Shown here: positions 1 through 64,000 of the stretch, piece by piece | Layout of the letters: each line of letters opens with the position of its first letter | Numbering within the stretch: the stretch's first letter is position 1 | NCBI GenBank assembly: GCA_033763455.1 | Contig: JANRKO010000039.1 | Span: forward strand, 96,001 to 160,000 | Direction of reading: 5' to 3' | DNA length: 64,000 bases | DNA from: Polyangiaceae bacterium | GTDB lineage: Bacteria > Myxococcota_A > Polyangia > Polyangiales > Polyangiaceae | Notes under the pieces: model-generated | What the model saw: the letters and a program-made list of their open reading frames with translations, nothing else | The model's database searches: none | What the model was told of the DNA's origin: nothing | Translations under genes and position numbers: made by a program

Positions 1-1165
1 CCGTTGGTTCGACAATGCCTTGCTCACTTGTGAAGTGACTCAGCAAGTTCGGATCCGCCAGGATTTCTGGAGCTCTAAGCTCGTAGGAGGCACCCGAATT
101 AGCCACGCTTTCAAAGCTCAGGGGCGTGCCGTCTGGCTGCATCAAGCGCAGCGCCGTGGAGGGTCGCTGCAACTTAGCCAAGATCCGATGCCGACCTGAA
201 GGAAGTCGAAGAGCTACTCCCCAGCGGGGCCAACGCGCCCACCTGCGAGGATCGCGATCCTGCACCACGACGTCATCCACCCAAACCTTATAGGCACCCT
301 CAACCGCCAAAATGAGTTGCGTCGGCTGCGACAAGACTACAGTAGCTTCGCCAAAGAAAACACCGTCGCTCACTGGCTCGTCTGCGAAGGTCACGCATCC
401 GGCGGTGTCAGTCTTGAGTGCGCGCGGTTGCTGTGCCGCACCAGCTTCACGAGCGAAAAACGCCGGCAGTGGATAGAGGCGTTCGGCATCGAACTTACGA
501 ACAATGTCCGACCGTTGGCCGGTACCAAAGGGGCCGCTGAGACTAATATTCTCAGCGCACCCCTGCACCTTGGCTTCCAGAGCGCGATCACTCTTCTCCT
601 TATTGGCTCGCGCTTCAGCCGCCTTCCAAGATACTAACTGAATGCGAGCACGCCAGCCTATGTTTTTCGGGTGCCGAATAGCAGCGTCGAGCTCCTTTTG
701 ATGGTGCTCAAACAGATCCCGCGAATCTCTGCGCAGCTCCACGGCTTGGCGCAATGCGAACCAGGCGACCAGTGGCGCCACCTCAGAATTGGACTCCCGA
801 GCGGCTAAGAAAGCCTGAATCAGCGTATCTCCAGCGACCTTGACACGCCCGTGCAGGCTATCGTCTAGGCCCAAGCCTAGCAAAGCATACATGCCCAGGT
901 TTTTCTTTCCCTCCAGGCGTTGGCGAGCCTCTTTCGCGTACTTCGGTGAACCACCTGGCGAAATGAGCTCATGCAGCAACCAGCGGCCGACCACCTCCGT
1001 GTCAACGCTCAGCCGAGCCTCCGCCCGAACAGGTGACAAGTCAGAGCTTGCTGGCTTTTGGCTGTGAGACGCCCCGCACGCAGAGATGGACGTTGCAAGT
1101 AAAACGCCGCCAAGCACCTTGGCTACCAAGGCCCCTAGTCGAAAAGTGGGAACCGATTGTCGCAT
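1..1165 (-). CDS. Large lipoprotein, runs off the left edge (partial); probable partner of the adjacent DUF3857/transglutaminase gene
   Basis: Absent from the ORF track. Manual translation of the minus strand is open from ATG 1165 to the edge: MRQSVPTFRLGALVAKVLGGVLLATSISA-CGASHSQ..., with a signal peptide and lipobox Cys. Starts 3 nt after the stop of the upstream gene (1169). Confidence 0.8.
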   Translation of the reverse strand, partial: MRQSVPTFRLGALVAKVLGGVLLATSISACGASHSQKPASSDLSPVRAEARLSVDTEVVGRWLLHELISPGGSPKYAKEARQRLEGKKNLGMYALLGLGLDDSLHGRVKVAGDTLIQAFLAARESNSEVAPLVAWFALRQAVELRRDSRDLFEHHQKELDAAIRHPKNIGWRARIQLVSWKAAEARANKEKSDRALEAKVQGCAENISLSGPFGTGQRSDIVRKFDAERLYPLPAFFAREAGAAQQPRALKTDTAGCVTFADEPVSDGVFFGEATVVLSQPTQLILAVEGAYKVWVDDVVVQDRDPRRWARWPRWGVALRLPSGRHRILAKLQRPSTALRLMQPDGTPLSFESVANSGASYELRAPEILADPNLLSHFTSEQGIVEPT

Positions 1166-1168
1166 GAT

Positions 1169-4100
1169 TTACCGGGAAGGAGTGAGCACTAGGCGTGTTG
1201 AAAAGGCGGTATCGACAGCGGCACAAAAGCGTTGCCACGCAGCGTAATCCTTAGGGGCGATGCGCGTTGCGCTGACCAACAGCTTGGAACGAAATGAAAT
1301 CGCTCTTCCCGAAGTTTTCACTTCGATCGCATAACTTCCAAAACGCGAGGCTTCGCTGACGCTTGCGGGTGCTATTTCTACCCGATACCCCTGTGGGATC
1401 TGCACCGTGAAGGTGTCGTCGACCCCAGTAAGGCCGAGCACTCTTACGTCCTGTTTGCGAGCAGAAAGAGCTGCGTAATTGGCGGTGAGCCTTGGATCAG
1501 GAGTCACACGCACGCTTAGCCTATCGCCCTCGCGCCTGCCAAACCCTGCAACAGTGGCGCTCGCCTCCAGCCAAGGCGTGGCCTCATTGTCTTCAAGATC
1601 GCTGGTTTTCAGGCTCGCCATGTCGAGGTGGAGCCCCGGAAAAGTCTGCCCTAGGTCAATCAAAAGCCGTTCGCCAAGCGTCCCTTTGGCGTGATACCGC
1701 CGGCGGAACCCCGAAGCTTCTGCCCCCAAAGCCGTTACCTTGATCCCCACTTTGGCCTCGCCGTTTGCTCTGAGGTCTGCTTCAACCACACGGTTAACCT
1801 GGTCGCTTTCCGGCAGGCGTGTAGGGAGCGTCACCGGCACCGCATCTCCCTCGTTCACCAATAAACCTTGGCTTTCCCTGTCCATGAGCGGGAGCTCGAG
1901 CGCTGAAGTGAATTCAGCCGTGCCATCCAGGAAAAGGTTGAGGCTCGGAACATAAGCGATAGCGTGGTCAAAAAGCGCCAGGCTTGCGAGCGGCGTTGCG
2001 GTATTGCCGCGCATCTGCGTGCGCACCAATACGATCGTGGATTTTATGCCCACGGCCTTCAGGAGTGAAACAATGACGGTTGCTTTGTCTTTGCAGTCAC
2101 CCCAGCCGCGATTGACAGTTTGCACCGATCGGCGCGGCTTGTAGCCGTAAATGCCGAATTCGAGCGCAACATAGCGAGTATTTTTGACTACCCAGCCGTA
2201 GATGGCTTTCACCTTATCGAGTTCGGTAGTTTTCCCCGCGGTGATCTTTTCCGCTAGCCGTTTCGTCTCCGCGTCTAAATCGAACTGATCCTGAACCAGC
2301 CCCCAGTACCACCGGCCAAGCTCCTTCCAATCCTTGTAAGTGGATACGTGAATGTATCCGAGAGATTCAGTAGCCGGGGGCATCGATGGTTCGGCTACCA
2401 ACGCCGGCACGGCATCGGCAGAAAACCTAGCGATGTGCTGATCACCTGCATCCGCATCCACCCGCCGCAGGTTCTTAAGATTATGATCGATGTAGATCTT
2501 GCGACTTTTGGGCGTAATAAGCACGTATTCCGCGTTCTGAACCGGCTCATTCGATTGCAGATACACCATGTCGCCAAAGTAATCGGCGAACTCGTTGCGA
2601 GGAGTAATATCGTCAATTCGGTAGCGCAACTCCACCACATCTCCGGGTTCGAGCCGAGGGAATTGGACGTAGAAGTTGCGCCCTGAAGTGTACATAGAGA
2701 TAGAGGGATCGTCGGCCGCACCCTCGCCGGATTCGATGGCTTCATCCACTCGCCCATCGGCACGAAACACCTTGGCGCCTCTTAGTTGCACGCTTTGCTG
2801 AGAAGCCTCATAGCCAAACGCGTATTGCCTGAGTTCGGCCGCGGCAGTGTCAGTAAGAGGCTGGAAGACGACCTGGCGAAATGTTCGGGAGAGGCCGTTC
2901 GGGAACACAGTTGTAACGGTGAGATCGCGCAGAGTGCGCTGACTTTCACCAAGGCGAGGTTGCGCTCGCAGCTTTAGAAAACGCTCTTCCGGCCACGCGT
3001 AGACCTCGTCCGGCTTCTGATCCGAAGGCGCCAAGTAATCTACATACTGGCGCACGCTCTTCTCCTGGGGTTGCACCTCAAGCAGCTTTCGCAAGTAGCT
3101 TAACTCCAAGTCGCGCCGACCAAGGCCGCCCTGCATATCGGCGATACTCCGCAGAGTCCCAACGTCGTCAGGCGAAAGCTCAAGGGCTCGCTCCAAAGTT
3201 GCGACAGCACGCTGGGGTTGGCCAAGCGCACGATAGGTATTCGCCGCAAACCCTAGCGCCCATTGACTATCCGGATTGAGCGCGAGCAAACGCTCCAACC
3301 AAAATTCAGAAGCTTCACGGTCTTGCCGGGCGAGGCTGAGCGCCACCATCTGAGTGAGCGTCGAACGATCGTCAAAATTGCGAGCTGAATAGGCGCGAGC
3401 AACACTGCTCGACTCAAGCGAGCGACCCAGGTTCTTGAGCTGTGCAACCAAGAGACCCCGAAGCTGCAGGCTTTCCGGATTTCGCTGGGCAGCGCTTTCA
3501 AGAAACGTAAGGCCCGTCCGTGGCAGGCCTGCCTCATTGAAGAGCGATACTTTCGCAGCAATCGCCTCGGCGTTGTCTGGCCTGAGCGCTAAAACCTGAT
3601 CGACATAGACGAAGGCGTCCCGCCAGTTCGGGCTCTCCTCTGCGTGGCTCGCCTGCGCCAACAAGACGTCAATATCGCGCTCTGCGTTCTTCTGATCGAG
3701 GGCAACCGCCCTATCCAACCATAGCCGCTCCTGATTGTGATCTTCAGCGAGCCTAGCCGCTAGGAGCAGCCGGGGTAGCGTCGGAGCTTCTTCGGCCGCG
3801 CGCACCGCCAGATCGCGCGCCTGGTGTTGGCTCCTATCATCCCCGGAGGTTTTCGCTAGGTACAGAGCGTATTCATACAGAACCTCAGGCGTTACCTTGG
3901 GATTCTGAGCCAACATCTCAAACTCGGCGAGAGGGCCAAGCTTTTCAGATGGCTCGGATGACGCAGCGCTTGGAGAGCTCTTCTGAGCGACCCCGCTGTC
4001 GAAAGGACCCGAGCCCTTCTGCTCCCGCACTGTCTCGACGGCGTCTGCGGATGTTTGTAGCTGGTTGTCGAAAAGGAGCCCTGGATCTGGCTCGCCCTTG

Positions 4101-4909
4101 GCGTCCGCTACACGCACAGAAAGCATCGGCGCCTTAGCCTCGCCGCATAGCTTCACGGTCAGTTGATTGTAACCGGGGGCAAGGTCGACCTTGGTGCCCC
4201 AGCGATCGGTATCGTGTCCACGATACGCGCTGTCGGCGAGAACTTCGCGCCCATTCCAAAAGACTTTGAATGCTCCGCTCGCTCCCACCCACACCGTCGC
4301 TGGCCTCACCCCGCGGGTAAGCTGAGAATGCTTAACAAACGTCGTCGCATAACCACAAATGGCTGACTTGGGCAGCATGAGGGCCCCAAAATCCAGCCAG
4401 CCATATCCAAAAACCTCGGGCGGGCGGCGCCAACGCACCGGGCGTTCTTTCCCTGAGAAGGCCTGGCCCGGCACGATGGGTCGCTTCAACAGCGACTCTG
4501 GCTCAAACGCTCGATTGAAGCCCGCCTTGCCTTCGTTGTCGAAGGGCCCCAAGGTGAGCCACTTGTCTACGAATCCTAGCCCGTGAATGGTCGCAACGGC
4601 CGCGTTTAGATCCCCACGCCTAGTCTGAACAAAGCTGAGCAGGGTATTTGCGTAGGCCCGCACCGGCGCCGAAAACCGCCTGTTCTGAGCCGCACCCCGG
4701 AGCGCCTCCTCCACGTGCTGAGGATTGGTGATGCTATAAACGCGAAAGATGTCGCGCAGCCGAACATAGGCCTCTGGCCCCTTGGCTGTTTTCAATGCCT
4801 GAACTGCCCGTTCGAGCTCGGGGTCAAAAACACCAGCTTGAGCGCGAGCCAGTTCGGAATGGAACAGCCCGAGGAGCGCCAGTGCAAGCAACACGCAAGA
4901 GCGACGCAT
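1169..4909 (-). CDS. Secreted TPR + DUF3857 + transglutaminase-like domain protein
   Basis: Signal peptide MRRSCVLLALALLGLFHSELARA (start probably 4909, not 4975). Central TPR-like helices, DUF3857-like segment (FPRLEPGDVVELRY), and Cys-His-Asp triad motifs GDCKDKA / FDHAIAY / LFLDGT. Confidence 0.85.
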   Translation of the reverse strand: MRRSCVLLALALLGLFHSELARAQAGVFDPELERAVQALKTAKGPEAYVRLRDIFRVYSITNPQHVEEALRGAAQNRRFSAPVRAYANTLLSFVQTRRGDLNAAVATIHGLGFVDKWLTLGPFDNEGKAGFNRAFEPESLLKRPIVPGQAFSGKERPVRWRRPPEVFGYGWLDFGALMLPKSAICGYATTFVKHSQLTRGVRPATVWVGASGAFKVFWNGREVLADSAYRGHDTDRWGTKVDLAPGYNQLTVKLCGEAKAPMLSVRVADAKGEPDPGLLFDNQLQTSADAVETVREQKGSGPFDSGVAQKSSPSAASSEPSEKLGPLAEFEMLAQNPKVTPEVLYEYALYLAKTSGDDRSQHQARDLAVRAAEEAPTLPRLLLAARLAEDHNQERLWLDRAVALDQKNAERDIDVLLAQASHAEESPNWRDAFVYVDQVLALRPDNAEAIAAKVSLFNEAGLPRTGLTFLESAAQRNPESLQLRGLLVAQLKNLGRSLESSSVARAYSARNFDDRSTLTQMVALSLARQDREASEFWLERLLALNPDSQWALGFAANTYRALGQPQRAVATLERALELSPDDVGTLRSIADMQGGLGRRDLELSYLRKLLEVQPQEKSVRQYVDYLAPSDQKPDEVYAWPEERFLKLRAQPRLGESQRTLRDLTVTTVFPNGLSRTFRQVVFQPLTDTAAAELRQYAFGYEASQQSVQLRGAKVFRADGRVDEAIESGEGAADDPSISMYTSGRNFYVQFPRLEPGDVVELRYRIDDITPRNEFADYFGDMVYLQSNEPVQNAEYVLITPKSRKIYIDHNLKNLRRVDADAGDQHIARFSADAVPALVAEPSMPPATESLGYIHVSTYKDWKELGRWYWGLVQDQFDLDAETKRLAEKITAGKTTELDKVKAIYGWVVKNTRYVALEFGIYGYKPRRSVQTVNRGWGDCKDKATVIVSLLKAVGIKSTIVLVRTQMRGNTATPLASLALFDHAIAYVPSLNLFLDGTAEFTSALELPLMDRESQGLLVNEGDAVPVTLPTRLPESDQVNRVVEADLRANGEAKVGIKVTALGAEASGFRRRYHAKGTLGERLLIDLGQTFPGLHLDMASLKTSDLEDNEATPWLEASATVAGFGRREGDRLSVRVTPDPRLTANYAALSARKQDVRVLGLTGVDDTFTVQIPQGYRVEIAPASVSEASRFGSYAIEVKTSGRAISFRSKLLVSATRIAPKDYAAWQRFCAAVDTAFSTRLVLTPSR

Positions 4910-5374
4910 CCTGGCTCGGACGTCCGCCGGGGTGGGACCTTGGTGGTTTTTTTTTGTAAAGAGCAGTGAGGGCACGCAAGGTCATGATTATCCTGGGGCC
5001 ACGCGCCGGCAAACTCTCTCCGCGGCAAAATACTCGGCTGAGCTCGCGGCCAGCCCTCGGGAGTGGCCCATGGGCCTGGAAGAAAGCCTTGCTGGGCCGG
5101 AGAAGCTCCGATAAAAATGAAGGATCGACTGAGCGCGAGCTTTTCGGTTCAGCAGGTCCCGTTCCCAATGCAAGAGAGCGTTCCCCAGACCAGTTTCCAG
5201 CGGACAAAGCTCCGGCCTGGGGCTTGGACGCCGGGTGTTTCGGACAGCCTGTCACCCGGAAGCGCCGCTCTAGCGAAGGAAATTGCGAGATTCGTCGACA
5301 TCGACGGGCACAATAAGCGAAGATGCTCGTCCCAAGTTCTGAAGACACGAGCGGAGAGGCTTTCGGAGGCGCGA

Positions 5375-5857
5375 ATGGTTAACCCCCAGATGGTGATGTA
5401 CGAAGAGGAGTTCAACCAGATCCAAACGGTCGTGGACCGTCTGGTTCGGGAAGCGAACGCCAGGGTCGTCTTCATTGTCGACAAGAACGGCCAACTCATC
5501 GCAGCCAGCGGTGAGGTGGACAACATTGACACCACATCCCTCGCCTCGCTGACAGCGGGTAACATTGCGGCCACCGGCGGTATCGCCAAGCTACTGCGGG
5601 AGAACGAGTTTGCAACGCAGTTTCACGAAGGTGAGAAGGCGAACATCCACATCCAGTTGGTAGGTAACCGTGTGATCTTGGTGGTCATTTTCGATTCCAA
5701 GTCTTCGCTCGGGCTGGTGCGGCTGCGTGTGCGAAAGGCGGCCGACGAATTAACTCGGATTTTCGAGGCGCTCCTCACGAAAGTTAGAGAGCCAGGCGGT
5801 GATTCGCCCTTCGCTGAAATCACCGACGAGGACATTGACAACCTTTTCAATGATTGA
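5375..5857 (+). CDS. mglB: Gliding-motility MglA GTPase-activating protein MglB (roadblock/LC7)
   Basis: MVMYEEEF...DKNGQLIA...SLASLTAGNIAATGG...SPFAEITDEDIDNLF. GGAGG at 5365-5369 precedes ATG 5375. Directly upstream of mglA. Confidence 0.95.
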   Translation: MVNPQMVMYEEEFNQIQTVVDRLVREANARVVFIVDKNGQLIAASGEVDNIDTTSLASLTAGNIAATGGIAKLLRENEFATQFHEGEKANIHIQLVGNRVILVVIFDSKSSLGLVRLRVRKAADELTRIFEALLTKVREPGGDSPFAEITDEDIDNLFND

Positions 5858-5866
5858 GGTCGGGCG

Positions 5867-6457
5867 ATGAGTTTCATCAACTACATGGCCCGAGAGATCA
5901 ACTGTAAGTTGGTCTACTACGGGCCGGGCCTTTGCGGCAAAACCACCAATCTACAGTACATCTACGAGCGCACGAACCCCGAAGCCAAAGGCAAGATGAT
6001 AAGCCTTGCCACGGAAACGGAGCGCACACTCTTCTTCGACTTCCTCCCACTTTCACTTGGGGAGATCCGTGGCTTCAAGACGCGCTTCCATCTGTACACG
6101 GTGCCGGGCCAAGTCTTTTACGATGCAAGCCGTAAGCTCATCTTGAAGGGCGTAGATGGCATCATCTTCGTCGCGGACTCGCAGATTGAGCGCCTCGAAG
6201 CCAATCAGGAGAGCGTCGAGAATCTACGTACCAATCTGGCAGAGCAGGGCTACTCGCTCGAAAAGATCCCGTATGTCATTCAGTACAACAAGCGTGATCT
6301 TCCCAACGCCGTAGATGTGCAGGAGCTTCGCTCGTTGCTCAATCCGATGGGTGTTCCTGATTTTGAAGCCAACGCTCGCTCGGGCATCGGCGTGTTCGAC
6401 ACGCTGAAGGCAACCAGCAAGCTCGTGCTCCAGGAACTCAAAAAGGGTGCCCCTTAA
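5867..6457 (+). CDS. mglA: Ras-like GTPase MglA
   Basis: [43 protein letters not shown] and NKRD motifs. Confidence 0.97.
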
Positions 6458-6466
6458 GGCACCCTT
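6443..6466 (+). terminator. 9-bp hairpin overlapping the mglA stop codon
   Basis: AAGGGTGCC-CCTTAA-GGCACCCTT is a perfect inverted repeat; no clear U-tract. Confidence 0.4.
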
Positions 6467-6604
6467 AGATAGCGAGGCAACGCCCGGTAAGTGCGCTCGC
6501 ACCTAGTGGGGTGTGGGCGCGCACCTCGCGAAGGGCGCACAATTCGCTGGCAACACCGGCTTCGGCAGTAAGGGGTTCGGCAATAGGCCGAGCCCTCCTT
6601 GCGC

Positions 6605-6727
6605 TTACTTGTTGGGGTTAACGCGACCGCGGCGAGCGCGATTCTTCGCTTTGAGGGCCGCGCGATTGCGGATACTGCGCTTACGGTCGAGGCGGCGGGG
6701 TTTGCCTTTTCGGAGCATCAAAAACAT
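6605..6727 (-). CDS. Very small, highly basic protein (37-40 aa)
   Basis: (MFL)MLRKGKPRRLDRKRSIRNRAALKAKNRARRGRVNPNK; ATG at 6727 or 6718; lies in otherwise intergenic space. Confidence 0.5.
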   Translation of the reverse strand: MFLMLRKGKPRRLDRKRSIRNRAALKAKNRARRGRVNPNK

Positions 6728-7079
6728 GGGGCGCGGACTATGGTCGAGGTCCGGGGCGGGATCAAGGGGGTTCACCCTTGGCCCGAATTGAGGCGGCGCA
6801 GCACCTGAATTTGAGCGGGCGAGGTCCAGCGCACCCGGGCGGGGTTGGGCCCTGAGCGCCGCGCGGAGTCTCGGGCGCACCGAACAGAGAAGCAGCCTCC
6901 GATCATCTCACGAACACCCAAATCCACCTATCGCGGACAGGGCAGCGTGAAGAACATGGTGAGAGATGAGGTTCCGTTCGGGGGTAGGAACGCCGCACAG
7001 CATCCGATTGCGTCAGAGTATCAACGCTGTCCTTAATGGATCGGTATTAGCGGGCACGGACGGCCCCATACTGCGCGCG

Positions 7080-8912
7080 CTAGAATTCCTCGAAGGAGCC
7101 AACGTGCACGATGTAAGGAGTCACCTTTTCGCCGCGAATGCGCAGGCGAACACTCCTAGAGAAACCCGGATCTTGATCAAAGAGTAGATACGCGGAGCCT
7201 CCGCTTGAGAGAAAGAAACCGTTCGTTAGGTAGTTCCCAACACGTACGACCGACATCAACTGAATCTCGCGCGACCCCCGTTGGCCCTTGAAGTCCGACC
7301 AATGTAGATCGCGACGCCGAGTCAAAGGCATGCCGTCCGCCACTACGAGGGATCCCGTGTTTCGCCCGATTCGGACGAGGTATTCGTTCTTGTCAGATGG
7401 GGCGGGCAGAGGCGCGTTTCCGAGCGCACGAAACACTAGCGGGGCCACCACTAGCACCGCCGCCAACATTAAAGCAGGCACGACGCCCGCCCAATCCCTC
7501 TCGGTACTCTGCGCGGCAGGGGGTGCCTGTGCCGTACCTCCCAACCTCCCAAACGCAAAGGCGAGCAGCGCCGAGACCAAGGGAACCGTTGCCACAAGGA
7601 CGCGTGCACCCCCGTCGGCAAGGAATGGCGCAGACAGAACGACTCCGAGTGCTCCAAACAACAGAAAGCCCGGATAGCGCGCTTTGGGCCATCCCGTGAG
7701 AAGAATGCCAAGAGCGACCGTTGATAACACGAACCAGAGAGCCGGTGAGAAACCTGGAGTGAAGGGATAGAGTAGCGGCGCCGGATTCATAAGGTGGGTG
7801 GACAGCGCGCTCCAAAGAGCTCTCAGTAGGACAGTTGGGTCCTCCTGGATCTTTTCAAATGCAAAATGAAAGATCTTACGCGATGCCTCGCCGTCCGAAA
7901 GGCCATGAAGCTCCGCCTGGTGCTGCGTGAGCACGTATTTCCAGCCTTTTCCACCAGCCGCTAGTCCGTAAAGCGTGTAGGAGAAGTTCCCTTGAAACGT
8001 GGCGTTTGGGTGCACCACGATGCGGGTGGCCGCAAAGATAGCCCCGAGGAACACGCCGACAACGGCGCCGAGCCGAAGCACGTTCCGCCACGTCTGTCGC
8101 AGTGACTGATGCTGAGACACCAGCAGCTGAGCCGCCACCAATGGGACCGCAAATATCGCACCAGCTCGGGTGAGTACCGCAAGCGCTAGCGTGCCCAGCC
8201 CCAGACAGCTCATTAAGAAGTGGTTCCGTGAGAAGCCCCGGACCAAGGCACCCACAGCAATGCAGCCCATGATGAGTCCTGCGCTCTCTGACATGAACGT
8301 TCCCGCTGTGGAACCGTAGGCACCGAGCACGAGGCTACAGAAGGCCAACGCCCCTCCCATTCCCCACGCCGAAGTGATCTGCGAAGCCGCCCACGCCGTT
8401 GAACATGCCATTAAGAGCGCAACGAGCGTGTAAAATCCTATAAGATCCTGCCCGGCGAGGGCATAGAGAACTGCATACAGGATCGTGGCGGTCGGGCGCC
8501 TGGAGCACCATTCATCGAGCTTCCCGAAATTAAGCAAGGATCGGACGCCGTTGAAATAATCCCCAGCATCACTGTACGGCAGAATGTTTCCAACGAAGAC
8601 CGGCTCCCCACTTGGGTGCAGCAAGAAATGTTCAACCATGGCAATGGTTGAGACCACAAGGCTTGCCCATAAGAGAAATCTTGCGCCAGGCGTGCGATAG
8701 CGTCGCCTCAATTCAGTCGGATGCGTGCACTCCAGAGCGAAGAGCACGACGCCCACTAACAGAAAACCTGCGAAGATGTCTGTGGGCGCGATGGCCAGGT
8801 GCAGCTTTAGCGCTCCCCCCAACACGATACTACTCGCCAAGATCCACGGCCAAACCGCGCGCAGCCATGCGGTGAACTTCGCGAGCACCTCTCCCCAGAT
8901 CAAGTTCCTCAT
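7080..8912 (-). CDS. Polytopic membrane protein, probable GT-C-type (ArnT/PMT-like) glycosyltransferase
   Basis: Many TM helices, first-loop motif SDAGDY..RRP, a later SES motif and a C-terminal soluble domain. Confidence 0.55.
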   Translation of the reverse strand: MRNLIWGEVLAKFTAWLRAVWPWILASSIVLGGALKLHLAIAPTDIFAGFLLVGVVLFALECTHPTELRRRYRTPGARFLLWASLVVSTIAMVEHFLLHPSGEPVFVGNILPYSDAGDYFNGVRSLLNFGKLDEWCSRRPTATILYAVLYALAGQDLIGFYTLVALLMACSTAWAASQITSAWGMGGALAFCSLVLGAYGSTAGTFMSESAGLIMGCIAVGALVRGFSRNHFLMSCLGLGTLALAVLTRAGAIFAVPLVAAQLLVSQHQSLRQTWRNVLRLGAVVGVFLGAIFAATRIVVHPNATFQGNFSYTLYGLAAGGKGWKYVLTQHQAELHGLSDGEASRKIFHFAFEKIQEDPTVLLRALWSALSTHLMNPAPLLYPFTPGFSPALWFVLSTVALGILLTGWPKARYPGFLLFGALGVVLSAPFLADGGARVLVATVPLVSALLAFAFGRLGGTAQAPPAAQSTERDWAGVVPALMLAAVLVVAPLVFRALGNAPLPAPSDKNEYLVRIGRNTGSLVVADGMPLTRRRDLHWSDFKGQRGSREIQLMSVVRVGNYLTNGFFLSSGGSAYLLFDQDPGFSRSVRLRIRGEKVTPYIVHVGSFEEF

Positions 8913-9013
8913 CGGTAGCTTCGCGATGCGCCTACAAGATAATATAAACCGTCAGGTGAGCGGCCGTCGGCGTGCTCCTACCATGACGCCATACACGCAA
9001 CCCATGCCGCACA

Positions 9014-9059
9014 AGATTGCAGATCCTTATCTTGGGTCAACCCTAGGATGCTGCAATCT
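9014..9059 (-). terminator. Long stem-loop just downstream of the rng-PilZ operon
   Basis: AGATTGCAG-ATCCT ... AGGATGCTGCAATCT forms about 14 bp with one bulge, 13 nt past the PilZ stop; no U-tract. Confidence 0.4.
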
Positions 9060-9072
9060 GCAGCTGTCAGGC

Positions 9073-9393
9073 TCAGGGAGCTCCGCCGCTTTGAACCGCG
9101 ACCAAACGAGCGATCACTTCGCGAGAGCGTTCCGATAACTGCTTGAAGACCACGCCCATACCCGGCGGATCTTCCTGGATGCGGGTGACCTCACCGAGCC
9201 CTTCGATGAGCTCGATATCGTCCATGATGAGCGAAAACCTGAGGCTCACCTCCGTTCCAATCTTGAGGGGCTGCTCCGTTTTGATGAACGCCCCTGTGGA
9301 AGAGATGTTGGTCACATATTCTGAAATGAACTGCTCGAACGAGTCGAACTCTTTGTTGATGGTGACACGCTCGCTCTGCCGTTCCGAGGTCAT
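9073..9393 (-). CDS. Stand-alone PilZ domain protein (myxobacterial TIGR02266-like)
   Basis: RQSER (RxxxR) and NISSTG motifs, plus PPGMGVVF. Confidence 0.9.
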   Translation of the reverse strand: MTSERQSERVTINKEFDSFEQFISEYVTNISSTGAFIKTEQPLKIGTEVSLRFSLIMDDIELIEGLGEVTRIQEDPPGMGVVFKQLSERSREVIARLVAVQSGGAP

Positions 9394-9396
9394 ACG

Positions 9397-11484
9397 TTAC
9401 CTTCCCGCAAGGTCGAATTGCTCAATGTGGTACTCACGGCGCGGCGTGAATTCGATACGTCGCATGTAGCGCCGCTCGGCATCCGCCACCGCATCCTTTT
9501 CTTCGGTGGTCATCAAATCCACGATCGCTGGGTGCGCATTGACCATCACCGAATACCCGGGGAGATCTTTTCGCTCTCTCCGAATTTGTCGCAAGATCTC
9601 GTAAGCAATGGTGGTGCGCGATTGGATCTGCCCCGTGCCATCGCAATAGAAGCATGGCTCGTGCATCATGCGGCTCAAGCTCTCGCGAGTGCGCTTGCGC
9701 GTCATCTCCAAAAGCCCGAGCTCGCTGATGCGGTTGATGGTTGTCTTGGCTTTGTCTTTAGCCAGCCGCTGCTCCAAAGCGCGCCAGACCTTCTCGCGAT
9801 TCGAAGACACATCCATGTCGATCAAATCCAAGATGACCAAGCCGCCAATGTTGCGGAAACGAAGCTGGTAAGCGATTTCCTCTACCGCTTCCAGGTTGGT
9901 CTTCAGGGCCGTTTCTTCGAGATCTTTGCTGCCTTTGCCGACGTATCGGCCGGTATTGACGTCGATAGCCGCCAACGCCTCCGCCTGATCGATGATCAGA
10001 TAGCCGCCACTCGGAAGCGGCACTTTGCGGCTCAGCGCGCGGCTGATCTCATCTTCAATCCCGTAGGCGTCGAAGAGGGGCTCCTCGCCTGAATACAGCT
10101 CAATGTCATTCGCTCGGTGCGGCATGAACACTTCAACAAAGCGCTTGAGCTTCGCGAACTGCTCCTTGTCGTCAATGACAAGCTTTTCGATGTCGTCCGT
10201 GAACAGATCGCGCGCCGTCTTGAGCGCCAAATCCAATTCGCTGTGGAGCAACATGGGTGCTTTGGCCGTTTCCTTGCGTTTTGAAACTTCGCCCCAGAGC
10301 TGGATGAGGTAGCCAATGTCGGTCTTGAGGGCTTTTTTGGTGAGCCCAGAGGCTACGGTGCGCACGATCAAGCCTCCGCTTGGGGGCTTCATCTTTTCAA
10401 TCACGGCACGCAGGCGTTCGCGTTCTTTCGCCGAGCCGATGCGGCGTGAAATTCCAACATGTTCAACCGTGGGCAGGTAAACCGCGTAGCGGCCAGGCAG
10501 GGACACATGGCTCGTAACGCGGGCGCCCTTGGTTCCGATCGGCTCCTTGGACACCTGCACAATGACTTGGTCCCCTTCCTTCACCACCTCGGTAATTGGA
10601 ACGGAACGCGCACTACGCAGACGGCCCTTGCTGTGACCATTTTGACGGCCGCGCAGGCCCTTTGAGCCCTGCGGGGAAGAGGTTGGAGCGGGACCCGAAG
10701 AAGTCCGGTTGCCTCCAGAGCGAGCCTCTGCAGGCCGCGCCGTGGCCGGCCCTCCGCCTCCTGAACGCCGACGCCTACGTCGACCTCGACGGCGGGCTCC
10801 CTCGTGAGCCACGTCTTCCTCTTCTTCCTCTTCTTCCGCCTTTTCGTCGGCTTCCACCTCAAGAGGATCTTCGTCCTCGGAGGCGCCATGCGCCCCTGAA
10901 TCCTCAGCCTCCGAATCCTCGGCATCCGCACCGGTGCGCTCCGACGCAGCAGTGCCCTCGGAATCTACGATGAGCTCTTCGTCATCATCATCGTCGTCGT
11001 CCGATACATCGTCGTCAGTTTCATCATCCTCAGCTTCATCACCGTCGGCCTCGTCGTCGCCAGCTTCGTCGCCGTCGTCGTCGGTCCCCTCCTCGGAATC
11101 GACCTCGTCGTCCTCACCGTCGTCGCCTTCTTCGTCATCGTCATCCTCTTCACCCTCGGGTCGGTCGGCCCAACGGGTGCGCTTACCGCCTTCGCCTTTG
11201 CCCGAAGGATCTTCGTGGGGGTGTGACTTCGACAGATAAGCCTCGAAATCGTCAGGCTTGATCAAATCTTCTACGTGCAGAAACGCCGCGCGCTCCTGCC
11301 CAATGTCGATGAAGGCAGCCTGCATGCCTGGCAACACTCGCGTCACCCGGCCGAGGACGATGTCACCCACAGTGCTTCTTGATTTGGCTCGCTCTAGGTG
11401 CAGCTCTGAAATGACGCCGTCTTCAATGAGAGCGACGCGTGTCTCGCGAAAATCGCAATTGATAACCAGAAGGTTTTTGCCCAT
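9397..11484 (-). CDS. rng: Ribonuclease E/G family (Rne/Rng) with a large acidic insertion in the S1 domain
   Basis: RVLPGMQAAFIDIG, VQVSKEPIGTKGAR, IDVNTG, DLIDM and CFYCDGTG motifs. Start probably MGKNLLVIN at 11484. Confidence 0.9.
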   Translation of the reverse strand: MGKNLLVINCDFRETRVALIEDGVISELHLERAKSRSTVGDIVLGRVTRVLPGMQAAFIDIGQERAAFLHVEDLIKPDDFEAYLSKSHPHEDPSGKGEGGKRTRWADRPEGEEDDDDEEGDDGEDDEVDSEEGTDDDGDEAGDDEADGDEAEDDETDDDVSDDDDDDDEELIVDSEGTAASERTGADAEDSEAEDSGAHGASEDEDPLEVEADEKAEEEEEEEDVAHEGARRRGRRRRRRSGGGGPATARPAEARSGGNRTSSGPAPTSSPQGSKGLRGRQNGHSKGRLRSARSVPITEVVKEGDQVIVQVSKEPIGTKGARVTSHVSLPGRYAVYLPTVEHVGISRRIGSAKERERLRAVIEKMKPPSGGLIVRTVASGLTKKALKTDIGYLIQLWGEVSKRKETAKAPMLLHSELDLALKTARDLFTDDIEKLVIDDKEQFAKLKRFVEVFMPHRANDIELYSGEEPLFDAYGIEDEISRALSRKVPLPSGGYLIIDQAEALAAIDVNTGRYVGKGSKDLEETALKTNLEAVEEIAYQLRFRNIGGLVILDLIDMDVSSNREKVWRALEQRLAKDKAKTTINRISELGLLEMTRKRTRESLSRMMHEPCFYCDGTGQIQSRTTIAYEILRQIRRERKDLPGYSVMVNAHPAIVDLMTTEEKDAVADAERRYMRRIEFTPRREYHIEQFDLAGR

Positions 11485-11891
11485 GTGCTTGTTGGGGGCG
11501 AGCCAGTGTCCGTGTTGGGCCGCGGTTCGGACAAAGTTGGCCGCCCTTCCTCGTACACGTTCGAGCTTTCCGCCCAACGTGAATGGTCGTGCCGGAGGGC
11601 GTGCGGGGCCAGGCAATAGCCAAGCCTCTCCGCGGTGCGCCCGCGCTCCAGGATTAAATGTATGCTTGGCGGCCGAACAGCCACGCGACTTCGGGGGGCG
11701 CTAGATAGAGCGCACCCTTCTTGACAATGCCCGAAGGTGCTCGACGCGTTGACCGCCATTTGAACCTCAGGCGAGGTCATCACGACCGTGCCAAGGGTGT
11801 CAAGGAAGACCGGAATTTGGCTCGACCCCACCTCAAATAACCCGCAATTGGAGTAGCGGCGGCCACGAAGCTGATAGGCTCCCGGCCCTAG

Positions 11892-12605
11892 ATGAACCAC
11901 CCCTTTCTCGTTCTGGACATCGAGACGATCCTCGATCCCGAGCTTCCCATCGCCGAAACAAGCGATGTGGAACGGCTCCCCTCCCCACCACACCATAAGA
12001 TCGTCGCCATCGGCGCGCTGTGGCTCGACGCCAACTACACGATTCGGCGGCTGGGGATCGTGAGTGAGGAAAAGGAGGAAGCGGGCCTGCTCGAAGACTT
12101 CTCCAAATTGATCCTGGAACGTAACCCAACGCTCGTTACCTATAACGGCCGCGGCTTTGACCTACCCGTTATTGCCAACCGCTGCCTGCGGCACGGCATC
12201 CCGCTGAGCCAATATTACCAGTCGCGCGACATACGCTACCGGTTTTCGCCCGAAGGCCACTTGGATCTCATGGATTATGTCTCCGACTACGGCGCCTCCA
12301 AACCCAGCCGCCTCGATGTGGTTGCCAAGATCTGCGGCATGCCCGGCAAGGTAGGCGTGGATGGCAAAGATGTGGGACCACTGGTGCACGCGGGGCGCAT
12401 CGCGGAGGTCAGAAATTACTGCTTGTGCGATGTCGTGCAAACAACCGGGGTCTTCTTGCGTGTACAGCTCTTGCGGGGAGTGCTCGATCGCGCAGCCTAC
12501 CTCACGGCAATGCAGGGGCTTATTGACTTTATCGACGCTGACGAGCGCCTGGTGCCAGTGGCCTCGGCCCTCAATCGGCCACGCTTGATGTTAACTGGTG
12601 GATGA
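11892..12605 (+). CDS. Predicted DEDD 3'-5' exonuclease (PolB-exonuclease-like)
   Basis: LDIET, YNGRGFDLP, HLDLMD and YCLCD motifs. Confidence 0.85.
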   Translation: MNHPFLVLDIETILDPELPIAETSDVERLPSPPHHKIVAIGALWLDANYTIRRLGIVSEEKEEAGLLEDFSKLILERNPTLVTYNGRGFDLPVIANRCLRHGIPLSQYYQSRDIRYRFSPEGHLDLMDYVSDYGASKPSRLDVVAKICGMPGKVGVDGKDVGPLVHAGRIAEVRNYCLCDVVQTTGVFLRVQLLRGVLDRAAYLTAMQGLIDFIDADERLVPVASALNRPRLMLTGG

Positions 12606-12648
12606 CATTTAAGCTACTCGGTTTCGATCTTTAGAATCTTAGACTGCC

Positions 12649-13848
12649 ATGACGATGCGTATATTGATTCCAACCAGCACCTTTCCCCTAGAGCTGAGCG
12701 GAGGATGGCGCCGATTCGTTTACGACTTGGCAGCAGCACTAGCCAAGAAGGCCGAAGTCACCGTACTTGCCCCCGGCGCTCCAGGAGCCAGTGACCGTGA
12801 GAGGATGGGACCGGTAGATGTGCGGCGCTTTTCGTACTTCTGGCCAAAAAGTCGCCAGTGTTTAGCCTATGGCACCAGCATGGTGGATTCGATGCGCGAA
12901 TCTGGGTGGGCCAAGGCGCAGGTTCCCACGTTTCTTATGGCGCAAGCGCACGCCATTCGGCGCCTTGTTGCGACCGAACACTTCGATGTGGTGAACAGCC
13001 ACTGGATGGTGCCTCAGGGCTTGAGCGTCGCCGCGGCTAGCTTCTTAACTCGCCCATTCAAGCACGTCCTCAGCATTCACGCAGGCGACGTGTACCTGCT
13101 CAACAAGGTGCCGCAGGGCCGAAATCTCGCCAAGTTCATCATGAGCCGCACAGACGCCGTCTTCGCGGATGGCAGCCACGTTCGAGACACTTTAGACAAA
13201 CTGACTGGCACGCCTTCGAACGGTATCTTGCAACCCATGGGAGCGCACGTGGAACTTTTCAGAAATGCGCTTCCCATGCAGAGCCCATTCCCCCAGGGAT
13301 ATCTGCTGTTCTTCGGGCGTTTCGCCGAAAAAAAAGGCATCACCTACCTCCTGCAGGCTTTACCCAAGGTGCTCAAGGAATGGCCAGGCCTGGGCCTCAT
13401 TCTGATCGGCTATGGCACTTTGGAGAGCGCACTAAAAGCAGAAGCCGAGGCGCTCGGGCTCGCAGGCGCGGTCGAGTTTGTCGGCGCAAAAGATCACTCG
13501 GAGATTTGTCGCTATCTTCATGGGTGTAGGCTCGCCGTCGTGCCATCCATTATCGACAGCCGCGGAGAAACCGAAGGCATGCCGACCGTTGTGATCGAGG
13601 CTATGGCCGCGGGCGTGCCTGTGGTGGGCTCGAATGTCGACGGAATTCCAGATGTGATCTCTGACCGAGTGAACGGGTGGCTCTGCCGAGAGAAAGATCC
13701 TGCTGATTTGGCCGCAAAGATCCTTGTAGCCTTATCTAATCCGGATGCTGAAGCTTTCCGCAAAAATGCACTAGAAACCGCCCAACACCATGACTGGGAT
13801 CAGGTTGCCGATAGGTACCTTGAAGTGTTTGAGCGCCTCCTACGCTGA
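12649..13848 (+). CDS. Glycosyltransferase family 4 (GT-B)
   Basis: FFGRFAEKKG and ETEGMPTVVIEAMAAG (EX7E) motifs. Confidence 0.92.
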   Translation: MTMRILIPTSTFPLELSGGWRRFVYDLAAALAKKAEVTVLAPGAPGASDRERMGPVDVRRFSYFWPKSRQCLAYGTSMVDSMRESGWAKAQVPTFLMAQAHAIRRLVATEHFDVVNSHWMVPQGLSVAAASFLTRPFKHVLSIHAGDVYLLNKVPQGRNLAKFIMSRTDAVFADGSHVRDTLDKLTGTPSNGILQPMGAHVELFRNALPMQSPFPQGYLLFFGRFAEKKGITYLLQALPKVLKEWPGLGLILIGYGTLESALKAEAEALGLAGAVEFVGAKDHSEICRYLHGCRLAVVPSIIDSRGETEGMPTVVIEAMAAGVPVVGSNVDGIPDVISDRVNGWLCREKDPADLAAKILVALSNPDAEAFRKNALETAQHHDWDQVADRYLEVFERLLR

Positions 13849-13928
13849 CACGCTCCAGCTATTGCCGAACGCGCCGAGGGAATTCGAAGCGCGTGATGGC
13901 GCACTCCGCAACTACACGCATTCGCTAC

Positions 13929-14684
13929 TTACGCCAAGCGCACCGGTTTGCGAGCAGCTAACAGATAACCCAACGGGAACTTTTCTTGGGTGGTCTTGCT
14001 ATCGATCCAAATAGCGGGCTTGCTCACCAACCACTTGTTCAGCTGAAGCACCATCTGATTCAAACCAGATACGTGCCAGGTGGTGCCCGATGTGAGCAGC
14101 GAAACCTGGTGACCCAAAAAGGAAAACAGGCCGCCGATGGGAGCTACCTCCAACACTTCGAACCCGGCTTGCTCAAACAGATGTCGCAACCCATATTGGG
14201 TGAACCTGTAATAGTCGTGGGGCTCCTCGTGCAGGCGGCTTAGATGCGGCACACTGATGAGTGCAACGCCCCCAGGCGCCAAAATCCTGAAGATTTCGGC
14301 CAGCGCTTTACGGGAATCCGGAATGTGCTCCAGCACCTCGAGTGCCATCACCGTATCAAAGCTTTCCGAACCAATAACGCCGCTCAGATCCTGCAGATCA
14401 CCGATGAAATCTATGTTCTCCGTGCGCCGCTCGATGTCTAACGTCTGATACGTGTCTACAGCTGCTGAAAGTGCCTCTCGGAGCGGCACCGTCCCCGCAC
14501 CCACATCCAACAAGCGCCCTTGCGCAAAGCGCCGAAGGAACGGCAACACCTGTTCACGCTGCAGCGCCACCACAGGCGAAAACCACCCCACCTCGGGATC
14601 ATCAGTGAGCGCCAAGCCAAGCTCACGGCGGTTGTCCGCAATCAGGTGCTTGAGGCGTGATGCCGTACTTTTGAGTGGCCCCAT
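13929..14684 (-). CDS. Class I SAM-dependent methyltransferase
   Basis: LLDVGAG, EVLEH, LAPGG and HEEPHDYYRFT motifs. Confidence 0.9.
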   Translation of the reverse strand: MGPLKSTASRLKHLIADNRRELGLALTDDPEVGWFSPVVALQREQVLPFLRRFAQGRLLDVGAGTVPLREALSAAVDTYQTLDIERRTENIDFIGDLQDLSGVIGSESFDTVMALEVLEHIPDSRKALAEIFRILAPGGVALISVPHLSRLHEEPHDYYRFTQYGLRHLFEQAGFEVLEVAPIGGLFSFLGHQVSLLTSGTTWHVSGLNQMVLQLNKWLVSKPAIWIDSKTTQEKFPLGYLLAARKPVRLA

Positions 14685-14770
14685 CGGGCTCGCACCCTAC
14701 TCAGCAGCGGATGCCAGCGAAAGAGCGAAGCGCGTGATCCTGCTGTATGGCGTGATCGGGTGCGTAAGCG

Positions 14771-16195
14771 CTACGCCATTATTTCGGGCAACGGGCCATT
14801 GATGGGCTCGTGGCCCCCTTTGCCAAACTCGTTCGGCTGAACCTCGCCCATGGGTCGCGGGCCCAGGCCAAAACCGACGGCCAGGCTGGAATACAGATCC
14901 GCCAAGGCTTTAGAGCCGTTCGAACCCTTGGCGGGCCAACGCAAGAACCTGCCATCAGCCTTGATGCCGCCGCCAGCATTGCCAACCAGAACCAGCGGCC
15001 AACGATGGTGCCCGGCGTGATGCTGCTCGCCGTTGTCGCTGCCGAACACAGTAAGGCTGTTGTCGTAAAGGTTCTTCCCGCTCGGCAGCGCGACCTTCTT
15101 CATGTCTTCGATCGACTTGGCGATCAGCCCCGCGAGCCATGCATGGATAATCGCAAGCACGTCCCCTTGCAATTGATCTGCCTCATGACCCACCCCGCTA
15201 ATGCCTGACATCAATTGCTGCTCGAAGTTGGTGCCGGCCAAAAGCTTGGTGACCTCCGGCATGGTGTCGTGCGAGAAGCCGCTTCCCACATCTATGCCCA
15301 TCACATTGCTAATGCCGCACGTGATGCCAAGCGAGCCAATGGCGTGCAGGGATTCCAATGCACTCACAGGCTCTCGCTGACCGTTGTCCACCGCGGGCGC
15401 CGTGGGTGCCGTGCACTGGATGCCGCCGAGCGCTTGCTCGCGTTTCTCAAACTCCTCCATTGCAGCCAAATAGGCCTGCAACTTGCCCTTTTCTTCGACC
15501 CCAAAATTGGCCTCCAGACGCGTGATGTCGTCTTTCAAGCTATCGAAAAGGACGCGGCCCTTGGCGGTGGAGGCCGCGCTTGCCATGGCCTGGCCAAACA
15601 AATTCTGGAACAACACGTACGGGCTCTGAATGGCTGGCTCAGGCCTATTGCGACCCGCCGCAAAGAGTGCAGCGCGTTGGGCTTCAGGCCGCGTGGAAGA
15701 CCCAATGAGAATCGACTTGCGGGGGCAGCCCAGGCTCAACGTCTCAGCTAAGTATTGATCGATCGTGATACCCCCGGGCATCGCATCGCCAGGCCCGTCT
15801 CCAGGCGGCATGCAACTCAACGACATGTACATCATGCCATGCCCGCCATCCACCGAAGGCACTTTGGACTGATTCGGGAGCCCATCCACCATGAGCAGGC
15901 GATCCCGATAGGGCTCGAGCGGCTTGAAGGACCGCGGCATTGTGAACGTCTTGTTGTTGCCGAGGTTGAGCGTGGGCATCACCACGGCTGAATCCCCACC
16001 TTCCTTGAACTCAGGAGGCGGGAAGATGTACTGCCAATGAAAGCCATTGGCGACAAACAGGAATATGGCCACCTTGCGCTCAGTGGCTTGCCCTTGAGCC
16101 TCCCCAATCAGGGAATTGGCAATCGGATAGAGCAGGCTTGCGCCCATTCCCAAACCTAGCTTCTCAACGAACGACCTACGGCTGAAGTTGACCAT
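14771..16195 (-). CDS. DUF1552 family protein (copy 1)
   Basis: Twin-Arg N-terminus (SRRSFV), TIDQYLA, SPYVLFQNLF, LYDNSL..SDNG..HH; paired with an upstream DUF1592 gene. Confidence 0.85.
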   Translation of the reverse strand: MVNFSRRSFVEKLGLGMGASLLYPIANSLIGEAQGQATERKVAIFLFVANGFHWQYIFPPPEFKEGGDSAVVMPTLNLGNNKTFTMPRSFKPLEPYRDRLLMVDGLPNQSKVPSVDGGHGMMYMSLSCMPPGDGPGDAMPGGITIDQYLAETLSLGCPRKSILIGSSTRPEAQRAALFAAGRNRPEPAIQSPYVLFQNLFGQAMASAASTAKGRVLFDSLKDDITRLEANFGVEEKGKLQAYLAAMEEFEKREQALGGIQCTAPTAPAVDNGQREPVSALESLHAIGSLGITCGISNVMGIDVGSGFSHDTMPEVTKLLAGTNFEQQLMSGISGVGHEADQLQGDVLAIIHAWLAGLIAKSIEDMKKVALPSGKNLYDNSLTVFGSDNGEQHHAGHHRWPLVLVGNAGGGIKADGRFLRWPAKGSNGSKALADLYSSLAVGFGLGPRPMGEVQPNEFGKGGHEPINGPLPEIMA

Positions 16196-16204
16196 GGTGT
16201 CTCC

Positions 16205-18091
16205 TTAGAAGCTCCGGTTCATAAAGGAATCCGACGTGTAAAGCGCCGTGATGTAGTCAACGAAGTTGCCGCCGGCATCTGCATAGGCCTTCTGTGCATT
16301 GAGCACTGTGCACTGATCGTATTCATCTTCCTCGCGGCCCAACATGTAACGAAAGCCGTTCCGCAAAAAGCACGTTTCGACCGTCTTGGATCTGGAGAGC
16401 AACTGCGAGAGCTCTACGGCGCCGTTGAAGGTTCCATCTGCATCGCCCACGCCAGTGATTGAGCCCATCGCATCAATGGGCTTATTGCTTTCGGGCATGG
16501 TGGTGCGATACGCACCCAGTGTGTCGTAGGTTTCGAAGGCTAACCCAATCGGATCCATCAGCGAATGGCACGCCCCGCAGCCGGGCGTTGCAGAGTGCAC
16601 CGCCAGCTTTTCACGCATGGTGGCGTTCTCGATCTCCGGCAATTTTGGCACGGTGCCAAGCGGAACCGGAGGTACGTCCCGGCACAAAAAGCGCTCATTC
16701 ACGAAGCGCCCTCGCCGCACGGGCAAGGTGTCATCCAAGGTGCCGTAACCGGCCAAAAAGGCCGGGTGCGTGAGCAGCCCGGAGCGTTCTGTGGCAGGCG
16801 CCAGCACACGCAGGGGTGTTGGGGGATCAGGATCTGCCGTTTGGGTAATGCCCATGAAGCCGTAGACCGGCGAGGTAGCGCAGTCTGAATACTCCACGTT
16901 GCTGGTGAGCAGAGCCTTGAAAAAGTCCGTCGTGGAGTTGGTGGACCAAATATCATCCACAACCTTTAGGGCTTCGTTCACCACGCGCATCTTTTGGTAC
17001 TCGCAGCCAGAAAATTTATCCGCGGCTTTGCGCACATCTAAAAGGTGCTGAAGGTCGAAGTACTCCATCACAAAGTCCCGAGGGCCACGGCCAACAGGCG
17101 TTGCCAAGAGCCGCACCACTTGGGCCTTCACCTGCGCGGGGGTGGCAAGCGCTCCGGTGGTGGCCGCCGTCCAAAGCTCGTTGTCCGGTGGGTGAGCCGT
17201 AAGCGTGTAGCTCAACGAACTCGCCACTTCATACGGGGTGAGGCGGCTGACCGCGGGGCTCACGGCGGCGCCGCCAATCTCCGGTTGGAAAACAAATTGC
17301 GGAGCTATCAGCATGGCTTGAAAGGCGAGCGCAAGCGCTTCATCTTTGCCCATCGCCATGGCGTTTGTTTTGGCGATGTTTCCGTATTTGGTGACCTCAG
17401 CGGCATCGAGCGGGCGGCGAAACAAGAGCGAGCCCTTATCCTGGATCAGTGTATCCACGCAGGTTTCAAACGCAGCTCCACCGCTATTGGTGCCCCAACA
17501 GGTACCCGTCTTCACCGCCTCCAATAGGGCCTGGCTCGTGTAGGCCGTGGACGTCATGCTCAGCCGAAACTCGTAGTCGTTCACGCTGATGGTGGAAGCT
17601 GTGGTGCTGTAGCGATAAACACCGTGCGTTTTGTCTTCAAGTGGAACGGTGACGTTGTTGGGGAGACAAACGGGCCCCTGATCCGCAAAGTTGAATTCTC
17701 CCGGGCACGTTTTGCGAGGTGGGTCATTGCCAGCGCGGCGCCCATTGATGAGATCCGAAATCGTATTACCGTATTGCTCTGGAGTTAACCTCGATAGGCG
17801 CCGCGGATAGGGAGGGGAGGAAACAGCGTCGCAGCTCGGAGCATTGAAGGGCTTCCGCATGATGCCGGGATTCGGATTTGGGGGCGGAGGCGGTGGGAGC
17901 GGTGGCATCATCATCATGCCACCGGTGCCCTCGACGACCGTACCCGGAGCACCGCCGGTTCCGGTTACCGAGCTCGTGCCGGTTGTGGTGGGCAAAGGCG
18001 CCGCACCGCCGTCAGGACGACCGCCGTTCGAATTCGAACAGCCGACCGCCGCGACGGTGGCGAGCAAGAAAGGAATGCCATGGAAGCGCAT
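16205..18091 (-). CDS. DUF1592/DUF1588/DUF1595 domain lipoprotein with CxxCH (copy 1)
   Basis: Lipobox AVGC, RLTPEQYGNT, FRRPL, PPDNEL, PVRRG and CGACHSLMDPIGLAFE. Confidence 0.88.
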   Translation of the reverse strand: MRFHGIPFLLATVAAVGCSNSNGGRPDGGAAPLPTTTGTSSVTGTGGAPGTVVEGTGGMMMMPPLPPPPPPNPNPGIMRKPFNAPSCDAVSSPPYPRRLSRLTPEQYGNTISDLINGRRAGNDPPRKTCPGEFNFADQGPVCLPNNVTVPLEDKTHGVYRYSTTASTISVNDYEFRLSMTSTAYTSQALLEAVKTGTCWGTNSGGAAFETCVDTLIQDKGSLLFRRPLDAAEVTKYGNIAKTNAMAMGKDEALALAFQAMLIAPQFVFQPEIGGAAVSPAVSRLTPYEVASSLSYTLTAHPPDNELWTAATTGALATPAQVKAQVVRLLATPVGRGPRDFVMEYFDLQHLLDVRKAADKFSGCEYQKMRVVNEALKVVDDIWSTNSTTDFFKALLTSNVEYSDCATSPVYGFMGITQTADPDPPTPLRVLAPATERSGLLTHPAFLAGYGTLDDTLPVRRGRFVNERFLCRDVPPVPLGTVPKLPEIENATMREKLAVHSATPGCGACHSLMDPIGLAFETYDTLGAYRTTMPESNKPIDAMGSITGVGDADGTFNGAVELSQLLSRSKTVETCFLRNGFRYMLGREEDEYDQCTVLNAQKAYADAGGNFVDYITALYTSDSFMNRSF

Positions 18092-18424
18092 GAAACACCG
18101 TCTCCGTTTTGCGCTGGAGGTAGGTGGTGACCTCCGCGCTGTTCAGATCATGCCACCAGGCGCCTGCAGGAAGATCCCTATTTTTAGATCGTGTGCACTT
18201 TTACGGCGCCCCATGCCCTTCGGTGCGGCATTTTTAGTCCGAAGCCAGAATAGTGCTCATCCACTGGAAACTCGCGCAAGTCCTGGTTCATTGCGGTACC
18301 AGCGCGGCACGGAGCGCTGGCTTGGTACTTTCGTTCGTGCAGGAGGTGCTTAGCATGACAAGCATCTCTGGCGGACGCAAAAACGGCTGCCTACTGCCAG
18401 CAACCAACTGGGAGCACACCCCTA

Positions 18425-18471
18425 ACTTACGGGGACTTTGGCGCGTCTACTTACGGGGACTTTGGCGCGTC
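18425..18471. repeat. 23-bp direct repeat x2 (24-bp period) duplicating the 3' end of the TPR gene
   Basis: ACTTACGGGGACTTTGGCGCGTC at 18425-18447 and 18449-18471. Confidence 0.9.
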
Positions 18472-19092
18472 CGGCTGCTGGAGGCGCTTCTCATTTCGCT
18501 CACGCACCTGAGCGCTTTGCTGAGAAAGTTGCACCCATTCCGTGATCCGCTTCAGCCGCTCATCTGCCGTGCCGGGGAAGCCATGGGCGGCGGGGTTCGC
18601 GGCAACAAACTCAGCGTACTTCTTCCAGCGTAGAAGTGCTTCATCGGACGCACGTTGACGCTCGGCTAGGTCCGCCAAAACAAACATGAGCTTTGCACGC
18701 AACACCGGGTTAGCTTCTGAAAAACGAGCGCCGGCGTCATAGGCAGCTTGGCCTTCGGCGAGATCGCCTTTGGCAACCTGGGCCTGGCCCATGCGGTAGT
18801 GGCCGAGAGGATTTTTAGGATCTTGAGTAATGGCGGCGCGATAAGCCGAAATCGCCGCGTCGAAATCACGTGCCAGATACGCGCTGTCACCTTGGATCAA
18901 GAGCTCCCAAAATGGACTCATGCCTTTTTGACCGGCAGGATCCTTTCGGACTACTTGGGCTGCCGCTGGCGCGGGACTCGCCGGAGGTGCACTCGCGTTC
19001 CCTGGGGCCCCTCCCTCTGCCTGAGCTCCTGCAGCAGCGGAAACTAACGAGACCAGGGCGGCTCCCGCCATGGCGATGCGATGCGCGTTCAT
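18451..19092 (-). CDS. Secreted TPR protein
   Basis: Signal peptide MNAHRIAMAGAALVSLVSAAAGAQA (ATG 19092); TPR GDSAYLARDFDAAISAYRAAITQDPKNPLGHYRMG. Confidence 0.8.
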   Translation of the reverse strand: MNAHRIAMAGAALVSLVSAAAGAQAEGGAPGNASAPPASPAPAAAQVVRKDPAGQKGMSPFWELLIQGDSAYLARDFDAAISAYRAAITQDPKNPLGHYRMGQAQVAKGDLAEGQAAYDAGARFSEANPVLRAKLMFVLADLAERQRASDEALLRWKKYAEFVAANPAAHGFPGTADERLKRITEWVQLSQQSAQVRERNEKRLQQPDAPKSP

Positions 19093-19209
19093 GCGCTGCA
19101 GGTTAACAGAGCCGCGGTCACTTGGTCCAAGAGAACGATGGGGTGGGGCCACTGGACCCCAGAAATAGTGAGCAATACGCAGAACTACCCGCTGCACTTA
19201 GGTAAAAGT

Positions 19210-19247
19210 TGGGGATATCCACAAGTTTGGGGATGAGCTGTGGATAA
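19210..19247. promoter_or_regulatory. Cluster of DnaA-box-like sequences in a divergent promoter region
   Basis: TGTGGATAA at 19239-19247 (perfect TTATCCACA on minus), ATATCCACA at 19215-19223, and weaker TGGGGATAT (19210) and TGGGGATGA (19228). Confidence 0.55.
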
Positions 19248-19306
19248 GATGCGGCCCAAACCGGCAACGAGCGAGTGGGTGCCTTTTGCGCGCGCATGTT
19301 TCTAGG

Positions 19307-20482
19307 ATGCCCTCGTTGGCAACCGAGACCCCCAGCATCTCGCCGTTTCCCTGGCACTCCCTAGCCGGGGTCACTCGCGCTAGTGCCCAGGCAAACACTG
19401 AGCTCGGTCACTGGTTTCGCGCGGCTGTGGGTAGCCGCGCCTTGGCAGAAGCACTTGGCAAAATCTTAGCTGGGCGCGTCGACGTTAGAAGTGAGCCGTT
19501 AAACGAAAGCGCCAGCCGTATACTCAAGCAAAGCTTTTGCAGCCCGCTCCGCTTCGAAACACTAGATGAACATTGGCGGTTTGAACTGTGTTTGGAGCCA
19601 GCGCTTGTTCAACTTGCTATCACGCGTGTTTTTGGTCGCCCTAGCACCGCGGTTGCACTTTCCGCTCCACTCGATCCCAGCCTCCAGGGAGCCTTAGGAG
19701 CGATCGCGGTCGAAGCATTTCGACGTGCAGGCAGCCACGCCCAACTTTTCTTCCGACCCTTGCCGAACGGGCAGAGTGCGGATGCTGACACTCGCGCGCA
19801 GGGGCGAGCTATAACGCCACTACATTTACAGCACCTGGTGACCGCACAAGTCGACGATCGCGCCTACCACCTCACCCTGCAAGCGACACCCAACACGGAC
19901 AGACCTAGCAAGGTAGCTCGCAGAGATCAGACCCTCCTTTCGAACCTTGGGGAGTTAACTTTGGAGATCCCTTTGGTTGTAGCTCAGTCACAGGTTTCTC
20001 GCGCCGAGCTCGCACACCTTATGGTTGGGGATGCGTGGATGCCGGGCTCGGGGTGGCTGTTTGACCCGAGGCTAGGCGGGCGCGGCTGGCTTGCCGCTGG
20101 GCGAAGCGAACGGGGCCTAGCTATCCGGGTCGAACCCAGTGGTAGGGTGACGATTGAACCCCATGCCGGGGTGTTGCCGTGGGAAGTTGCAATGAACGAA
20201 ATTGAATCTCGGAACCCTGCTGAAGCCGTTTCGGACCAAGAAGGATTGGCCACTTCGACAGCACTTGAGGCTCCGGTCGTGGTGCGCGTGGAGCTCGGCT
20301 CAGTTGCCCTCACGGCGCGAGAGTGGGCGGCGCTTGGCCCGGGCGATGTGCTTCACGTAGGACAGCGCATTTTGGCTCCCGCCGTGTTGCGCGTTGCCGG
20401 CCAACCCGTGGCAACCGGCGAACTCGTGAACGTTGAGGGTGAGCTCGGCGTGCGCATCTTGACCTTAGGCACCCCGAAGTAA
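19307..20482 (+). CDS. FliM/FliN (SpoA) domain protein, SctQ/YscQ-like
   Basis: C-terminal APVVVRVELGSVALT..LGPGDVL...GELVNVEGELGVRI plus a second degenerate SpoA domain; start codon uncertain (19286 or 19307). Confidence 0.8.
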   Translation: MPSLATETPSISPFPWHSLAGVTRASAQANTELGHWFRAAVGSRALAEALGKILAGRVDVRSEPLNESASRILKQSFCSPLRFETLDEHWRFELCLEPALVQLAITRVFGRPSTAVALSAPLDPSLQGALGAIAVEAFRRAGSHAQLFFRPLPNGQSADADTRAQGRAITPLHLQHLVTAQVDDRAYHLTLQATPNTDRPSKVARRDQTLLSNLGELTLEIPLVVAQSQVSRAELAHLMVGDAWMPGSGWLFDPRLGGRGWLAAGRSERGLAIRVEPSGRVTIEPHAGVLPWEVAMNEIESRNPAEAVSDQEGLATSTALEAPVVVRVELGSVALTAREWAALGPGDVLHVGQRILAPAVLRVAGQPVATGELVNVEGELGVRILTLGTPK

Positions 20483-20511
20483 TCGACTCCCCTCTGCAAA
20501 TCAGCAAATCC

Positions 20512-21261
20512 ATGAACGACATCTCCAACGTCACCTCCGGACTTCAGACTGTACGCACACGCATTTCGAAGGCACTTGCGCTGGCCGGGCGCGGCCCAAA
20601 TGATGTGCAGCTTATCGCCGTCTCCAAGAAGCAGCCCGTGGAACTCATCCGTGAAGCTTATGCTCTCGGCCAGCGCGATTTCGGAGAGAATTACGTCCAG
20701 GAGTTGCTCGGAAAAGCCGAGGCCTGCGCCGATCTGCCAGGAATTCGCTGGCACATGATCGGGCATTTACAGCGGAACAAAGCGCGCCACACGGTTGCAG
20801 TAGCTTCGGCTGTCCACACCGTCGACAGCGTTGCCTTGGCCGAAGAGTTGGGCAAACGCCGCAGCATTGAGGAATCCCTCCCGCGGAGTGATATCGCAAG
20901 CGAATTGCCCGCGGGCATTGGCGGCGACCCAAGCCTCCTCAGTGTGTTGGTGGAAGTAAATGTTGGAGGCGAGCTACAGAAAAGTGGGTGCACTCCTTCA
21001 GAGCTTCCAGAAATCCTCGACGCCATCGAAGGTCAACCTAGCCTAGAGCTTGTGGGACTCATGACAGTGCCTCCACTCACTGATTCGCCTGAAGGTGCGC
21101 GCGCCTATTTCGATCAACTGGCCGAGTTGCGTCAAAAATCGGGGGGCTCAGAACGGCTGCCGCACCTCAGCATGGGAATGACAGCCGACTTGGAACAAGC
21201 GATCCTGGCGGGCAGTACCCTCGTGCGCGTGGGAACCGCGATTTTTGGGAGCCGCCTTTAA
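20512..21261 (+). CDS. yggS: Pyridoxal phosphate homeostasis protein YggS
   Basis: LIAVSK, FGENYVQE, WHMIGHLQRNK, LSMGM and VRVGTAIFG motifs. Confidence 0.95.
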   Translation: MNDISNVTSGLQTVRTRISKALALAGRGPNDVQLIAVSKKQPVELIREAYALGQRDFGENYVQELLGKAEACADLPGIRWHMIGHLQRNKARHTVAVASAVHTVDSVALAEELGKRRSIEESLPRSDIASELPAGIGGDPSLLSVLVEVNVGGELQKSGCTPSELPEILDAIEGQPSLELVGLMTVPPLTDSPEGARAYFDQLAELRQKSGGSERLPHLSMGMTADLEQAILAGSTLVRVGTAIFGSRL

Positions 21262-21276
21262 GCCAAGCGTTGCCGC

Positions 21277-22647
21277 ATGACACGTAAACGCGTCCCCCCG
21301 GGCCAACCCACGCTGCTACAAGCGTTAGCCAACAATGGCACCCGCAGTGGCTCCGGGGCACCGCTGGCCGACCGCATGCGCCCTTCAAAGCTCGCCGAGC
21401 TTTTGGGACAACAAGATATTGTGGGTGAAGGGAAGCTCTTGCGACAAGCGATCGAAAAGGATCGCCTTTTATCCATGATACTCTGGGGACCGCCAGGATC
21501 AGGGAAAACAAGCCTCGCTACAGTGGTGGCGCGCGCCACCAAATCCGAGTTTGTGCCTTTCAGCGCCGTCTTGAGTGGGCTTGCTGAGCTGCGCATAGCC
21601 ATCGCTGAGGCCAAGGAAAGGCGCGCTTACCAAGGGCGCCCAACCGTGCTTTTTGTGGACGAGATCCACCGCTTCAACAAGAGCCAGCAAGACGCATTTT
21701 TGCCTCATCTGGAAGACGGCACGATTACGCTCATTGGCGCTACCACCGAGAACCCTTCGTTTGCGGTGAATGCTGCGCTAATTTCGCGTTGCCGCGTTTT
21801 CCGGCTAGAGGCGCTCAGCGAGACTGACCTCATGGCGTTATTGCGGCGCGCTCTCACCGACGAAGTGAACGGTTTGGGCAAGCTTAAGTTGGGGGCCTCC
21901 GAAGAAGTGCTATTGACCGTGGCCCGCACAGCGCGAGGTGACGCACGCCGTGCTCTTGGGATCTTGGAAACCGCAGCGGAGCTGGCCCAAGGCGCCGACT
22001 CAGAGCTTCTTCTGTCGCACCTTGAGCGCGTCAACGAAGACGCCACCTTGCTCTACGATAAGGCGGGGGAAGAGCACTACAACGTGGCGAGCGCTCTGAT
22101 TAAGTCCCTCCGAGGCACCGATCCTGATGCGAGCCTCTACTGGCTGTTTCGCATGTTGGAATCAGGGGATGATCCGCTCTTCCTTTTGCGGCGGCTGATC
22201 ATCTTTGCAAGTGAAGACATTGGCAACGCCGACCCAAACGCACTCACCGTGGCGGTAAATGCGGACGCCGCGTTCCGCCGAATGGGAATGCCAGAAGGGA
22301 TCTACCCAATTTCGCATGCTTGCCTCTACCTAGCGAGCGCCCCCAAATCCGGTGCAGTAAAAGACGCGATTGCCAAGACGCGCGCCGCCATTGCCGAACA
22401 TGGTGCCCTTCCTGTACCCAAGAAGCTGAGAAACGCCGTCACCAAGCTCATGCAGAACGAAGGTTATGGCTCGGGCTACCGTTACGCGCACGACTACCAG
22501 GGGGGCTACGTGCCCGGGGAAACGTACTTGCCAGAAAAGCTTGTTGGCAGCCGCTTCTACGAACCCACAGAAAGGGGCTTTGAGAAGCGCATCTTCGACA
22601 AGCTCAAAGCACTGCGCGCGGCCGCGAGCTCAAAAGAGTCAACCTGA
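21277..22647 (+). CDS. rarA: Replication-associated recombination protein A (RarA/MgsA)
   Basis: [37 protein letters not shown] and [10 protein letters not shown] motifs. Confidence 0.95.
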
Positions 22648-23166
22648 AGTTGGCAGCTTCCCGACGTAAGGGAGGTTGCGATACTTCTGCGCGTGATCCA
22701 GCCCGTAGCCCACCACGAATTCATCTTGGATCGTGAACCCAAGAAAATCGATCGGAACCGGGCGTTGCATCCGCGATGGTTTGTGCAGAAGGGCCGCAAC
22801 GGCGACGCTCCTTGGGTTCCTCGATCGGAGTTGACTCAGAAGATAATCTAAAGTTAACCCAGTATCGACGATATCTTCAATAATGAGCACGTGTTTGCCT
22901 TCAACAGGCCGAGTGAGATCGAGCGTTATCTGGACCACACCACTTGAAACCGTGTTGTTCCCGTAACTTTGCACCCCCAAGAATTCCACTTCTAAGGGCA
23001 GCTCTATCGCGCGCGCCAGATCGGCCGCGAACACAAAGCTGCCTTTCAACACAGGGAGAAGCACAAGCTCCTCCCCTTGATAGCGGCGGGTGATTTCACT
23101 GCCGAGCTCAAGCACACGCGCGCTCAACTGTTCCCGGGAGATGAGCTGTTCGGGTGCGGCTAACAC
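22639..23166 (-). CDS. hpt: Hypoxanthine phosphoribosyltransferase
   Basis: [26 protein letters not shown] and [14 protein letters not shown] motifs. Confidence 0.95.
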
Positions 23167-23253
23167 AGCGGAATCAGCCTATCACGCGGGGTTCCTGGAG
23201 GAAACGCGAGCGGCCACCTGTCCGACCACGGCACCTTGCGCTAGGTTACGGAC

Positions 23254-23769
23254 ATGTTCGGCCGTTGGCTCAAGGGCACTGAAAACAGAGACCATCGCGA
23301 AACAGCGCTTGAGATCGAGCGCGTGGTACGGGCCGAACTGCGGACCGAAGACGAAGCGACCGTGGCTGTGGTGAGCGCCATCGTCGGCCTTTTGGGCACC
23401 GTAGCCTACGCCGATCGTCTTTACTCGGCGGCGGAAGAACAACGCGTGCTCGAGGAGCTTCGACGCATCGAAGGCCTCACCGAGGCCGGTGCCCAAGCGG
23501 TGGCACATACGCTAAGAAAGCACATCGTAGAAGTTGCCACGGTGCAGGCGCCTCGCTACGCGCGAATCTTGGTGGAACTCGCGGATCGGGAGCTCCGGTG
23601 TCAGGTTCTTGGCGTACTCGTGAGCGTTGCAGCAGCTGACGAGGTCATCTCGACCGCCGAAACCAACGCCCTGCGCCAGCTCACGACTTCCCTTGGCTTG
23701 GCCCAAGCCGACTACAACGAGCTGCAGGCCGAATACCGCACACGGCTCGCCGTACTAAAAGACGGCTAA
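23254..23769 (+). CDS. TerB family (tellurite-resistance-like) protein
   Basis: Duplicated VAYAD...EE / VAAAD....E..L..L motifs. Confidence 0.75.
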   Translation: MFGRWLKGTENRDHRETALEIERVVRAELRTEDEATVAVVSAIVGLLGTVAYADRLYSAAEEQRVLEELRRIEGLTEAGAQAVAHTLRKHIVEVATVQAPRYARILVELADRELRCQVLGVLVSVAAADEVISTAETNALRQLTTSLGLAQADYNELQAEYRTRLAVLKDG

Positions 23770-24291
23770 GTTGGCGTGCGCCCTAGCCTGGCGGGACCGG
23801 CCCGAATCACGGCGCGGCGGAGCGCTCTGCACGGCACGGACCGCTTGCGTTGCGCCATCAAAATTGAGCGCCACGCGCACCTTTGACGCTGACGCTGACC
23901 CAGCGGCGACAGCCCCCGCCAGCTCCAAAAGCTCATGCCGCGTCTCTGCGCGCAGGGGCCCTGATGCGACCAAGCGCAAGGACCCGCCTTTGCCCTGGCT
24001 CAGCCATTGCACCGCGCGCTCACATAAGAGGGCTCGGCAGGCGCGTAGACCCGCCGAGCTATCCGGCCCAACGTGCAGCACCACGCGGCGCCGCTCTGAA
24101 GCATCCCTGCCCAACAGGCTAAAGCGACGTGACGCACGTGCCAGCAACTCCCGCCCTTCCTCATCCCCCGGGCTTTGAACGACCGTCGCATGCCGGAAGC
24201 CTGCGTCAGCACCCCAGAACTCCCCTTGGGCCAACTCCAACGGATTACCCAGGGCATTTCTTTCCAGGATCGTGACAATTGCACTGTTCAT
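23755..24291 (-). CDS. Hypothetical protein
   Basis: Fills the gap between the TerB gene and comEC; probable start MNSAIVTILERN at 24291; no recognisable motif. Confidence 0.5.
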   Translation of the reverse strand: MNSAIVTILERNALGNPLELAQGEFWGADAGFRHATVVQSPGDEEGRELLARASRRFSLLGRDASERRRVVLHVGPDSSAGLRACRALLCERAVQWLSQGKGGSLRLVASGPLRAETRHELLELAGAVAAGSASASKVRVALNFDGATQAVRAVQSAPPRRDSGRSRQARAHANLAVF

Positions 24292-24570
24292 ATCTCTTGC
24301 TCCCACGAGGCGGACGCTTCCTGCGGTGACAAATTCAGCCCCTTGCGCCCCGATATCGCGCGCTCGTGAGCGGGTAACCCCGCACTGCTCCAGTTCATTC
24401 CCAACGTGAGTCCGATTGGTACTTGGGTCAAGTCGCCGTCGGCGCACGTTCTTGCGACAAGCGTGTGACACTGCACTTGGGGCTCGAAGTGATCGAACAG
24501 CTTCGCCGCCGTAGCGATGCCCTAAGCCCGTCCCGAGAATCCAAACAGCTAGACCGTCAGTACCGACGCC

Positions 24571-26952
24571 CTAAGAACCTGAAAAGCCGAACAGCGTCAC
24601 CGCGTGGCCGTCCGTTTCCCAGACCACTGAACCATTTCTATCTGTCCGAAAGACCGCTGCCCCACTTGCCCTTAGACGTTCTAGCGCTACCTCATGTGGG
24701 TGCCCAAAGCGATTGCGAAACCCGGTGCTTACCAACGCCACTTGAGGACGAACGAGTCGAAGAAACTCTGCGGTGCTCGACGTGCGGCTGCCGTGGTGGC
24801 CCACCTTCAGAAAGTCCGCCTTCAGCTGAGCGCCATATTGCCGAGCTAATAGCCCCTCTTCGGCCACTTCAGCGTCCCCTACCGTGAGAACGCGGCGTTC
24901 GCCAAACTCGAGACGCAGCACCAGTGAGTTGTCGTTGGCATGACGATTCCGGTCAAAGTCCGGGCACGGGGCCAGAACAACAATGCGTGCGCCCCCCGCA
25001 CTTTCTGGAGCTCGACAGAGCTCTGGAGGATAGCGCACCCGCGTGCCTTTTTGGCGCAACACCCTGAGCAGCTCAAGATACGGACCGACATGTTCGGCTT
25101 CACCTTCGCGCGTGGTCCAGAACTCCCGCACGGGCACACTTTGAGCCACTGACAACAACCCAAGAAAGTGGTCCGGATGCGGATGCGACAAGACCATGAC
25201 ATCGATCGCGCTTCGCCGACGAGCTCTAAGCACCGGCAAGATCACAGAGGCACCAGGATCTACTGGACTGCCCACAAACCCTCCGCCATCGATTAACATC
25301 AGACGACCATCTGGAAGATCGACCAACGCCGAATCCCCCTGCCCCACGTCCAGCGAGGCAAAACGCAACTTGTTGGTGGGAACCGCTTGGACCCGCGTAG
25401 CCACCTCCACCACACCCAGACAAACCAGCGCGGTGACGCCCAACATCACCCGCGGACGCCGCAGCCACGACGGAGGCGGCAGCAGCCAAGAGAGACCGGC
25501 TAAAACCACGATCACGCGATGCCACGGCGTTGGATAGGGCAGCGGCAGCGCCAGCCAAGACTGAGACGCTGTTGCGTGCGCTATGCCATTGACGGCCAAT
25601 AGCGCACCTCCGCCGACGAGCGCCAAACCGTGCTCAAGCGCTGGCAAGAAGGCACAAACGGCGTGGAGCAAACACACCGGCAAAGCAACGATCTCCCCGA
25701 TGGGACCCGCGACGAGATTCCCAACGATACCCAACAGCGACACCTGATCCGACATCAAAGCCAAGATCGGAATGCAGGGCAAAAGAGCGGAGACGGTAGC
25801 CAGGCTCCCAGATTCCAAGAAGCGGATAGGAGCTAACGCCCGCCACGAAGCTCTCGCTGCGCTCGCCCCCGCTCCGGACCACAAGATGAGGCCCACTGTA
25901 GCCCCCAGCGACAACAAGAACGACACATCGAATGCCACCAGTGGATCTACGATGGCTCCGACACACATCGTAACGCCCAAAATCCGCTGGCACCGAGGCT
26001 GGCGACCCAGAGCACGCGCCAGAAATGCCGCGACTAGCATCCATGCCGCTCGAAACGCGGACCCACTGCCCCCAGCGAAGTCAGCATAGAGCAGGGCAAG
26101 GCAGGCTCCAAAGAAGGCCGACACACGCGCCACATCCACCCGCAACGCAAGCGCCTCCACCCGCACGAGGAGTGAGCGCAACGCCCGCACCAACATCACC
26201 ACGGCGAACACCAAATGCGTGCCGCTCACTGCCAATAGATGCGCTAGGCCACTTTTCTTAAATGCTGCATCATCTTCGGCTGTCAAATCGTTCTCACCGA
26301 GCACCAGTGCTCGCGCGAGTGGCTCCGCTTGGGGTGAAAACGTGGCAAAAATACGCTCACGTGCCCCAGCCCGCCAACCGTCGATAACGGCTCCGAGGCC
26401 CTTGCCTTTTTCCACCACCGATACACTCTGCACGCCCCCGACGAGCGTGGCCTCCTTGCGTGCAGCCAGGGGCGTAGGATCGGCAACGTCGAGATTGCGA
26501 AAAAGTTGAATCGGACCGAGCTGTACGTTTGCCTCGATCCGATCTCCACGAGCCAAGGTCCGCGGGCCACCATACAGCCGAATCACCCGCTGGGTGTCGA
26601 ACACCTGATCATCGCACTCGAGCCTTTCTGCGCGCACCCAATATCGCAACGACCCATGAAGCCACTCGGGCGATGTGACCACCCGACCAGAGATCGCGCA
26701 GCGTGCAGCCGCACCAACTTCCGCCCGCACCGACACACGCGCAAGCTCAAACTCCGCGAGCTCATGCGCCGAGCGCCACCAGCCCACGCCCCAGCTGAAT
26801 GCGGCGAGACCCAGCACCCAAACGCGGACACGCTTGCGCAGCAGCCACAGCACACCCACCGCCCCCGCGCAGGCCGCGACGGGAGCGACCGCCGCTGCAC
26901 CCGCAAATAGGCATGCCGCGCCGAGCAACAGAACGGGATCTACGCGGGCCAT
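24571..26952 (-). CDS. comEC: DNA uptake channel ComEC/Rec2
   Basis: GLAHLLAVSGTH competence domain, and an MBL domain with DVGQGD, SHPHPDH and KVGHHGSRTS. Confidence 0.93.
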   Translation of the reverse strand: MARVDPVLLLGAACLFAGAAAVAPVAACAGAVGVLWLLRKRVRVWVLGLAAFSWGVGWWRSAHELAEFELARVSVRAEVGAAARCAISGRVVTSPEWLHGSLRYWVRAERLECDDQVFDTQRVIRLYGGPRTLARGDRIEANVQLGPIQLFRNLDVADPTPLAARKEATLVGGVQSVSVVEKGKGLGAVIDGWRAGARERIFATFSPQAEPLARALVLGENDLTAEDDAAFKKSGLAHLLAVSGTHLVFAVVMLVRALRSLLVRVEALALRVDVARVSAFFGACLALLYADFAGGSGSAFRAAWMLVAAFLARALGRQPRCQRILGVTMCVGAIVDPLVAFDVSFLLSLGATVGLILWSGAGASAARASWRALAPIRFLESGSLATVSALLPCIPILALMSDQVSLLGIVGNLVAGPIGEIVALPVCLLHAVCAFLPALEHGLALVGGGALLAVNGIAHATASQSWLALPLPYPTPWHRVIVVLAGLSWLLPPPSWLRRPRVMLGVTALVCLGVVEVATRVQAVPTNKLRFASLDVGQGDSALVDLPDGRLMLIDGGGFVGSPVDPGASVILPVLRARRRSAIDVMVLSHPHPDHFLGLLSVAQSVPVREFWTTREGEAEHVGPYLELLRVLRQKGTRVRYPPELCRAPESAGGARIVVLAPCPDFDRNRHANDNSLVLRLEFGERRVLTVGDAEVAEEGLLARQYGAQLKADFLKVGHHGSRTSSTAEFLRLVRPQVALVSTGFRNRFGHPHEVALERLRASGAAVFRTDRNGSVVWETDGHAVTLFGFSGS

Positions 26953-27102
26953 GAGGGTGGGAATGCCAAAGTTGGGCCAAGCTAAAAAACTCCAAATTCA
27001 GCCTGATTTTTGCCTCTCTGGAAACAGCGCCCGCGTTTCGGACAACCATGTTGTCCAAATGGACAGCCACCCCCTTGGGTAGCTGGAACACTTTCGAAGT
27101 CG

Positions 27103-28536
27103 CTAAGGCCTTTCTGCTATCTTTCGAATGTCCGCAAATACCTCTACGGTGTCAGGTGCGTCTTCCTCGGGCTGAGCATCGATCGGGAGCACCACCTTCA
27201 ACCGCCGGGAGGTGGAGCCTGTGATGCCGTTCAAGGATAGCGGCTCCGTGAGCACGTAAGCCAGACGCCCCCGGTCCATCTTCTTAACGCGGATCTTCAG
27301 CTGCGGTGGGCTCACCCGCAACCGTTCAAGCACGAGCCCTTCTGGCAAAGAACCACTCGTGCGAGCGCGCACCGGCACCGAAACCGCTAGCGTTTGACGT
27401 GCCACCACAACGATGCGACGCGGTTGAATATCGTTGACGGAGAGGCCGGGCGGAAGCGTCAGCATCTCGGGTCGAACCGTGAAAATCTCTTCGCCTTCGC
27501 GCAGCCGCGTAGCATCGAGTGAAAGCGTCAGCTGCCTATCAAACCGAGCAAACGCTCGTACCGAACCCGCGAGGGTAACTCTCACTTCGCGTGGCTTGGG
27601 CTCTTCCACCGCCCAATCTCCAGGCACTCCAGAGAAAGCAACCTGAGCCGTAACGACATGCAATGCCGATTCGGATTCGTACGTCATGAGTGCTGCCCAC
27701 GCGACAAGTGTGAGCCCGAGCGCCAAGGCCTTGCTGCGAAAATCACCCAAAAACCAGCCAAGAACCGTTACCTTCGGCCGCACCTCTGCTTTCACCAACG
27801 GCAGCAGACGCTCCTTCAACCCAGTATCGGTAAGCATAGGCGTTAGCTGGCCCCGATGTGCTACCGACACGATGCCTCGTTCTTCGGACACGACGATCAC
27901 CAACGCGTCCGTCTGTTCACTCAAACCGAGCGCCGCCGCATGGCGCGTTCCAAAAGCGTGATCTGCATGCCCCGATAGCGGAAGGCGCGCCCCAAAGCGC
28001 TCCACCAAGTTGTCAACGACAACCACTGCACCATCATGCCCCGGAGAGCTCGTATCGAAGATGCTTTTCAGAAGCTCGACACTAGGCTTGCCCTGCAGCG
28101 GAATGCCGGAGCTCAGAAATCGATCAAGCGGATCTTTTCCCTTTACGACGATGAGTGCGCCGGTTTTCTGCTCGGCCAAGTCGAATGCGACACGAGTGAG
28201 CAAATGCACCACCGAGGGCAAGGCATCCGGCTGTTCTTTCGAATGCAGGAACAGACTCCCCGCCCCCAAACGCTCAAACCCCTGACGCAAATCATCTTGA
28301 AAAATGATGAGCAGCCCAACAGCCGCAACCGTTAACAATACTTGGAACACACCGAGCGTGAGCCCAAGATCCAAAAGGCGAGCCAGCAGGTACACCCCCG
28401 CCAAAACCCCCACGCCCACCAACACCAAGCGCGAGCGCGTGCGGCGCAGTGTGGAGATGAGCACATACGCGAGACCCCAAACAATCAGGATATCCAGAAC
28501 GTCCGCTGGGCGGAGCGAAGAAAACGCGTGCAGCAC
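27103..28536 (-). CDS. Diadenylate cyclase CdaA/DacA fused to YbbR (CdaR-like) domains
   Basis: Three N-terminal TM helices, HDGA and GTRHAAA motifs, VVSEERG, then a TM helix and two YbbR-like repeats (P.EVRVTLAG; VSPPQLKI). Confidence 0.85.
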   Translation of the reverse strand: MLHAFSSLRPADVLDILIVWGLAYVLISTLRRTRSRLVLVGVGVLAGVYLLARLLDLGLTLGVFQVLLTVAAVGLLIIFQDDLRQGFERLGAGSLFLHSKEQPDALPSVVHLLTRVAFDLAEQKTGALIVVKGKDPLDRFLSSGIPLQGKPSVELLKSIFDTSSPGHDGAVVVVDNLVERFGARLPLSGHADHAFGTRHAAALGLSEQTDALVIVVSEERGIVSVAHRGQLTPMLTDTGLKERLLPLVKAEVRPKVTVLGWFLGDFRSKALALGLTLVAWAALMTYESESALHVVTAQVAFSGVPGDWAVEEPKPREVRVTLAGSVRAFARFDRQLTLSLDATRLREGEEIFTVRPEMLTLPPGLSVNDIQPRRIVVVARQTLAVSVPVRARTSGSLPEGLVLERLRVSPPQLKIRVKKMDRGRLAYVLTEPLSLNGITGSTSRRLKVVLPIDAQPEEDAPDTVEVFADIRKIAERP

Positions 28537-28862
28537 TTAGCCGCGCGAGTGTAGTTCTGCGGTTTGACCGAGGGTAGTGCGGGGGACCTGATCCATCCGC
28601 GATGCGCCCAGCTCGAGGCTGAAATTGGCCCTGATCCGGCGGTAAGGCGTGAGCAGCGCGCGTAAGTGATCGAAATTACTCCATGGTTATTGGAAGAGGG
28701 CGTCACCTTATTGGTTGGATGCCCACCCCAGCTGCCGCTTGTTGCGGCAGCTTGCCCCTCGCCAAGCGCCTCCTGTGCAGGAGCCGCGGGCGGGGCGTGT
28801 GCGTGGCAACTCCGCTCTGCAACCGAGAAGTTGCGACCAGAGAAGCCTCGGGCAGCGCGGTA

Positions 28863-28939
28863 GCTCGTTTTTGGGATTGGGGATAAACAGGGCGGAAGAG
28901 GCGGCGACGGTCTGAGAATGCCCAATCCCCAAAACGAGC
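28863..28939. repeat. 19-bp inverted repeat (18/19 match), 39-nt loop
   Basis: GCTCGTTTTTGGGATTGGG (28863-28881) versus CCCAATCCCCAAAACGAGC (28921-28939). Confidence 0.8.
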
Positions 28940-29130
28940 CCGATTGGGGATTTACGGGAATGGTCGCGGGCAGCCTGAGCGAACACGCCGGTAAGCTCGT
29001 GCTCCATATCGCTCGCGCGGCCGAACGCCTGATCGACTTTGTCGCCTCCCGGTGCCGATTGGCCGCGCTCGCCGTCTGCACCGTCTGACGTCACGCGCCC
29101 ACACGATCAGGGAGTTGGCGTGTTGTCTTG

Positions 29131-30474
29131 TCAAAGTGAAAGCGGTGTGCCGCTCAAGCCTGGATCCCCAATTGAGGCGAGAGGGACACCCATTGCCTGA
29201 GCGATAGACAGCCATAGGTCATTATGCGCCTTGCCCTGCGCGTCGACCGTTTGGCCCAGCTTCTGGAACGCCCCACCTCCCCGCCCAGCTATCATGACCG
29301 GCAGAGGGCTATGGATATGTATACCGTTGCTCATCTCTGAGGTGATCACGACAATGCTATTGTCGAGCACTGAGCCGCCACCCTCACTGGTGGCCTTCAA
29401 GCGGTTCACAAAGCCTCCCATCTGATCGGTGTACCAGGTTTGGATCTTCTGGAAGATGATCTCGTTTTCTGGGCTTTCGTGATCGTGCTGGAAGCCATGA
29501 TGTTGGTCTGGCGCTGCCGCATACTCAGGGATCCAATCGAACGTCGCGATCACTTCGACCGAAGGCGCCCACTGGAACGTCGCGATACGCGTGAGATCAC
29601 AGTTGATAGCCTGATACAAGAGATCAAGCTGGAGAGCTGCTAACTTTCGGATATCGACACCGCCCTCCTGGGCGAACTCACCTTTCACAACGCCGGTTTG
29701 ATCAGGAGCCGCACAAGCCGTGCCGGCGCCAGTGGCCACCTGCGTCAGCTGCTTTTCGAGCTCGCGTAGGGATTCGAGATGTTTATCGAGCAGTGGCTTT
29801 TCCGCGCTGCTCGTCGCTCCCTGGAGTGTCGTCACCTCAGTCTTCAAGAAATCGAGGATGCTCTTCTCACGCGCCTTTCTGAGCTCCGCCGCGGGATCCG
29901 GCATGGATCCGCCCGAAGTTGGTGCCGTGAAGCCCGCGAAAAGCTTCTCGAACATCACCACCGGGTCTCGCTCTTGCTGCAAGGCGAAGCCATCAGAATA
30001 AGCGATGCGATCCTGCGGGGTTGCTCCGGGCCAGGGCAGGCCTGCGAACTGAAGGCTTGAAAATTTGGTAAGATTACCTACTTGCTTGGCAATCGCCTGA
30101 TCGATGGAGGTATTCCCACCTCCCGTTAGCAAATTCCGCATGCCGGCTTCGTGCCCCTCCGCCGAATCCCGCTCTGCGGCTGCGAACCTGAGATTCTTGA
30201 ACAAGAGTGTGTCCGACTGGACTGGCTTCAACGAAGCGAGCTGGCCGTCGAAGTTGAAATATGCCAGGTCCGGAAGGTCATTTGTGCCACAAGTGTGGAG
30301 TTGGTAACAGGCAGAGGGCACACCGCCTGGAAATTGAAAGAAGATGGCGCGCTTGGGCGCGCCGCTCTGCGCCTCCGCCAAAGTCTGACGAAAGACTGGT
30401 GCTGCTAGAAAGGCGCTGGCACCGAGCGCTCCGAGTAGTTCACGACGGCGTAGAATTGCTCTTGAAGAAGTCAT
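29131..30474 (-). CDS. DUF1552 family protein (copy 2)
   Basis: Twin-Arg RRRELL, SIDQAIA, DPVVMFEKLF, CDLTRIAT and VLDNS..SEMS..H motifs. Confidence 0.88.
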   Translation of the reverse strand: MTSSRAILRRRELLGALGASAFLAAPVFRQTLAEAQSGAPKRAIFFQFPGGVPSACYQLHTCGTNDLPDLAYFNFDGQLASLKPVQSDTLLFKNLRFAAAERDSAEGHEAGMRNLLTGGGNTSIDQAIAKQVGNLTKFSSLQFAGLPWPGATPQDRIAYSDGFALQQERDPVVMFEKLFAGFTAPTSGGSMPDPAAELRKAREKSILDFLKTEVTTLQGATSSAEKPLLDKHLESLRELEKQLTQVATGAGTACAAPDQTGVVKGEFAQEGGVDIRKLAALQLDLLYQAINCDLTRIATFQWAPSVEVIATFDWIPEYAAAPDQHHGFQHDHESPENEIIFQKIQTWYTDQMGGFVNRLKATSEGGGSVLDNSIVVITSEMSNGIHIHSPLPVMIAGRGGGAFQKLGQTVDAQGKAHNDLWLSIAQAMGVPLASIGDPGLSGTPLSL

Positions 30475-30497
30475 CAGTGGTACTCCCTAAACTCAGC

Positions 30498-32207
30498 TTA
30501 CGGGTTCGCCGTTCTGGTAACGAACTGGTCGCTCTTGGCCAAAAGCACGAACAGCTCTCGGATGTTGTTGTTGGCCAGCTTGAGGTCTGAAAGGACGGGC
30601 GCAAGCGCCGTAACCTCCGCCGCTGTCTCCGTGTAGCCCATGGCATAACGGAACGCCTGACGAGCCATGCAGCGCTGCACCTCTGCACTCGCAGCTAACC
30701 GGGTTCCAAGCTCACTCGGGCCGTGAAACGGGCCGTTCGCGTCCTCGGTTGCCGTGAGATCGCCGGCATCATCCACTGGCTTACCGTTTTCCATGGTGCG
30801 GTACTGTCCAATGCCGTCGTATCGCTCAAACCCAAACCCAACCGGATCGATCAGCATGTGGCAGCCGGAACACGCTGGGCTACTCGAATGTGCCGCAAAC
30901 CGCTCAATCGTTGTTGCATTGGGATCTTTAGGCACGGGCATCACGTTCAGATCTTTTGGCGGCACCGGAAGCTCCTGGCAGAGCACACGGGTTCGCACGA
31001 ATTTTCCGCGAGCGATTGGGAAAGACTCATCCGAGCGCGAGTGCACGGTGAGCAGCCAGGGCTGGGAGAGCATCCCGGTATCGCCCATCAGTAGGCTGTT
31101 GAGGCTTCCGTCACCGTCCCACGTGGTCTTGCGAATGAAATCGGCCTGCGCCAAGACGGTTGCCTGCCGCATGGCCGCGTCAAACATGGGGTAAACCTCG
31201 GTTGATTTCGGCACCGTGGCGAGCCCGTCGGTCATCGTCCACATCGTCATGAAACGTTCAAGGGGGACCCGAGCCCGCGGGGACTGCATGAGACGCCTTG
31301 CTTGCGCCTCACGCGCGGCGGGCGTGGCAAGCTGATCTTGCGATGCTGCCGCCAAGAGCTCAGCATCTGGTGGAGCACTCCAGAACGCGTAGGACAGCAG
31401 TGAGGCGGTTTCGTGCGACGTTAACACGCGCGTTCCTGCAGCCCCTGGCACGCCGTACTCTGAACGGTACAGAAATTGCGGCGACTGCAGCATGGCTTCC
31501 AGAACCTGCTGAATTGAAGCCGCGTAATCGCTCCGGGTGCGCTCAGTATCAAACAGCGCCGTAAGACGCGTGCTTTCCTCGCCCGTTACCGGACGACGAA
31601 AGAGGGAAGCTCCCATGCTGCTCACGAAGCTGGCAGCGCACGCTGTTTCGGCAGTGCCTCCAGCGCAAGGCGCGAGGGTCGTGAGACCTGCGCCTGTGAG
31701 TGCTTCGACGGCGAGCTTCTTCGCGACGTCTCGGTACTGTGCCGCAAGCGCAGGCGTTACCGCCAAGACCGCGCGCGCGTTGTCGTACCCATCGACCACG
31801 TTGTCGCGAGCGAACGTCGAACCAAAACCTGAAACAATGGCATCCCCGGTTCTCGTCACTTGCGTCGTTTTCAATACGTCCAAAACGGTATTGTCGTACT
31901 CAGTGTGACTTAGGCGTCGAATACCAGGCACCACCCCGGGAGTCCCGGGCTCGCCCGTCCCCGCGCCACCAGTACCTGGCTGCGCCCCGCCACTACCGAC
32001 GCCTGGTCCGGCTCCCGTGGCGGCACTGCTCCCGCCCGCACCTGGCGTTCCCATCCCGGCGCCGCCGGTGGCTCCCGCCATGGGATTATTAGGCGTCTGG
32101 CTATTCGGCCTGCCGCGCTCCGCACCACCCTCAGCGCACCCGACTACGAAGGCTATTGTCGCGATGGCCGTGACCGGCAGCATTCCCCGTGGGTTCTTCC
32201 TTTTCAT
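30498..32207 (-). CDS. DUF1592/DUF1588 domain lipoprotein with CxxCH (copy 2)
   Basis: AAGGAG RBS before ATG 32207; lipobox VVGC; RRLSHTEYDNT, LQSPQFLYR, PIARG and CSGCHMLIDPVGFGFE. Confidence 0.88.
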   Translation of the reverse strand: MKRKNPRGMLPVTAIATIAFVVGCAEGGAERGRPNSQTPNNPMAGATGGAGMGTPGAGGSSAATGAGPGVGSGGAQPGTGGAGTGEPGTPGVVPGIRRLSHTEYDNTVLDVLKTTQVTRTGDAIVSGFGSTFARDNVVDGYDNARAVLAVTPALAAQYRDVAKKLAVEALTGAGLTTLAPCAGGTAETACAASFVSSMGASLFRRPVTGEESTRLTALFDTERTRSDYAASIQQVLEAMLQSPQFLYRSEYGVPGAAGTRVLTSHETASLLSYAFWSAPPDAELLAAASQDQLATPAAREAQARRLMQSPRARVPLERFMTMWTMTDGLATVPKSTEVYPMFDAAMRQATVLAQADFIRKTTWDGDGSLNSLLMGDTGMLSQPWLLTVHSRSDESFPIARGKFVRTRVLCQELPVPPKDLNVMPVPKDPNATTIERFAAHSSSPACSGCHMLIDPVGFGFERYDGIGQYRTMENGKPVDDAGDLTATEDANGPFHGPSELGTRLAASAEVQRCMARQAFRYAMGYTETAAEVTALAPVLSDLKLANNNIRELFVLLAKSDQFVTRTANP

Positions 32208-32673
32208 AGCTCTCCTTCGCTCACAGCTCATTACGGAGCTCAGTCTGATCAACGGCACGCGCAGGCTCCTAGTGGCAATGGTCGTCGGCACGCCGACAAC
32301 TCATCTAGGTAAACGAATTGTTCGCGATCAGACTCAAATACACCAGGAGAATTTCCACTAATTTCAAGCAGCTTTGCGCCAACGGTATCAAGCAGTGACC
32401 CGCACATATCCGACATCGTCGACGCGTTCGCGCTCCACCCGGGATTGATAATTACAAGCGGCACTTTCGAGAGCGGTACATATTGCCCACATCGCTCTGG
32501 TGTCTAAGAGCTTTACGGTCCAATCCCGCTATTAATTGTCCAGCCACACGATGCGTGTCCGGACATATTTGCGTCAGATCAGGCCAACACGGTAAGGTAT
32601 CGGCAGAGCCGTTCCGGGTGGTCGCGACGCTCGGGCCGCGGGTGGTGCTGGCTACGTGCCACTCGCCCTGCCC

Positions 32674-33906
32674 CTACGCCGAAAGCCGAGGCAGCCGATG
32701 CGCCGAACCCCAGCGCCTAACAAAGAGCGCCAGGCAACACACAACACCCGCCACCACACTCCATAAATCCATATGGTCGTGCTCAATCAACCACCCCGAA
32801 AGCGGAGCTGCCGTAATGCTCGCCACCGACGCCAAACTTTGGCTGAGCCCAAGCACAACGCCTTGCTCGTGTTTTTCCGCGGCACGCGATAACAGGCTCG
32901 TGAGATTCGGCCGCAACATGGCATTGCCAGCCGCGATGAGCGCAGTGGCAACCACAAGATAAAATACGGGCTCGATCCGCGGCAGCATTAGAAAGCCGCC
33001 GCCTAGAAGCACCAGGCCTACGGCGACTAACGGCGCCTCCCCAAAACGACGCACCAACCTGCCTAAGAGCCCCCCCTGAATGACAATACCAACGGCACCC
33101 GCTAAGCCATACAACCACCCGATTTGTTCGGCGCCAAAGGCATGCCCCTGCCACGTGTAGCGCCGCTCGGCAAAGAGAGCGAATCCGCTCATGAACATCG
33201 AAAACACGAACAAATAGAGAAAGAACTCCAGGAGAATTCCGCCGATAACCGGGCGCGCAAAGTAGCGACACCAAAGCGCCCAATCGAACGCAGAAGCACG
33301 CCTCCCGGTGGGCAATCCGCTTGGATCCAGCGTGTGCGCGGGAACGCCCTTGGGCAAGATCGTTGCCGTACAGAGAATGCTCGTGGCCGAAAGCGACGCC
33401 GCCGCCAAAAATGGAGCCGCGTAGCTAATGTGGGAAAGCGACGCGGCGATGGTGGGGCCCAACATGAACCCAACACCAAATGCAATACCAATAATAGCGA
33501 ACGATTTGGCGCGGTTCTCCGGCGCTGTATTATCGGCAATATAGGCTTGAGCGACACTCAGATTGCCGGCGGTGAACCCGTCGATGAGCCTGCCCAAAAA
33601 CACCCACCAGAGCGAATTGGCTCCGGCGATGATCAGAAAGCCCATCAACGTGCCGCACTGGCTGAGAAGTAGCACCGGGCGCCGCCCCCACTTATCCGAC
33701 AAGCCACCCAAGATGGGTCCAGCAATCAGCTGACAGAACGCATACGTCGGCACCAAGAGCGACGCCACGAACGCAGAGGCTCCGAACTTTTCTGCGTAGA
33801 GGGGCAGCAAGGGCAACACGATCGTGAGCCCAAGCACATCCACCAACACGATCAGAAAGATCGGATAGAGCGGCTTGGAACTAGCGGGGGATGTGGATTC
33901 CGCCAT
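32674..33906 (-). CDS. MFS transporter, TetA/DHA1-like
   Basis: About 12 TM helices, GGLSDKWGRRP (motif A) and GFMLGP (motif C). Confidence 0.9.
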   Translation of the reverse strand: MAESTSPASSKPLYPIFLIVLVDVLGLTIVLPLLPLYAEKFGASAFVASLLVPTYAFCQLIAGPILGGLSDKWGRRPVLLLSQCGTLMGFLIIAGANSLWWVFLGRLIDGFTAGNLSVAQAYIADNTAPENRAKSFAIIGIAFGVGFMLGPTIAASLSHISYAAPFLAAASLSATSILCTATILPKGVPAHTLDPSGLPTGRRASAFDWALWCRYFARPVIGGILLEFFLYLFVFSMFMSGFALFAERRYTWQGHAFGAEQIGWLYGLAGAVGIVIQGGLLGRLVRRFGEAPLVAVGLVLLGGGFLMLPRIEPVFYLVVATALIAAGNAMLRPNLTSLLSRAAEKHEQGVVLGLSQSLASVASITAAPLSGWLIEHDHMDLWSVVAGVVCCLALFVRRWGSAHRLPRLSA

Positions 33907-34125
33907 AGCGGGTTCGTCTCATCCCCCGATGCGGGGCCGTTGGCAACTTGGGGTACGGGAACAGTCGAAAGCTCGGCTCCCTATGATGGCGGGCTCACGC
34001 GCGCTGCACTGCCCTGTCAGGGGTTGCGCTCCCCTCCGGGGAGACGTTTAGAGACTACGGACCAGGATTACCCCGGCTGGCGACTCGACGAGGCGGCACT
34101 TGCCCTTGCAGGGTGTCACGGTGAC

Positions 34126-34347
34126 CAATACGAACAGCTCGACCCTCGCCTGACGCGACAGATTGACAAAGCGCTAGGGCGCATTCAGTCCCAGTCTGAG
34201 ATGGGAAAACCGCTACGGGGCGAACTGCACGGCATCTGGTCAGAACGCGTTTCGTTATTTCGCATTCTTTACAAGATCAATCGCTCCACCATTGAAGTTC
34301 TAATTTTGGTTATCGAACATCGAAAGCTTGTTTACGGAGGGCATTAA
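34126..34347 (+). pseudogene. RelE/ParE family toxin, N-terminus atypical or eroded
   Basis: QYEQLDP...GKPLRGELHGIWSERVSLFRILYKI....VLILVIEHRKLVY; no convincing start codon with RBS found, so the left boundary is approximate. Confidence 0.65.
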
Positions 34348-34351
34348 ACCC

Positions 34352-34552
34352 ATGCGACACACTATTCTTTCTATTAGCAAAGCAAAAACGCATCTGCTCG
34401 AGCTCGCTCGCCAAGTGGACGAAGAGGGTCGCGCCTACGTCGTTACCAAAGACGGAGCCCCACTCTGTGCGTTGGTGCCTATGGAGGCCTACGAGGCCAT
34501 GCTTGAGGCGTCCTTAGTCGCACGAGATGGCCGCCCCCTCATTTGTTTGTAG
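34352..34552 (+). CDS. Phd/YefM family antitoxin (C-terminus possibly truncated)
   Basis: GGAGG at 34336-34340, then MRHTILSISKAKTHLLELARQV..GRAYVVTKDGAP..ALVPMEAYE. Confidence 0.8.
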   Translation: MRHTILSISKAKTHLLELARQVDEEGRAYVVTKDGAPLCALVPMEAYEAMLEASLVARDGRPLICL

Positions 34553-34689
34553 GCCAGTGAAGGGTGTAAATGCGCCAGATAGATTCCCGGTGAAGGCCTG
34601 CTCAATCGAATTTGGCCCTTCTGCACTTGAGCACTGATTCCGACGCACTTGAGCGGTAGGTCGTCGACAGCGGAGCCTCGCGATGGGTG

Positions 34690-34885
34690 CACGCGACATC
34701 CGCCGCACAGCACGCCGTCTCGAGAACGCTAAGCTCGCCATGCGTGCTCCATGGAACATGTGCGTTGTGATCCGCTACGTGGCCTCGAAAAAGGCGTTGT
34801 CCGGCAGTTGGCTTCCTGCCGATGGATCCGTGAAAAACACAACGTCGGTGTCGTCGGCACGACGGGCGTAAGCAAGAGCTACCTT
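34690..34885 (+). mobile_element. istB: Degenerate IS21 IstB (helper ATPase) fragment
   Basis: RRTARRLENAKL, a frameshift, then MEHVRCDPLRGLEKGVVRQLASCRWIREKHNVGVVGTTGVSKSYL with a decayed Walker A; similarity ends after that. Confidence 0.75.
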
Positions 34886-35110
34886 TGGCTGCCCTCACCG
34901 ATTGCGCTTGTCGCGCTGGGAGGAACTCGCCCTAGCACGCATAGCTTGATGCAACCATTCGTAGGCCCTTACCGAGCTGTTACTGCCGGACCAGGGGCCT
35001 ATCACTTGCCAATCTCGCAGGCTGCGCGCAAACGCAACGTTCCACCTTTGGGTTGACCTCACTCCAGGTGCGAAACTGAATTCCGCCCGCCCCCCAAACC
35101 CGGAGGTTCT

Positions 35111-35815
35111 TCATTGAATGGGGCTGAACACGTACCCGAAGTGACAGAACGTGCAGCTGAAGGCTCCGTCTTTAGGAGCTGTCTTGAAGAAGGGTGCCGC
35201 TTCGCTAAACGCGCCGCCCGTTTGGTCATTAAACAGCTTCTTATCGCCAACGCCGTAGTACGCCCACGCCGCCGCGTCACCGTCGACTTTCAAATTGGCA
35301 GCTACTCCAATCATTGCGCCTTGCGCGTCGTACATTTCCTTCACCACCATGCTGCCGGTCGTGTGGGGCTTTTCCACTTTGTTCATCACCAGTGCGCCAT
35401 TTCCGGCCGCAGATGATGCTTGGAGCGTATCATTGAAATACACGCGAACCTTGCCGTGGGGCGACGCGGAGTTAGGCAGTGCATCGCGAGGTGCGGCCCC
35501 CTCGCTCTTCCACGGCGCCGCCTTGTGCGTACCCGCAGCGAGAAACGCCTTGATGGCATCCACGGTTGCTTGCGGCGCCGAGCCCGTCGGGGTGTTGCCG
35601 CCTCCGCCGCTACCAGTACTCGCCCCACCCGTAGCTTTGCTCCCACCGGTGGTGCTGGCAGCCCCGCCCGTAGCCTTGTTGCCACCGACGGCCGTACTCG
35701 AACCGCCTGTACCCGTTTGCGTGCCTCCCCCGCTAACGCTGTCGTCCGATGCGCAGCCGACCGCAAACAAAGAGATAGAAGCACCTAGAAGCAAAGACCA
35801 ACGGAGGTTCAACAT
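35111..35815 (-). CDS. Lipoprotein with a cytochrome P460-like monoheme domain
   Basis: Lipobox FAVGC, Gly/Ser/Thr linker, HGKVRVYFN, GSMVVKEMY, WAYY and C-terminal CTFCH. Confidence 0.65.
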   Translation of the reverse strand: MLNLRWSLLLGASISLFAVGCASDDSVSGGGTQTGTGGSSTAVGGNKATGGAASTTGGSKATGGASTGSGGGGNTPTGSAPQATVDAIKAFLAAGTHKAAPWKSEGAAPRDALPNSASPHGKVRVYFNDTLQASSAAGNGALVMNKVEKPHTTGSMVVKEMYDAQGAMIGVAANLKVDGDAAAWAYYGVGDKKLFNDQTGGAFSEAAPFFKTAPKDGAFSCTFCHFGYVFSPIQ

Positions 35816-36009
35816 GGTGCGCACTTTATGCCCGGAGGCCGGAGCGAGCCAACAAAAACGTATCTTGTGCGTGGGTCCCCCGCTCCCGGCCTCCAGGCCT
35901 GCAAGAGCACTGGCCGCAAACAGCCTCCGTAATCTGGCCGAATCGAACGATGCTGAGCACCCAGGGGCATGCTGCCCGTCAACAACGCACAGACATGCGA
36001 TTCACGTCG

Positions 36010-36096
36010 AACATCCCCGACCGACACCCGTTCCAAACATTCCCGAAACATAAGGGAGGCGAGAGTTCCGACACATTCCCGAAACCGGAGGTCTCG
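36010..36096 (+). promoter_or_regulatory. Leader with repeated ACATTCCCGAAAC and an RBS-sequestering hairpin
   Basis: Exact 13-mers at 36037-36049 and 36073-36085, degenerate ACATCCCCGA at 36011; stem 36060-36070 pairs with 36086-36096, which includes GGAGG. Confidence 0.55.
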
Positions 36097-36101
36097 TCAT
36101 T

Positions 36102-37190
36102 ATGTTCAGTCGCCGAAGCTGGCTATCCGCCGTATGCGCTCTACCCCTCGCTCTCATTGGCTGCCAGAAGAGTGAAGCACCCGCTCCCCAGGTAACGCCC
36201 GAAGCCGCCAAAGCAGAGGCCGCGGTGAGTCCGGCGAAAGCTGAAGCGAAACCGGAAGCGCCGGCCCCGACGAAGGGCAAGCCGCTCGCTATTGCTTACA
36301 GCGACTGGCCCGGTTGGGTGGCCTGGGAAATTGGGATCCAAAAAGGCTGGTTCAAAGAAGCTGGCGTTGAGGTGGATTTTAAGTGGTTTGAATACGTACC
36401 TTCTATGGAGGCCTTCTCCGCCGGAAAAGTCGATGCCGTGACGATGACTAATGGCGACGCTTTGGTGACAGGTTCAAGCGGTGCGCCAAGTGTTGCGATT
36501 CTGATCAACGATTACAGTAACGGCAACGATATGGTGGTGGCCAAGCCCGGCATCAACAAACCAGCTGATTTGAAGGGAAAAAAGGTTGGCGTTGAAGTCG
36601 GATTTGTAAGCCACCTTTTGCTCCTCAACGCGCTCAAAGCGGGCGGCCTCACCGAAAAGGACATCAAGATCGTCAATGTTCCCACGGATCAAACTCCGCA
36701 AACCCTAAAGTCCGGTTCGGTGGATGCGATCGTTGCGTGGCAGCCGAACAGCGGTGCCGCTCTCAAAGAGGTGCCCTCCGCCAAGGCTGTGTTCACAAGT
36801 GCCAACGTGCCCGGCCTCATTTACGACGTGCTCAGTGTTTCCCCCAAGAGCCTCACCGAACGACGTGAAGATTGGAAGAAGGTGGTCGGGGTATGGATGC
36901 GCATTGCAGATTTCGTGACCGATCCGAAAAATGCCGACGAAGCCGCCAAGATTATGAGCGCTCGGGTGGGCCTCAAGCCTGAAGAATACAAGCCCCTAAT
37001 GAAGGGCACATTCTTCTTGAACCTTGCAGGCAATCAGAAGCACTTCGCCAAAGGCGATACGCTCGAATCCATCTATAATTCCACTGAGGTGGTTAACAAA
37101 TTCCAAGTGGAAAACAAGGTCTACAAGCAAGCCGCTGTGATCGAACCGTACCTCGATCGCTCCCTCGTGGATGAACTCGCAAAGAAGTGA
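36102..37190 (+). CDS. ABC transporter substrate-binding lipoprotein (SsuA/NMT1-like), probably guanidine
   Basis: Lipobox [19 protein letters not shown] and LKGKKVGVE; first gene of the operon containing the GdmH-like enzyme. Confidence 0.85.
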
Positions 37191-37225
37191 ACCAGAGCGC
37201 GCTGAATCCTGAAACCTAAGAGTAG

Positions 37226-38362
37226 ATGAGAGTGGCACGAACCGGGCTGTTTGCCGTCCGCAAGGAACTCCCCACACGGGCGCGTTTGGTCCTGGTAACG
37301 CTCGCGTTCGTGTTGCCGCTCGCCGTATGGAGCTTCGTTAGCTACGTGCCTTGGGTTTGGCACCCGCTGGTGTTGGTAGAGCATGCCGGCGACTCCAAGG
37401 TGGCAGGAACCTATGACTACTTGGAGGCGGGCCAACTCGTCGAAAAAGAGGCGTTCGTCGGCCGCAACCAAGAGCTTGCAAGGGCGGGCAAAAAGCTCGC
37501 ACAGGGCTCGCCGGCAAACCCCATCTACTTGCCCGCCCCGCACGAGGTTGCCCGCGCGTTCTATACCGCCTTCACAACGGAACCCGAGCGTACAGGCGAC
37601 AAGTGGCTCCATGAGAGCCTTTGGCACAGCTGCAAGATCATCTTCGCGGGTTTCTTCTATGCGGCAATCTTGGGCGTTCCTCTCGGCATTCTGTGTGGGA
37701 CCTTTGGCTTTTTCGCCAAGTTATTCGAGCCCTTCGTGGATTTTGTGCGCTACATGCCAGCGCCGGTATTCGGAGCGCTGGCAGTGGCCGTAGTGGGCCT
37801 TGAAGACGAACCCAAGATCGCGATTATCTTCATCGGTACGTTCTTTCAAATGGTGTTGGTGGTTTCAAACACGACGCGCCAGCTGGATATTGCGCTGTTG
37901 GAAGCCGCGCAAACACTGGGCGCCAAAAACCGACAGCTTTTGATGCGGGTGGTGGTGCCGGGGATCTTGCCTCGCCTGTATCAAGATATGCGGATCTTGA
38001 TCGGATGGGCATGGACGTATCTGGTAGTTGCTGAGCTCATTGGTGAAAAATCCGGCATTAGCGCATTCCTTTATCAGCAACAGCGCTACCGCCACTTCGA
38101 CAACGTCTACGCGTCCATCATCATGATTGGCCTTATTGGCCTTCTCACCGATCAGTTGCTCGCCTTTGTCGGCGGGTTCCTCTTTCCCTGGGAAGGAGAA
38201 GGTCAAGGCCTCTCGCGCTGGATCAAGAATCTGCGCGGGCGTCGTGCTGCTCGCGATTTAGCCAGCCCGAGGACCCAGAGCACAAGCGCTAGCCTTGCAA
38301 CAGTTGTCGGCTCCCAAGCTATTTCGCTCACGGGTTCGACGCACACAAAAGAGTCCCCATGA
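37226..38362 (+). CDS. ABC transporter permease (SsuC/TauC-like)
   Basis: [22 protein letters not shown] (EAA loop) and WTYLVVAE. Confidence 0.9.
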
Positions 38363-39264
38363 CCCTCGATGCATCCGCTGCCATGAGCACTGACGATCGC
38401 CTCGCCCTGCCCGATTACAGGGACCAATCCCCTGAAGTTGCCGCCTATTTTCGCGAAATCAGGCAACGCCCAGTGGTCATGAGCGTGGAGCAGCTCTCGC
38501 GCCACTTCGAGAGCAGCCGTGGCACTATCACCGCCCTTTCAGATATCAACTACGACGTCCGCAAACGTGAGTTCATCTCCGTCATTGGGCCCTCGGGCTG
38601 CGGCAAATCCACGCTCATTCGTATCCTTGCGGGGTTGGATTACCCTTCCGAAGGCACCGTGCTTCTGGATGGCAAGCCCGTGCATGCTCCCGGAGCGGAC
38701 CGCGGCATGGTGTTCCAGGGCTACACGCTTTTCCCCTGGCTCACGGTCCGTAAGAACGTGGCCTTTGGTTTGCGCATGAAGGGCATGAAAGGTAGCGAAG
38801 TGGAAAAGCAGGTAGATCACTGGCTAGAGGTGGTTGGCCTCACTCGCTTTGAACGCCATTATCCGCATCAGCTCTCTGGCGGTATGAAGCAACGCGTTGC
38901 CATCGCGCGAGCACTCGCCAATGGGCCCCGCATCTTGCTGATGGATGAACCTTTTGGCGCCCTGGATGCCCAAACCCGCGCCAGCATGCAGGCTCATCTG
39001 CTTCAGATCTGGCAGGACGTTGACGTTACTATCCTGTTCATTACGCACGATTTGGACGAGGCCGTTTACCTCTCCGATCGCATCGTGGTGCTCGGCGCCC
39101 ACCCTGGCCACATCCGCGAGATCATCGAGGTGAATGTGCCGCGGCCGCGCTCGCCATCGCAGTTCCTTACTGGGCATTTCCTCGCCACAAAAAAGCGACT
39201 AGAGGAGCTCATCCACCCCGCCCGCCCTGCCCACGCTCCCAACCACGAAGACCTCGAGAACTGA
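38359..39264 (+). CDS. ABC transporter ATP-binding protein (SsuB/TauB-like)
   Basis: [28 protein letters not shown] and ITHD; ATGA overlap with the permease. Confidence 0.93.
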
Positions 39265-39265
39265 T

Positions 39266-40423
39266 ATGTCTTTCTACCTGCGCCACGCACCGGGCCGAAG
39301 AAACCACAACCGCACGCTACCGGACGTCACCCAGTTCAACGGCTACAAAGCTCAAGATTCGGAAGCTCTCTTACCCACGACGGAGTGGGAGTCCGAGTGC
39401 CGGCGCGGCCAGGAGCTCGGCCTCATGCCAGCCGACTCAATTGAAGACAAGCGCGAGATCAGCTGCTTCCAACGGGGAGAGCTGCCGCACTGGTCGGGCA
39501 TCAATACGTTTCTCAAGGCTCCCTACGTCGAAGATGTGCGCAAGGTCGGCGAGTACGATGTCGCGATTCTTGGGGCGCCTTTTGACGTGGGCACCACCTA
39601 CCGCTCTGGCACCCGCTTTGGACCCCAGGGCATTCGCCGCATCTCTTCCCTTTACACGCCGTACAGCTTTGAGATGGGCATCGACCTCAGGGAAAGCCTC
39701 AAGATCTGCGATTTAGGGGACATCTATTGCCCCGCCAACATCACCAAATCACACGATCAGATCAGCAAAGGTGTGGCCCATGTGCTTTCGCACGGCACGT
39801 TGCCCATCATCTTAGGTGGGGATCACTCCATCGGTTACCCAACGGCCCGCGGCATCGCTCAATGCATCGAAGGCAATGTGGGCATTATTCATCTCGATCG
39901 CCATGTCGATACTCAAGAGAAAGACATGGACGAGATCATGCACACCTGCCCGTGGTTCCACGCCACCAACATTCCCAATTGCCCTCCTCAGAACTTAGTG
40001 CAGCTCGGCATCGGCGGCTGGCAGTGCCCCCGCCCCGGCGTAAAACACGGCCGCTCCATGCGCACCACCATCCTCACGGTGGACGACATCGAAAGCATCG
40101 GCATCGAGAAGACCCTCGAAATCGCGCTAGAAACAGCCTGGAAGGGCGCAAGCGCGGTGTTCCTGTCGCTGGATATCGACTGCGTGGATGCGGGCTTCGT
40201 GCCGGGCACTGGGTGGCCGGAGCCGGGTGGGTTTTTGCCACGCGAGGTTCTCGCTCTTTTGCGGGGCGTTGCCAAAGAAGGCATCGCTGGCATGGAAGTG
40301 GTCGAAGTGGCGCCCCCTTATGACATCTCGGATATCACTTCGCTCTTGGCCGTTCGTGCCATCTGCGATGTGCTCGGAGCCATGGTGCAAAACGATCGCA
40401 TCGGTGGTCGTCTCAAGGCTTGA
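39266..40423 (+). CDS. gdmH: Ureohydrolase (arginase/agmatinase fold), GdmH-type guanidine hydrolase
   Basis: Metal ligands GGDHS, DRHVD and DIDCVD. N-terminal extension RGELPH.GINTF plus MHTCPWFHATN and PGTGWPEPGG match my recollection of Synechocystis Sll1077 (GdmH) rather than SpeB. Confidence 0.85.
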   Translation: MSFYLRHAPGRRNHNRTLPDVTQFNGYKAQDSEALLPTTEWESECRRGQELGLMPADSIEDKREISCFQRGELPHWSGINTFLKAPYVEDVRKVGEYDVAILGAPFDVGTTYRSGTRFGPQGIRRISSLYTPYSFEMGIDLRESLKICDLGDIYCPANITKSHDQISKGVAHVLSHGTLPIILGGDHSIGYPTARGIAQCIEGNVGIIHLDRHVDTQEKDMDEIMHTCPWFHATNIPNCPPQNLVQLGIGGWQCPRPGVKHGRSMRTTILTVDDIESIGIEKTLEIALETAWKGASAVFLSLDIDCVDAGFVPGTGWPEPGGFLPREVLALLRGVAKEGIAGMEVVEVAPPYDISDITSLLAVRAICDVLGAMVQNDRIGGRLKA

Positions 40424-42306
40424 GCCACTCAGTCGAAGTGTTCGAGGAACACACGGGAGAGCCAAGTGCCACGGGCCCAGCATTTCTATTGCTGGGCGAC
40501 CTGGGTGCAGCCGCGCCTGAGCTTGAGGTCGTCCGGGAGCGGACGGCCAAAGTGCTTGGCTTTGCCCCCGCGCTCGTGACTGGATATTTGCCGACGCGCT
40601 CCGAGGCACGAGCTGGCTTTGGGGCATGGGAGGCCGATCCACTAAAGAACCCCGTGATTTTAGCGTTGTCGAAGTTGGCAACGGCGGGGCACTCCGAAGT
40701 TTACATTTTGCCGGTGCGCCCGGATCTCGGTATTACCGAAAAACAGATCATCACCGAAGCAGTCCGTGAAACGCAGCGTACGTTTCCGAACGTGCGGGTG
40801 CGTTACGACTCGGTGGAGCCCTGCCACCCGCTCTTGCTTTCGGCCTACTTGGAAAGCGCCGCGCTAGCACTACACCGGCTAACGCCTTCGGGCCCAGGGC
40901 AGCTCGGGGTCCTTTTGGTATCGAGCGGTGAAGACGACGCCGTGCCACGCGCACACGCCTACCAACTCATGCGCCTGCTTTGGGAACAGCTCGGCGTTGC
41001 CAAGGGGGAAGTGGCTTTCCTTCGCCACAACAGAACCCCAGTGCCCGAACAGCTTGATGCCTGTTTGGCAACGGGCCTCTCGTGGGTGGTGGTGCCACAA
41101 TTTCTATTTCCTACCGAGCACTTTGAGTTTCTGCAAACCATCTACACGGATTTCGTTCGCCGTCACGAAATTGAAAACGATTGGGCGCTCTCAGAGCCCA
41201 TCGCACAACACCCGGCGTTCACGGCCTGGCTGGAGCAACGCCTCGTACGGATCTGGCAGGAAAATCGGGACAAGACGGACGCGCGCCAACCCACCGCGAA
41301 ACCTCGCAGCCCGGAGGCAAGCCTCCTACACAGGCCCGATGGAGCGATCGCCATGCGACCCGACACCAAGATGGAGTCCGGTTATCCCGGTGCCTGGCTC
41401 GCTGAGATTCGCGACCCCTCCGCGCTCACCCAGCTGACACGTGGCGCCGGAATCGAAGGAGAACGCATCTTCGTTAAGGTGACCTGGCACGGTTACGCAC
41501 AGGGCACGTACACCGATCCGGTAGCTCTCGAAACCTTACTAAAAGCACTTCCTGGCCGCGCCGTTATTCTGGAGGGACACACCTCCAGTCGCAATCAAGG
41601 TGGCGCCGAATGGGACTGGGAAAACGAAAGCCGCGCCCATCGCGCCTGGATCGTAGAACAAGATCGTGAATACCTTGAACGCACTGGGATCTTAGAAGTC
41701 TTAGAGCGCTACGGTGCCACCTATCTCAACCTCACGGAAACCTGGTGGGATGGTGCGTGCGCACCTGCCGCCGAAGTGCACGCGCTTTTGAAGGCTCAAG
41801 GCGTGGAGCTAAAGTTTTCAGAGCTCGCCGAGTTTGTCCCTCGGGTTTTCCTGGAAAACCGAGGCGCGCCCTTCATTAGCTATGCGCGTTTCAAAGGCCC
41901 CACCCGGCTCTCGCTAGCGAACCTCTTTGGCCTCTTACCGCCGCCGTTACGAACGGCGTGGCACGGCCCTAACATTACCTATTTTGCGCAGGTTTGCTGC
42001 GATCTTGCCAAGCTTTACGGTGCCCTGTTCACTACGTACGGCCTCGTGGAGTCGCTCAACGTCGCTGTGCGTTGGGATAGAAAAGGGCTCTACCGCAGCC
42101 GTTGGGGCAATTACGACCTCGTGCCACGGCCTGGGCTCGTCACTCTAGCCGCAGGTTTTGCGGGCGCCGATGTATTGGGCAGCCGCTTGCAAGGGCAAGA
42201 CGTACGGAAGAGTGCGTTCTTCGACGTCGTGCGCCAAGAGCTTGGCTACAACGCCGACCTTGAAACTCTGCCGGTCAATGCAGATCTGGTGCGTCGATTT
42301 GTATAG
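40420..42306 (+). CDS. Fusion protein: degenerate two-domain CbiX/SirB chelatase-like + DUF362-like domain
   Basis: N-half: FPNVRVRY..PCHP, GVLLVSSG.DD..AYQLMRLLWE..EVAFL, VVPQFLF. C-half: IFVKVT..YTDP..ILEG, RFKG..LSLANLFGLLP..WHG. TTGA overlap with gdmH. Confidence 0.7.
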   Translation: MSHSVEVFEEHTGEPSATGPAFLLLGDLGAAAPELEVVRERTAKVLGFAPALVTGYLPTRSEARAGFGAWEADPLKNPVILALSKLATAGHSEVYILPVRPDLGITEKQIITEAVRETQRTFPNVRVRYDSVEPCHPLLLSAYLESAALALHRLTPSGPGQLGVLLVSSGEDDAVPRAHAYQLMRLLWEQLGVAKGEVAFLRHNRTPVPEQLDACLATGLSWVVVPQFLFPTEHFEFLQTIYTDFVRRHEIENDWALSEPIAQHPAFTAWLEQRLVRIWQENRDKTDARQPTAKPRSPEASLLHRPDGAIAMRPDTKMESGYPGAWLAEIRDPSALTQLTRGAGIEGERIFVKVTWHGYAQGTYTDPVALETLLKALPGRAVILEGHTSSRNQGGAEWDWENESRAHRAWIVEQDREYLERTGILEVLERYGATYLNLTETWWDGACAPAAEVHALLKAQGVELKFSELAEFVPRVFLENRGAPFISYARFKGPTRLSLANLFGLLPPPLRTAWHGPNITYFAQVCCDLAKLYGALFTTYGLVESLNVAVRWDRKGLYRSRWGNYDLVPRPGLVTLAAGFAGADVLGSRLQGQDVRKSAFFDVVRQELGYNADLETLPVNADLVRRFV

Positions 42307-42384
42307 CGGGATTGTGAAGGCCCACCTGATCCGGTAATGCTTTGCCGTTCAGGCAACAGTTCAACCCCAATAGGAGATGCCCGC

Positions 42385-42954
42385 ATGATGCATTCAGTAT
42401 CCACCCGCCGTGTGTTCGCCGCCGTGGCGGCCCTTTCCGTATTGCTCGCCGCTCCGCTTGCTAGCGCACTCGACGCATTCCTTCAGATCGAGGGCGCGGA
42501 GATGAAAGGGGATTCTAAAGACAAAGACTTCAGGGATGCGATCGAAATCGATAGCTTCTCATTTGGCGTTCAGAACACCGGTGCGAGCTCGCCCGGAGCC
42601 GGGAGAGGGCGAAGCGCTCCCAACTTTACCGAGCTTAGCGTCCAAAAGAGCGCGGACTCTGCCAGCACGTATCTTTTCATGGCAGCCGCCAACGGCACGC
42701 TACTCAAGAGTGTGACTCTCTCGCTCAAAAAAAGCGGCGGTGATAAAGGTGGCGTCTTCTACAAAGTCACCCTCAAAGACGCCCAGGTAGCCAGCGTACA
42801 AACCTCAGCAGCCCCCAAAGGCGATGCCGTGCCCACTGAAAGCGTAACCTTTTCGTTCGCGAGCATCATCATCGAATACACCGCCGCTGATCCCAAAGGC
42901 GGACCTGGAAAGAAACATACGTTCAGCTGGGATACGAAAAACGTCAGGCAATAA
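42385..42954 (+). CDS. hcp: Hcp (T6SS tube-like) protein with an N-terminal export signal
   Basis: DAFLQIEG..KGDSKD...IEIDSFSFG, K.ADSAS, YKVTLKD..VAS, PTESVTFSF..I.IEY and SWD; AGGAG RBS precedes a 28-aa signal ending ASA. Confidence 0.85.
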   Translation: MMHSVSTRRVFAAVAALSVLLAAPLASALDAFLQIEGAEMKGDSKDKDFRDAIEIDSFSFGVQNTGASSPGAGRGRSAPNFTELSVQKSADSASTYLFMAAANGTLLKSVTLSLKKSGGDKGGVFYKVTLKDAQVASVQTSAAPKGDAVPTESVTFSFASIIIEYTAADPKGGPGKKHTFSWDTKNVRQ

Positions 42955-42978
42955 GCTCGAACCGGGGACGCACTGGCC

Positions 42979-43000
42979 GGCCCATGCCTTGACATGGGCC
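42979..43000 (+). terminator. 8-bp GC hairpin downstream of hcp
   Basis: GGCCCATG-CCTTGA-CATGGGCC; no U-tract. Confidence 0.4.
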
Positions 43001-43025
43001 AAGCCGGGCATCAGCTACTTCATGA

Positions 43026-43544
43026 GTGCCCGATTCATTTCTGCAAATTCCGTTGCGAACGCTCGAAGGCGAGCCGTATTCATTGGCTGAGCATGCTGGA
43101 GATGTGTTGTTGATCGTGAATGTTGCGAGCGCCTGCGGATTCACACCGCAATACGCAGGGCTTGAGGCGCTGTATCGTAAGCACAAAGATCAGGGGTTCA
43201 CGGTGCTTGGGTTCCCGTGCAACCAATTCGGCAAGCAAGAGCCTGGGGACCCGGAAGCGATCCGAACATTCTGCAACAACCGCTTCCAGATTACTTTCCC
43301 AATCTTGGAGAAAGTGGACGTCAATGGGTCGAATGCACACCCGCTTTACAAGGCCCTGAAGCGTGCTGCGCCGGGCCTACTCGGGACGGAAGCCATCAAG
43401 TGGAATTTCACCAAGTTCTTAGTCGACCGAAGCGGGAAAATTGTGAAGCGCTTTGGTCCGGCGGACACGCCAGATAAGCTTGAACGGCCAATTGCTGAGC
43501 TTCTCGAGAAACCTTTTGCCTCCAACACGGTCAGTCGGAAGTGA
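43026..43544 (+). CDS. Glutathione peroxidase family (Cys-type, BtuE-like)
   Basis: NVASACGFT, GFPCNQF and IKWNFTKFL motifs. Confidence 0.95.
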   Translation: MPDSFLQIPLRTLEGEPYSLAEHAGDVLLIVNVASACGFTPQYAGLEALYRKHKDQGFTVLGFPCNQFGKQEPGDPEAIRTFCNNRFQITFPILEKVDVNGSNAHPLYKALKRAAPGLLGTEAIKWNFTKFLVDRSGKIVKRFGPADTPDKLERPIAELLEKPFASNTVSRK

Positions 43545-43638
43545 GGTCATAACAATTACCTTAGGCTGGTGCACGGGCGCCCTGCCGCAAACCCAAGCCG
43601 ACATGAAAAACAACTAGAACTCAGCTAGGGTGCTGGGG

Positions 43639-44139
43639 ATGCTTCGAAAAATGACTGGGTTTGAGCGGGATAGCGAGGGCGATTGGGTGGTGGAGCTTGG
43701 CTGCGCCCATCGCCAACATGTCCGACACAAGCCACCCTTTCAAAACCACGCCTGGGTCACTTCTGACGAGGGCCGAACCTCGCGCCTCGGCCAGGAGCTG
43801 AATTGCCCTCTCTGCGATCGACTAGAGCCACCTCACGGCCTCGAAGTCTACAAGCGGACTCCGGAGTGTACGACTGAAACGATCCCGCAGGGCCTGCTCC
43901 GAGACCACACGCTCAAATCAGGTGTCTGGGGTCGAATCCACGTGCTTGAGGGTCAGATCGAGTACACGATTCCATCCTTGGGAGGAAAGATGCATCAATC
44001 TCTTTTGCAACCGGGCAACGTGGGTATCGTCGCGCCAGAGGTTCCGCATCACATTGCGCCCATTGGCCCAGTCAGGCTCTTCATCGAATTTCTCCAACGG
44101 CCACCAACGGCACCATCGGAACTCCTGAGCAAACAATGA
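43639..44139 (+). CDS. DUF3565 + DUF1971 (TehB/YeaR-like cupin) fusion
   Basis: DWVVELGCAHRQHVRHKPP..WV..CPLCD followed by HTLKSGVWGRIHVLEG..PEVPHHI. Confidence 0.75.
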   Translation: MLRKMTGFERDSEGDWVVELGCAHRQHVRHKPPFQNHAWVTSDEGRTSRLGQELNCPLCDRLEPPHGLEVYKRTPECTTETIPQGLLRDHTLKSGVWGRIHVLEGQIEYTIPSLGGKMHQSLLQPGNVGIVAPEVPHHIAPIGPVRLFIEFLQRPPTAPSELLSKQ

Positions 44140-45044
44140 CCTCACCACCCGGGACAGCACTCGTTACCGGAGCCACAGGCTTCATTGGAAGAGCCCTTGT
44201 CCCCGCCCTTTTGGCACACGGTTGGGACGTTGCCGCGGGGAGTCGGCACACCAAACACGCCAGTCCGACACAAGGCGTACACTGGTTAACGTTTGACTTG
44301 CTGCAGCCTGAGTCCTTCGATACAGCGTTTGAAGGCGTAAAAGTCGCTTATTATTTGGTCCACAGCATGGGGGACCACCAAGCTGATTTTCGCACTCGAG
44401 AGCTACGTGCCGCGCGAGCTTTTGCACAGGCCGCAGAACGCGCGGGGGTCGAGCGCATCGTGTACTTGGGCGGCCCGGCTCCGCCCGTTGGGGCCTCCGA
44501 ACACTTGCGTAGCCGATCAGAAGTCGGAGAGGTTTTGCGTGCGGGCAAGGTGCCAACCGTGGAGCTCAGGGCGTCGATGGTCATTGGTCACGGTAGTGCG
44601 TCGTGGCAAATCGTGCGGGACTTGGCCCTGCGCTTGCCGGTGATGGTGCTACCGAAATGGCTGAGCTCTCGCACGCGACCGATCGCTCTTGACGACGTGG
44701 TGGCCGCTTTGGTCGCCGCAGCAGAGGTGCCCATCGAAAGGAACGAGTGGTTCGATGTTCCTGGGCCCGAAACCATGGACGGGCAGCAAATTCTGGAACG
44801 CATCGCGGCCCTCGGTGGCCGCCATTTTATAGCCCTCAAGGTGCCATTCCTAACGCCACGCCTATCGTCCCTTTGGCTTCGGTTGGTTACGCGGACCGAT
44901 TACGCTGTAGCACGCGAGTTGGTCATGGGATTAACGAGTGATTTGCTGCCTCACGATGAGCGTTTTTGGAGCCTCATCGGCCACACCGAGCTCGTCTCAT
45001 TCGACGAAGCAGCACGACGCGCTCTGGCAGCCGAGCGGGCGTGA
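44136..45044 (+). CDS. NAD-dependent epimerase/atypical SDR (YbjT-like)
   Basis: LVTGATGFIG, YYLVHSM, SEHLRSR and ELRASMVIG motifs. Confidence 0.88.
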   Translation: MTSPPGTALVTGATGFIGRALVPALLAHGWDVAAGSRHTKHASPTQGVHWLTFDLLQPESFDTAFEGVKVAYYLVHSMGDHQADFRTRELRAARAFAQAAERAGVERIVYLGGPAPPVGASEHLRSRSEVGEVLRAGKVPTVELRASMVIGHGSASWQIVRDLALRLPVMVLPKWLSSRTRPIALDDVVAALVAAAEVPIERNEWFDVPGPETMDGQQILERIAALGGRHFIALKVPFLTPRLSSLWLRLVTRTDYAVARELVMGLTSDLLPHDERFWSLIGHTELVSFDEAARRALAAERA

Positions 45045-45179
45045 AACGCGAACTCTCGGGCTTCCCGGCATTTGGCGCTGTTTTTCGGTACGAGAGGTAC
45101 TTCGCATGACAAGTAACTTGGCCTTCAAGCGGGCGCACACTTGCGTTTGCGGGCTGTTTCGACAACCGTGCAAGTCACT

Positions 45180-47744
45180 ATGGGAATTGGCGGTTTCTCA
45201 CGGAGATTGGGCGGTAAGAGTTGGCTTAGGCTAGGCCTTTGGGGGCTTGTGGCGAGCTTTTCCATAGGAGCCTGTGGCAATTCGGACGAAGAAGAGATCC
45301 AGAAGGCGAAGCTCTCTGAAGGCTGCCTCATTAATAGCGACTGCCGAGCGCCGTTAGCCTGCGCCTTTCGCCGCTGTCACACGGCGTGTGAAACCACCCG
45401 AGATTGTGTCGCTCCGCAACTATGCGTGGCGAGCGACAAGCCATTTTCTGTGTGTCAGCTCGAAGACGAGCGTCAGTGCACGTACCATAGTGAGTGTGCT
45501 GGCTCACAGCTCTGCGGCGTTGACGGAAACTGCCGCGACCAGTGTGCCACTTCACGGGATTGTCTGCGGGATCAGGTATGTACGCAAGGAACCTGCGCTG
45601 AGCCTAGCGAACTTCTGAATGGCAGCTTACCGCCGAGTCCGGCGGCTACAGCCGTTGGAGGCCAGGTGTGTACCTACAACTCGGAATGCCCAGGAGATTT
45701 GGTATGTCGCGCAGGTGTGTGCGGCAAAGAGTGCCTTGACACCAAAGATTGCGCGCCGGGTTACCGCTGTAACGCGCAGAATCGTTGCGAAAGTCCCTTA
45801 CAGGGAAGCGCGGGCGCGGGCAACTTGGCGTCGGGTGGCAGCGCCGGCAGCGGTGGCGGCGGCATGAGTGGAGGCAACCAGAACGCAGGCGGAAGCCCGC
45901 TCACTTCCGATGGTGCCGGAGGTATGAGTGCGGCCACTGGAGGTAGCACTGCCACTGGAGGCAGCGGAGGTGCGGGCCCAGAAGTGTGCCCAGGCGCTGG
46001 CTGGACACGCCCCTGCCAAGCGTGTGCCGACGGCCCTGTCGGTGTCCAAGCCTGTGAACAAAACCAAGCTGGCTTTGCTTGGGGCGCGTGCATCGGCGGC
46101 CAGGCTAGCGAAGCCTGTGATGGGAAGGACAACGACTGCGATGGCACACCGGACAACGGAGTGGGCTTCGAGTGCATCCTCGGGCAGACAGCGCAGTGTA
46201 GCCCAGGCGGCAACTGCGCGAGCATTCAGGGGAGCAAGAGCTGCATCGTCGTCGGCAATCTCTGTAAGTACGGTGCTTGCGCCGCGGGCCTAGAAATCTG
46301 TAACGGTGAGGACGACGACTGCAACGGCACTAAAGACGACGGCGCAGGCATGACGTGCATCCTCGGCTCTTCCCCGAGTGCTTGCACGATTTCTAAAAAC
46401 AACTGTAGCCAACCCGGCATTCCCTCCTGCGATGCGGCTTGCCACCTAAAATGCGCACCCGCCGCCGAGATTTGCGACGGGATTGACAATGATTGCGAAG
46501 GCACCATCGATGTTGTTCCGAACGGTATTCAGTGCAAAAAAGACAGCACCGAGCCGTGCATGGTTCAAGCGTGCAACATGACGCTCACAGGCTCACGCAC
46601 GTGCTCAAGTGGCTGCGCCTGGGGCTCTTGCGTGGTGGCGGATGCCTGCAACGATCTGGATGATTCTTGTGACGGCAGAATCGACGAGGGTTACAAGTAC
46701 GTCGCTGGTGTTTCGGGCGTACTGCTGGCTGGAACGTATAACAACACCGGAGTAGCTAGCGTTCTGGATGGCAACACGGTGTGGGTCGGCTGGACCGACG
46801 CAGCGCTGGGGTCCGACAAGCTTCGAGTCGGCAAGTTTGACGTGGCCACGGGCAGCCCCCAGTCGCTGATTGCGGACGCAGGAGTGGGGTTAAGCTTTGG
46901 GAACTACAATCCCGCCTCGGGCGTCAAGATCGGCAACGACGTTTGGTTTGCCGTGATGGGAGCTAACACCACACAGATTTGGGTAGCGCGCGCTAGCGGT
47001 GGCTCACCGGGCGTGGCTCCGGTGCTCACCACTTGGCAGATCGCCGGTCTGCCGGCTTCCGGCGGCTACTACCGGCTCGGGGCTCTCGCTTCAGACGGCA
47101 CGGATCTCTACATCACATACAGGCTAGCTACGGGTCCGCTCCGCGCAGCGCGAATTTCGACATCCACTCTCTTGGTAACCTGGGACCGCGAACTCACGCC
47201 CTCCGAGCCAGCCCCTGCGGCACTCGCGTTCGAGGGGAGCAGCTTGCACGCCATTTGGTGCGATACCGCCCAGGCCAAGTTGCGCCACGCTCGCTTGTCT
47301 ACAAGTGACGGCGTCCCCACGGTGGCGTCTCATATCGTGGTGAACAGCGAATGCACGGCGCCGGGTAAACGCGAAGCATTCGTGGAATACACAAATGGAG
47401 CACTCTTGACCGTGGCTCGATCCGCGACCTTTACCGCTCAAGTCGCCACACTGTCGTTAACTGGGGTAACGCAATCCACCCAAAGCTTCGCCGTGCCCGG
47501 GCAAAATGCTCTGTACTTTGCGCTCCGCGTTGGCAATACCTCAGCCTTCGCGGTAGGGAGCGAAGCGGGGGTTCGTCGCTACTCACAACAAGGAGTTCTC
47601 GCCAGCTCGGCCACCGAAGGCCCCTCCTTGAGCACCTATTCCGCCAATGGCAGCCTACTTTATCCAGCGGGTGGGCCGGTGAGCATCGGAGTGAATCCGA
47701 CGAATCCAGCGCAAATTGTGATGACCCGACTGCAATGTCCGTGA
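45180..47744 (+). CDS. Large Cys-rich lipoprotein with repeated E-x-C-(D/N)-G-x-D-(N/D)-D-C motifs
   Basis: Lipobox IGAC, C-rich repeats, Gly linker, EACDGKDNDCDG / EICNGEDDDCNG / EICDGIDNDCEG, and a beta-rich C-terminus. Confidence 0.8.
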   Translation: MGIGGFSRRLGGKSWLRLGLWGLVASFSIGACGNSDEEEIQKAKLSEGCLINSDCRAPLACAFRRCHTACETTRDCVAPQLCVASDKPFSVCQLEDERQCTYHSECAGSQLCGVDGNCRDQCATSRDCLRDQVCTQGTCAEPSELLNGSLPPSPAATAVGGQVCTYNSECPGDLVCRAGVCGKECLDTKDCAPGYRCNAQNRCESPLQGSAGAGNLASGGSAGSGGGGMSGGNQNAGGSPLTSDGAGGMSAATGGSTATGGSGGAGPEVCPGAGWTRPCQACADGPVGVQACEQNQAGFAWGACIGGQASEACDGKDNDCDGTPDNGVGFECILGQTAQCSPGGNCASIQGSKSCIVVGNLCKYGACAAGLEICNGEDDDCNGTKDDGAGMTCILGSSPSACTISKNNCSQPGIPSCDAACHLKCAPAAEICDGIDNDCEGTIDVVPNGIQCKKDSTEPCMVQACNMTLTGSRTCSSGCAWGSCVVADACNDLDDSCDGRIDEGYKYVAGVSGVLLAGTYNNTGVASVLDGNTVWVGWTDAALGSDKLRVGKFDVATGSPQSLIADAGVGLSFGNYNPASGVKIGNDVWFAVMGANTTQIWVARASGGSPGVAPVLTTWQIAGLPASGGYYRLGALASDGTDLYITYRLATGPLRAARISTSTLLVTWDRELTPSEPAPAALAFEGSSLHAIWCDTAQAKLRHARLSTSDGVPTVASHIVVNSECTAPGKREAFVEYTNGALLTVARSATFTAQVATLSLTGVTQSTQSFAVPGQNALYFALRVGNTSAFAVGSEAGVRRYSQQGVLASSATEGPSLSTYSANGSLLYPAGGPVSIGVNPTNPAQIVMTRLQCP

Positions 47745-47771
47745 ATCGAGCCTTGCGGGGAGGCCCGGGCC

Positions 47772-49124
47772 CTAAGTCGTTAACCCCGGCACGCCCGTTG
47801 TAGCAAGCGCTACATCGCTCCCAAAAGATGTAACCGGGGAGCCCATGATGTTTGCGATGGATAGCAACACTTGGCTCATGTTGCTGCCCGGGTGCCGCAG
47901 GTGTTGATTGCCGGTCAGCTTGCCGCCCGCTTTGCCGATGAGCATGACTGGGAAATCGGTCATCTGGTGTGTCTTACCCCACGCGGTGTCCGTGCTTGAG
48001 TAGATGAGGCTGTAGTCTAGCAAGTTACCCCCTCCCACGCTGATGCCCTGCATCTTCACGAGCATTTCTGCCAGAGATTCCATCGTAAAAAGCACGCCTT
48101 TGTGGACGCGTGTCTGAATATCTGGGCCGGTGTGTCCGCCAGGATCTTCGTGGCAAATCGTGTCGTGGTAGTCGGCGTTCATGTCAGCGCCAAGGCCTCG
48201 GAAATACACGTGCGCCGCCGGCAACATGAACACATAGCTGCCCACGTTCGTGAGCCCGCAGGAAAGTGCAAGAATCATGAGATCCGTCATCGCGGTATTC
48301 ACGGCTGGGGTGGCCTCCTCGTTCTCATCTGCGTCAACGGTTGGGCGCGTTGGGGAGCCGCAAGCGAGCTGTACAGGAGCCACGAGGCGGGACTCAATGG
48401 CACGGATCCCCTCAAGGTGGCTCTCGAGCCTTTGTTGATCTGCCATGCCGAGCCGCCCACGCAAGGCCGCGCCATCGGCGAGCACGGAATCCAACACACT
48501 CCGCTTAACGCCTAGCAATGGAGAGGCTTGCGGTGTGCTCGTGCCCCCCGGCGCCATTTGCGAAAATAGCCTATCAAACACCACCTTTGGGGCGTATTCG
48601 GGGCGCAAGGGAGCTCCGGGGCCGCGGTGAGAAACCGCGTGCAAGGTGATGGCGCCATCTTCATTCGGCGTAGCTGCTGTAACGCCAACTTCGAGCGAAC
48701 GAAACGGCATCCCCGCGGAGGTGATGTCTGCCACCACCTGATCGATCGACGGACCTCCGGGCGTGGTTGTACCTGGAAGAAAGCCACCCACCGTCGCAGC
48801 AGCGGCGCCGCCCCAATGCGTACCAGCATCCACCAAGCTGCCATACCCTGACACCACGGTGAGATATTCCTTCACATGCGCGAGCGGCATCAACTCAGGG
48901 CTAAGCTGCCAATTGGACCCAGTCGCTTCGGGAATAAACATTCCCGGCAAGACACCGTTACCGAAGAACCACGTCAGATAGCGCACCGGTATCGCCGCAC
49001 CCTGTGCGAACGCTGTGCCATTCCCGTTTAACATGATATCGAGCGTGGGTAATGGCACGGCTACGGCTCCACCCGTGGCGAGCAGGCCCTTCAAAACGTG
49101 GCGTCGGCTCAGAGTATTTTTCAT
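47772..49124 (-). CDS. DUF1552 family protein (copy 3)
   Basis: LSRRHVLKG Tat motif, FFGNG, SIDQVVA, PKVVFDRLF and LLDYS. Confidence 0.9.
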   Translation of the reverse strand: MKNTLSRRHVLKGLLATGGAVAVPLPTLDIMLNGNGTAFAQGAAIPVRYLTWFFGNGVLPGMFIPEATGSNWQLSPELMPLAHVKEYLTVVSGYGSLVDAGTHWGGAAAATVGGFLPGTTTPGGPSIDQVVADITSAGMPFRSLEVGVTAATPNEDGAITLHAVSHRGPGAPLRPEYAPKVVFDRLFSQMAPGGTSTPQASPLLGVKRSVLDSVLADGAALRGRLGMADQQRLESHLEGIRAIESRLVAPVQLACGSPTRPTVDADENEEATPAVNTAMTDLMILALSCGLTNVGSYVFMLPAAHVYFRGLGADMNADYHDTICHEDPGGHTGPDIQTRVHKGVLFTMESLAEMLVKMQGISVGGGNLLDYSLIYSSTDTAWGKTHQMTDFPVMLIGKAGGKLTGNQHLRHPGSNMSQVLLSIANIMGSPVTSFGSDVALATTGVPGLTT

Positions 49125-50908
49125 GGTTGAGCACCTTCGCTGGTGAGAAAACGGAAGCCTTCGCTTGTCACAATATCGAGAGCAAGTGGCATTAATCTGT
49201 GCCCTCCAGCAGTGAACTTATCGGTGAGTTGCCTCAAGGGAACGTCTGCCGGGGCACTGAGCGCCGAGCCCGTTCCATAGTGATAGAGGGCGCGCACCAG
49301 GCATTCGGTCGTCGCAAGATTGGCGGCCAACGCTTGCCCAAGCCCTCCGGGGCCGTCGAACGCGACACCGTCGAGAGTGCCGGTAGCATCTACGGGCTTA
49401 CCACTTTCTTCGGTGCGATAAGCGCCGATAGCATCGAAGTTTTCCAGGCCAAAACCAAGCGGATCCATCAGCTGGTGGCAACCTGCGCATGCGGGCATAG
49501 TTGCGTGCTGCAGCAGCTTTTCGCGGTGCGACAAGACTACGCCGGGCGGCGCGTCAGGAAGCTTGGTGTCAACGTTGACTGGAGGCGGCGGAATTGTCTG
49601 GCAAAGGAGCTTTTCTCTGATGAACTTGCCGCGCGTGGTCGGGGAAGATTGAACCTGGTTGGCGTAGAGCGAAAGGAAAACACCCGAGGCCAAAAGGCCT
49701 GCCCGCGGGCTATCGGCTGGGGCATCCATCTTTACCAGCGCATCTGAGAGCCCGTCCGTTGGCAATCCGTACAGCTTTGCCAAGTCCAGATTCACGTAGC
49801 GCGTTCGAGTGGTAAGAAGATCCAGCGCACTCGCAGCCGGATCCTGCATGGTCCCTTCAAAGAGAGCTCTGACCTCAGCTCCCATGGCAGACGCTAAGCT
49901 GGGCGTAAAGTCCGGAAATAGCGCGGTATCTTTGGCAATGCTCGAAACGCGATCGAGGTCATAGTAATCGGAAGCAAAGCCGCCCACAGTAGCTTTTCCT
50001 TGTGGACTATTGAGCATCCGCATCGCCTCAGCTCGCACTCCATCCACTGTTGTCAGCGTGCCGGCTTCGGCTGCTTTCAGTAAAGCATCGTCAGGCGGCG
50101 CGCCCCAAAGGAAGAAGGATAGCCGGCTAGCGACTTCCAAGTCTGTGGCCTGAAACAGTCCAGCCTGCCCGTTCACCGGCACGCCAAGTTCTGGGCGGTA
50201 AAGAAAACTGAGCGACTGAAGCAGCGCAGAGGCCGACCACCGCGGGCCTGCATAAGGATCGGTAAGCGCTTGGGCCGAAGCTTCTGCCACCCCTACGTAA
50301 CGCAGCACTTCCTCTGGAGCGAGCGTGCGCCGAAACACCAGGCGCCCAAAACGCTGCACGAAATCCCCCGTACACGCATCGTTGGTTACCGTTTTGGGTT
50401 CACAACCCACAAATGCTGAGCGTTTTGCGACATCGCCAAACACTTGGTCCAAAGCGTCATCCACCGCCTCTTGATACTGTTCGACGCCTCTAAGCGAAGT
50501 GACCACGGTGCGGGCGCCAACTACTGCCAACCCGTTCGCGCGCCCATCGGCTTGAACCGGCTTGATGTTGACCGAACCGAGCAGCGCTCGGAGTGAATTG
50601 TTGAATTGTTCCGTTGTTAACCGCCGGAAAGCCTGCGGACTGGCGGGAAACGCGACAGCCGTGGAAACGCCAGGCCCAGGTGGGGTGCCGGGAAGAGGCG
50701 TTCCCGTGGCTCCGCTCGTCGGTGTTGCCGCTGAGCCGCCGGGCATTGTGGTGACATCGACGGTAGTGGCTGGACCTGGCGTGCCCTGAGCTCGACCCGA
50801 CGAAGGACCGCCGCCAGCAACTGCCGTGCAACCCATACTAAGCGGTAGACCTACGGCGACAGCGAACTTTTGGCACCAATGCGCGCGACGTTGAGCAAAC
50901 TTCGGCAT
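49121..50908 (-). CDS. DUF1592/DUF1588 domain lipoprotein with CxxCH (copy 3)
   Basis: Lipobox SMGC, RRLTTEQFNNS, ASRLSFFLW..PPD, SPTTRG and CAGCHQLMDPLGFGLE; ATGA overlap with the DUF1552 gene. Confidence 0.9.
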   Translation of the reverse strand: MPKFAQRRAHWCQKFAVAVGLPLSMGCTAVAGGGPSSGRAQGTPGPATTVDVTTMPGGSAATPTSGATGTPLPGTPPGPGVSTAVAFPASPQAFRRLTTEQFNNSLRALLGSVNIKPVQADGRANGLAVVGARTVVTSLRGVEQYQEAVDDALDQVFGDVAKRSAFVGCEPKTVTNDACTGDFVQRFGRLVFRRTLAPEEVLRYVGVAEASAQALTDPYAGPRWSASALLQSLSFLYRPELGVPVNGQAGLFQATDLEVASRLSFFLWGAPPDDALLKAAEAGTLTTVDGVRAEAMRMLNSPQGKATVGGFASDYYDLDRVSSIAKDTALFPDFTPSLASAMGAEVRALFEGTMQDPAASALDLLTTRTRYVNLDLAKLYGLPTDGLSDALVKMDAPADSPRAGLLASGVFLSLYANQVQSSPTTRGKFIREKLLCQTIPPPPVNVDTKLPDAPPGVVLSHREKLLQHATMPACAGCHQLMDPLGFGLENFDAIGAYRTEESGKPVDATGTLDGVAFDGPGGLGQALAANLATTECLVRALYHYGTGSALSAPADVPLRQLTDKFTAGGHRLMPLALDIVTSEGFRFLTSEGAQP

Positions 50909-50953
50909 AACGGTTTCAGGTCCAGGTAAGAGGGCGAGATTTCCCTCTTTGGC

Positions 50954-50986
50954 TGGTTAGTCGCCGACGGCGTACGATCGGCTACG
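50954..50986 (-). promoter_or_regulatory. Putative ECF promoter, copy upstream of the DUF1592 gene
   Basis: Plus strand TGGTTAGTCGCC-N11-ATCGGCTACG. Confidence 0.8.
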
Positions 50987-51026
50987 CGCGAAACCGAAAA
51001 AACAATCGAGCACGGGATTTGGGCGC

Positions 51027-52217
51027 TCAGGGTTTTCTTTCCTCCGAAAGTCGTAACAACAGCTTCTGAGCTTGCGGTGCAAATGAGCCGTGGGGGTGCA
51101 ACGACAAGTAGCGATTCAGCAATTGTCGTGCGTTTTCTTGTGAGCTGTGTTGCACAGCGAGGCTCGCGGCGGCAAAGCGCGCCATCTCAGCTTGAGACGT
51201 GCCAGGATATTGCGAAGCTACCTCCTGATAACGTCGGATCCCTTCGGAGAAGCGACCTTGCGCCACCAGATCTTCGGCGGAACGAAGGGCTTCCCCCGCC
51301 TTTACCCGGACATCTGGCGTTTTCGGGGCAGATAACACTTCTGTGGCCTTCGATTGTGGTTCGTTAGCAACTCCGGGCGTTGGCGTGGACGGCGCCTCTG
51401 ACCCATGCGGCGGCGCTCCTGTGGAAGACGCGGCTGGTGCGGACAGCACCGCTTTGGGTGGCTGACTTGCACCGGCGCTGCTCCAACCGTCCCCGGCTCT
51501 GAGCGTTACTTTTACGCCGCCCGCACGCGGCAGCACCTCCACAACACCCTCTGAAACCTTTACGGAGCTCCAATTGGCTTCTCGCCGCACGGTGAAATGA
51601 GTGCCCACCACACGGATTTGAGCCTCTTTGGTCCACACCGAAAAGCCCTCCCCGCCCTTTAAGTGTCGCACGGAGAGCGCAACCTTCCCCGCTACCAGCT
51701 GGAGCGTACGGCCCCCCGAGGAGAGCCGCGAGCCTGGCTCAGCCGTTACCCTGGAACCATCTTGCAACTCAAGCTCCGCCGGCACTTCACCACCCACTTC
51801 GAGCTCATTGCCTGGCAGCACAACACCAGCAACAGCCCGACCGCCGCTCGAAACCTGCCCAGACATCACGCGAGCGAAGCCTTCGCCAGTCTCGGCAACT
51901 TGCGCGGAGTCACGCAGCAAAAACACTAAAAATGCCCCGGCGGCTGCTAGAGCGAAGGCACCCCCGGCCCAGGCCAAAGGACGGTAACCCCGACTCACTC
52001 GGATCCCGCTCGGCCGGGCTTCTGCTAACGCTGCTCGCACCTCTGCAAGTTGCTTCGCCTCAGGCACAGGGGTGGCTTCGAACTCCGCGACACGATCGAG
52101 CACGGTTTCGAGCGCGCGCAGGTTTTGAGCGGATGTAGGATCCCCTGCGGCACGGCCGAGCTCTTCCGAACGCGCCTTTCGGACTCCTTCCCAACTCTGG
52201 CCTTTAGGTGTTTTCAT
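51027..52217 (-). CDS. FecR-domain anti-sigma-like membrane protein with a C-terminal TPR
   Basis: Single TM helix, LQDGSRV, IRVVGTHFTV, VKVSEGVVEV and YLSLHPHGSFA. Confidence 0.85.
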   Translation of the reverse strand: MKTPKGQSWEGVRKARSEELGRAAGDPTSAQNLRALETVLDRVAEFEATPVPEAKQLAEVRAALAEARPSGIRVSRGYRPLAWAGGAFALAAAGAFLVFLLRDSAQVAETGEGFARVMSGQVSSGGRAVAGVVLPGNELEVGGEVPAELELQDGSRVTAEPGSRLSSGGRTLQLVAGKVALSVRHLKGGEGFSVWTKEAQIRVVGTHFTVRREANWSSVKVSEGVVEVLPRAGGVKVTLRAGDGWSSAGASQPPKAVLSAPAASSTGAPPHGSEAPSTPTPGVANEPQSKATEVLSAPKTPDVRVKAGEALRSAEDLVAQGRFSEGIRRYQEVASQYPGTSQAEMARFAAASLAVQHSSQENARQLLNRYLSLHPHGSFAPQAQKLLLRLSEERKP

Positions 52218-52259
52218 AGGATCCCGAGCCCAACGTGGGCGGAATTTCCCTCTTTGGCA

Positions 52260-52292
52260 TGGTTAGTCGCCAGCGCCACGATATCGGCTACG
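52260..52292 (-). promoter_or_regulatory. Putative ECF promoter, copy upstream of the FecR-like gene
   Basis: Same two boxes with the same 11-nt spacer. Confidence 0.8.
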
Positions 52293-52346
52293 CCCTCAGC
52301 CGAAAAATCTCCAAAGCCGCGATCTCGCGTCGGTTCTCGCTTCTGT

Positions 52347-52973
52347 TCAGAGCTCATCGGCATTCACCTCGCGCATCACCTGAGAAACCACGTCGCTGTC
52401 CCTATCCCCGAGCTCCTGCTTGAGTTGGCTGAGCACTTTGCGACGTGCAAAATAGAGACGGGCGCGCGTGGCGGCCTTGCTGGCACCCATCATCCTGGCC
52501 ACTTCTTCCACGGCGTGCCCATAGAGCACCCGCAACACGAAAGCTGTGCACTGTTCCGGAGAGAGGGTATCCAAGATGGAACGGACAATATTCAGCATAT
52601 CGCGCGCTTCGAGCGTCGCTCCAGGCTCCAAGAAGTTCGCCTCTTCCGTCAGACGCTGATGCGCCATCTCTGCACGCTGGCGCCGAGTTTTTCGACGCAG
52701 ATGATCTTTCACCACATTGGCACAGACCCCCCGCACCCAGGTACTCGGCTGAGATTCTTGTGCAAAATGAGCGAGCCCGCGCGTGACGCGGATCATGGCC
52801 TGTTGTTGCAGCTCTTCCAAATCGTCAATCCGCCCAAACGTTAGCTGAATCAATGTTGCACGAATAAACGAGTAATAGTGCAGTAAGAACCGCTCCTGCG
52901 CCTGGAGATCACCTGCTATGGCCTGAGCGGCGAGGCGCGGCTCAATCTCGGAGGTTTTTTCTGGTTGAGTCAT
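52347..52973 (-). CDS. ECF sigma-70 factor
   Basis: Region 2 (DDLEELQQQ..STWVRGVCANVVKDHLRR) and region 4 (LSPEQCTAFVLR..EEVARMMG..TRARLYFARRK). Confidence 0.9.
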   Translation of the reverse strand: MTQPEKTSEIEPRLAAQAIAGDLQAQERFLLHYYSFIRATLIQLTFGRIDDLEELQQQAMIRVTRGLAHFAQESQPSTWVRGVCANVVKDHLRRKTRRQRAEMAHQRLTEEANFLEPGATLEARDMLNIVRSILDTLSPEQCTAFVLRVLYGHAVEEVARMMGASKAATRARLYFARRKVLSQLKQELGDRDSDVVSQVMREVNADEL

Positions 52974-52988
52974 GCGCACGCTGAGCCC

Positions 52989-54035
52989 TTACAGGTTCAT
53001 GACCCCACCAAGTGCTAAGCGGAGGCGCAGGTGCCCGGTGTCGAGCGCCGTTTCCCGAGCAACCATAACTTTTCCCGCCACTGGGAGTATTTCGACGCCA
53101 GCCTCCCAGCTCAAAGAAAAACGCGGGGACAACCGGTGCTGGTTCCAAAGGCTTGCCCGAAAGAAAGGCGCGAACGTGTTCGCTAAATGGCGCGCATTAC
53201 CCGCCCCATTCACCGCCAACGAGCTCTTTACCCAAGTGGCGCCCGCCTGCCCGCCCCAAAAAATGCTCCAGGCCGCTCCATCCGACAGACGGCCAGGACG
53301 AACGTCTACTCCAAGCCGAGCCGTCTGATTCTCGTACACGCCAAGAGGCGTCGAACGGGAGCTTATCCGCCCCACTTCCAAAACGCCACCCACAAAGTGA
53401 CTCTGCCAGCCGTAACCTGAAACCGCTCCAACGTCCAATTCTAAAATAGCATCTAATGCGGTCAATCCAGCCACATTTGCCATAATTAGGAAGCGCTCAG
53501 GCTCGACTGGAGCACGCTCAGCCTTTTGATTGGTTTGGGCCTTCTGCTCAACGGGCTTGCGCAGCTCTGATGGTGGAGCTTGAGGTGTCGCAGTTGGCAA
53601 GTTACTCGCCGCCGCAGCGATTTCCCCGCGCACCAAGAGGGCTAGATACCTGCCAGCGTCGTCCACCTTGGAGGGCAATTTCTCGGACGTTCGCGCCGCG
53701 CTGTTGTCCGCACGGCGCAGGTCGAAAATATCGATATCAAGATCGATCCCCCCAGGAGCAACATTGAGAAAAACGACCAAATCCGCTGAATGCGCACGTC
53801 GGATCTCAGCGAGCTCTCGCTGGATATCGCGGCGCAGAGGCCGTGCGGTAGCATCAAAATCGCGCAGGTAGATCTGAATAGCTTCTCCAGCCGTTGCGAA
53901 CTTATCGCCGTCGAAGCCGGCTCCGAACAGCACAAGCGCGCGGACTCCCTCTGACTTCGCCGCCACCGAGGGCGACCAGAGCCACGCGGAAACCAAAAGA
54001 CATAGGCTCAGGCCGACGGCGCGTAGGCGGCTCAT
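52989..54035 (-). CDS. Secreted protein with a possible C-terminal beta-barrel
   Basis: Signal peptide MSRLRAVGLSLCLLVSAWLWSPSVAA, Pro-rich linker and amphipathic beta strands; lies between the lectin and sigma genes. Confidence 0.6.
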   Translation of the reverse strand: MSRLRAVGLSLCLLVSAWLWSPSVAAKSEGVRALVLFGAGFDGDKFATAGEAIQIYLRDFDATARPLRRDIQRELAEIRRAHSADLVVFLNVAPGGIDLDIDIFDLRRADNSAARTSEKLPSKVDDAGRYLALLVRGEIAAAASNLPTATPQAPPSELRKPVEQKAQTNQKAERAPVEPERFLIMANVAGLTALDAILELDVGAVSGYGWQSHFVGGVLEVGRISSRSTPLGVYENQTARLGVDVRPGRLSDGAAWSIFWGGQAGATWVKSSLAVNGAGNARHLANTFAPFFRASLWNQHRLSPRFSLSWEAGVEILPVAGKVMVARETALDTGHLRLRLALGGVMNL

Positions 54036-54652
54036 AGCTCGGCAGCCCACACTTCCACCTCGGAAAAGCTGAGCGTGTGGCGTTCTTGGCTAGTGTCCGT
54101 ATCGTTTGCAAGAGCACACAGAGACGCGTCGACCTGAGGCTGATCCAAGCGGCGTTCGACGCGAATCACACTCCCCTTCACCAAAGCGGGAGCCTCTCGA
54201 AAGAGGTCGATTTCAAAACGCTCGGGGCCACACAGAACATTCGCAGGATTGAGCAATTTCCCACTGTTCGCTTGGTAGTCGAAGACCTTGGCCCCTGAAG
54301 GCCCCTCCAACACTACTACGTTGAGGTCCCGAGCGCGGCCTTGGCAACAATCCTTACGGTTCCAGAGCACTACGCGCCGAATCAACTCGGGACGCGCAAG
54401 GGCGACCTCCCACCATTCAAAAACCTCGCTGTCGCCCGTGGTTGCGCTAAAGGTTGCAGCATTGCCGTCTATCGCCAGCCGAGCATCAAAAGCATTTGAA
54501 CTCTGCGAAGCGACACCACTTCGGGCCACCTCGACGAGCGGCACATCCTCGAGTGCATGCACGGTTTGCGTACACCCGACCGCACCCAAACAAAGTGGCA
54601 GCATCCATCGAACGCCTAGCCGAACCCCTTCAGCCGACCAAGCGTGAACCAT
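54032..54652 (-). CDS. Lipoprotein with an F-type lectin / F5/8-C galactose-binding-like domain
   Basis: Lipobox AVGC, ASQSS..A.LAIDG, WWEVAL, LWNRKDCCQGR and LSFSEVEVW. Confidence 0.75.
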   Translation of the reverse strand: MVHAWSAEGVRLGVRWMLPLCLGAVGCTQTVHALEDVPLVEVARSGVASQSSNAFDARLAIDGNAATFSATTGDSEVFEWWEVALARPELIRRVVLWNRKDCCQGRARDLNVVVLEGPSGAKVFDYQANSGKLLNPANVLCGPERFEIDLFREAPALVKGSVIRVERRLDQPQVDASLCALANDTDTSQERHTLSFSEVEVWAAEL

Positions 54653-54743
54653 CGCTTCATGAGTTTAGCGGCTCGTTGGGTGCACGCAACGCGAAGAGTT
54701 AGCGAAATCAAGCTCTTGCGCTTGATGCCACAGGCCCGCTCGT

Positions 54744-54776
54744 TGGTTAGTCGCCTGGGTCCGCAGATCGGCTACG
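54744..54776 (-). promoter_or_regulatory. Putative ECF promoter, copy upstream of the lectin-barrel-sigma operon
   Basis: Same two boxes with the same 11-nt spacer. Confidence 0.8.
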
Positions 54777-54874
54777 GTCGAAATGACGATTTGTTAACTT
54801 TAGCGCCCGGCACAGCGAATGGACCTTCTTAGTGGGCTGAATCGCCCGGGCCATCGACGAGCGAACCCCGCCGC

Positions 54875-55612
54875 TCACGTCTCGAACGGCAGCCGTACGG
54901 TGGCGACCGCGCCGCCTTCCGGATGATTCTTGAGCTCCAGCTTTCCGCCGTAGGATTCGACAATTCCACGGCTCACGTAGAGGCCAAGGCCAGCTGCGCC
55001 CTGGGTTTTCCGTGTCGTAAAGAAGGCATCAAACAGGCGTGGTTGCACCTCTTCGCTCAAGCCCGGGCCGTTGTCACACACTTCCAGGTAAATCCAATTC
55101 TTGTCCTGAAACGTCCGCAAGATAACGGTGTTGTCGTCTCGCTTACGTCCGAGGGATTCGCAGGCTTGTGCGGAATTCAACAACAGATTAAGCGTTACCT
55201 GGGCGAGGTGCGCTTCGCAGATCTGAATCGGCCGTGTCTCCAACAATTCGTGCACAATCCGACATACGGGCTGCACCTGGCGCGCGGCTAACCTCACGGT
55301 GAGCAGCACCACATCGTTGATTTGAAGAGCACGCGGCGCTTGACTCGGCGAAAGTACCAAACTGCGAAAATCTCGAAGCGCTCGCGAAACTCTACCAGTA
55401 GCCTGCAAAGCTTCTTGAGCGTGCGGCAAGAGTTCCGCCAGAACAGGATTGGCCGGGGCGAGCTCGCGCATCCGCGCGACCAGGTGATCCAGGCTGTCTG
55501 TCCCGGGCGTCAACTGGTCGGTAGCTTCCACCACGAAGCCTTCCCCTAAAAGGCCCACCTTGGTGATCTGATCGGCGCGCATTCTGCGAGAAAAAGTAGG
55601 GTCTTTGAGCAC
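54875..55612 (-). CDS. Histidine-kinase-like protein (HATPase intact, H-box His missing)
   Basis: QVTLNLLLNS, DNGPG, LFDAFFTT and GLGL; AAGGAG RBS before GTG 55612. Confidence 0.75.
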   Translation of the reverse strand: MLKDPTFSRRMRADQITKVGLLGEGFVVEATDQLTPGTDSLDHLVARMRELAPANPVLAELLPHAQEALQATGRVSRALRDFRSLVLSPSQAPRALQINDVVLLTVRLAARQVQPVCRIVHELLETRPIQICEAHLAQVTLNLLLNSAQACESLGRKRDDNTVILRTFQDKNWIYLEVCDNGPGLSEEVQPRLFDAFFTTRKTQGAAGLGLYVSRGIVESYGGKLELKNHPEGGAVATVRLPFET

Positions 55613-56021
55613 GGATTCTCCTTCCGCAGCCCAATACCACAGCGGTTGCAGCATGTCGCGCCGCAACCTTGCCTGCACCAGGCTAAAGCCAACCCTACAG
55701 CACTTCCGCCGCTGACACACGCCGGAAACCAAACCTCACCCATAGCGGCACTCGCGACAAGACGATCCACATCTTGGCCTTGGCAATGCGCGCCAGGAGT
55801 TAACGAGCGTAGGGCGTGAGTGTTTAGGCCGCATCTTATCGCAACTGCGCAGCGCAGGCACGACGCCTAATCAGCGGACAGCCACTGGCTAACTTGCACA
55901 CTCTGGTTTCACCTGCGGGAACACTCGCCCGAGCTAGTTAAAGTGGAAGCAAGCGGAGCTTTTCAACCAGCTCTCGGGGACTCACGAAAGTCACGGAAAG
56001 TGCATCCGTCCGCATCGAATA

Positions 56022-59000
56022 TCAAACGGCCTCCTCAGGGACCTCGGGAACACTGGGCGAGACGGGTTCCGGCAAGGGTTCCGGCAAGGGTTCCGGCAAG
56101 GGTGGCGTCAACAGCACCAGCCAACCCCAGCGCAGCCAACCGAGGAGACGCGAGGCCAACCAAAGCGACCACACGAGCATGAGTCCGCGCCACACCCAAA
56201 TCGAAGTTCCGACTACCATCGGCGTTGGGAGCGAAGCGGGCGACCGATCCGTGTACCAAACCAGGCGTGCCGCTGTGCTTCCTGCTCCCTCGACCTGCAT
56301 ATCCGGCACCACAACGAGCCCCGAATACACAGCTGTGCCGAGCGTTCCCAGCATCACCAGAGTCGCTATCACCAAACCCATAATAATGAGGCGACGCCAC
56401 CAGCGAGCACGGAGACCCACTCGTTCGAACCAAGCGAACGCGAAAAACCAAGCCGGAACAAGCACTGCCAGGGGGGCGGGAATTTGAGTCAGCCCGAGAG
56501 CGAGTCCCAACCATTCAAGACGACGGAGCCTTGAGCCTGGAAGGTGTCCCAGGACAAACGCGGCTAAGCACACAACGGCGAGATAACCCCAAAACAAGAC
56601 CGAAGGTCCGAAATCAGGACCCGCAAGGGCCAGCAACCACCGCTCCTGGTTGGGCTCTGCGATCACCACGACGTTGGCCGCGCCGCCTTCGAGCACTACC
56701 TCGGACGCTTGCCAGAACGTGCTGATCCCTTGCGGCTCTTGCCACGCGAGCCGCACCTCCGAAAGACCGGGACTGAGCCCGATCGCGACAGCTCCGCCCT
56801 CAAGGCGCGAAGCACGTGCTTCGCCAGCCACCGTAAGTTCCTGCAAGACCGCCCCCTTCGGCAATGTAACCCGCTGGGTTCCACCCGAACTTGAACGGAC
56901 CTGAAACGTCAGGCTGGAACGCGTGAGCCGTTCACCTGGAGTGATGGTCAGTGTTGCGCCTTCGATCGTTTTGGAGGTGCCCGGCACTGGCAACGGACGG
57001 GACACGGCAATCTCGATCTTTTCGCCCGCAAAGGGGCGCCATAGCGGCCGCCAACGCTGCTCAAGATCATGTCGCACAGGAGCCAAGCCGGTGGCCTTGC
57101 AGTGCCAAACAAAGCCACAGTCGAGACTCCACACTTCGGCGTAGTTCGTGCCGACGGCAGCGCTCAACAACAGGCGATCCCGCGGTTCGAGAGTGCTGGT
57201 CCAAACGAGCTCGGTTTGCCCACGAGGCAATGAAGCGAGCACGCTTCCGCCTTCCACCGGTACATCGGCAACAGTGACGCGTTCGCCGAGCAAAAGCGGG
57301 ACTCGCACCAAAACTGGCAAATCAGTGGACGTTTCGCGCACCAGACGAGACCGGACGACCCAGCTAACACCGAGCTCGACCTCGCGTGTGAGCGTGAGCC
57401 ACGGGGGCAAACTTGGAGTGCCTGCTTCACTTCCGGCCGCTGCACTCGTCCCCCGGTCGCGGCGTGTAAACGTGACGGCGCCTTCGAGTCGTCCATCCCG
57501 ACCCACCCCGCTCACATCCCACCCTGGTGCCGTGACGACCACGCGTTGCGGCTTGTCGGCAAGCTCCAGCGCTAGATCGTTTACAAGCAACGGACCCTTC
57601 ATCACGACCTGTTGTCGACCCGCAGGGATACGGGCGACCAGCACACCACCCTCGAGCGCCACAGGGGCATGCGCATCGCTCCCGAGCGCTACATTTTCCG
57701 GCACCCAAGCCACGACGGGGCCAGGCAACCTGAGCCGAGTTGCAGCGCCGGCATGCACATCGAGAACTATTGTGAGCGTCGAACCTGTGATCTTCACCTC
57801 GGCACGGGACACGGAAAGGCAGTTGGTGCAGGCGGGCGACAAAGTAAGGCGGCGCGCCAGCTCTGACAGCCGTTCATCGGTGACCTCAGCAGCTGGGCTT
57901 TTACTGCTTTCCGCATTCGCGTGCGTCGAGTAGCCGAGCACGGCGAGCATGGCCCCGATCAGGATCGATGTAATGAGGACCTGAGACGGCGATTCTGGTG
58001 GCGGAGTGCCCGGACGCTGCTCCGTATTCCCCGTTGAGCGGGACCTCCACCAGGCAAGCTTGGCCAAAAGGAGCCCAAACCCAACAACACCTAACACTCG
58101 CAGTACTTCGAGGAGTCTCACGCACCAGGGGGGCAAAAGCCAGAGCCTGAATTGATGCTCACGCGCAACGGGACCGTTCCAGATGAGGCTCTCGGTGTTC
58201 CAAGACCAATGCGGCACGCCGGGGCCCGTCTGCACCACAGCTTTTGGATCTTGGGCGAGGTTTTGGTACGAGTACCCAGCTTTGGATTTCGAAGCCCAAC
58301 GCGAGGAAACATTATCCGCTTGGCCCTTCGGAGGCTCCGGCGCTGCATCCGCGGCGACCTCCTTTTCGTCGGCTTGCTCGAGCGGTGCCACAGCTTGCGG
58401 AACCGGTGCGCGCTTCTCCCGGGCTCCCCCGAGAGTTGACCACGAACTCGCACCCTCGCTGCTATTTCCGCCGTTGACGAGCAGTGGATGCACGGCGGCG
58501 CGCAAATGGGTCGCCGCGAAGGGTACTGCCAGAACCACCCACGCACCTGCAACCACGAGCGATACCGCGATCAGCAGCGGACGCAAAAACGGGGGCACCG
58601 TTGCCTTGCGAAGCGCGACCACCACCAAGAGGGCAGCCCAAATCCAAAACGGGGCGTCACTCTCGCCATGAGCGGCGACAAGAGTCGTAAAGCCAAGCAG
58701 CGCGAGCCCACGGCCGCCGAGCTTGAGCGCAGCGAGAGTCACCAACAAAAGATAGAAAATTGCAAAAAGGTCCCAGCTTGAGAGCCAGGAGCTCGGTGCG
58801 GAATCCACGCCACTTGCCCCAAAAAAGAGCCAGCCTGGCGGGAGGTGCAAGGAAGCGCTCAGGCTTTGCACGTCTTCGCTCCAGCCGTTAGCCGGAAGCT
58901 TTATCGCACGCGGCAAGCGAAATTCTGCTTCGAGATTCAGAATCGAATTGCGCAATTCAACTCCGCCTGGCCCGGCTGACACGAGCGATGTCACGAGCTC

Positions 59001-60221
59001 GGGGTTGCCATCCACGCGGATTGTCCCCGGCAACTGGGCTCGAAGCTCCAGCCGATGCTCGCGCTTCACGCTCCCGGAGAGCACGTCCTTAACCGTGTAC
59101 CCGTGTCCGTCAAAGTCTAACCACAGGTCTCGTACGAGGTTGATTTGGTTGGGTGGCGGCTCCGCGTTACCTCGACGTAAGGTAGAAAACGTGAGCGCGT
59201 CGTTAGCTCGCAACTCAAACGCAGCGAGATTTTTCCAGCTTTCGTCAAGCCCCGTGCGCGCTGGGTCAATTTCCCGGGCGCCCACGATGGCCACTTCTCT
59301 GAGTTCGGAAGAGGGCGCCCAAACCCATATTTCGGTGGCTGGCCACGGCTCCGGGCGGGGCTGCAGGAGGATGCGCTCCGGGGCACCTTCTGCTCGCGCC
59401 TGCACCTCGACCGTGTGCGTTCCGGCGCGGAGTTGCACCACTAGTTCACCGGACGTTTCGAGCCGCGCAGGCAATTCAGAAGTCAACGCAAGCGGAACCG
59501 TCTTTGGCAACAAAACGTTCCCGAGCGGCGCCTCACGCGCTCGCCCCGAAGCTCGCAGCACCAGGCGTGTCGTGATACGCAGGGGAACTCCGTCGTCGAT
59601 GCGACGGAATACTTCCATTGAGAGTGAGTCTGTAGCGGCCCCCTCTGAGGCAGCGCTCGCTCCAAGCCACAAGCGCCCGTCACCTTCGCGTCGCGGAGCT
59701 AGCACCCGCTTACCTTCCACCGTGAGTGCCACAACACCGGTTCGCGCGCCGATAGCCAGCGTTTCCGGCATCTCATTCCAGGAGAATTCGCCCTCGATGC
59801 GATGATTGCCAGGAGTGAGCCAAGTGGTTGGTTCGCCCCCCTCCGCCAACACCACCACATCCTTGCCATCCAACTTAACGGCTTCAGGCCAAACGCCGTC
59901 GGCTCCAGGCAGCGTCACAGGCGCCAAAGCATCGGTGCGAACGTAGAGCACAAACCGTCCTTGTTTGGCGCCCACTTCAAGCTCCAAGAACCCAGGCCAG
60001 ACGCAGCTCCGTTCCTGATCAGAACCCAGGACGCACTCTCTCTCCCCCTGATCCCAGAGCACCCACGGGACCCAATCCCGAAGCTCGGGTGGCACCTCTG
60101 CCAGGCTGAGGGGTCTCTTCTCAACGCCTGTGTCGGCGTGGCTGAACGGGGCAAACACGAGCGTGGCGAGCGCAACGACAATGCCCAAAGCAAACCTTAA
60201 CATCCCAAACATGACACCCAT
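56022..60221 (-). CDS. Large multi-domain membrane protein of unknown function
   Basis: 1399-aa ORF with a signal peptide and two beta-rich soluble regions, each followed by a TM bundle. Confidence 0.8.
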   Translation of the reverse strand: MGVMFGMLRFALGIVVALATLVFAPFSHADTGVEKRPLSLAEVPPELRDWVPWVLWDQGERECVLGSDQERSCVWPGFLELEVGAKQGRFVLYVRTDALAPVTLPGADGVWPEAVKLDGKDVVVLAEGGEPTTWLTPGNHRIEGEFSWNEMPETLAIGARTGVVALTVEGKRVLAPRREGDGRLWLGASAASEGAATDSLSMEVFRRIDDGVPLRITTRLVLRASGRAREAPLGNVLLPKTVPLALTSELPARLETSGELVVQLRAGTHTVEVQARAEGAPERILLQPRPEPWPATEIWVWAPSSELREVAIVGAREIDPARTGLDESWKNLAAFELRANDALTFSTLRRGNAEPPPNQINLVRDLWLDFDGHGYTVKDVLSGSVKREHRLELRAQLPGTIRVDGNPELVTSLVSAGPGGVELRNSILNLEAEFRLPRAIKLPANGWSEDVQSLSASLHLPPGWLFFGASGVDSAPSSWLSSWDLFAIFYLLLVTLAALKLGGRGLALLGFTTLVAAHGESDAPFWIWAALLVVVALRKATVPPFLRPLLIAVSLVVAGAWVVLAVPFAATHLRAAVHPLLVNGGNSSEGASSWSTLGGAREKRAPVPQAVAPLEQADEKEVAADAAPEPPKGQADNVSSRWASKSKAGYSYQNLAQDPKAVVQTGPGVPHWSWNTESLIWNGPVAREHQFRLWLLPPWCVRLLEVLRVLGVVGFGLLLAKLAWWRSRSTGNTEQRPGTPPPESPSQVLITSILIGAMLAVLGYSTHANAESSKSPAAEVTDERLSELARRLTLSPACTNCLSVSRAEVKITGSTLTIVLDVHAGAATRLRLPGPVVAWVPENVALGSDAHAPVALEGGVLVARIPAGRQQVVMKGPLLVNDLALELADKPQRVVVTAPGWDVSGVGRDGRLEGAVTFTRRDRGTSAAAGSEAGTPSLPPWLTLTREVELGVSWVVRSRLVRETSTDLPVLVRVPLLLGERVTVADVPVEGGSVLASLPRGQTELVWTSTLEPRDRLLLSAAVGTNYAEVWSLDCGFVWHCKATGLAPVRHDLEQRWRPLWRPFAGEKIEIAVSRPLPVPGTSKTIEGATLTITPGERLTRSSLTFQVRSSSGGTQRVTLPKGAVLQELTVAGEARASRLEGGAVAIGLSPGLSEVRLAWQEPQGISTFWQASEVVLEGGAANVVVIAEPNQERWLLALAGPDFGPSVLFWGYLAVVCLAAFVLGHLPGSRLRRLEWLGLALGLTQIPAPLAVLVPAWFFAFAWFERVGLRARWWRRLIIMGLVIATLVMLGTLGTAVYSGLVVVPDMQVEGAGSTAARLVWYTDRSPASLPTPMVVGTSIWVWRGLMLVWSLWLASRLLGWLRWGWLVLLTPPLPEPLPEPLPEPVSPSVPEVPEEAV
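56064..56099. repeat. 12-bp tandem repeat x3 (encodes LPEP x3)
   Basis: GGGTTCCGGCAA x3. Confidence 0.9.
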
Positions 60222-60277
60222 GCTCGCCTGGGATTGGGTTCAGTGCTACCGGCAAGCCCAGCCCGTCGATTCGTGAC

Positions 60278-60763
60278 TTGATCCCCCAACGACCGAGCTT
60301 TCCCCCAGCCAGATTTGCGTTTAGGCTGGGCAAACTCGTGCGCTGGGCTCGCTTCCTCTCTTCACCGTTGCTTCCGGATCTTGGTCTGCTGACGATTCGA
60401 TTGTGGTTCGGACTCGCGCTCGCCTTTGGACACGGCTTGAGCAAGGTGCTCGACGTCGGTGGGTTTGCCGCGGGTGTTGGTCGCCGTGGGATCCCATTGC
60501 CGGAGATTTTGGGACCCGCCGCGGCGGCTAGCGAATTGCTCGGGGGTCTGTTGCTGGCAATTGGACTCTTTGCGCGCCCGTCAGCATTTTTCGTAGTGGT
60601 TACCATGTTGGTCGCGGCACTGTTTGTTCACGCTGGCGATCCATTCGCCAAAAAAGAGCTCGCCCTTTGCTATGCGATGGCAGCGCTTGCTCTCCTCCTG
60701 AGCGGTGCTGGCCGCTTCAGTGTCGACGCGTGGTGGAGCAACAAGCGCGCGAGCGCCGATTGA
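60278..60763 (+). CDS. DoxX family membrane protein
   Basis: RLWFG..HGLSK, ELLGGLLLAIG and GAGRFSVD; start uncertain. Confidence 0.85.
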   Translation: MIPQRPSFPPARFAFRLGKLVRWARFLSSPLLPDLGLLTIRLWFGLALAFGHGLSKVLDVGGFAAGVGRRGIPLPEILGPAAAASELLGGLLLAIGLFARPSAFFVVVTMLVAALFVHAGDPFAKKELALCYAMAALALLLSGAGRFSVDAWWSNKRASAD

Positions 60764-60791
60764 ACATTTTCTAAGGAGCGCTTCAGCCTAG

Positions 60792-61574
60792 CTAACGCTG
60801 TAACAGTTGCTGAAAAGTGCCCTTATGGAGCATCGCGAAGACGTCCATGCTCCAGGCTATGCCGCAGTGCACGAAGACGCCGCCGTAGATAGAGCGTGTT
60901 CGCAGAGCAATCGTGCCGAGGGCGGTCCCCGCGATGATGGATCCGAAACACTCCGCAGCCGGTTTTCCGAAATGGATCATGGCGTACGGCACCACCATCA
61001 CGAAGATCGCAAGCGAGCCGATATAGCGAGCCAGTGCAAACAGTGCGAAGCCGCGGAAGAAGAATTCTAGCAAGAAGAACTGAAGGCCATAGGCCGCCTC
61101 CCACACAAAGAAGACACCCCAAGATTCGCCAGCGCCGGCAAACTTTGGGTAGGTCTTGAGGAATGCGGGCGTAGACGAGACCAAATATGCGAGCGGCAGC
61201 ACCACGAGGAACATGGCGAGATACAGGCCCCAAATTCGGGCGCTGTGTCTCAGAGTCAACCCAAAATCAACTACATTTTCCCTAAGCACTAACTTGATAC
61301 ACACCACGGGAATCAGCAGATAGTTAACAACTTTGAAGAGTGCCCAGTAGAGGCTCGGGTAGAGTTCAGGCGTGGGCAGCCTTTGAAGAAAATCTTGTAC
61401 GCCCGGGAGGTTGGCGACACTGGTAGGCTTACCCCAGAAGTGTGCAACTACCAGAGAAATGGCGACTGCTATTAGCACTGCGACAGGCTTGAGGCTCGGC
61501 AGCGATTCCTTCCGGTGTTCGCGGTCCACCAACGCCCATTGGTCAACCGTTAATCGTTTTAGCAAACTCAACAT
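60792..61574 (-). CDS. CPBP (CAAX/Abi) family intramembrane protease
   Basis: LEFFFRG, YAMIHFGKP and RTRSIYGGVFVH motifs. Confidence 0.88.
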   Translation of the reverse strand: MLSLLKRLTVDQWALVDREHRKESLPSLKPVAVLIAVAISLVVAHFWGKPTSVANLPGVQDFLQRLPTPELYPSLYWALFKVVNYLLIPVVCIKLVLRENVVDFGLTLRHSARIWGLYLAMFLVVLPLAYLVSSTPAFLKTYPKFAGAGESWGVFFVWEAAYGLQFFLLEFFFRGFALFALARYIGSLAIFVMVVPYAMIHFGKPAAECFGSIIAGTALGTIALRTRSIYGGVFVHCGIAWSMDVFAMLHKGTFQQLLQR

Positions 61575-61617
61575 CTGTGCGTTCTGTGATGCCAAAGTTG
61601 GCCCACAAAAACAAACA

Positions 61618-62553
61618 CTACGGCGGAACGCGCCCTGCACGAGGGGCACCTTCGAACCAACGCTGAACAAAGCGCAGGATTTTCCACTGCTCAGGCCTAA
61701 GGAAGCAAAGAAACGCGACCCCCGACAACGGGTACGCGAAGGCTATCGCCATCAGCGCCAGGATCCCCCAGTGAAATAGCCACACGCCCAGTGCCCAGCA
61801 CCGAGCGACGCGAGGGCCAAAAAGAGCGAGCGGCGCGGCGAGCTCAAGAAAAAGCGAAATACCCGCGAGCGGACTGAAGACGGAACGCCAAGGCGCAAGC
61901 CAAGCACCGAGCGGCGAATGCCAACTCCCGAGCTCGATTTTGCGAAGGTTGTCGAACGCCACCTGGTTCTGGAGAACTTCCCCACTGGCCCAGCCCAACC
62001 CGGAAGCACGCACTTTGGCTACCCCGGCTAACAAGTAGACTGCCACGGTGACCGCGGACAAAGCGCGGATCCCCCAACCGTACCGCCCGTGGTCGGTAGG
62101 GTGCTCGCGTTGTGCTAAACGAGCATCGAGTGAAAGGCTGCTCGCAGCTGGGGTGAGACTCAAGAGCAGGACGTGCAGGGTCATCAGATTCTCTGAGTGA
62201 AACAACATCCCCCAGGAGTTTCTGTAGCTCGTGGTCCAGAGCAGCGAGACGGCATATGCCGGGCCCAGCCAACGAAAGCGCCAGCCCAGGCAAAAAGCTG
62301 CGCCCAAAATAACCGTCAGCGCAAACGCCACCGCGCAGGCAAGTGGTGGCAGTGGCAAAGAGAGGATCACGACGGGCCCCACAGGAGCGAAGCGCTCTTT
62401 TGGGTAGCTTGAGACGACGAGAAAATTCGGCGACCAGATCAAGAGGTATACGAGGGAATAGACCCCCGCTAGCAGGCGCAAGTAGCCCAAACGGAGCGCT
62501 GGCAGCGGCGCGTACCAGTAGCGATCAATGCCGCTTAGCAGTTGGCGCATCAT
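61618..62553 (-). CDS. HTTM-domain-like membrane protein
   Basis: LGYLRL, SLSLDA, YLLAGVAK..W..G, LELAAPL and FHWGI..LM.I.F. Confidence 0.75.
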   Translation of the reverse strand: MMRQLLSGIDRYWYAPLPALRLGYLRLLAGVYSLVYLLIWSPNFLVVSSYPKERFAPVGPVVILSLPLPPLACAVAFALTVILGAAFCLGWRFRWLGPAYAVSLLWTTSYRNSWGMLFHSENLMTLHVLLLSLTPAASSLSLDARLAQREHPTDHGRYGWGIRALSAVTVAVYLLAGVAKVRASGLGWASGEVLQNQVAFDNLRKIELGSWHSPLGAWLAPWRSVFSPLAGISLFLELAAPLALFGPRVARCWALGVWLFHWGILALMAIAFAYPLSGVAFLCFLRPEQWKILRFVQRWFEGAPRAGRVPP

Positions 62554-62993
62554 TGGGCTCGAGGGACACCACAGCGGGTTAGCATCTGTTCCTGAAGAGG
62601 TTTCGGCCCTAGGGCAAAGTACGCCACGGGATCATACTGGACAGCGACGAGCTCAACGGCAGTGAGATGCCGCCAGCTTGGATCCTGACTCGCACGAACG
62701 GCCACTTCGCGACATAACCCCTGCATGGCAGATTCCCCTTGATTCACACTCCTGCTGATAGTGCTGGCGGCTTGCATCACCTCGGGTCCTCCAACGACAA
62801 GGCTTGGAGGCAAGGCAACTCTATTTGCCTGAGATACCCCGACGAACTTATAGATCCAAGGATCTTCACGCTTCTTGGAAAACATGGGGTACGTCGAAAG
62901 CGGGTAGGAGTCTTTGGGCTCTTTTGACGCTGCGGGAGAGAGAACAATCGCAACGGCACCCAAGCCCACCACATAGGCCAAAAAGCGAGACAC
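62550..62993 (-). CDS. Small membrane-anchored partner of the HTTM protein
   Basis: GTG 62993 with a GAGGGG RBS, N-terminal TM helix and DSYPLSTYPMFS; ATGA overlap with the HTTM gene. Confidence 0.65.
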   Translation of the reverse strand: MSRFLAYVVGLGAVAIVLSPAASKEPKDSYPLSTYPMFSKKREDPWIYKFVGVSQANRVALPPSLVVGGPEVMQAASTISRSVNQGESAMQGLCREVAVRASQDPSWRHLTAVELVAVQYDPVAYFALGPKPLQEQMLTRCGVPRAQ

Positions 62994-62997
62994 GAGC

Positions 62998-64000
62998 TTA
63001 ACTCCCCTCAAACAGGCCAAGGGCTGCACCGTGCCCGATAGCGGCCCATGCATGTTGCACGTAGTCGATACGGATGCCGGGAGAAGCCAGGTGTCGCGAA
63101 AAGCCCCCAAGAGCTGCCACTGGCTGAGCGCAGGCAAAGCAGTTGTCGTCATTCCACTGGGTCATCACCAGAAATCCAAGCACCTGCCGCATCAGCGCCA
63201 GATCGGCATCTACAGGTTCCTTCCTAACGCGTTTAATAGCGATTGCCGCGGCAAGCGCCTCGCCGAGGCCTGCGGTCGCCGTAGTGTGTGGCAAGGAGAG
63301 TGTCCCAATGCCGTATCCGCCTTCGAGCCCAGCGTCGACGTCGCCAGCCGCGAGCACCAGCCGCGACTTGAACCTCACGTAATCAAGGCAGAAACGCTCG
63401 TAGCCGTCATTCCGGTGCACGGTTAGTGCGGCGCGCGCCGCCAAACAATGCCAATTTTCCTCAAGAAAGAAGAAGTTCCGCAGCGGATGCGCCCAATACT
63501 TCTGGCTCACATAGTCAAGCGCTCGGCCCACGGCTTCCTGCACTTTTGGGAGCTGCGGGAAACCGACAAGAGCTTCGGTAGATCGTTGCTCGCCTATGAG
63601 TAGTTGCTCGAGCCACACGAGCGCGAGTACGGCTTGCCCTTCGGCGTAAAGAGCCTTGGCGCCGCGAAGCGGCTCACCGCGCGTCACATCCATACCAGGC
63701 GCGAAAGAGCCATCGCTTTGCTGAACATGGAGCAGCGCCCTAGCAAGCCGAGCGATGGTGCGGTCGAACTGTCGACCCACCAGTGGTCGACAGCGAAGAA
63801 ATGCCGCCAAGGGTAGCGCCAAATTGTTAAGCGACGCTTGGGCGGTGCCTGGCGTCGGCAATGCCGTCATGTCTCGAATATCCGTTGCGTAAGCCACCAA
63901 ATAGGCGAGCGCCTTTTTCGCAATCTCTGATGCTAAAACGTCAGTGCCTCCCAACTCGCAGAAGGCCAGCGTGGTCCCGGCGTGGCGCGCTACAGAGCGT
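62998..64000 (-). CDS. Alpha/alpha-toroid-like protein (partial, 5' end outside the window)
   Basis: Frame stays open to the right edge (..SVARHAGTTLAF..); QQSDGSF, YAEGQA.LAL and RIDYVQHA motifs. Confidence 0.65.
   Translation of the reverse strand, partial: RSVARHAGTTLAFCELGGTDVLASEIAKKALAYLVAYATDIRDMTALPTPGTAQASLNNLALPLAAFLRCRPLVGRQFDRTIARLARALLHVQQSDGSFAPGMDVTRGEPLRGAKALYAEGQAVLALVWLEQLLIGEQRSTEALVGFPQLPKVQEAVGRALDYVSQKYWAHPLRNFFFLEENWHCLAARAALTVHRNDGYERFCLDYVRFKSRLVLAAGDVDAGLEGGYGIGTLSLPHTTATAGLGEALAAAIAIKRVRKEPVDADLALMRQVLGFLVMTQWNDDNCFACAQPVAALGGFSRHLASPGIRIDYVQHAWAAIGHGAALGLFEGS

Follow-up and report, generated by a model that had tools for sequence, protein, structure and literature searches.

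The window analysed here is a stretch of 64,000 nucleotides of Polyangiaceae DNA, and its positions 36102–42306 carry a single run of forward-strand genes coding for an ABC importer, a ureohydrolase and a protein of 628 residues, referred to below as the partner (Table 1). The first two genes lie 35 nt apart, the permease gene overlaps the ATPase gene by 4 nt, 1 nt separates the ATPase and hydrolase genes, and the last two genes again overlap by 4 nt. Since the last junction reads gcTTGAgcc, the TTG start of the partner gene overlaps the TGA stop of the hydrolase gene. An alternative in-frame GTG start is present at 40438, and the tight packing holds with either start. The open reading frame coordinates and the junction sequence therefore agree with the initial annotation, which described one run of binding protein, permease, ATPase, ureohydrolase and 628-residue gene with a TTGA overlap at its end.

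Table 1. Genes and domains of the five-gene run (window positions)
Feature	Position	Strand	Remarks
ABC importer substrate-binding protein (SBP; NMT1/SsuA-type)	36102–37190	+	362 aa
ABC importer permease (GimB-like)	37226–38362	+	378 aa; Pfam BPD_transp_1, E 2.2e-22
ABC importer ATPase (GimC-like)	38359–39264	+	301 aa; Pfam ABC_tran, E 7.2e-35
Guanidine hydrolase (GdmH orthologue, arginase fold)	39266–40423	+	385 aa; Pfam Arginase, E 6.3e-76
Conserved GdmH partner (chelatase-fold half and DUF362-like half)	40420–42306	+	628 aa; TTG start
Partner N-half, SirB/CbiX-like class II chelatase fold, two subdomains	40477–41289	+	residues ~20–290
Partner C-half, divergent DUF362 domain	41305–42303	+	residues ~296–628

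In a phmmer search of PDB sequences, the hydrolase finds its closest solved relative in the guanidinase of Nitrospira inopinata (9fek; E 1.4e-160, 538 bits, residues 29–384 aligned), followed by GdmH from Synechocystis (7esr/7oi1; E 3.1e-150, 504 bits). The next ureohydrolase is a guanidinobutyrase (3nio; E 9.9e-48, 166 bits), and the E. coli-type agmatinase 7lol reaches E 3e-34. The protein also scores under the cut-off of the NCBIfam agmatinase models. By these comparisons the characterised guanidinases are its nearest relatives, ahead of agmatinase, guanidinobutyrase, arginase and formiminoglutamase, and we can exclude the grouping with SpeB-type agmatinases that the initial annotation had set as its counter-test. 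The motifs GGDHS, DRHVD and SLDID, which we take to be the six arginase metal ligands, are present and invariant across 36 homologues linked to the partner gene. The closest such locus (L003) belongs to an uncultured Polyangiaceae MAG and codes for a GdmH that is 94% identical to that of the window, in keeping with a myxobacterial origin.

The importer is a NitT/TauT-type ABC set. Its ATPase matches NCBIfam nitrate/taurine-type ATPases at E ~1e-77, and its binding protein matches Pfam NMT1 (E 3.2e-20) and NMT1_2 (E 7.4e-20). The binding protein also matches the NCBIfam model TIGR03427, "putative urea ABC transporter SBP" (E 1.1e-48), although its 166 bits fall short of the 333.9 that the model requires; the Bryobacterales version of the same protein passes this cut-off with 469.6 bits. 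Synechocystis GimA, also of NitT/TauT type, is reported to bind guanidine with a KD of ~97 nM (PMC12704784). An importer of this kind would take guanidine into the cell, where the GdmH-type dinuclear-metal ureohydrolase would cleave it to urea and ammonium. Rfam at gathering scores gave no match in the whole window, a guanidine-I (ykkC) riboswitch included, and the upstream region (34300–36300) gave none at E ≤ 10. In this the locus differs from those of cyanobacteria and comammox bacteria, which carry a guanidine riboswitch. In comammox Nitrospira the guanidinase gene is described as following a riboswitch and an APC permease (PMC11410670), whereas the window combines an ABC importer with a dedicated partner.

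The partner has 548 relatives at E ≤ 1e-3. Among the 120 of these 548 that were listed, with the window's own entry (P0003, 100%) set aside, identity ranges from 44 to 75% at 83–99% query coverage, and lengths range from 550 to 650 residues. The names given to these proteins, in those cases in which a source supplies one, are hypothetical protein, CbiX/SirB N-terminal domain-containing protein, CbiX or sirohydrochlorin ferrochelatase, and we found no description of the 628-residue protein in the literature searched. An AF2 model of the full-length partner (pLDDT 93.0, pTM 0.85) was obtained. For the N-terminal half, the top Foldseek match in the PDB is SirB from B. subtilis (5zt7; E 1.4e-7, TM (target) 0.72), with HemH, CbiK and CbiX ranking next. 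A profile of the family also detects SirB among PDB sequences (E 1.5e-5) across profile positions 35–262, which span both subdomains; the Pfam CbiX match (residues 176–273, E 2.8e-12) falls on the second. The N-half thus shares with the class II chelatases SirB and CbiX, which need no ATP, two Rossmann-like subdomains and a cleft, but the histidines of the metal and tetrapyrrole site are not conserved and a domain of ~330 residues is fused on. In the profile alignment the histidine of the SirB motif AAHAKH falls on a non-conserved Leu/Gln column, and at residue 171, where the second subdomain has its GHGS-type site, only 37 of 75 proteins carry a histidine. The initial annotation had likewise proposed a two-domain CbiX layout without the usual metal-binding histidines, and the two strings it quoted in their place are found in the translation (LLGDLG and DLGITEKQ). 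What is strongly conserved in the N-half is a surface helix with R177, Y181, M184, R185, L186, W188 and E189.

The sirohydrochlorin ferrochelatase label that some sources give to relatives raises the question of whether the partner merely travels with gdmH while serving some unrelated function, for example a tetrapyrrole or cofactor step. SirB and CbiX belong to tetrapyrrole synthesis, whereas the context of the partner is guanidine and urea metabolism. We inspected 80 partner loci, reaching 10 kb to either side, 75 of which were testable with at least 1250 nt of upstream DNA. In 72 of these 75 the gene immediately before the partner, in the same orientation, codes for GdmH, and the 3′ end of a GdmH gene is visible in two of the five loci with shorter upstream DNA. 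The loci come from eight phyla (Myxococcota, Acidobacteriota, Planctomycetota, Verrucomicrobiota, Latescibacterota, Poribacteria, Tectimicrobiota and Binatota) and include a cultured carrier, Singulisphaera acidiphila DSM 18658 (L018); the linked GdmH proteins are 57–94% identical to that of the window (alignment A3). This cross-phylum linkage is a new result, and it answers the initial annotation's question of whether the two genes stay together in other genomes. Genes for gdmH, the ABC importer, urease, MBL and GPx proteins recur beside the partner, with homologues of the binding protein adjoining the pair in 47 of the 80 loci, but apart from gdmH these neighbours change order or are missing from one locus to the next. 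Two copies without an adjacent gdmH (L002 and L035) fit mere hitch-hiking. A pair kept across eight phyla amid reshuffled neighbours, the poor conservation of the catalytic chelatase histidines, and the lack of any tetrapyrrole gene among the neighbour clusters or scanned window ORFs speak against it, and we consider it very improbable.

The C-terminal half is the most conserved part of the partner. Residues 296–628 match no Pfam family at E ≤ 0.001; the match of the window protein to DUF362 (PF04015; E 0.038, 14.5 bits) does not reach the gathering cut-off of 24. The assignment comes through intermediates: of the 72 members of alignment A4, 36 hit the DUF362 model, with E values down to 9.4e-18, and relatives that do so are 22–35% identical. 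The ESM Atlas places the C-half among DUF362 clusters (feature score 0.95, TM 0.90 over 301 residues). A model of the C-half alone (AF2; pLDDT 97.1, pTM 0.94) gave no Foldseek match in the PDB at E ≤ 1e-3. The DUF362-like character proposed in the initial annotation is therefore sustained by the Atlas clusters and the A4 relatives, with the window's own Pfam match being weak. Its description of the protein as degenerate applies to the chelatase half and fails for the C-half, which looks functional. With DUF362 proteins the C-half shares the predicted fold and a polar core; many DUF362 members carry Fer4, whereas the partner has no Fer4 domain.

Twelve residues of the C-half (K353, H357, E385, N437, E440, K492, N501, R511, H515, C526, E544 and D584) are conserved in all 75 proteins, and H387 and C527 in 74 of 75. 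Ten of them, K353, E385, N437, E440, K492, N501, R511, H515, E544 and D584, also occur in 78–100% of 36 distant DUF362 relatives; the AF2 model, which is confident here, places them where the strands of a Rossmann-like domain end. H357, H387, C526 and C527, together with several arginines, are additions of the partner family that are absent from the DUF362 relatives. One idea we entertain is that K492 and H515 may be equivalents of cofactor residues in LarA. DUF362 and the N-domain of LarA (DUF2088) are placed in one Pfam clan, CL0471, and the enzyme LarA works with a nickel-pincer cofactor (PMC11770544).

Because the residues common to DUF362 proteins resemble a catalytic or ligand site, they favour an enzymatic role. 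The DUF362-like half could act on a small molecule of guanidine-related metabolism, for example by freeing guanidine from a substituted guanidine ahead of GdmH or by converting a product or side product, and the chelatase-fold half could bind substrate or cofactor. The weaker Foldseek matches of the N-half do include LsrB, AmiC and ribose-BP, in keeping with the likeness of class II chelatase folds to periplasmic binding proteins. The LarA clan link fits an enzyme as well. However, the literature searched gives no function for DUF362, and we can name neither cofactor nor substrate. The importer belongs to a type that binds guanidine or urea, and hydrolysis of guanidine to urea and ammonium is described as complete without an additional step (PMC12186494). 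The gdmH–partner pair lies inside or beside urease clusters with their own UreD/F/G in 22 loci, where a urea-degrading role would be redundant; a GdmH-specific factor therefore fits better than a second urea-degrading enzyme. We regard an enzymatic role as unlikely, though worth keeping in view.

A third possibility is that the partner is a non-catalytic subunit, a stabiliser or a ligand-sensing regulator of GdmH, for instance one that gates the enzyme according to the supply of guanidine, urea or metal. The two genes are strictly adjacent and translationally coupled, which suggests that their products are made in matching amounts, and the distances of the two proteins co-vary (Mantel r 0.63 for 61 pairs, a value reached by none of 999 permutations). 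The conserved helix R177–E189 could be an interface. The lack of an upstream guanidine riboswitch, unlike in cyanobacteria and comammox bacteria, points to regulation by another route. On the other hand, we found no DNA-binding or signalling domain in the partner, and its conserved buried polar residues suggest chemistry or metal binding rather than regulation alone. Characterised GdmH enzymes are described as active homo-oligomers without such a subunit (PMC11410670). A purely structural or regulatory role therefore strikes us as improbable.

Characterised members of the GdmH family need nickel. Activation of GdmH is reported to require GhaAB, and HypAB-like MetAB adjoin the Ni-dependent metformin hydrolase and are required in vivo (PMC12704784, PMC11271267). 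In Synechocystis sp. PCC 6803 the gdmH-ghaA-ghaB and gimABC genes (sll1077–sll1082) resemble the present locus in joining a GdmH-type hydrolase to a NitT/TauT-type importer and in placing an accessory gene directly after gdmH (PMC12704784). There, however, the importer lies downstream of gdmH rather than upstream, and the accessory proteins are a Zn-ribbon protein and a GTPase of HypA/HypB type, whereas the window codes for a single chelatase-fold/DUF362 protein devoid of a Walker A motif.

No such chaperone gene was found in the window, as the initial annotation had stated: no Pfam match to HypA, HypB/CobW/UreG or urease occurs in 55 scanned window ORFs, a UreG-derived HMM finds nothing in six-frame segments of at least 60 residues, and a HypA-like pattern is equally unsuccessful. 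With detection based on HypA and HypB motifs and the UreG profile, within 10 kb to either side, neither a HypA-like ORF nor a HypB signature was found across the 80 loci. The only G3E GTPases matched by the HMM are UreG itself in 22 loci and a marginal match in one other (L048; E 8e-4), which leaves 57 of the 80 loci, as well as the window, free of any match to this profile within reach.

A counter-sample of seven plasmid loci chosen by their guanidinase showed no fusion in any of the seven, and four had no obvious partner at all. In the other three, which are alphaproteobacterial, the gdmH homologue comes after a binding protein–permease–ATPase set and has, adjoining or overlapping its end, an ORF for a protein of 149–179 residues with an extremely His-rich N-terminus. 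These small proteins occupy the same slot as the fusion but show no similarity to it (hhalign probability 0.1); they match no Pfam family and did not appear in the literature searched. The candidate metal-handling protein that fills the slot after gdmH thus varies with the lineage. Occupation of this slot by nickel chaperones or His-rich proteins elsewhere is a further argument against an enzyme. The source on comammox Nitrospira likewise reports no nickel chaperone found in these genomes and calls the mode of nickel loading unclear (PMC11410670); together with the plasmid loci, this suggests that GdmH can work without the fusion.

We read the whole run as a guanidine assimilation operon. We surmise that the partner is a dedicated maturation factor of GdmH, probably for nickel, a proposal that we judge to have an even chance of being correct. 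The partner, translationally coupled to gdmH, would hold a metal, probably Ni2+, and pass it to apo-GdmH without an NTPase, taking the role of the cyanobacterial GhaA/GhaB pair. The DUF362-like C-half would be the working end, with H357, H387, C526 and C527 added to the DUF362 core, and the N-half, now without tetrapyrrole-type histidines, would act as a scaffold or a docking unit. The identity of the hydrolase, the dependence of GdmH and metformin hydrolase on HypAB-like factors, the constancy of gdmH among variable neighbours, the co-varying distances and the lack of HypA/HypB-like genes in the 80 loci are all consistent with this role. So are the positional analogy with the His-rich proteins, the metal-inserting chelatase fold of the N-half, represented by SirB structures solved with Co, Ni and Fe, the invariant His and Cys residues peculiar to the partner family and the clan link to LarA. 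Several observations weigh against a maturation factor. Conservation does not extend to the canonical histidines of chelatases, a His-rich tract is missing (16 His in 628 residues), and neither a Walker A motif nor a cobW/HypB/UreG Pfam match was found in the partner, while UreG, HypB and CooC, the known Ni insertases for buried sites, use an NTPase. The fusion is also not universal at gdmH loci, and the two orphan copies stand without an adjacent gdmH.

More tentatively, and with the balance somewhat against it, the partner may represent the first of a new class of NTPase-independent nickel insertases for dinuclear Ni ureohydrolases, in which a chelatase scaffold that has lost its tetrapyrrole site is combined with a DUF362 domain that has gained a metal site of His and Cys residues. 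If this is true, it would give a DUF362-type domain its first function, and at least three independent solutions would have arisen for the slot after gdmH: HypA/HypB-like proteins, a small His-rich protein and the fusion.

Of the four junctions between the five open reading frames (ORFs) of the operon, the first is a gap of 35 nt and the third a gap of 1 nt; at the second and the fourth the ORFs overlap by 4 nt. At the last junction, gcTTGAgcc, the TTG start of the fusion gene overlaps the TGA stop of the hydrolase gene; an alternative GTG start lies 18 nt downstream of the TTG. ORF coordinates and junction sequence therefore agree with the five-gene run and TTGA overlap described in the initial annotation, and the two strings quoted there, LGDLG and LGITEK, are both found in the translated fusion, within LLGDLG and DLGITEKQ. 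Between 33907 and 36101 we found no convincing gene. The short ORFs in this region, with weak matches to ParE toxin and to the IS21 helper IstB, may be remnants of mobile DNA.

Features of the guanidine operon, its surroundings and the compared loci
Feature	Source	Position	Strand	Remarks
Operon	window	36102-42306	+	five ORFs: 362, 378, 301, 385 and 628 aa
Substrate-binding protein (SBP)	window	first ORF (362 aa)	+	NMT1/SsuA-type; TIGR03427 E 1.1e-48, under its cut-off
Permease	window	second ORF (378 aa)	+	Pfam BPD_transp_1
ABC ATPase	window	third ORF (301 aa)	+	Pfam/NCBIfam
Arginase-family protein (GdmH)	window	39266-40423, fourth ORF (385 aa)	+	E 6.3e-76
Fusion	window	40420-42306, fifth ORF (628 aa)	+	one CbiX match, residues 176-273, E 2.8e-12
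Short ORFs	window	33940-35056		weak ParE-toxin and IstB matches
Hcp	window	42337-42954	+	Pfam E 2.9e-31
Glutathione peroxidase	window	43026-43544		two genes downstream of fusion
867-aa protein	window	45141-47744		MopE-type motifs, Pfam E 1.3e-9
DUF1552 copies	window	14771-18091, 29131-32291, 47772-49124		HXXSHH
His-rich protein	L082, plasmid CP049031.1	8178-8627
His-rich protein	L083, plasmid NZ_CP139692.1	8187-8702
His-rich protein	L084, plasmid NC_012586.1	8166-8705
Stand-alone C-half	L080, Latescibacterota	10037-10948		303 aa
MBL-fold gene	L072 (example)	11637-12575		weak GloB-like match
Glutathione peroxidase	L064 (example)	5339-5974

Cyanobacterial and comammox gdmH genes are controlled by riboswitches, whereas this operon has no guanidine riboswitch: at gathering scores Rfam matched no RNA family anywhere in the window, and the 2-kb stretch leading into the operon (34300-36300) stayed empty even at E <= 10. 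Its regulation must therefore differ. A scan for promoters and terminators did no better than on shuffled sequence.

The surrounding genes include an orphan Hcp, the tube protein of type VI secretion, which begins 30 nt downstream of the fusion gene in the same orientation; the scan of window ORFs brought up no further T6SS gene. A protein with putative metal-binding motifs of the MopE type is encoded four genes beyond the fusion. Two of the three DUF1552 genes have DUF1585/1588/1592/1595 (PSD/PSCyt) partners, an arrangement typical of Planctomycetota and Myxococcota.

Among all PDB chains, the hydrolase is most similar to 9fek (E 1.4e-160), which PMC11410670 describes as the guanidinase of Nitrospira inopinata. 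Synechocystis GdmH (7esr/7oi1) follows with E 3.1e-150, and the next family after the guanidinases is represented by guanidinobutyrase 3nio (E 9.9e-48). The motifs GGDHS, DRHVD and SLDID, which we take to be the six arginase metal ligands, are invariant across 36 aligned GdmH homologues. Because the PDB matches favour guanidinases and these motifs are invariant, the sequence identifies the enzyme as a GdmH orthologue and not as a SpeB agmatinase. The guanidine hydrolase originally proposed thus holds: the E. coli-type agmatinase 7lol reaches only E 3e-34, against 1.4e-160 and 3.1e-150 for the guanidinases.

Guanidine is a widespread nitrogen source, and an energy source for comammox bacteria. 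GdmH needs nickel, and in cyanobacteria its gene is co-transcribed with the HypA/HypB-like maturases GhaA and GhaB and the enzyme is associated with the guanidine importer GimABC (PMC12704784). Nickel-dependent metformin hydrolase likewise adjoins the HypAB-like MetAB (PMC11271267). For the comammox guanidinase, PMC11410670 reports no nickel chaperone and calls the loading mechanism unclear. Pfam found no HypA, HypB/CobW/UreG or urease subunit among the 55 window ORFs, and neither a UreG-derived profile nor a HypA-like pattern matched anywhere in the window, which confirms the reported absence of a hypA/hypB-like gene. The slot after gdmH is thus taken by a HypA/B pair in cyanobacteria, but by the fusion in the lineages found here. 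The open full-text literature searched gave no description of a chelatase or CbiX partner of guanidine hydrolase or guanidinase, an earlier mention being possible, and the terms CbiX, chelatase, sirohydrochlorin and ferrochelatase do not occur in the guanidine papers searched. In this guanidine operon of the GdmH type, the accessory protein is widely conserved and undescribed.

This protein has 548 relatives at E <= 1e-3. Of the 120 listed, all but the window's own entry (100% identical) are 550-650 aa long and share 44-75% identity over 83-99% of the query. Where source names are given, they read hypothetical protein, CbiX/SirB N-terminal domain-containing protein, CbiX or sirohydrochlorin ferrochelatase. 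Matches at the same threshold also come from 259 of 1.84 billion 50%-identity representatives, many of which are shorter proteins or fragments spanning one half only. The AF2 model of the fusion, built on 121 sequences, is confident (pLDDT 93.0, pTM 0.85); the whole fusion sequence has no match at E <= 1 among PDB chains.

By Foldseek, the N-terminal half is closest to SirB from B. subtilis (5zt7, E 1.4e-7, TM 0.72 by target), followed by HemH, CbiK and CbiX. The family profile aligns with both subdomains of SirB (E 1.5e-5) and places the histidines of the SirB motif AAHAKH opposite variable Leu/Gln columns. A histidine occupies residue 171, which corresponds to the GHGS-type position in the second subdomain, in just 37 of the 75 family members. 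The N-terminal half is a chelatase fold without a chelatase site, in line with the two-domain CbiX layout lacking the usual metal-binding histidines that had been recognized from the sequence.

The C-terminal half had been called DUF362-like. Its own Pfam match is weak (E 0.038), but the assignment is borne out by the ESM Atlas, where this half falls with DUF362 clusters (feature score 0.95, TM 0.90), and by an alignment of its relatives, in which 36 of 72 sequences match DUF362 (best E 9.4e-18). Modelled separately, the half is predicted very confidently (pLDDT 97.1); Foldseek found no PDB match at E <= 1e-3, and the fold therefore gives no functional lead. A profile search of PDB sequences produced only a chance-level 25-residue match to an acetylpolyamine amidohydrolase (E 0.81). 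The literature found, including PMC11770544, PMC5742341 and PMC10892978, gives no function for DUF362; the first of these places DUF362 and the LarA N-domain together in Pfam clan CL0471.

Conservation of the fusion is concentrated in the C-terminal half. K353, H357, E385, N437, E440, K492, N501, R511, H515, C526, E544 and D584 are kept in all 75 proteins compared, and H387 and C527 in 74 of them. Most of these positions extend to 36 distant DUF362 relatives, of which 78-100% share K353, E385, N437, E440, K492, N501, R511, H515, E544 and D584. By the same comparison H357, H387, C526 and C527 are specific to the fusion family. The fusion contains neither a Walker A motif nor a His-rich tract.

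A scan of one genome per species identified 120 loci with a fusion relative, and the best 80 of these 120 were kept. By record titles they belong to Myxococcota, Acidobacteriota (mostly Bryobacterales), Planctomycetota (including the cultured Singulisphaera acidiphila DSM 18658), Verrucomicrobiota, Latescibacterota, Poribacteria, Tectimicrobiota/Entotheonella and Binatota. Upstream sequence of 1250 nt or more is available at 75 loci, and at 72 of them gdmH immediately precedes the fusion gene in the same orientation, so the linkage extends to other genomes. In two of the five truncated loci the contig edge falls within a gdmH-like gene, leaving its end. The GdmH studied here was aligned with 35 homologues, which are 57-94% identical to it. 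Two of the three exceptions, L002 and L035, are orphan fusion copies. The third, L080, retains only a stand-alone C-terminal half, which matches residues 314-627 at 60% identity. It sits beside a truncated SBP match in a Latescibacterota cluster of urease, glutamine synthetase and ABC genes that lacks gdmH, and probably arose by deletion from a locus like L050, another of the scan. The pairwise distances between GdmH proteins are correlated with those between fusions (Mantel r 0.63 for 61 pairs, reached by 0 of 999 permutations), and we consider it very improbable that the fusion merely hitch-hikes with gdmH.

No neighbour of the pair is constant across loci. An ABC importer lies before, after or split around it in 40-47 loci, urease with ureD/F/G flanks it in about 22, and an SSF transporter or OprB porin occurs elsewhere. 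Because urease shares the cluster in 22 loci, we rejected urea degradation as the main reading of the fusion. The 80 loci contain no HypB signature. A UreG-built HMM recovered 22 UreG genes and, apart from one marginal match (L048, E 8e-4), no other G3E GTPase; the HypA-like pattern matched only two proteins, both transposase-like. Two further genes each recur in 15 of the 80 loci. One encodes an MBL-fold protein, which in Acidobacteriota follows the fusion directly or stands divergent before gdmH and is absent from the window; the other encodes a glutathione peroxidase and lies beside Bryobacterales guanidine/urease clusters.

In the reverse direction, comparison of the window's GdmH with a plasmid collection returned 11 records at 53-63% identity, of which seven were examined and four further Sinorhizobium fredii records left out. 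The fusion is absent from all seven. In two Rhodobacterales plasmids and in pNGR234b of S. fredii NGR234, an SBP-permease-ATPase set precedes the hydrolase gene, and the ORF abutting or overlapping its end encodes a 149-179-aa protein with an extremely His-rich N-terminus and a conserved C-terminal domain. In these three alphaproteobacterial replicons the slot filled here by the fusion is thus occupied by a small protein without a Pfam family or similarity to the fusion. It may be another metal chaperone of guanidinase that has gone undescribed; the open full-text literature searched mentions no histidine-rich partner of guanidine hydrolase. No obvious partner follows the gdmH homologue in the two Rubrobacter plasmids or in the Nonomuraea and Embleya records.

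In a quick maximum-likelihood tree of 72 GdmH sequences, 59 fusion-linked enzymes form a single clade (SH-aLRT 100), and the His-rich-linked clade (99) is its sister group. Six further enzymes, from Entotheonella, Binatia and an unclassified MAG, make up a second fusion-linked clade (99). Partner labels cluster on the tree (0 of 500 shuffles as low); its deeper joins are unsafe because of the long branches flagged.

Since three protein types take the same slot after gdmH, the published nickel background makes it the most economical reading, by analogy, that HypA/B pair, His-rich protein and fusion would all serve the metal centre of GdmH. The N-terminal fold is that of metal-inserting enzymes, the C-terminal half carries family-specific His and Cys residues, and Bryobacterales carry the pair together with a complete urease set, with a UreD/F/G of its own; all three observations fit such a role. 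We give it about an even chance, because the N-terminal half has lost the chelatase histidines, an NTPase is missing and the polar core common to all DUF362 proteins resembles an enzyme or ligand site. The fusion could tentatively be an enzyme with a guanidine-related substrate, and is unlikely to be a regulatory or structural subunit. A complex prediction of GdmH (29-385) with the fusion (16-628), run without controls, scored 0.00 against a mark of 0.32 and speaks neither for nor against binding.

The entry of nickel into guanidinase outside cyanobacteria is called unclear in PMC11410670, and the fusion is an obvious candidate to test. Its gene comes after gdmH in eight phyla, and many of these are abundant lineages of soils and sponges. 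If the fusion does serve the metal centre, it would be a new kind of metal-delivery protein, and hundreds of genes now called sirohydrochlorin ferrochelatase or hypothetical would be correctly annotated. Heterologous production of active guanidinase could then improve, with uses in ethylene-producing strains or in the clean-up of guanidine and metformin, for example. Whatever the mechanism, the gdmH-fusion pair marks guanidine use in genomes better than the annotation "agmatinase family" does.

Follow-up and report, generated by a model that had tools for sequence, protein, structure and literature searches.

Three promoter-like sites around an ECF sigma module

Three identical two-box sites in a Polyangiaceae genome very probably act as promoters of the adjacent ECF sigma factor, and a three-promoter switch that links this sigma to an outer-membrane barrel is, on balance, our favored explanation of the locus as a whole. 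Within the window (the entire 64,000-nt stretch of DNA analyzed), a pattern search confirmed the original prediction of three exact minus-strand copies of CGTAGCCGAT-N11-GGCGACTAACCA, located at 54744-54776 (copy 1), 52260-52292 (copy 2), and 50954-50986 (copy 3), with identical boxes and spacers of equal length and differing sequence (27-36% identity, against 100% for the boxes); 100 shuffles gave no match. Each copy is directed into the gene downstream. Copy 1, with a -35 GTAGCC and a -10 CGACTAA separated by 16 nt, heads the lectin-barrel-sigma-anti-sigma genes and has a predicted start at ~54740; copy 2 heads the anti-sigma gene only; and copy 3 heads a DUF1592-DUF1552 pair, with a predicted start at ~50950 and a leader of ~42 nt. 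The gene labels first assigned from sequence (lectin, ECF sigma, FecR, DUF1592, and DUF1552) hold in a Pfam scan, and the downstream sequence said to be common to two copies proved to be a 15-mer, GCCAAAGAGGGAAAT, present twice in the genome, after copy 2 (52244..52258, minus strand) and copy 3 (50939..50953, minus strand), where it would form the start of the transcript.

Across the whole 6.56-Mb genome, GTAGCC-N16-CGACTA occurs three times, always at this locus, and the next-best sites carry four mismatches. A weight matrix whose training set included the three copies themselves scored them at 37.2 bits versus 21.5 for the next genomic site, and the pattern and matrix scans found no further motif sites in the genome that would point to a wider regulon. 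Scans for sigma70 promoters and terminators stayed at chance level. A local ECF regulon of three promoters is in itself nothing unusual; 47.8% of ECFs regulate three or fewer promoters (PMC7776599).

All copies had also been described as intergenic and well oriented; the orientation stood for all three, and the intergenic placement failed for copy 2. This copy sits inside a 130-nt gap between the sigma and anti-sigma genes that is itself spanned by a 47-codon frame (52214..52357, minus strand), which runs into both the end of the sigma gene (stop codon) and the beginning of the anti-sigma gene (start codon) and opens at the ATG position where the anti-sigma of the sister species G001 and G003 starts. 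The frame may keep translational coupling or may be a relic. In G001 and G003, copy 2 is absent and the sigma and anti-sigma genes overlap. Contigs from other runs span copy 2 without a gap, and it is therefore no assembly artifact; it is present in other strains, and in three runs it reads ATAGCC instead of GTAGCC. Because of the 15-nt sequence that they have in common, copy 2 is suggested to derive from copy 3, probably by duplication, as an addition specific to this lineage; it would drive only the anti-sigma and, by analogy, could provide negative feedback on the sigma.

Conservation of the motif and its association with the sigma factor

The sigma gene (52347..52979, minus strand) encodes a protein of 208-210 aa with Pfam matches to sigma70 r2, r4_2, and ECF and a TIGR02937 match over cut-off. 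The motif pattern was found in three of the 151 family genomes searched (a control pattern gave one match), and among the 41 genomes searched for the sigma, a 66-67% identical protein is encoded in the same three motif genomes; the sister genome G002 has neither sigma nor motif. Copies 1 and 3 are retained in both G001 and G003, copy 1 at the same place, and at these orthologous sites the boxes are kept whereas the spacer and flanks are scrambled, being only 9-50% identical between the genome under study (G000) and G001/G003. In G001, an antisense AAA_14/DUF4143 gene lies between the anti-sigma and the DUF pair. In G025, from another family and with a sigma of 35% identity, TAGCCGAT-N13-CGACT has a single exact match genome-wide, directly adjoining the start of that sigma, and the predicted transcription start falls within the first codons of the sigma.

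A paralogous sigma served as a control: TGAAAR-N16-CAACTAAC, with a different -35, occurs just upstream of its gene, once per genome, in 4/4 genomes (a count that includes G002, which was left out of deriving the paralog motif). Together, the phylogenetic footprint, the co-occurrence with the sigma, and this paralogous control argue for the reading originally proposed, in which the repeats are ECF-type promoters of the local sigma. The rule of Todor et al. ties an A at -11 to an acidic residue at the RpoE Lys56 position, where this sigma presumably has an Arg, and so fails to predict this -10; the motif was not found in the eight supplements of that paper.

A metagenome pattern scan retrieved 13 stretches, 11 of them unrelated chance matches and two from a single contig that is almost the same as the G003 locus, and thus no new independent locus. 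A related-loci search with the sigma yielded one irrelevant match. When other ECF/FecR modules were surveyed, a 6+6-mer search for exact repeated motifs produced only noise, a loose regular-expression scan was uninformative, and a pairwise box search over the modules of the genus yielded signals that clearly exceeded the null only at the orthologous loci. The host of the motif is a soil or sediment myxobacterium.

Anti-sigma and predicted outer-membrane barrel

The anti-sigma (51027..52217, minus strand; Pfam FecR domain and weak TPR) comprises a cytoplasmic N-terminus, one TM helix, a FecR domain with an invariant Gly205-Thr206, a linker, and a C-terminal CpoB/BamD-like TPR standing where FecR_C would be. 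The gene at 52989..54050 (minus strand; likely start ATG 54035) encodes an unnamed predicted outer-membrane protein without a Pfam match, modeled (pLDDT 76.9, pTM 0.47) as a signal peptide, a TolB-N-like alpha/beta domain, a Pro-rich linker, and an 8-stranded OmpA-type barrel. In fold searches, the barrel part matched NspA (Z 16.8, rmsd 2.8, 151 aligned) and the alpha/beta domain matched TolB (Z 8.8, rmsd 3.4, 109 aligned). An eight-stranded fold behind a signal peptide fits the OmpA type, the membrane location being predicted, and the last residue is Leu, with no terminal aromatic.

Sequence searches with the barrel protein gave only 3, 2, and 2 matches, the family being reachable only by a paralog profile or through the Atlas, where it forms 30 unnamed clusters, most commonly from Myxococcota. 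A sigma gene is found no more than 2.5 kb away from 14 of the 16 barrel paralogs and from 7 of the 9 that were not used as seeds, versus 5% of all genes. Across the phylum, a sigma or FecR/TPR neighbor lies within 1.5 kb for 29 of the 32 barrel matches beyond the genus; a single genus contributes 22 of these 32 loci, and 7 of the other ten have such a neighbor.

A complex between the anti-sigma TPR and the TolB-N-like domain was predicted at 0.72 versus 0.00 for the best control; 116 of 157 solved pairs pass the mark for a complex, as do 2 of 215 mismatched ones, a calibration that is only rough with own alignments. At least 44% of contacts agree between runs, and the partner pLDDT is at least 79. 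The predicted interface covers residues 304-393 of the anti-sigma and takes in four of the few features invariant in six barrels (A57, Y61, R134, and the L138/R141 helix). The model may be biased toward the generic mode of a TPR groove holding an amphipathic helix, and we consider it probable that the TPR docks on the TolB-N-like domain of the barrel protein.

No TonB-dependent transducer is encoded at the locus. Searches of the genome gave 13 FecR matches and none to FecR_C (PF16344), and they found no STN-bearing TonB receptor, the single STN match being a PilQ-type secretin. Since it also encodes nine TonB-receptor barrels and is 93.7% complete, a receptor may have been missed. The barrel fold, the predicted TPR-barrel contact, and the lack of any FecR_C or STN receptor match agree with the earlier suggestion of surface signaling without a TonB receptor.

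The best-surviving alternative, which we judge unlikely, accepts the sites as ECF promoters and regards the barrel and lectin as mere outputs, with the anti-sigma sensing a periplasmic cue directly or via an unlinked TonB receptor. Copy 1 precedes both genes, which the sigma would therefore induce, the nine TonB-receptor barrels are at hand, some FecR modules in the same genome (C5:15k, C89, and C74) have no barrel neighbor, and the TPR-barrel contact comes from one prediction. However, that prediction is clearly separated from its control, no STN was found on a TonB receptor and no FecR_C on an anti-sigma, and the barrel accompanies the sigma and anti-sigma while gene order and cargo genes change, as a core part would.

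Other readings of the repeated boxes

The motif might instead be the operator of a dimeric regulator rather than a sigma promoter, as the boxes also pair in an imperfect inverted repeat (TAGCCG-N15-CGACTA, with five invariant or near-invariant pairs) and the gene immediately upstream encodes a histidine kinase. Only in G000 does this kinase lie there, the G001 and G003 loci having no match to it. From genome to genome, the motif goes together with the sigma; all eight sites, from four genomes, show the same asymmetry, with a fixed 16-17 nt box spacing, a free spacer, and direction into a gene; and the site of the paralogous sigma shares the -10 tail but is not palindromic. We regard the operator reading as highly improbable. 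Least credible is that the copies are a local duplication, dispersed repeat, or RNA element without promoter function: copies 2 and 3 do share an upstream T-tract beside their 15 further bases, but the genome holds only three copies, whose spacers have diverged around unchanged boxes conserved across three species, an Rfam search found no match at E up to 1, and the consensus fold reaches only -2.5 kcal/mol with 0 compensatory changes.

Lectin-like lipoprotein and DUF1592-DUF1552 pair

The F-type-lectin-like lipoprotein (54032..54652, minus strand; Cys27 lipobox) carries an F5/8-type domain (PF22633/PF00754) and matches PDB fucolectins at E 2e-6 to 1e-3. The fucose-binding motif of F-type lectins consists of a His plus R-x-D-x4-R. 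In an alignment to FBP32, the R-x-D-C-C-x-x-R part is present and the His is replaced by Ala; the G001 version keeps the His. The original hint of glycan or prey sensing is not supported; the lectin of this strain lacks the fucose-site His, and by analogy it could only tentatively be cast as a surface sensor.

Behind copy 3 lie a DUF1592-family lipoprotein gene (49121..50908, minus strand; Cys27; Pfam DUF1587/1595/1592/1588/1585), whose product has one CxxCH heme motif (C474-H478), and a gene for a DUF1552 protein (47772..49124, minus strand; Pfam) with a twin-arginine signal and an alkaline-phosphatase/sulfatase-like fold model. The pair exists in about 80 copies in the genome. Among the 79 DUF1592 paralogs used (80 matches, one of which, not mapped to a gene, was dropped), CxxCH is present in 78, conservation of the lipobox Cys column reaches 97%, and the promoter motif lies upstream of only one. 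Eight loci of the same DUF1552 subfamily in seven other genomes have no sigma module or motif nearby; the proposal that the locus gives a general clue to DUF1592/DUF1552 function is not supported. Raw ACTAA counts, unadjusted for intergenic content and set aside, are 14 in 79 DUF1592 upstream regions versus 355 in 4920 genes.

The DUF1552 model aligned with PafA at Z 16.9 (rmsd 3.7, 273 aligned), with many sulfatases and NPPs scoring within 1-2 Z of this, and the predicted core alpha/beta fold is that of the alkaline phosphatase/sulfatase superfamily; identity to the superfamily is 6-14%, and DUF1552 lacks the Asp pair in the first strand. Its conserved residues are H103, H320, H325, H386, and C255/C289. 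Given four conserved His and a first strand without the Asp pair, no activity can be named. PDB sequence searches with DUF1552 and DUF1592 returned nothing below E 0.5, the Atlas linked DUF1592 to no outside family, and the locus leaves the substrate of the pair unrevealed. In the available portions of PMC5615132, PSCyt3/PSD (DUF1588/DUF1592) and DUF1552 form a conserved pair whose function is stated to be unknown, with a carbohydrate link suggested from fused CBMs and sulfatase neighbors. Compared with the pairs described there, the heme protein here is a lipoprotein without a fused CBM, and the pair occurs in about 80 copies, one with a defined predicted promoter.

A proposed switch and its relation to known systems

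In the switch that we favor, the three promoters would make up everything that the neighboring ECF sigma controls. This sigma would be restrained by the single-pass anti-sigma, whose TPR would grip the TolB-N-like domain hung by a flexible linker from the barrel, the pair spanning the envelope. A cue at the barrel, perhaps via the lectin-like lipoprotein, would free the TPR; the anti-sigma would then be degraded and the sigma set free, boosting its own operon through copy 1 and inducing the heme-lipoprotein/Tat-metalloenzyme pair through copy 3, while in this species copy 2 would yield extra anti-sigma, ending the pulse. We infer release, proteolysis, feedback, and any lectin role by analogy with the Fec/Pup systems.

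As far as the available text of PMC9249621 extends, FecA-FecR-FecI likewise combines an ECF sigma with a single-pass FecR anti-sigma bearing a Gly-Thr self-cleavage motif, and a tethered periplasmic domain of its outer-membrane partner meets the anti-sigma C-terminus, as is predicted here. By the same portions of that account, the systems differ in the partner (a TonB-dependent transporter with a signaling domain in Fec; an 8-stranded barrel plus TolB-N-like domain here), the anti-sigma C-terminus (FecR_C versus TPR), the transcription of the regulators (sigma70 for fecIR versus apparent autoregulation of the sigma), and the target (iron uptake versus something else). The accessible parts of the ECF267 description (Casas-Pastor et al. 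2021, PMC7826278, and its preprint) place that group far from the FecI clade, give it a FecR-like anti-sigma with TPRs at +1, as is found here, and state its regulation as unclear; these parts mention no barrel, lipoprotein, or promoter. ECF267 is defined there with a conserved Ser/Thr kinase neighbor, whereas none was found among the 12 window proteins scanned or in the locus gene list.

Closer in its link is Dma1, in which, independently of TonB, a flexible tether crossing the periplasm connects an 8-stranded outer-membrane barrel with an anti-sigma domain in the cytoplasm. Dma1 is, however, one polypeptide, whereas the link here is split in two at a predicted TPR/TolB-N-like joint, with barrel and anti-sigma encoded by separate genes in all loci examined, outside the single-chain definition of Dma proteins; a FecR domain and a co-encoded lipoprotein are added. 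Neither the barrel module nor this promoter turned up in searches of the open-access literature.

Cell-surface signaling is known to run through TonB-dependent transducers, to which the single-chain Dma proteins have lately been added; the split form, with a TPR under a barrel, would be a third wiring and would explain FecR-like/TPR anti-sigmas whose regulation the ECF classification left open. The locus is directly testable, with the sigma, anti-sigma, barrel, exact promoter, and natural variants in hand, and the fold assigned to DUF1552, its His pattern, and the growth of the pair to about 80 copies in one genus offer handles on a long-unexplained family. A broader and rather doubtful possibility is that polyangia use a TonB-free two-piece switch with a swappable lipoprotein reader and orthogonal promoters, built on a common ACTAA -10 core, for each paralog, and that in this genus such switches choose among the roughly 80 pairs. 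If so, the pairs would constitute a redox-coupled substrate-attack system playing the role of Bacteroidota glycan-utilization loci, and with the motif here a promoter of one such pair would have become readable for the first time.

A conserved promoter-like motif confined to the sigma locus

The motif occurs in three exact copies on the minus strand of the window, just as originally described: copy 1 (54744-54776) before the lectin gene, copy 2 (52260-52292) between the sigma and anti-sigma genes, and copy 3 (50954-50986) before the DUF1592 gene, with 0 matches in 100 shuffled controls. In the source genome, G000 (6.56 Mb scanned, 93.7% complete), GTAGCC-N16-CGACTA was restricted to these three sites; the sites ranking next carry four mismatches, and a weight matrix derived from eight sites scored the copies at 37.2 bits and the next G000 site at 21.5 bits. 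The motif is therefore not a genome-wide dispersed repeat, the outcome that would have spoken against the original prediction, and with only three sites the regulon of the adjacent sigma factor appears to be local. Excerpts of Todor et al. (PMC7776599) put the share of ECFs with at most three target promoters at 47.8% and the peak of ECF leader lengths at 20-40 nt; the predicted leaders are ~39 nt for copy 2, ~42 nt for copy 3, and ~88 nt for copy 1.

A search of 41 related genomes recovered a sigma ortholog (66-67% identical) in two species of the same genus, G001 and G003, and no such sigma in a third, G002. Both loci retain all six genes, and in each the motif precedes the lectin gene as well as the DUF1592 gene. 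Compared with the G000 sites, identity is 100% in box 1 and 75-92% in box 2, against 9-50% in spacers and flanks. When the pattern was relaxed slightly, three of the 151 family genomes gave a match, namely G000, G001, and G003 (control, 1 match). In G001, an antisense AAA_14/DUF4143 gene splits the anti-sigma gene from the DUF1592 gene, and the motif stays with the latter. A palindromic element lies upstream of this insert (L022:7031-8209), and a remnant of the element persists in G003 (L023 near 4870); AAA_14/DUF4143-like genes also flank other modules in G000 (L048 near 14186).

Beyond the family, the closest sigma (35% identical, G025) carries TAGCCGAT-N13-CGACT at its start, the sole exact match in that genome. 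There the -10 overlaps the apparent sigma ATG (L025:8461-8495), and a transcript would lack the sigma start and encode the anti-sigma only; with its predicted start shortly within the sigma gene, this site would act much as copy 2 is proposed to, or the start is misread. In another relative, G017, TAGCC-N17-CATCTAAC lies between barrel and sigma genes (L024:3838-3875; sigma 39% identical) as a possible variant promoter, and the sigma has Glu in region 2.4 where the others have Asp.

Two points count against the motif being a promoter of the local sigma: its boxes pair as an imperfect inverted repeat, and the residue that we take to be the equivalent of RpoE Lys56 is Arg rather than acidic. The rule by which a -11 A goes with an acidic residue at that position comes from an excerpt of Todor et al. 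(PMC7776599). Supporting the original prediction of an ECF promoter are the conserved boxes around diverged spacers, the co-occurrence with the sigma, and the paralog control below, and we read the motif as a predicted, footprinted ECF promoter of the local sigma.

Related candidate promoters of paralogous sigma factors

The paralogous C74 sigma is preceded by TGAAAR-N16-CAACTAAC, whose boxes are conserved around a diverged spacer (L056:3760-3800, L066, L074, G002:C148:4401-4430). It occurs once per genome in all four members of the genus (G000-G003), including G002, which played no part in deriving it; it has the -10 tail of the window motif and is probably an autoregulatory promoter. Before a second paralog, the C23 sigma, TGAGCC-N17-ACACTA is conserved in three genomes (L051, L065, L077; 2 matches in G000), a candidate promoter of another barrel-linked sigma. 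An ACTAA tail 16-17 nt from differing -35 hexamers before differing ECF genes is, at the sequence level, the look of an ECF promoter family.

Copy 2 as a putative derived feedback promoter

In G001 and G003, the sigma and anti-sigma genes overlap and copy 2 is absent, whereas in G000 a 130-nt gap, present in other strains as well, harbours it. The gap contains a 47-codon frame running from the ancestral coupling ATG to the new anti-sigma start, and copies 2 and 3 have 15 downstream bases in common. We infer that copy 2 is a derived promoter from which anti-sigma would be made without sigma, i.e. negative feedback.

The barrel protein and its predicted contact with the anti-sigma factor

The locus comprises, in order, genes for an F5/8-type lectin lipoprotein, an unnamed 348-aa protein, the ECF sigma, a FecR/TPR protein, a DUF1592-family protein, and DUF1552. 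Named relatives come from Polyangiaceae/Myxococcota, which points to a polyangian myxobacterium, and the best DNA matches are sediment metagenomes. In a model of the 348-aa protein built from six sequences (pLDDT 76.9, pTM 0.47), residues 33-144 form an alpha/beta domain; a Pro-rich linker of low confidence and an eight-stranded barrel follow. The barrel matches NspA (Z 16.8, rmsd 2.8, 151 aligned), OprF, and OmpA, and the N-domain aligns with that of TolB (Z 8.8, rmsd 3.4, 109 aligned); since aminoacyl-tRNA synthetase domains score nearly as high (Z 8.7), "TolB-N-like" is a descriptive name only.

A profile of barrels adjoining other sigma/FecR pairs links transitively to the window barrel. 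Of the 16 family members in G000, 14 have a sigma gene no more than 2.5 kb away, versus 5% of genes (7/9 without seeds picked for that neighbourhood). In genomes outside the genus, a sigma or FecR/TPR gene lies no more than 1.5 kb from 29 of 32 matches, a count that omits hits in G000 and the G025 seed; 22 of the 32 come from one genus, and the other 10 include 7 positives. The accompanying lipoproteins vary (PA14, laminin-G, VWA, CAP, glycoside hydrolase, alginate lyase, cytochrome). We found no description of the module in the open-access literature.

A Gly-Thr, described in an excerpt of PMC9249621 as the self-cleavage site of FecR/FoxR, is kept in 19 aligned FecR-like proteins, each ending in a CpoB/BamD-like TPR. 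In Fec/Pup systems, according to the same excerpt, a TonB-dependent transducer docks on the C-terminal part through its signalling domain. Profile searches of G000 (93.7% complete) gave 13 FecR and 9 TonB-receptor barrel matches, no FecR_C, and no STN on a TonB receptor, the sole STN match being a secretin. When the periplasmic part of the anti-sigma was co-folded with the N-domain of the barrel protein, the score was 0.72 (best control 0.00), with at least 44% of contacts in agreement between runs and partner pLDDT of at least 79; the mark was attained by 116/157 solved versus 2/215 mismatched pairs, figures that apply only roughly to the present alignments. The TPR (304-393) packs against helices 57-64 and 121-150 in the prediction, and the few invariant residues of the barrel family fall at these helices. 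The model supports binding of the barrel N-domain by the anti-sigma TPR and, with the profile counts, favours the predicted signalling without a TonB receptor. No comparable solved complex is known to us.

The DUF1592/DUF1552 pairs

G000 has 83 DUF1552 and 80 DUF1592 matches (~80 pairs). Each of the genus's four genomes has 86-98 first-look candidates (91-98 in the three sisters) versus 0-29 in 37 others, a genus-level expansion; the window itself contains two further pairs, near 15200-18100 and 29400-32300. DUF1592 proteins carry CxxCH in 78/79 and a lipobox Cys in nearly all. DUF1552 proteins carry a twin-arginine motif in 69/75, with conserved H103, H320, H325, H386, and C255/C289; the model (pLDDT 85.6, pTM 0.82) shows the fold of alkaline phosphatases and sulfatases (PafA, Z 16.9, rmsd 3.7, 273 aligned; Foldseek E 7.5e-7) at ~10% identity. 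As a best guess, DUF1552 is a His-ligated metalloenzyme that is exported by Tat and kept at a membrane by a mono-heme, electron-passing partner. An excerpt of He et al. (PMC5615132) calls the pair's function unknown and suggests a carbohydrate link.

The motif precedes 1 of 79 DUF1592 genes in G000, and fetched DNA of eight loci from seven other genomes (two on short contigs) with DUF1552 50-56% identical showed no sigma, barrel, FecR, or motif. The tie to the window sigma is narrow, and the regulatory clue to DUF1592/DUF1552 function originally proposed is not supported for the family at large. A looser association exists within G000, where 12 of the 48 sigma genes have a DUF1592 gene no more than 4 kb away, versus 9.5% of genes (binomial p 0.0014, inflated by accessory-gene clustering). 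In G003, a second pair follows the first (L023:8184-12466) beside a convergent LacI/AraC regulator, XylR-like by sequence pattern, hinting that some pairs may be under sugar-linked control.

The lectin is F-type-like; because the fucose-site His is replaced by Ala in the window strain, glycan sensing stays a guess, and we found no support for the proposed prey sensing. A histidine-kinase-like ATPase gene (54875-55732, minus strand) ends 99 nt ahead of copy 1 and has no match in the G001/G003 loci. Farther upstream, a 1399-aa secreted/membrane protein (56022-60221, minus) has no Pfam or NCBIfam match. On the plus strand, the gene for a Cys-rich 867-aa lipoprotein (45141-47744), which carries PF11617 repeats and probably a beta-rich domain at its C-terminus, is convergent with the DUF1552 gene; an Hcp-family gene (PF05638; 42337-42954), apparently outside a type VI cluster, opens with a signal-peptide-like stretch; and, within 39266-42306, an arginase/agmatinase-family gene is coupled to that of a 628-aa CbiX-domain protein whose C-terminal half is unassigned.

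Comparison with known systems

The window system would operate like FecA-FecR-FecI, yet misses two defining features, FecR_C and the STN transducer. With ECF267, compared by description only from excerpts of PMC7826278 and a preprint, it has the FecR-like/TPR anti-sigma in common but not the Ser/Thr kinase. Dma1 of Bacteroides, as excerpted from PMC10927553, offers a parallel in which barrel and anti-sigma form one chain, unlike the separate genes here. The motif and module are a real feature, and to these systems the locus adds an exact, footprinted predicted promoter, a putatively derived feedback copy, related candidate promoters of paralogs, and a modeled fold for the target.
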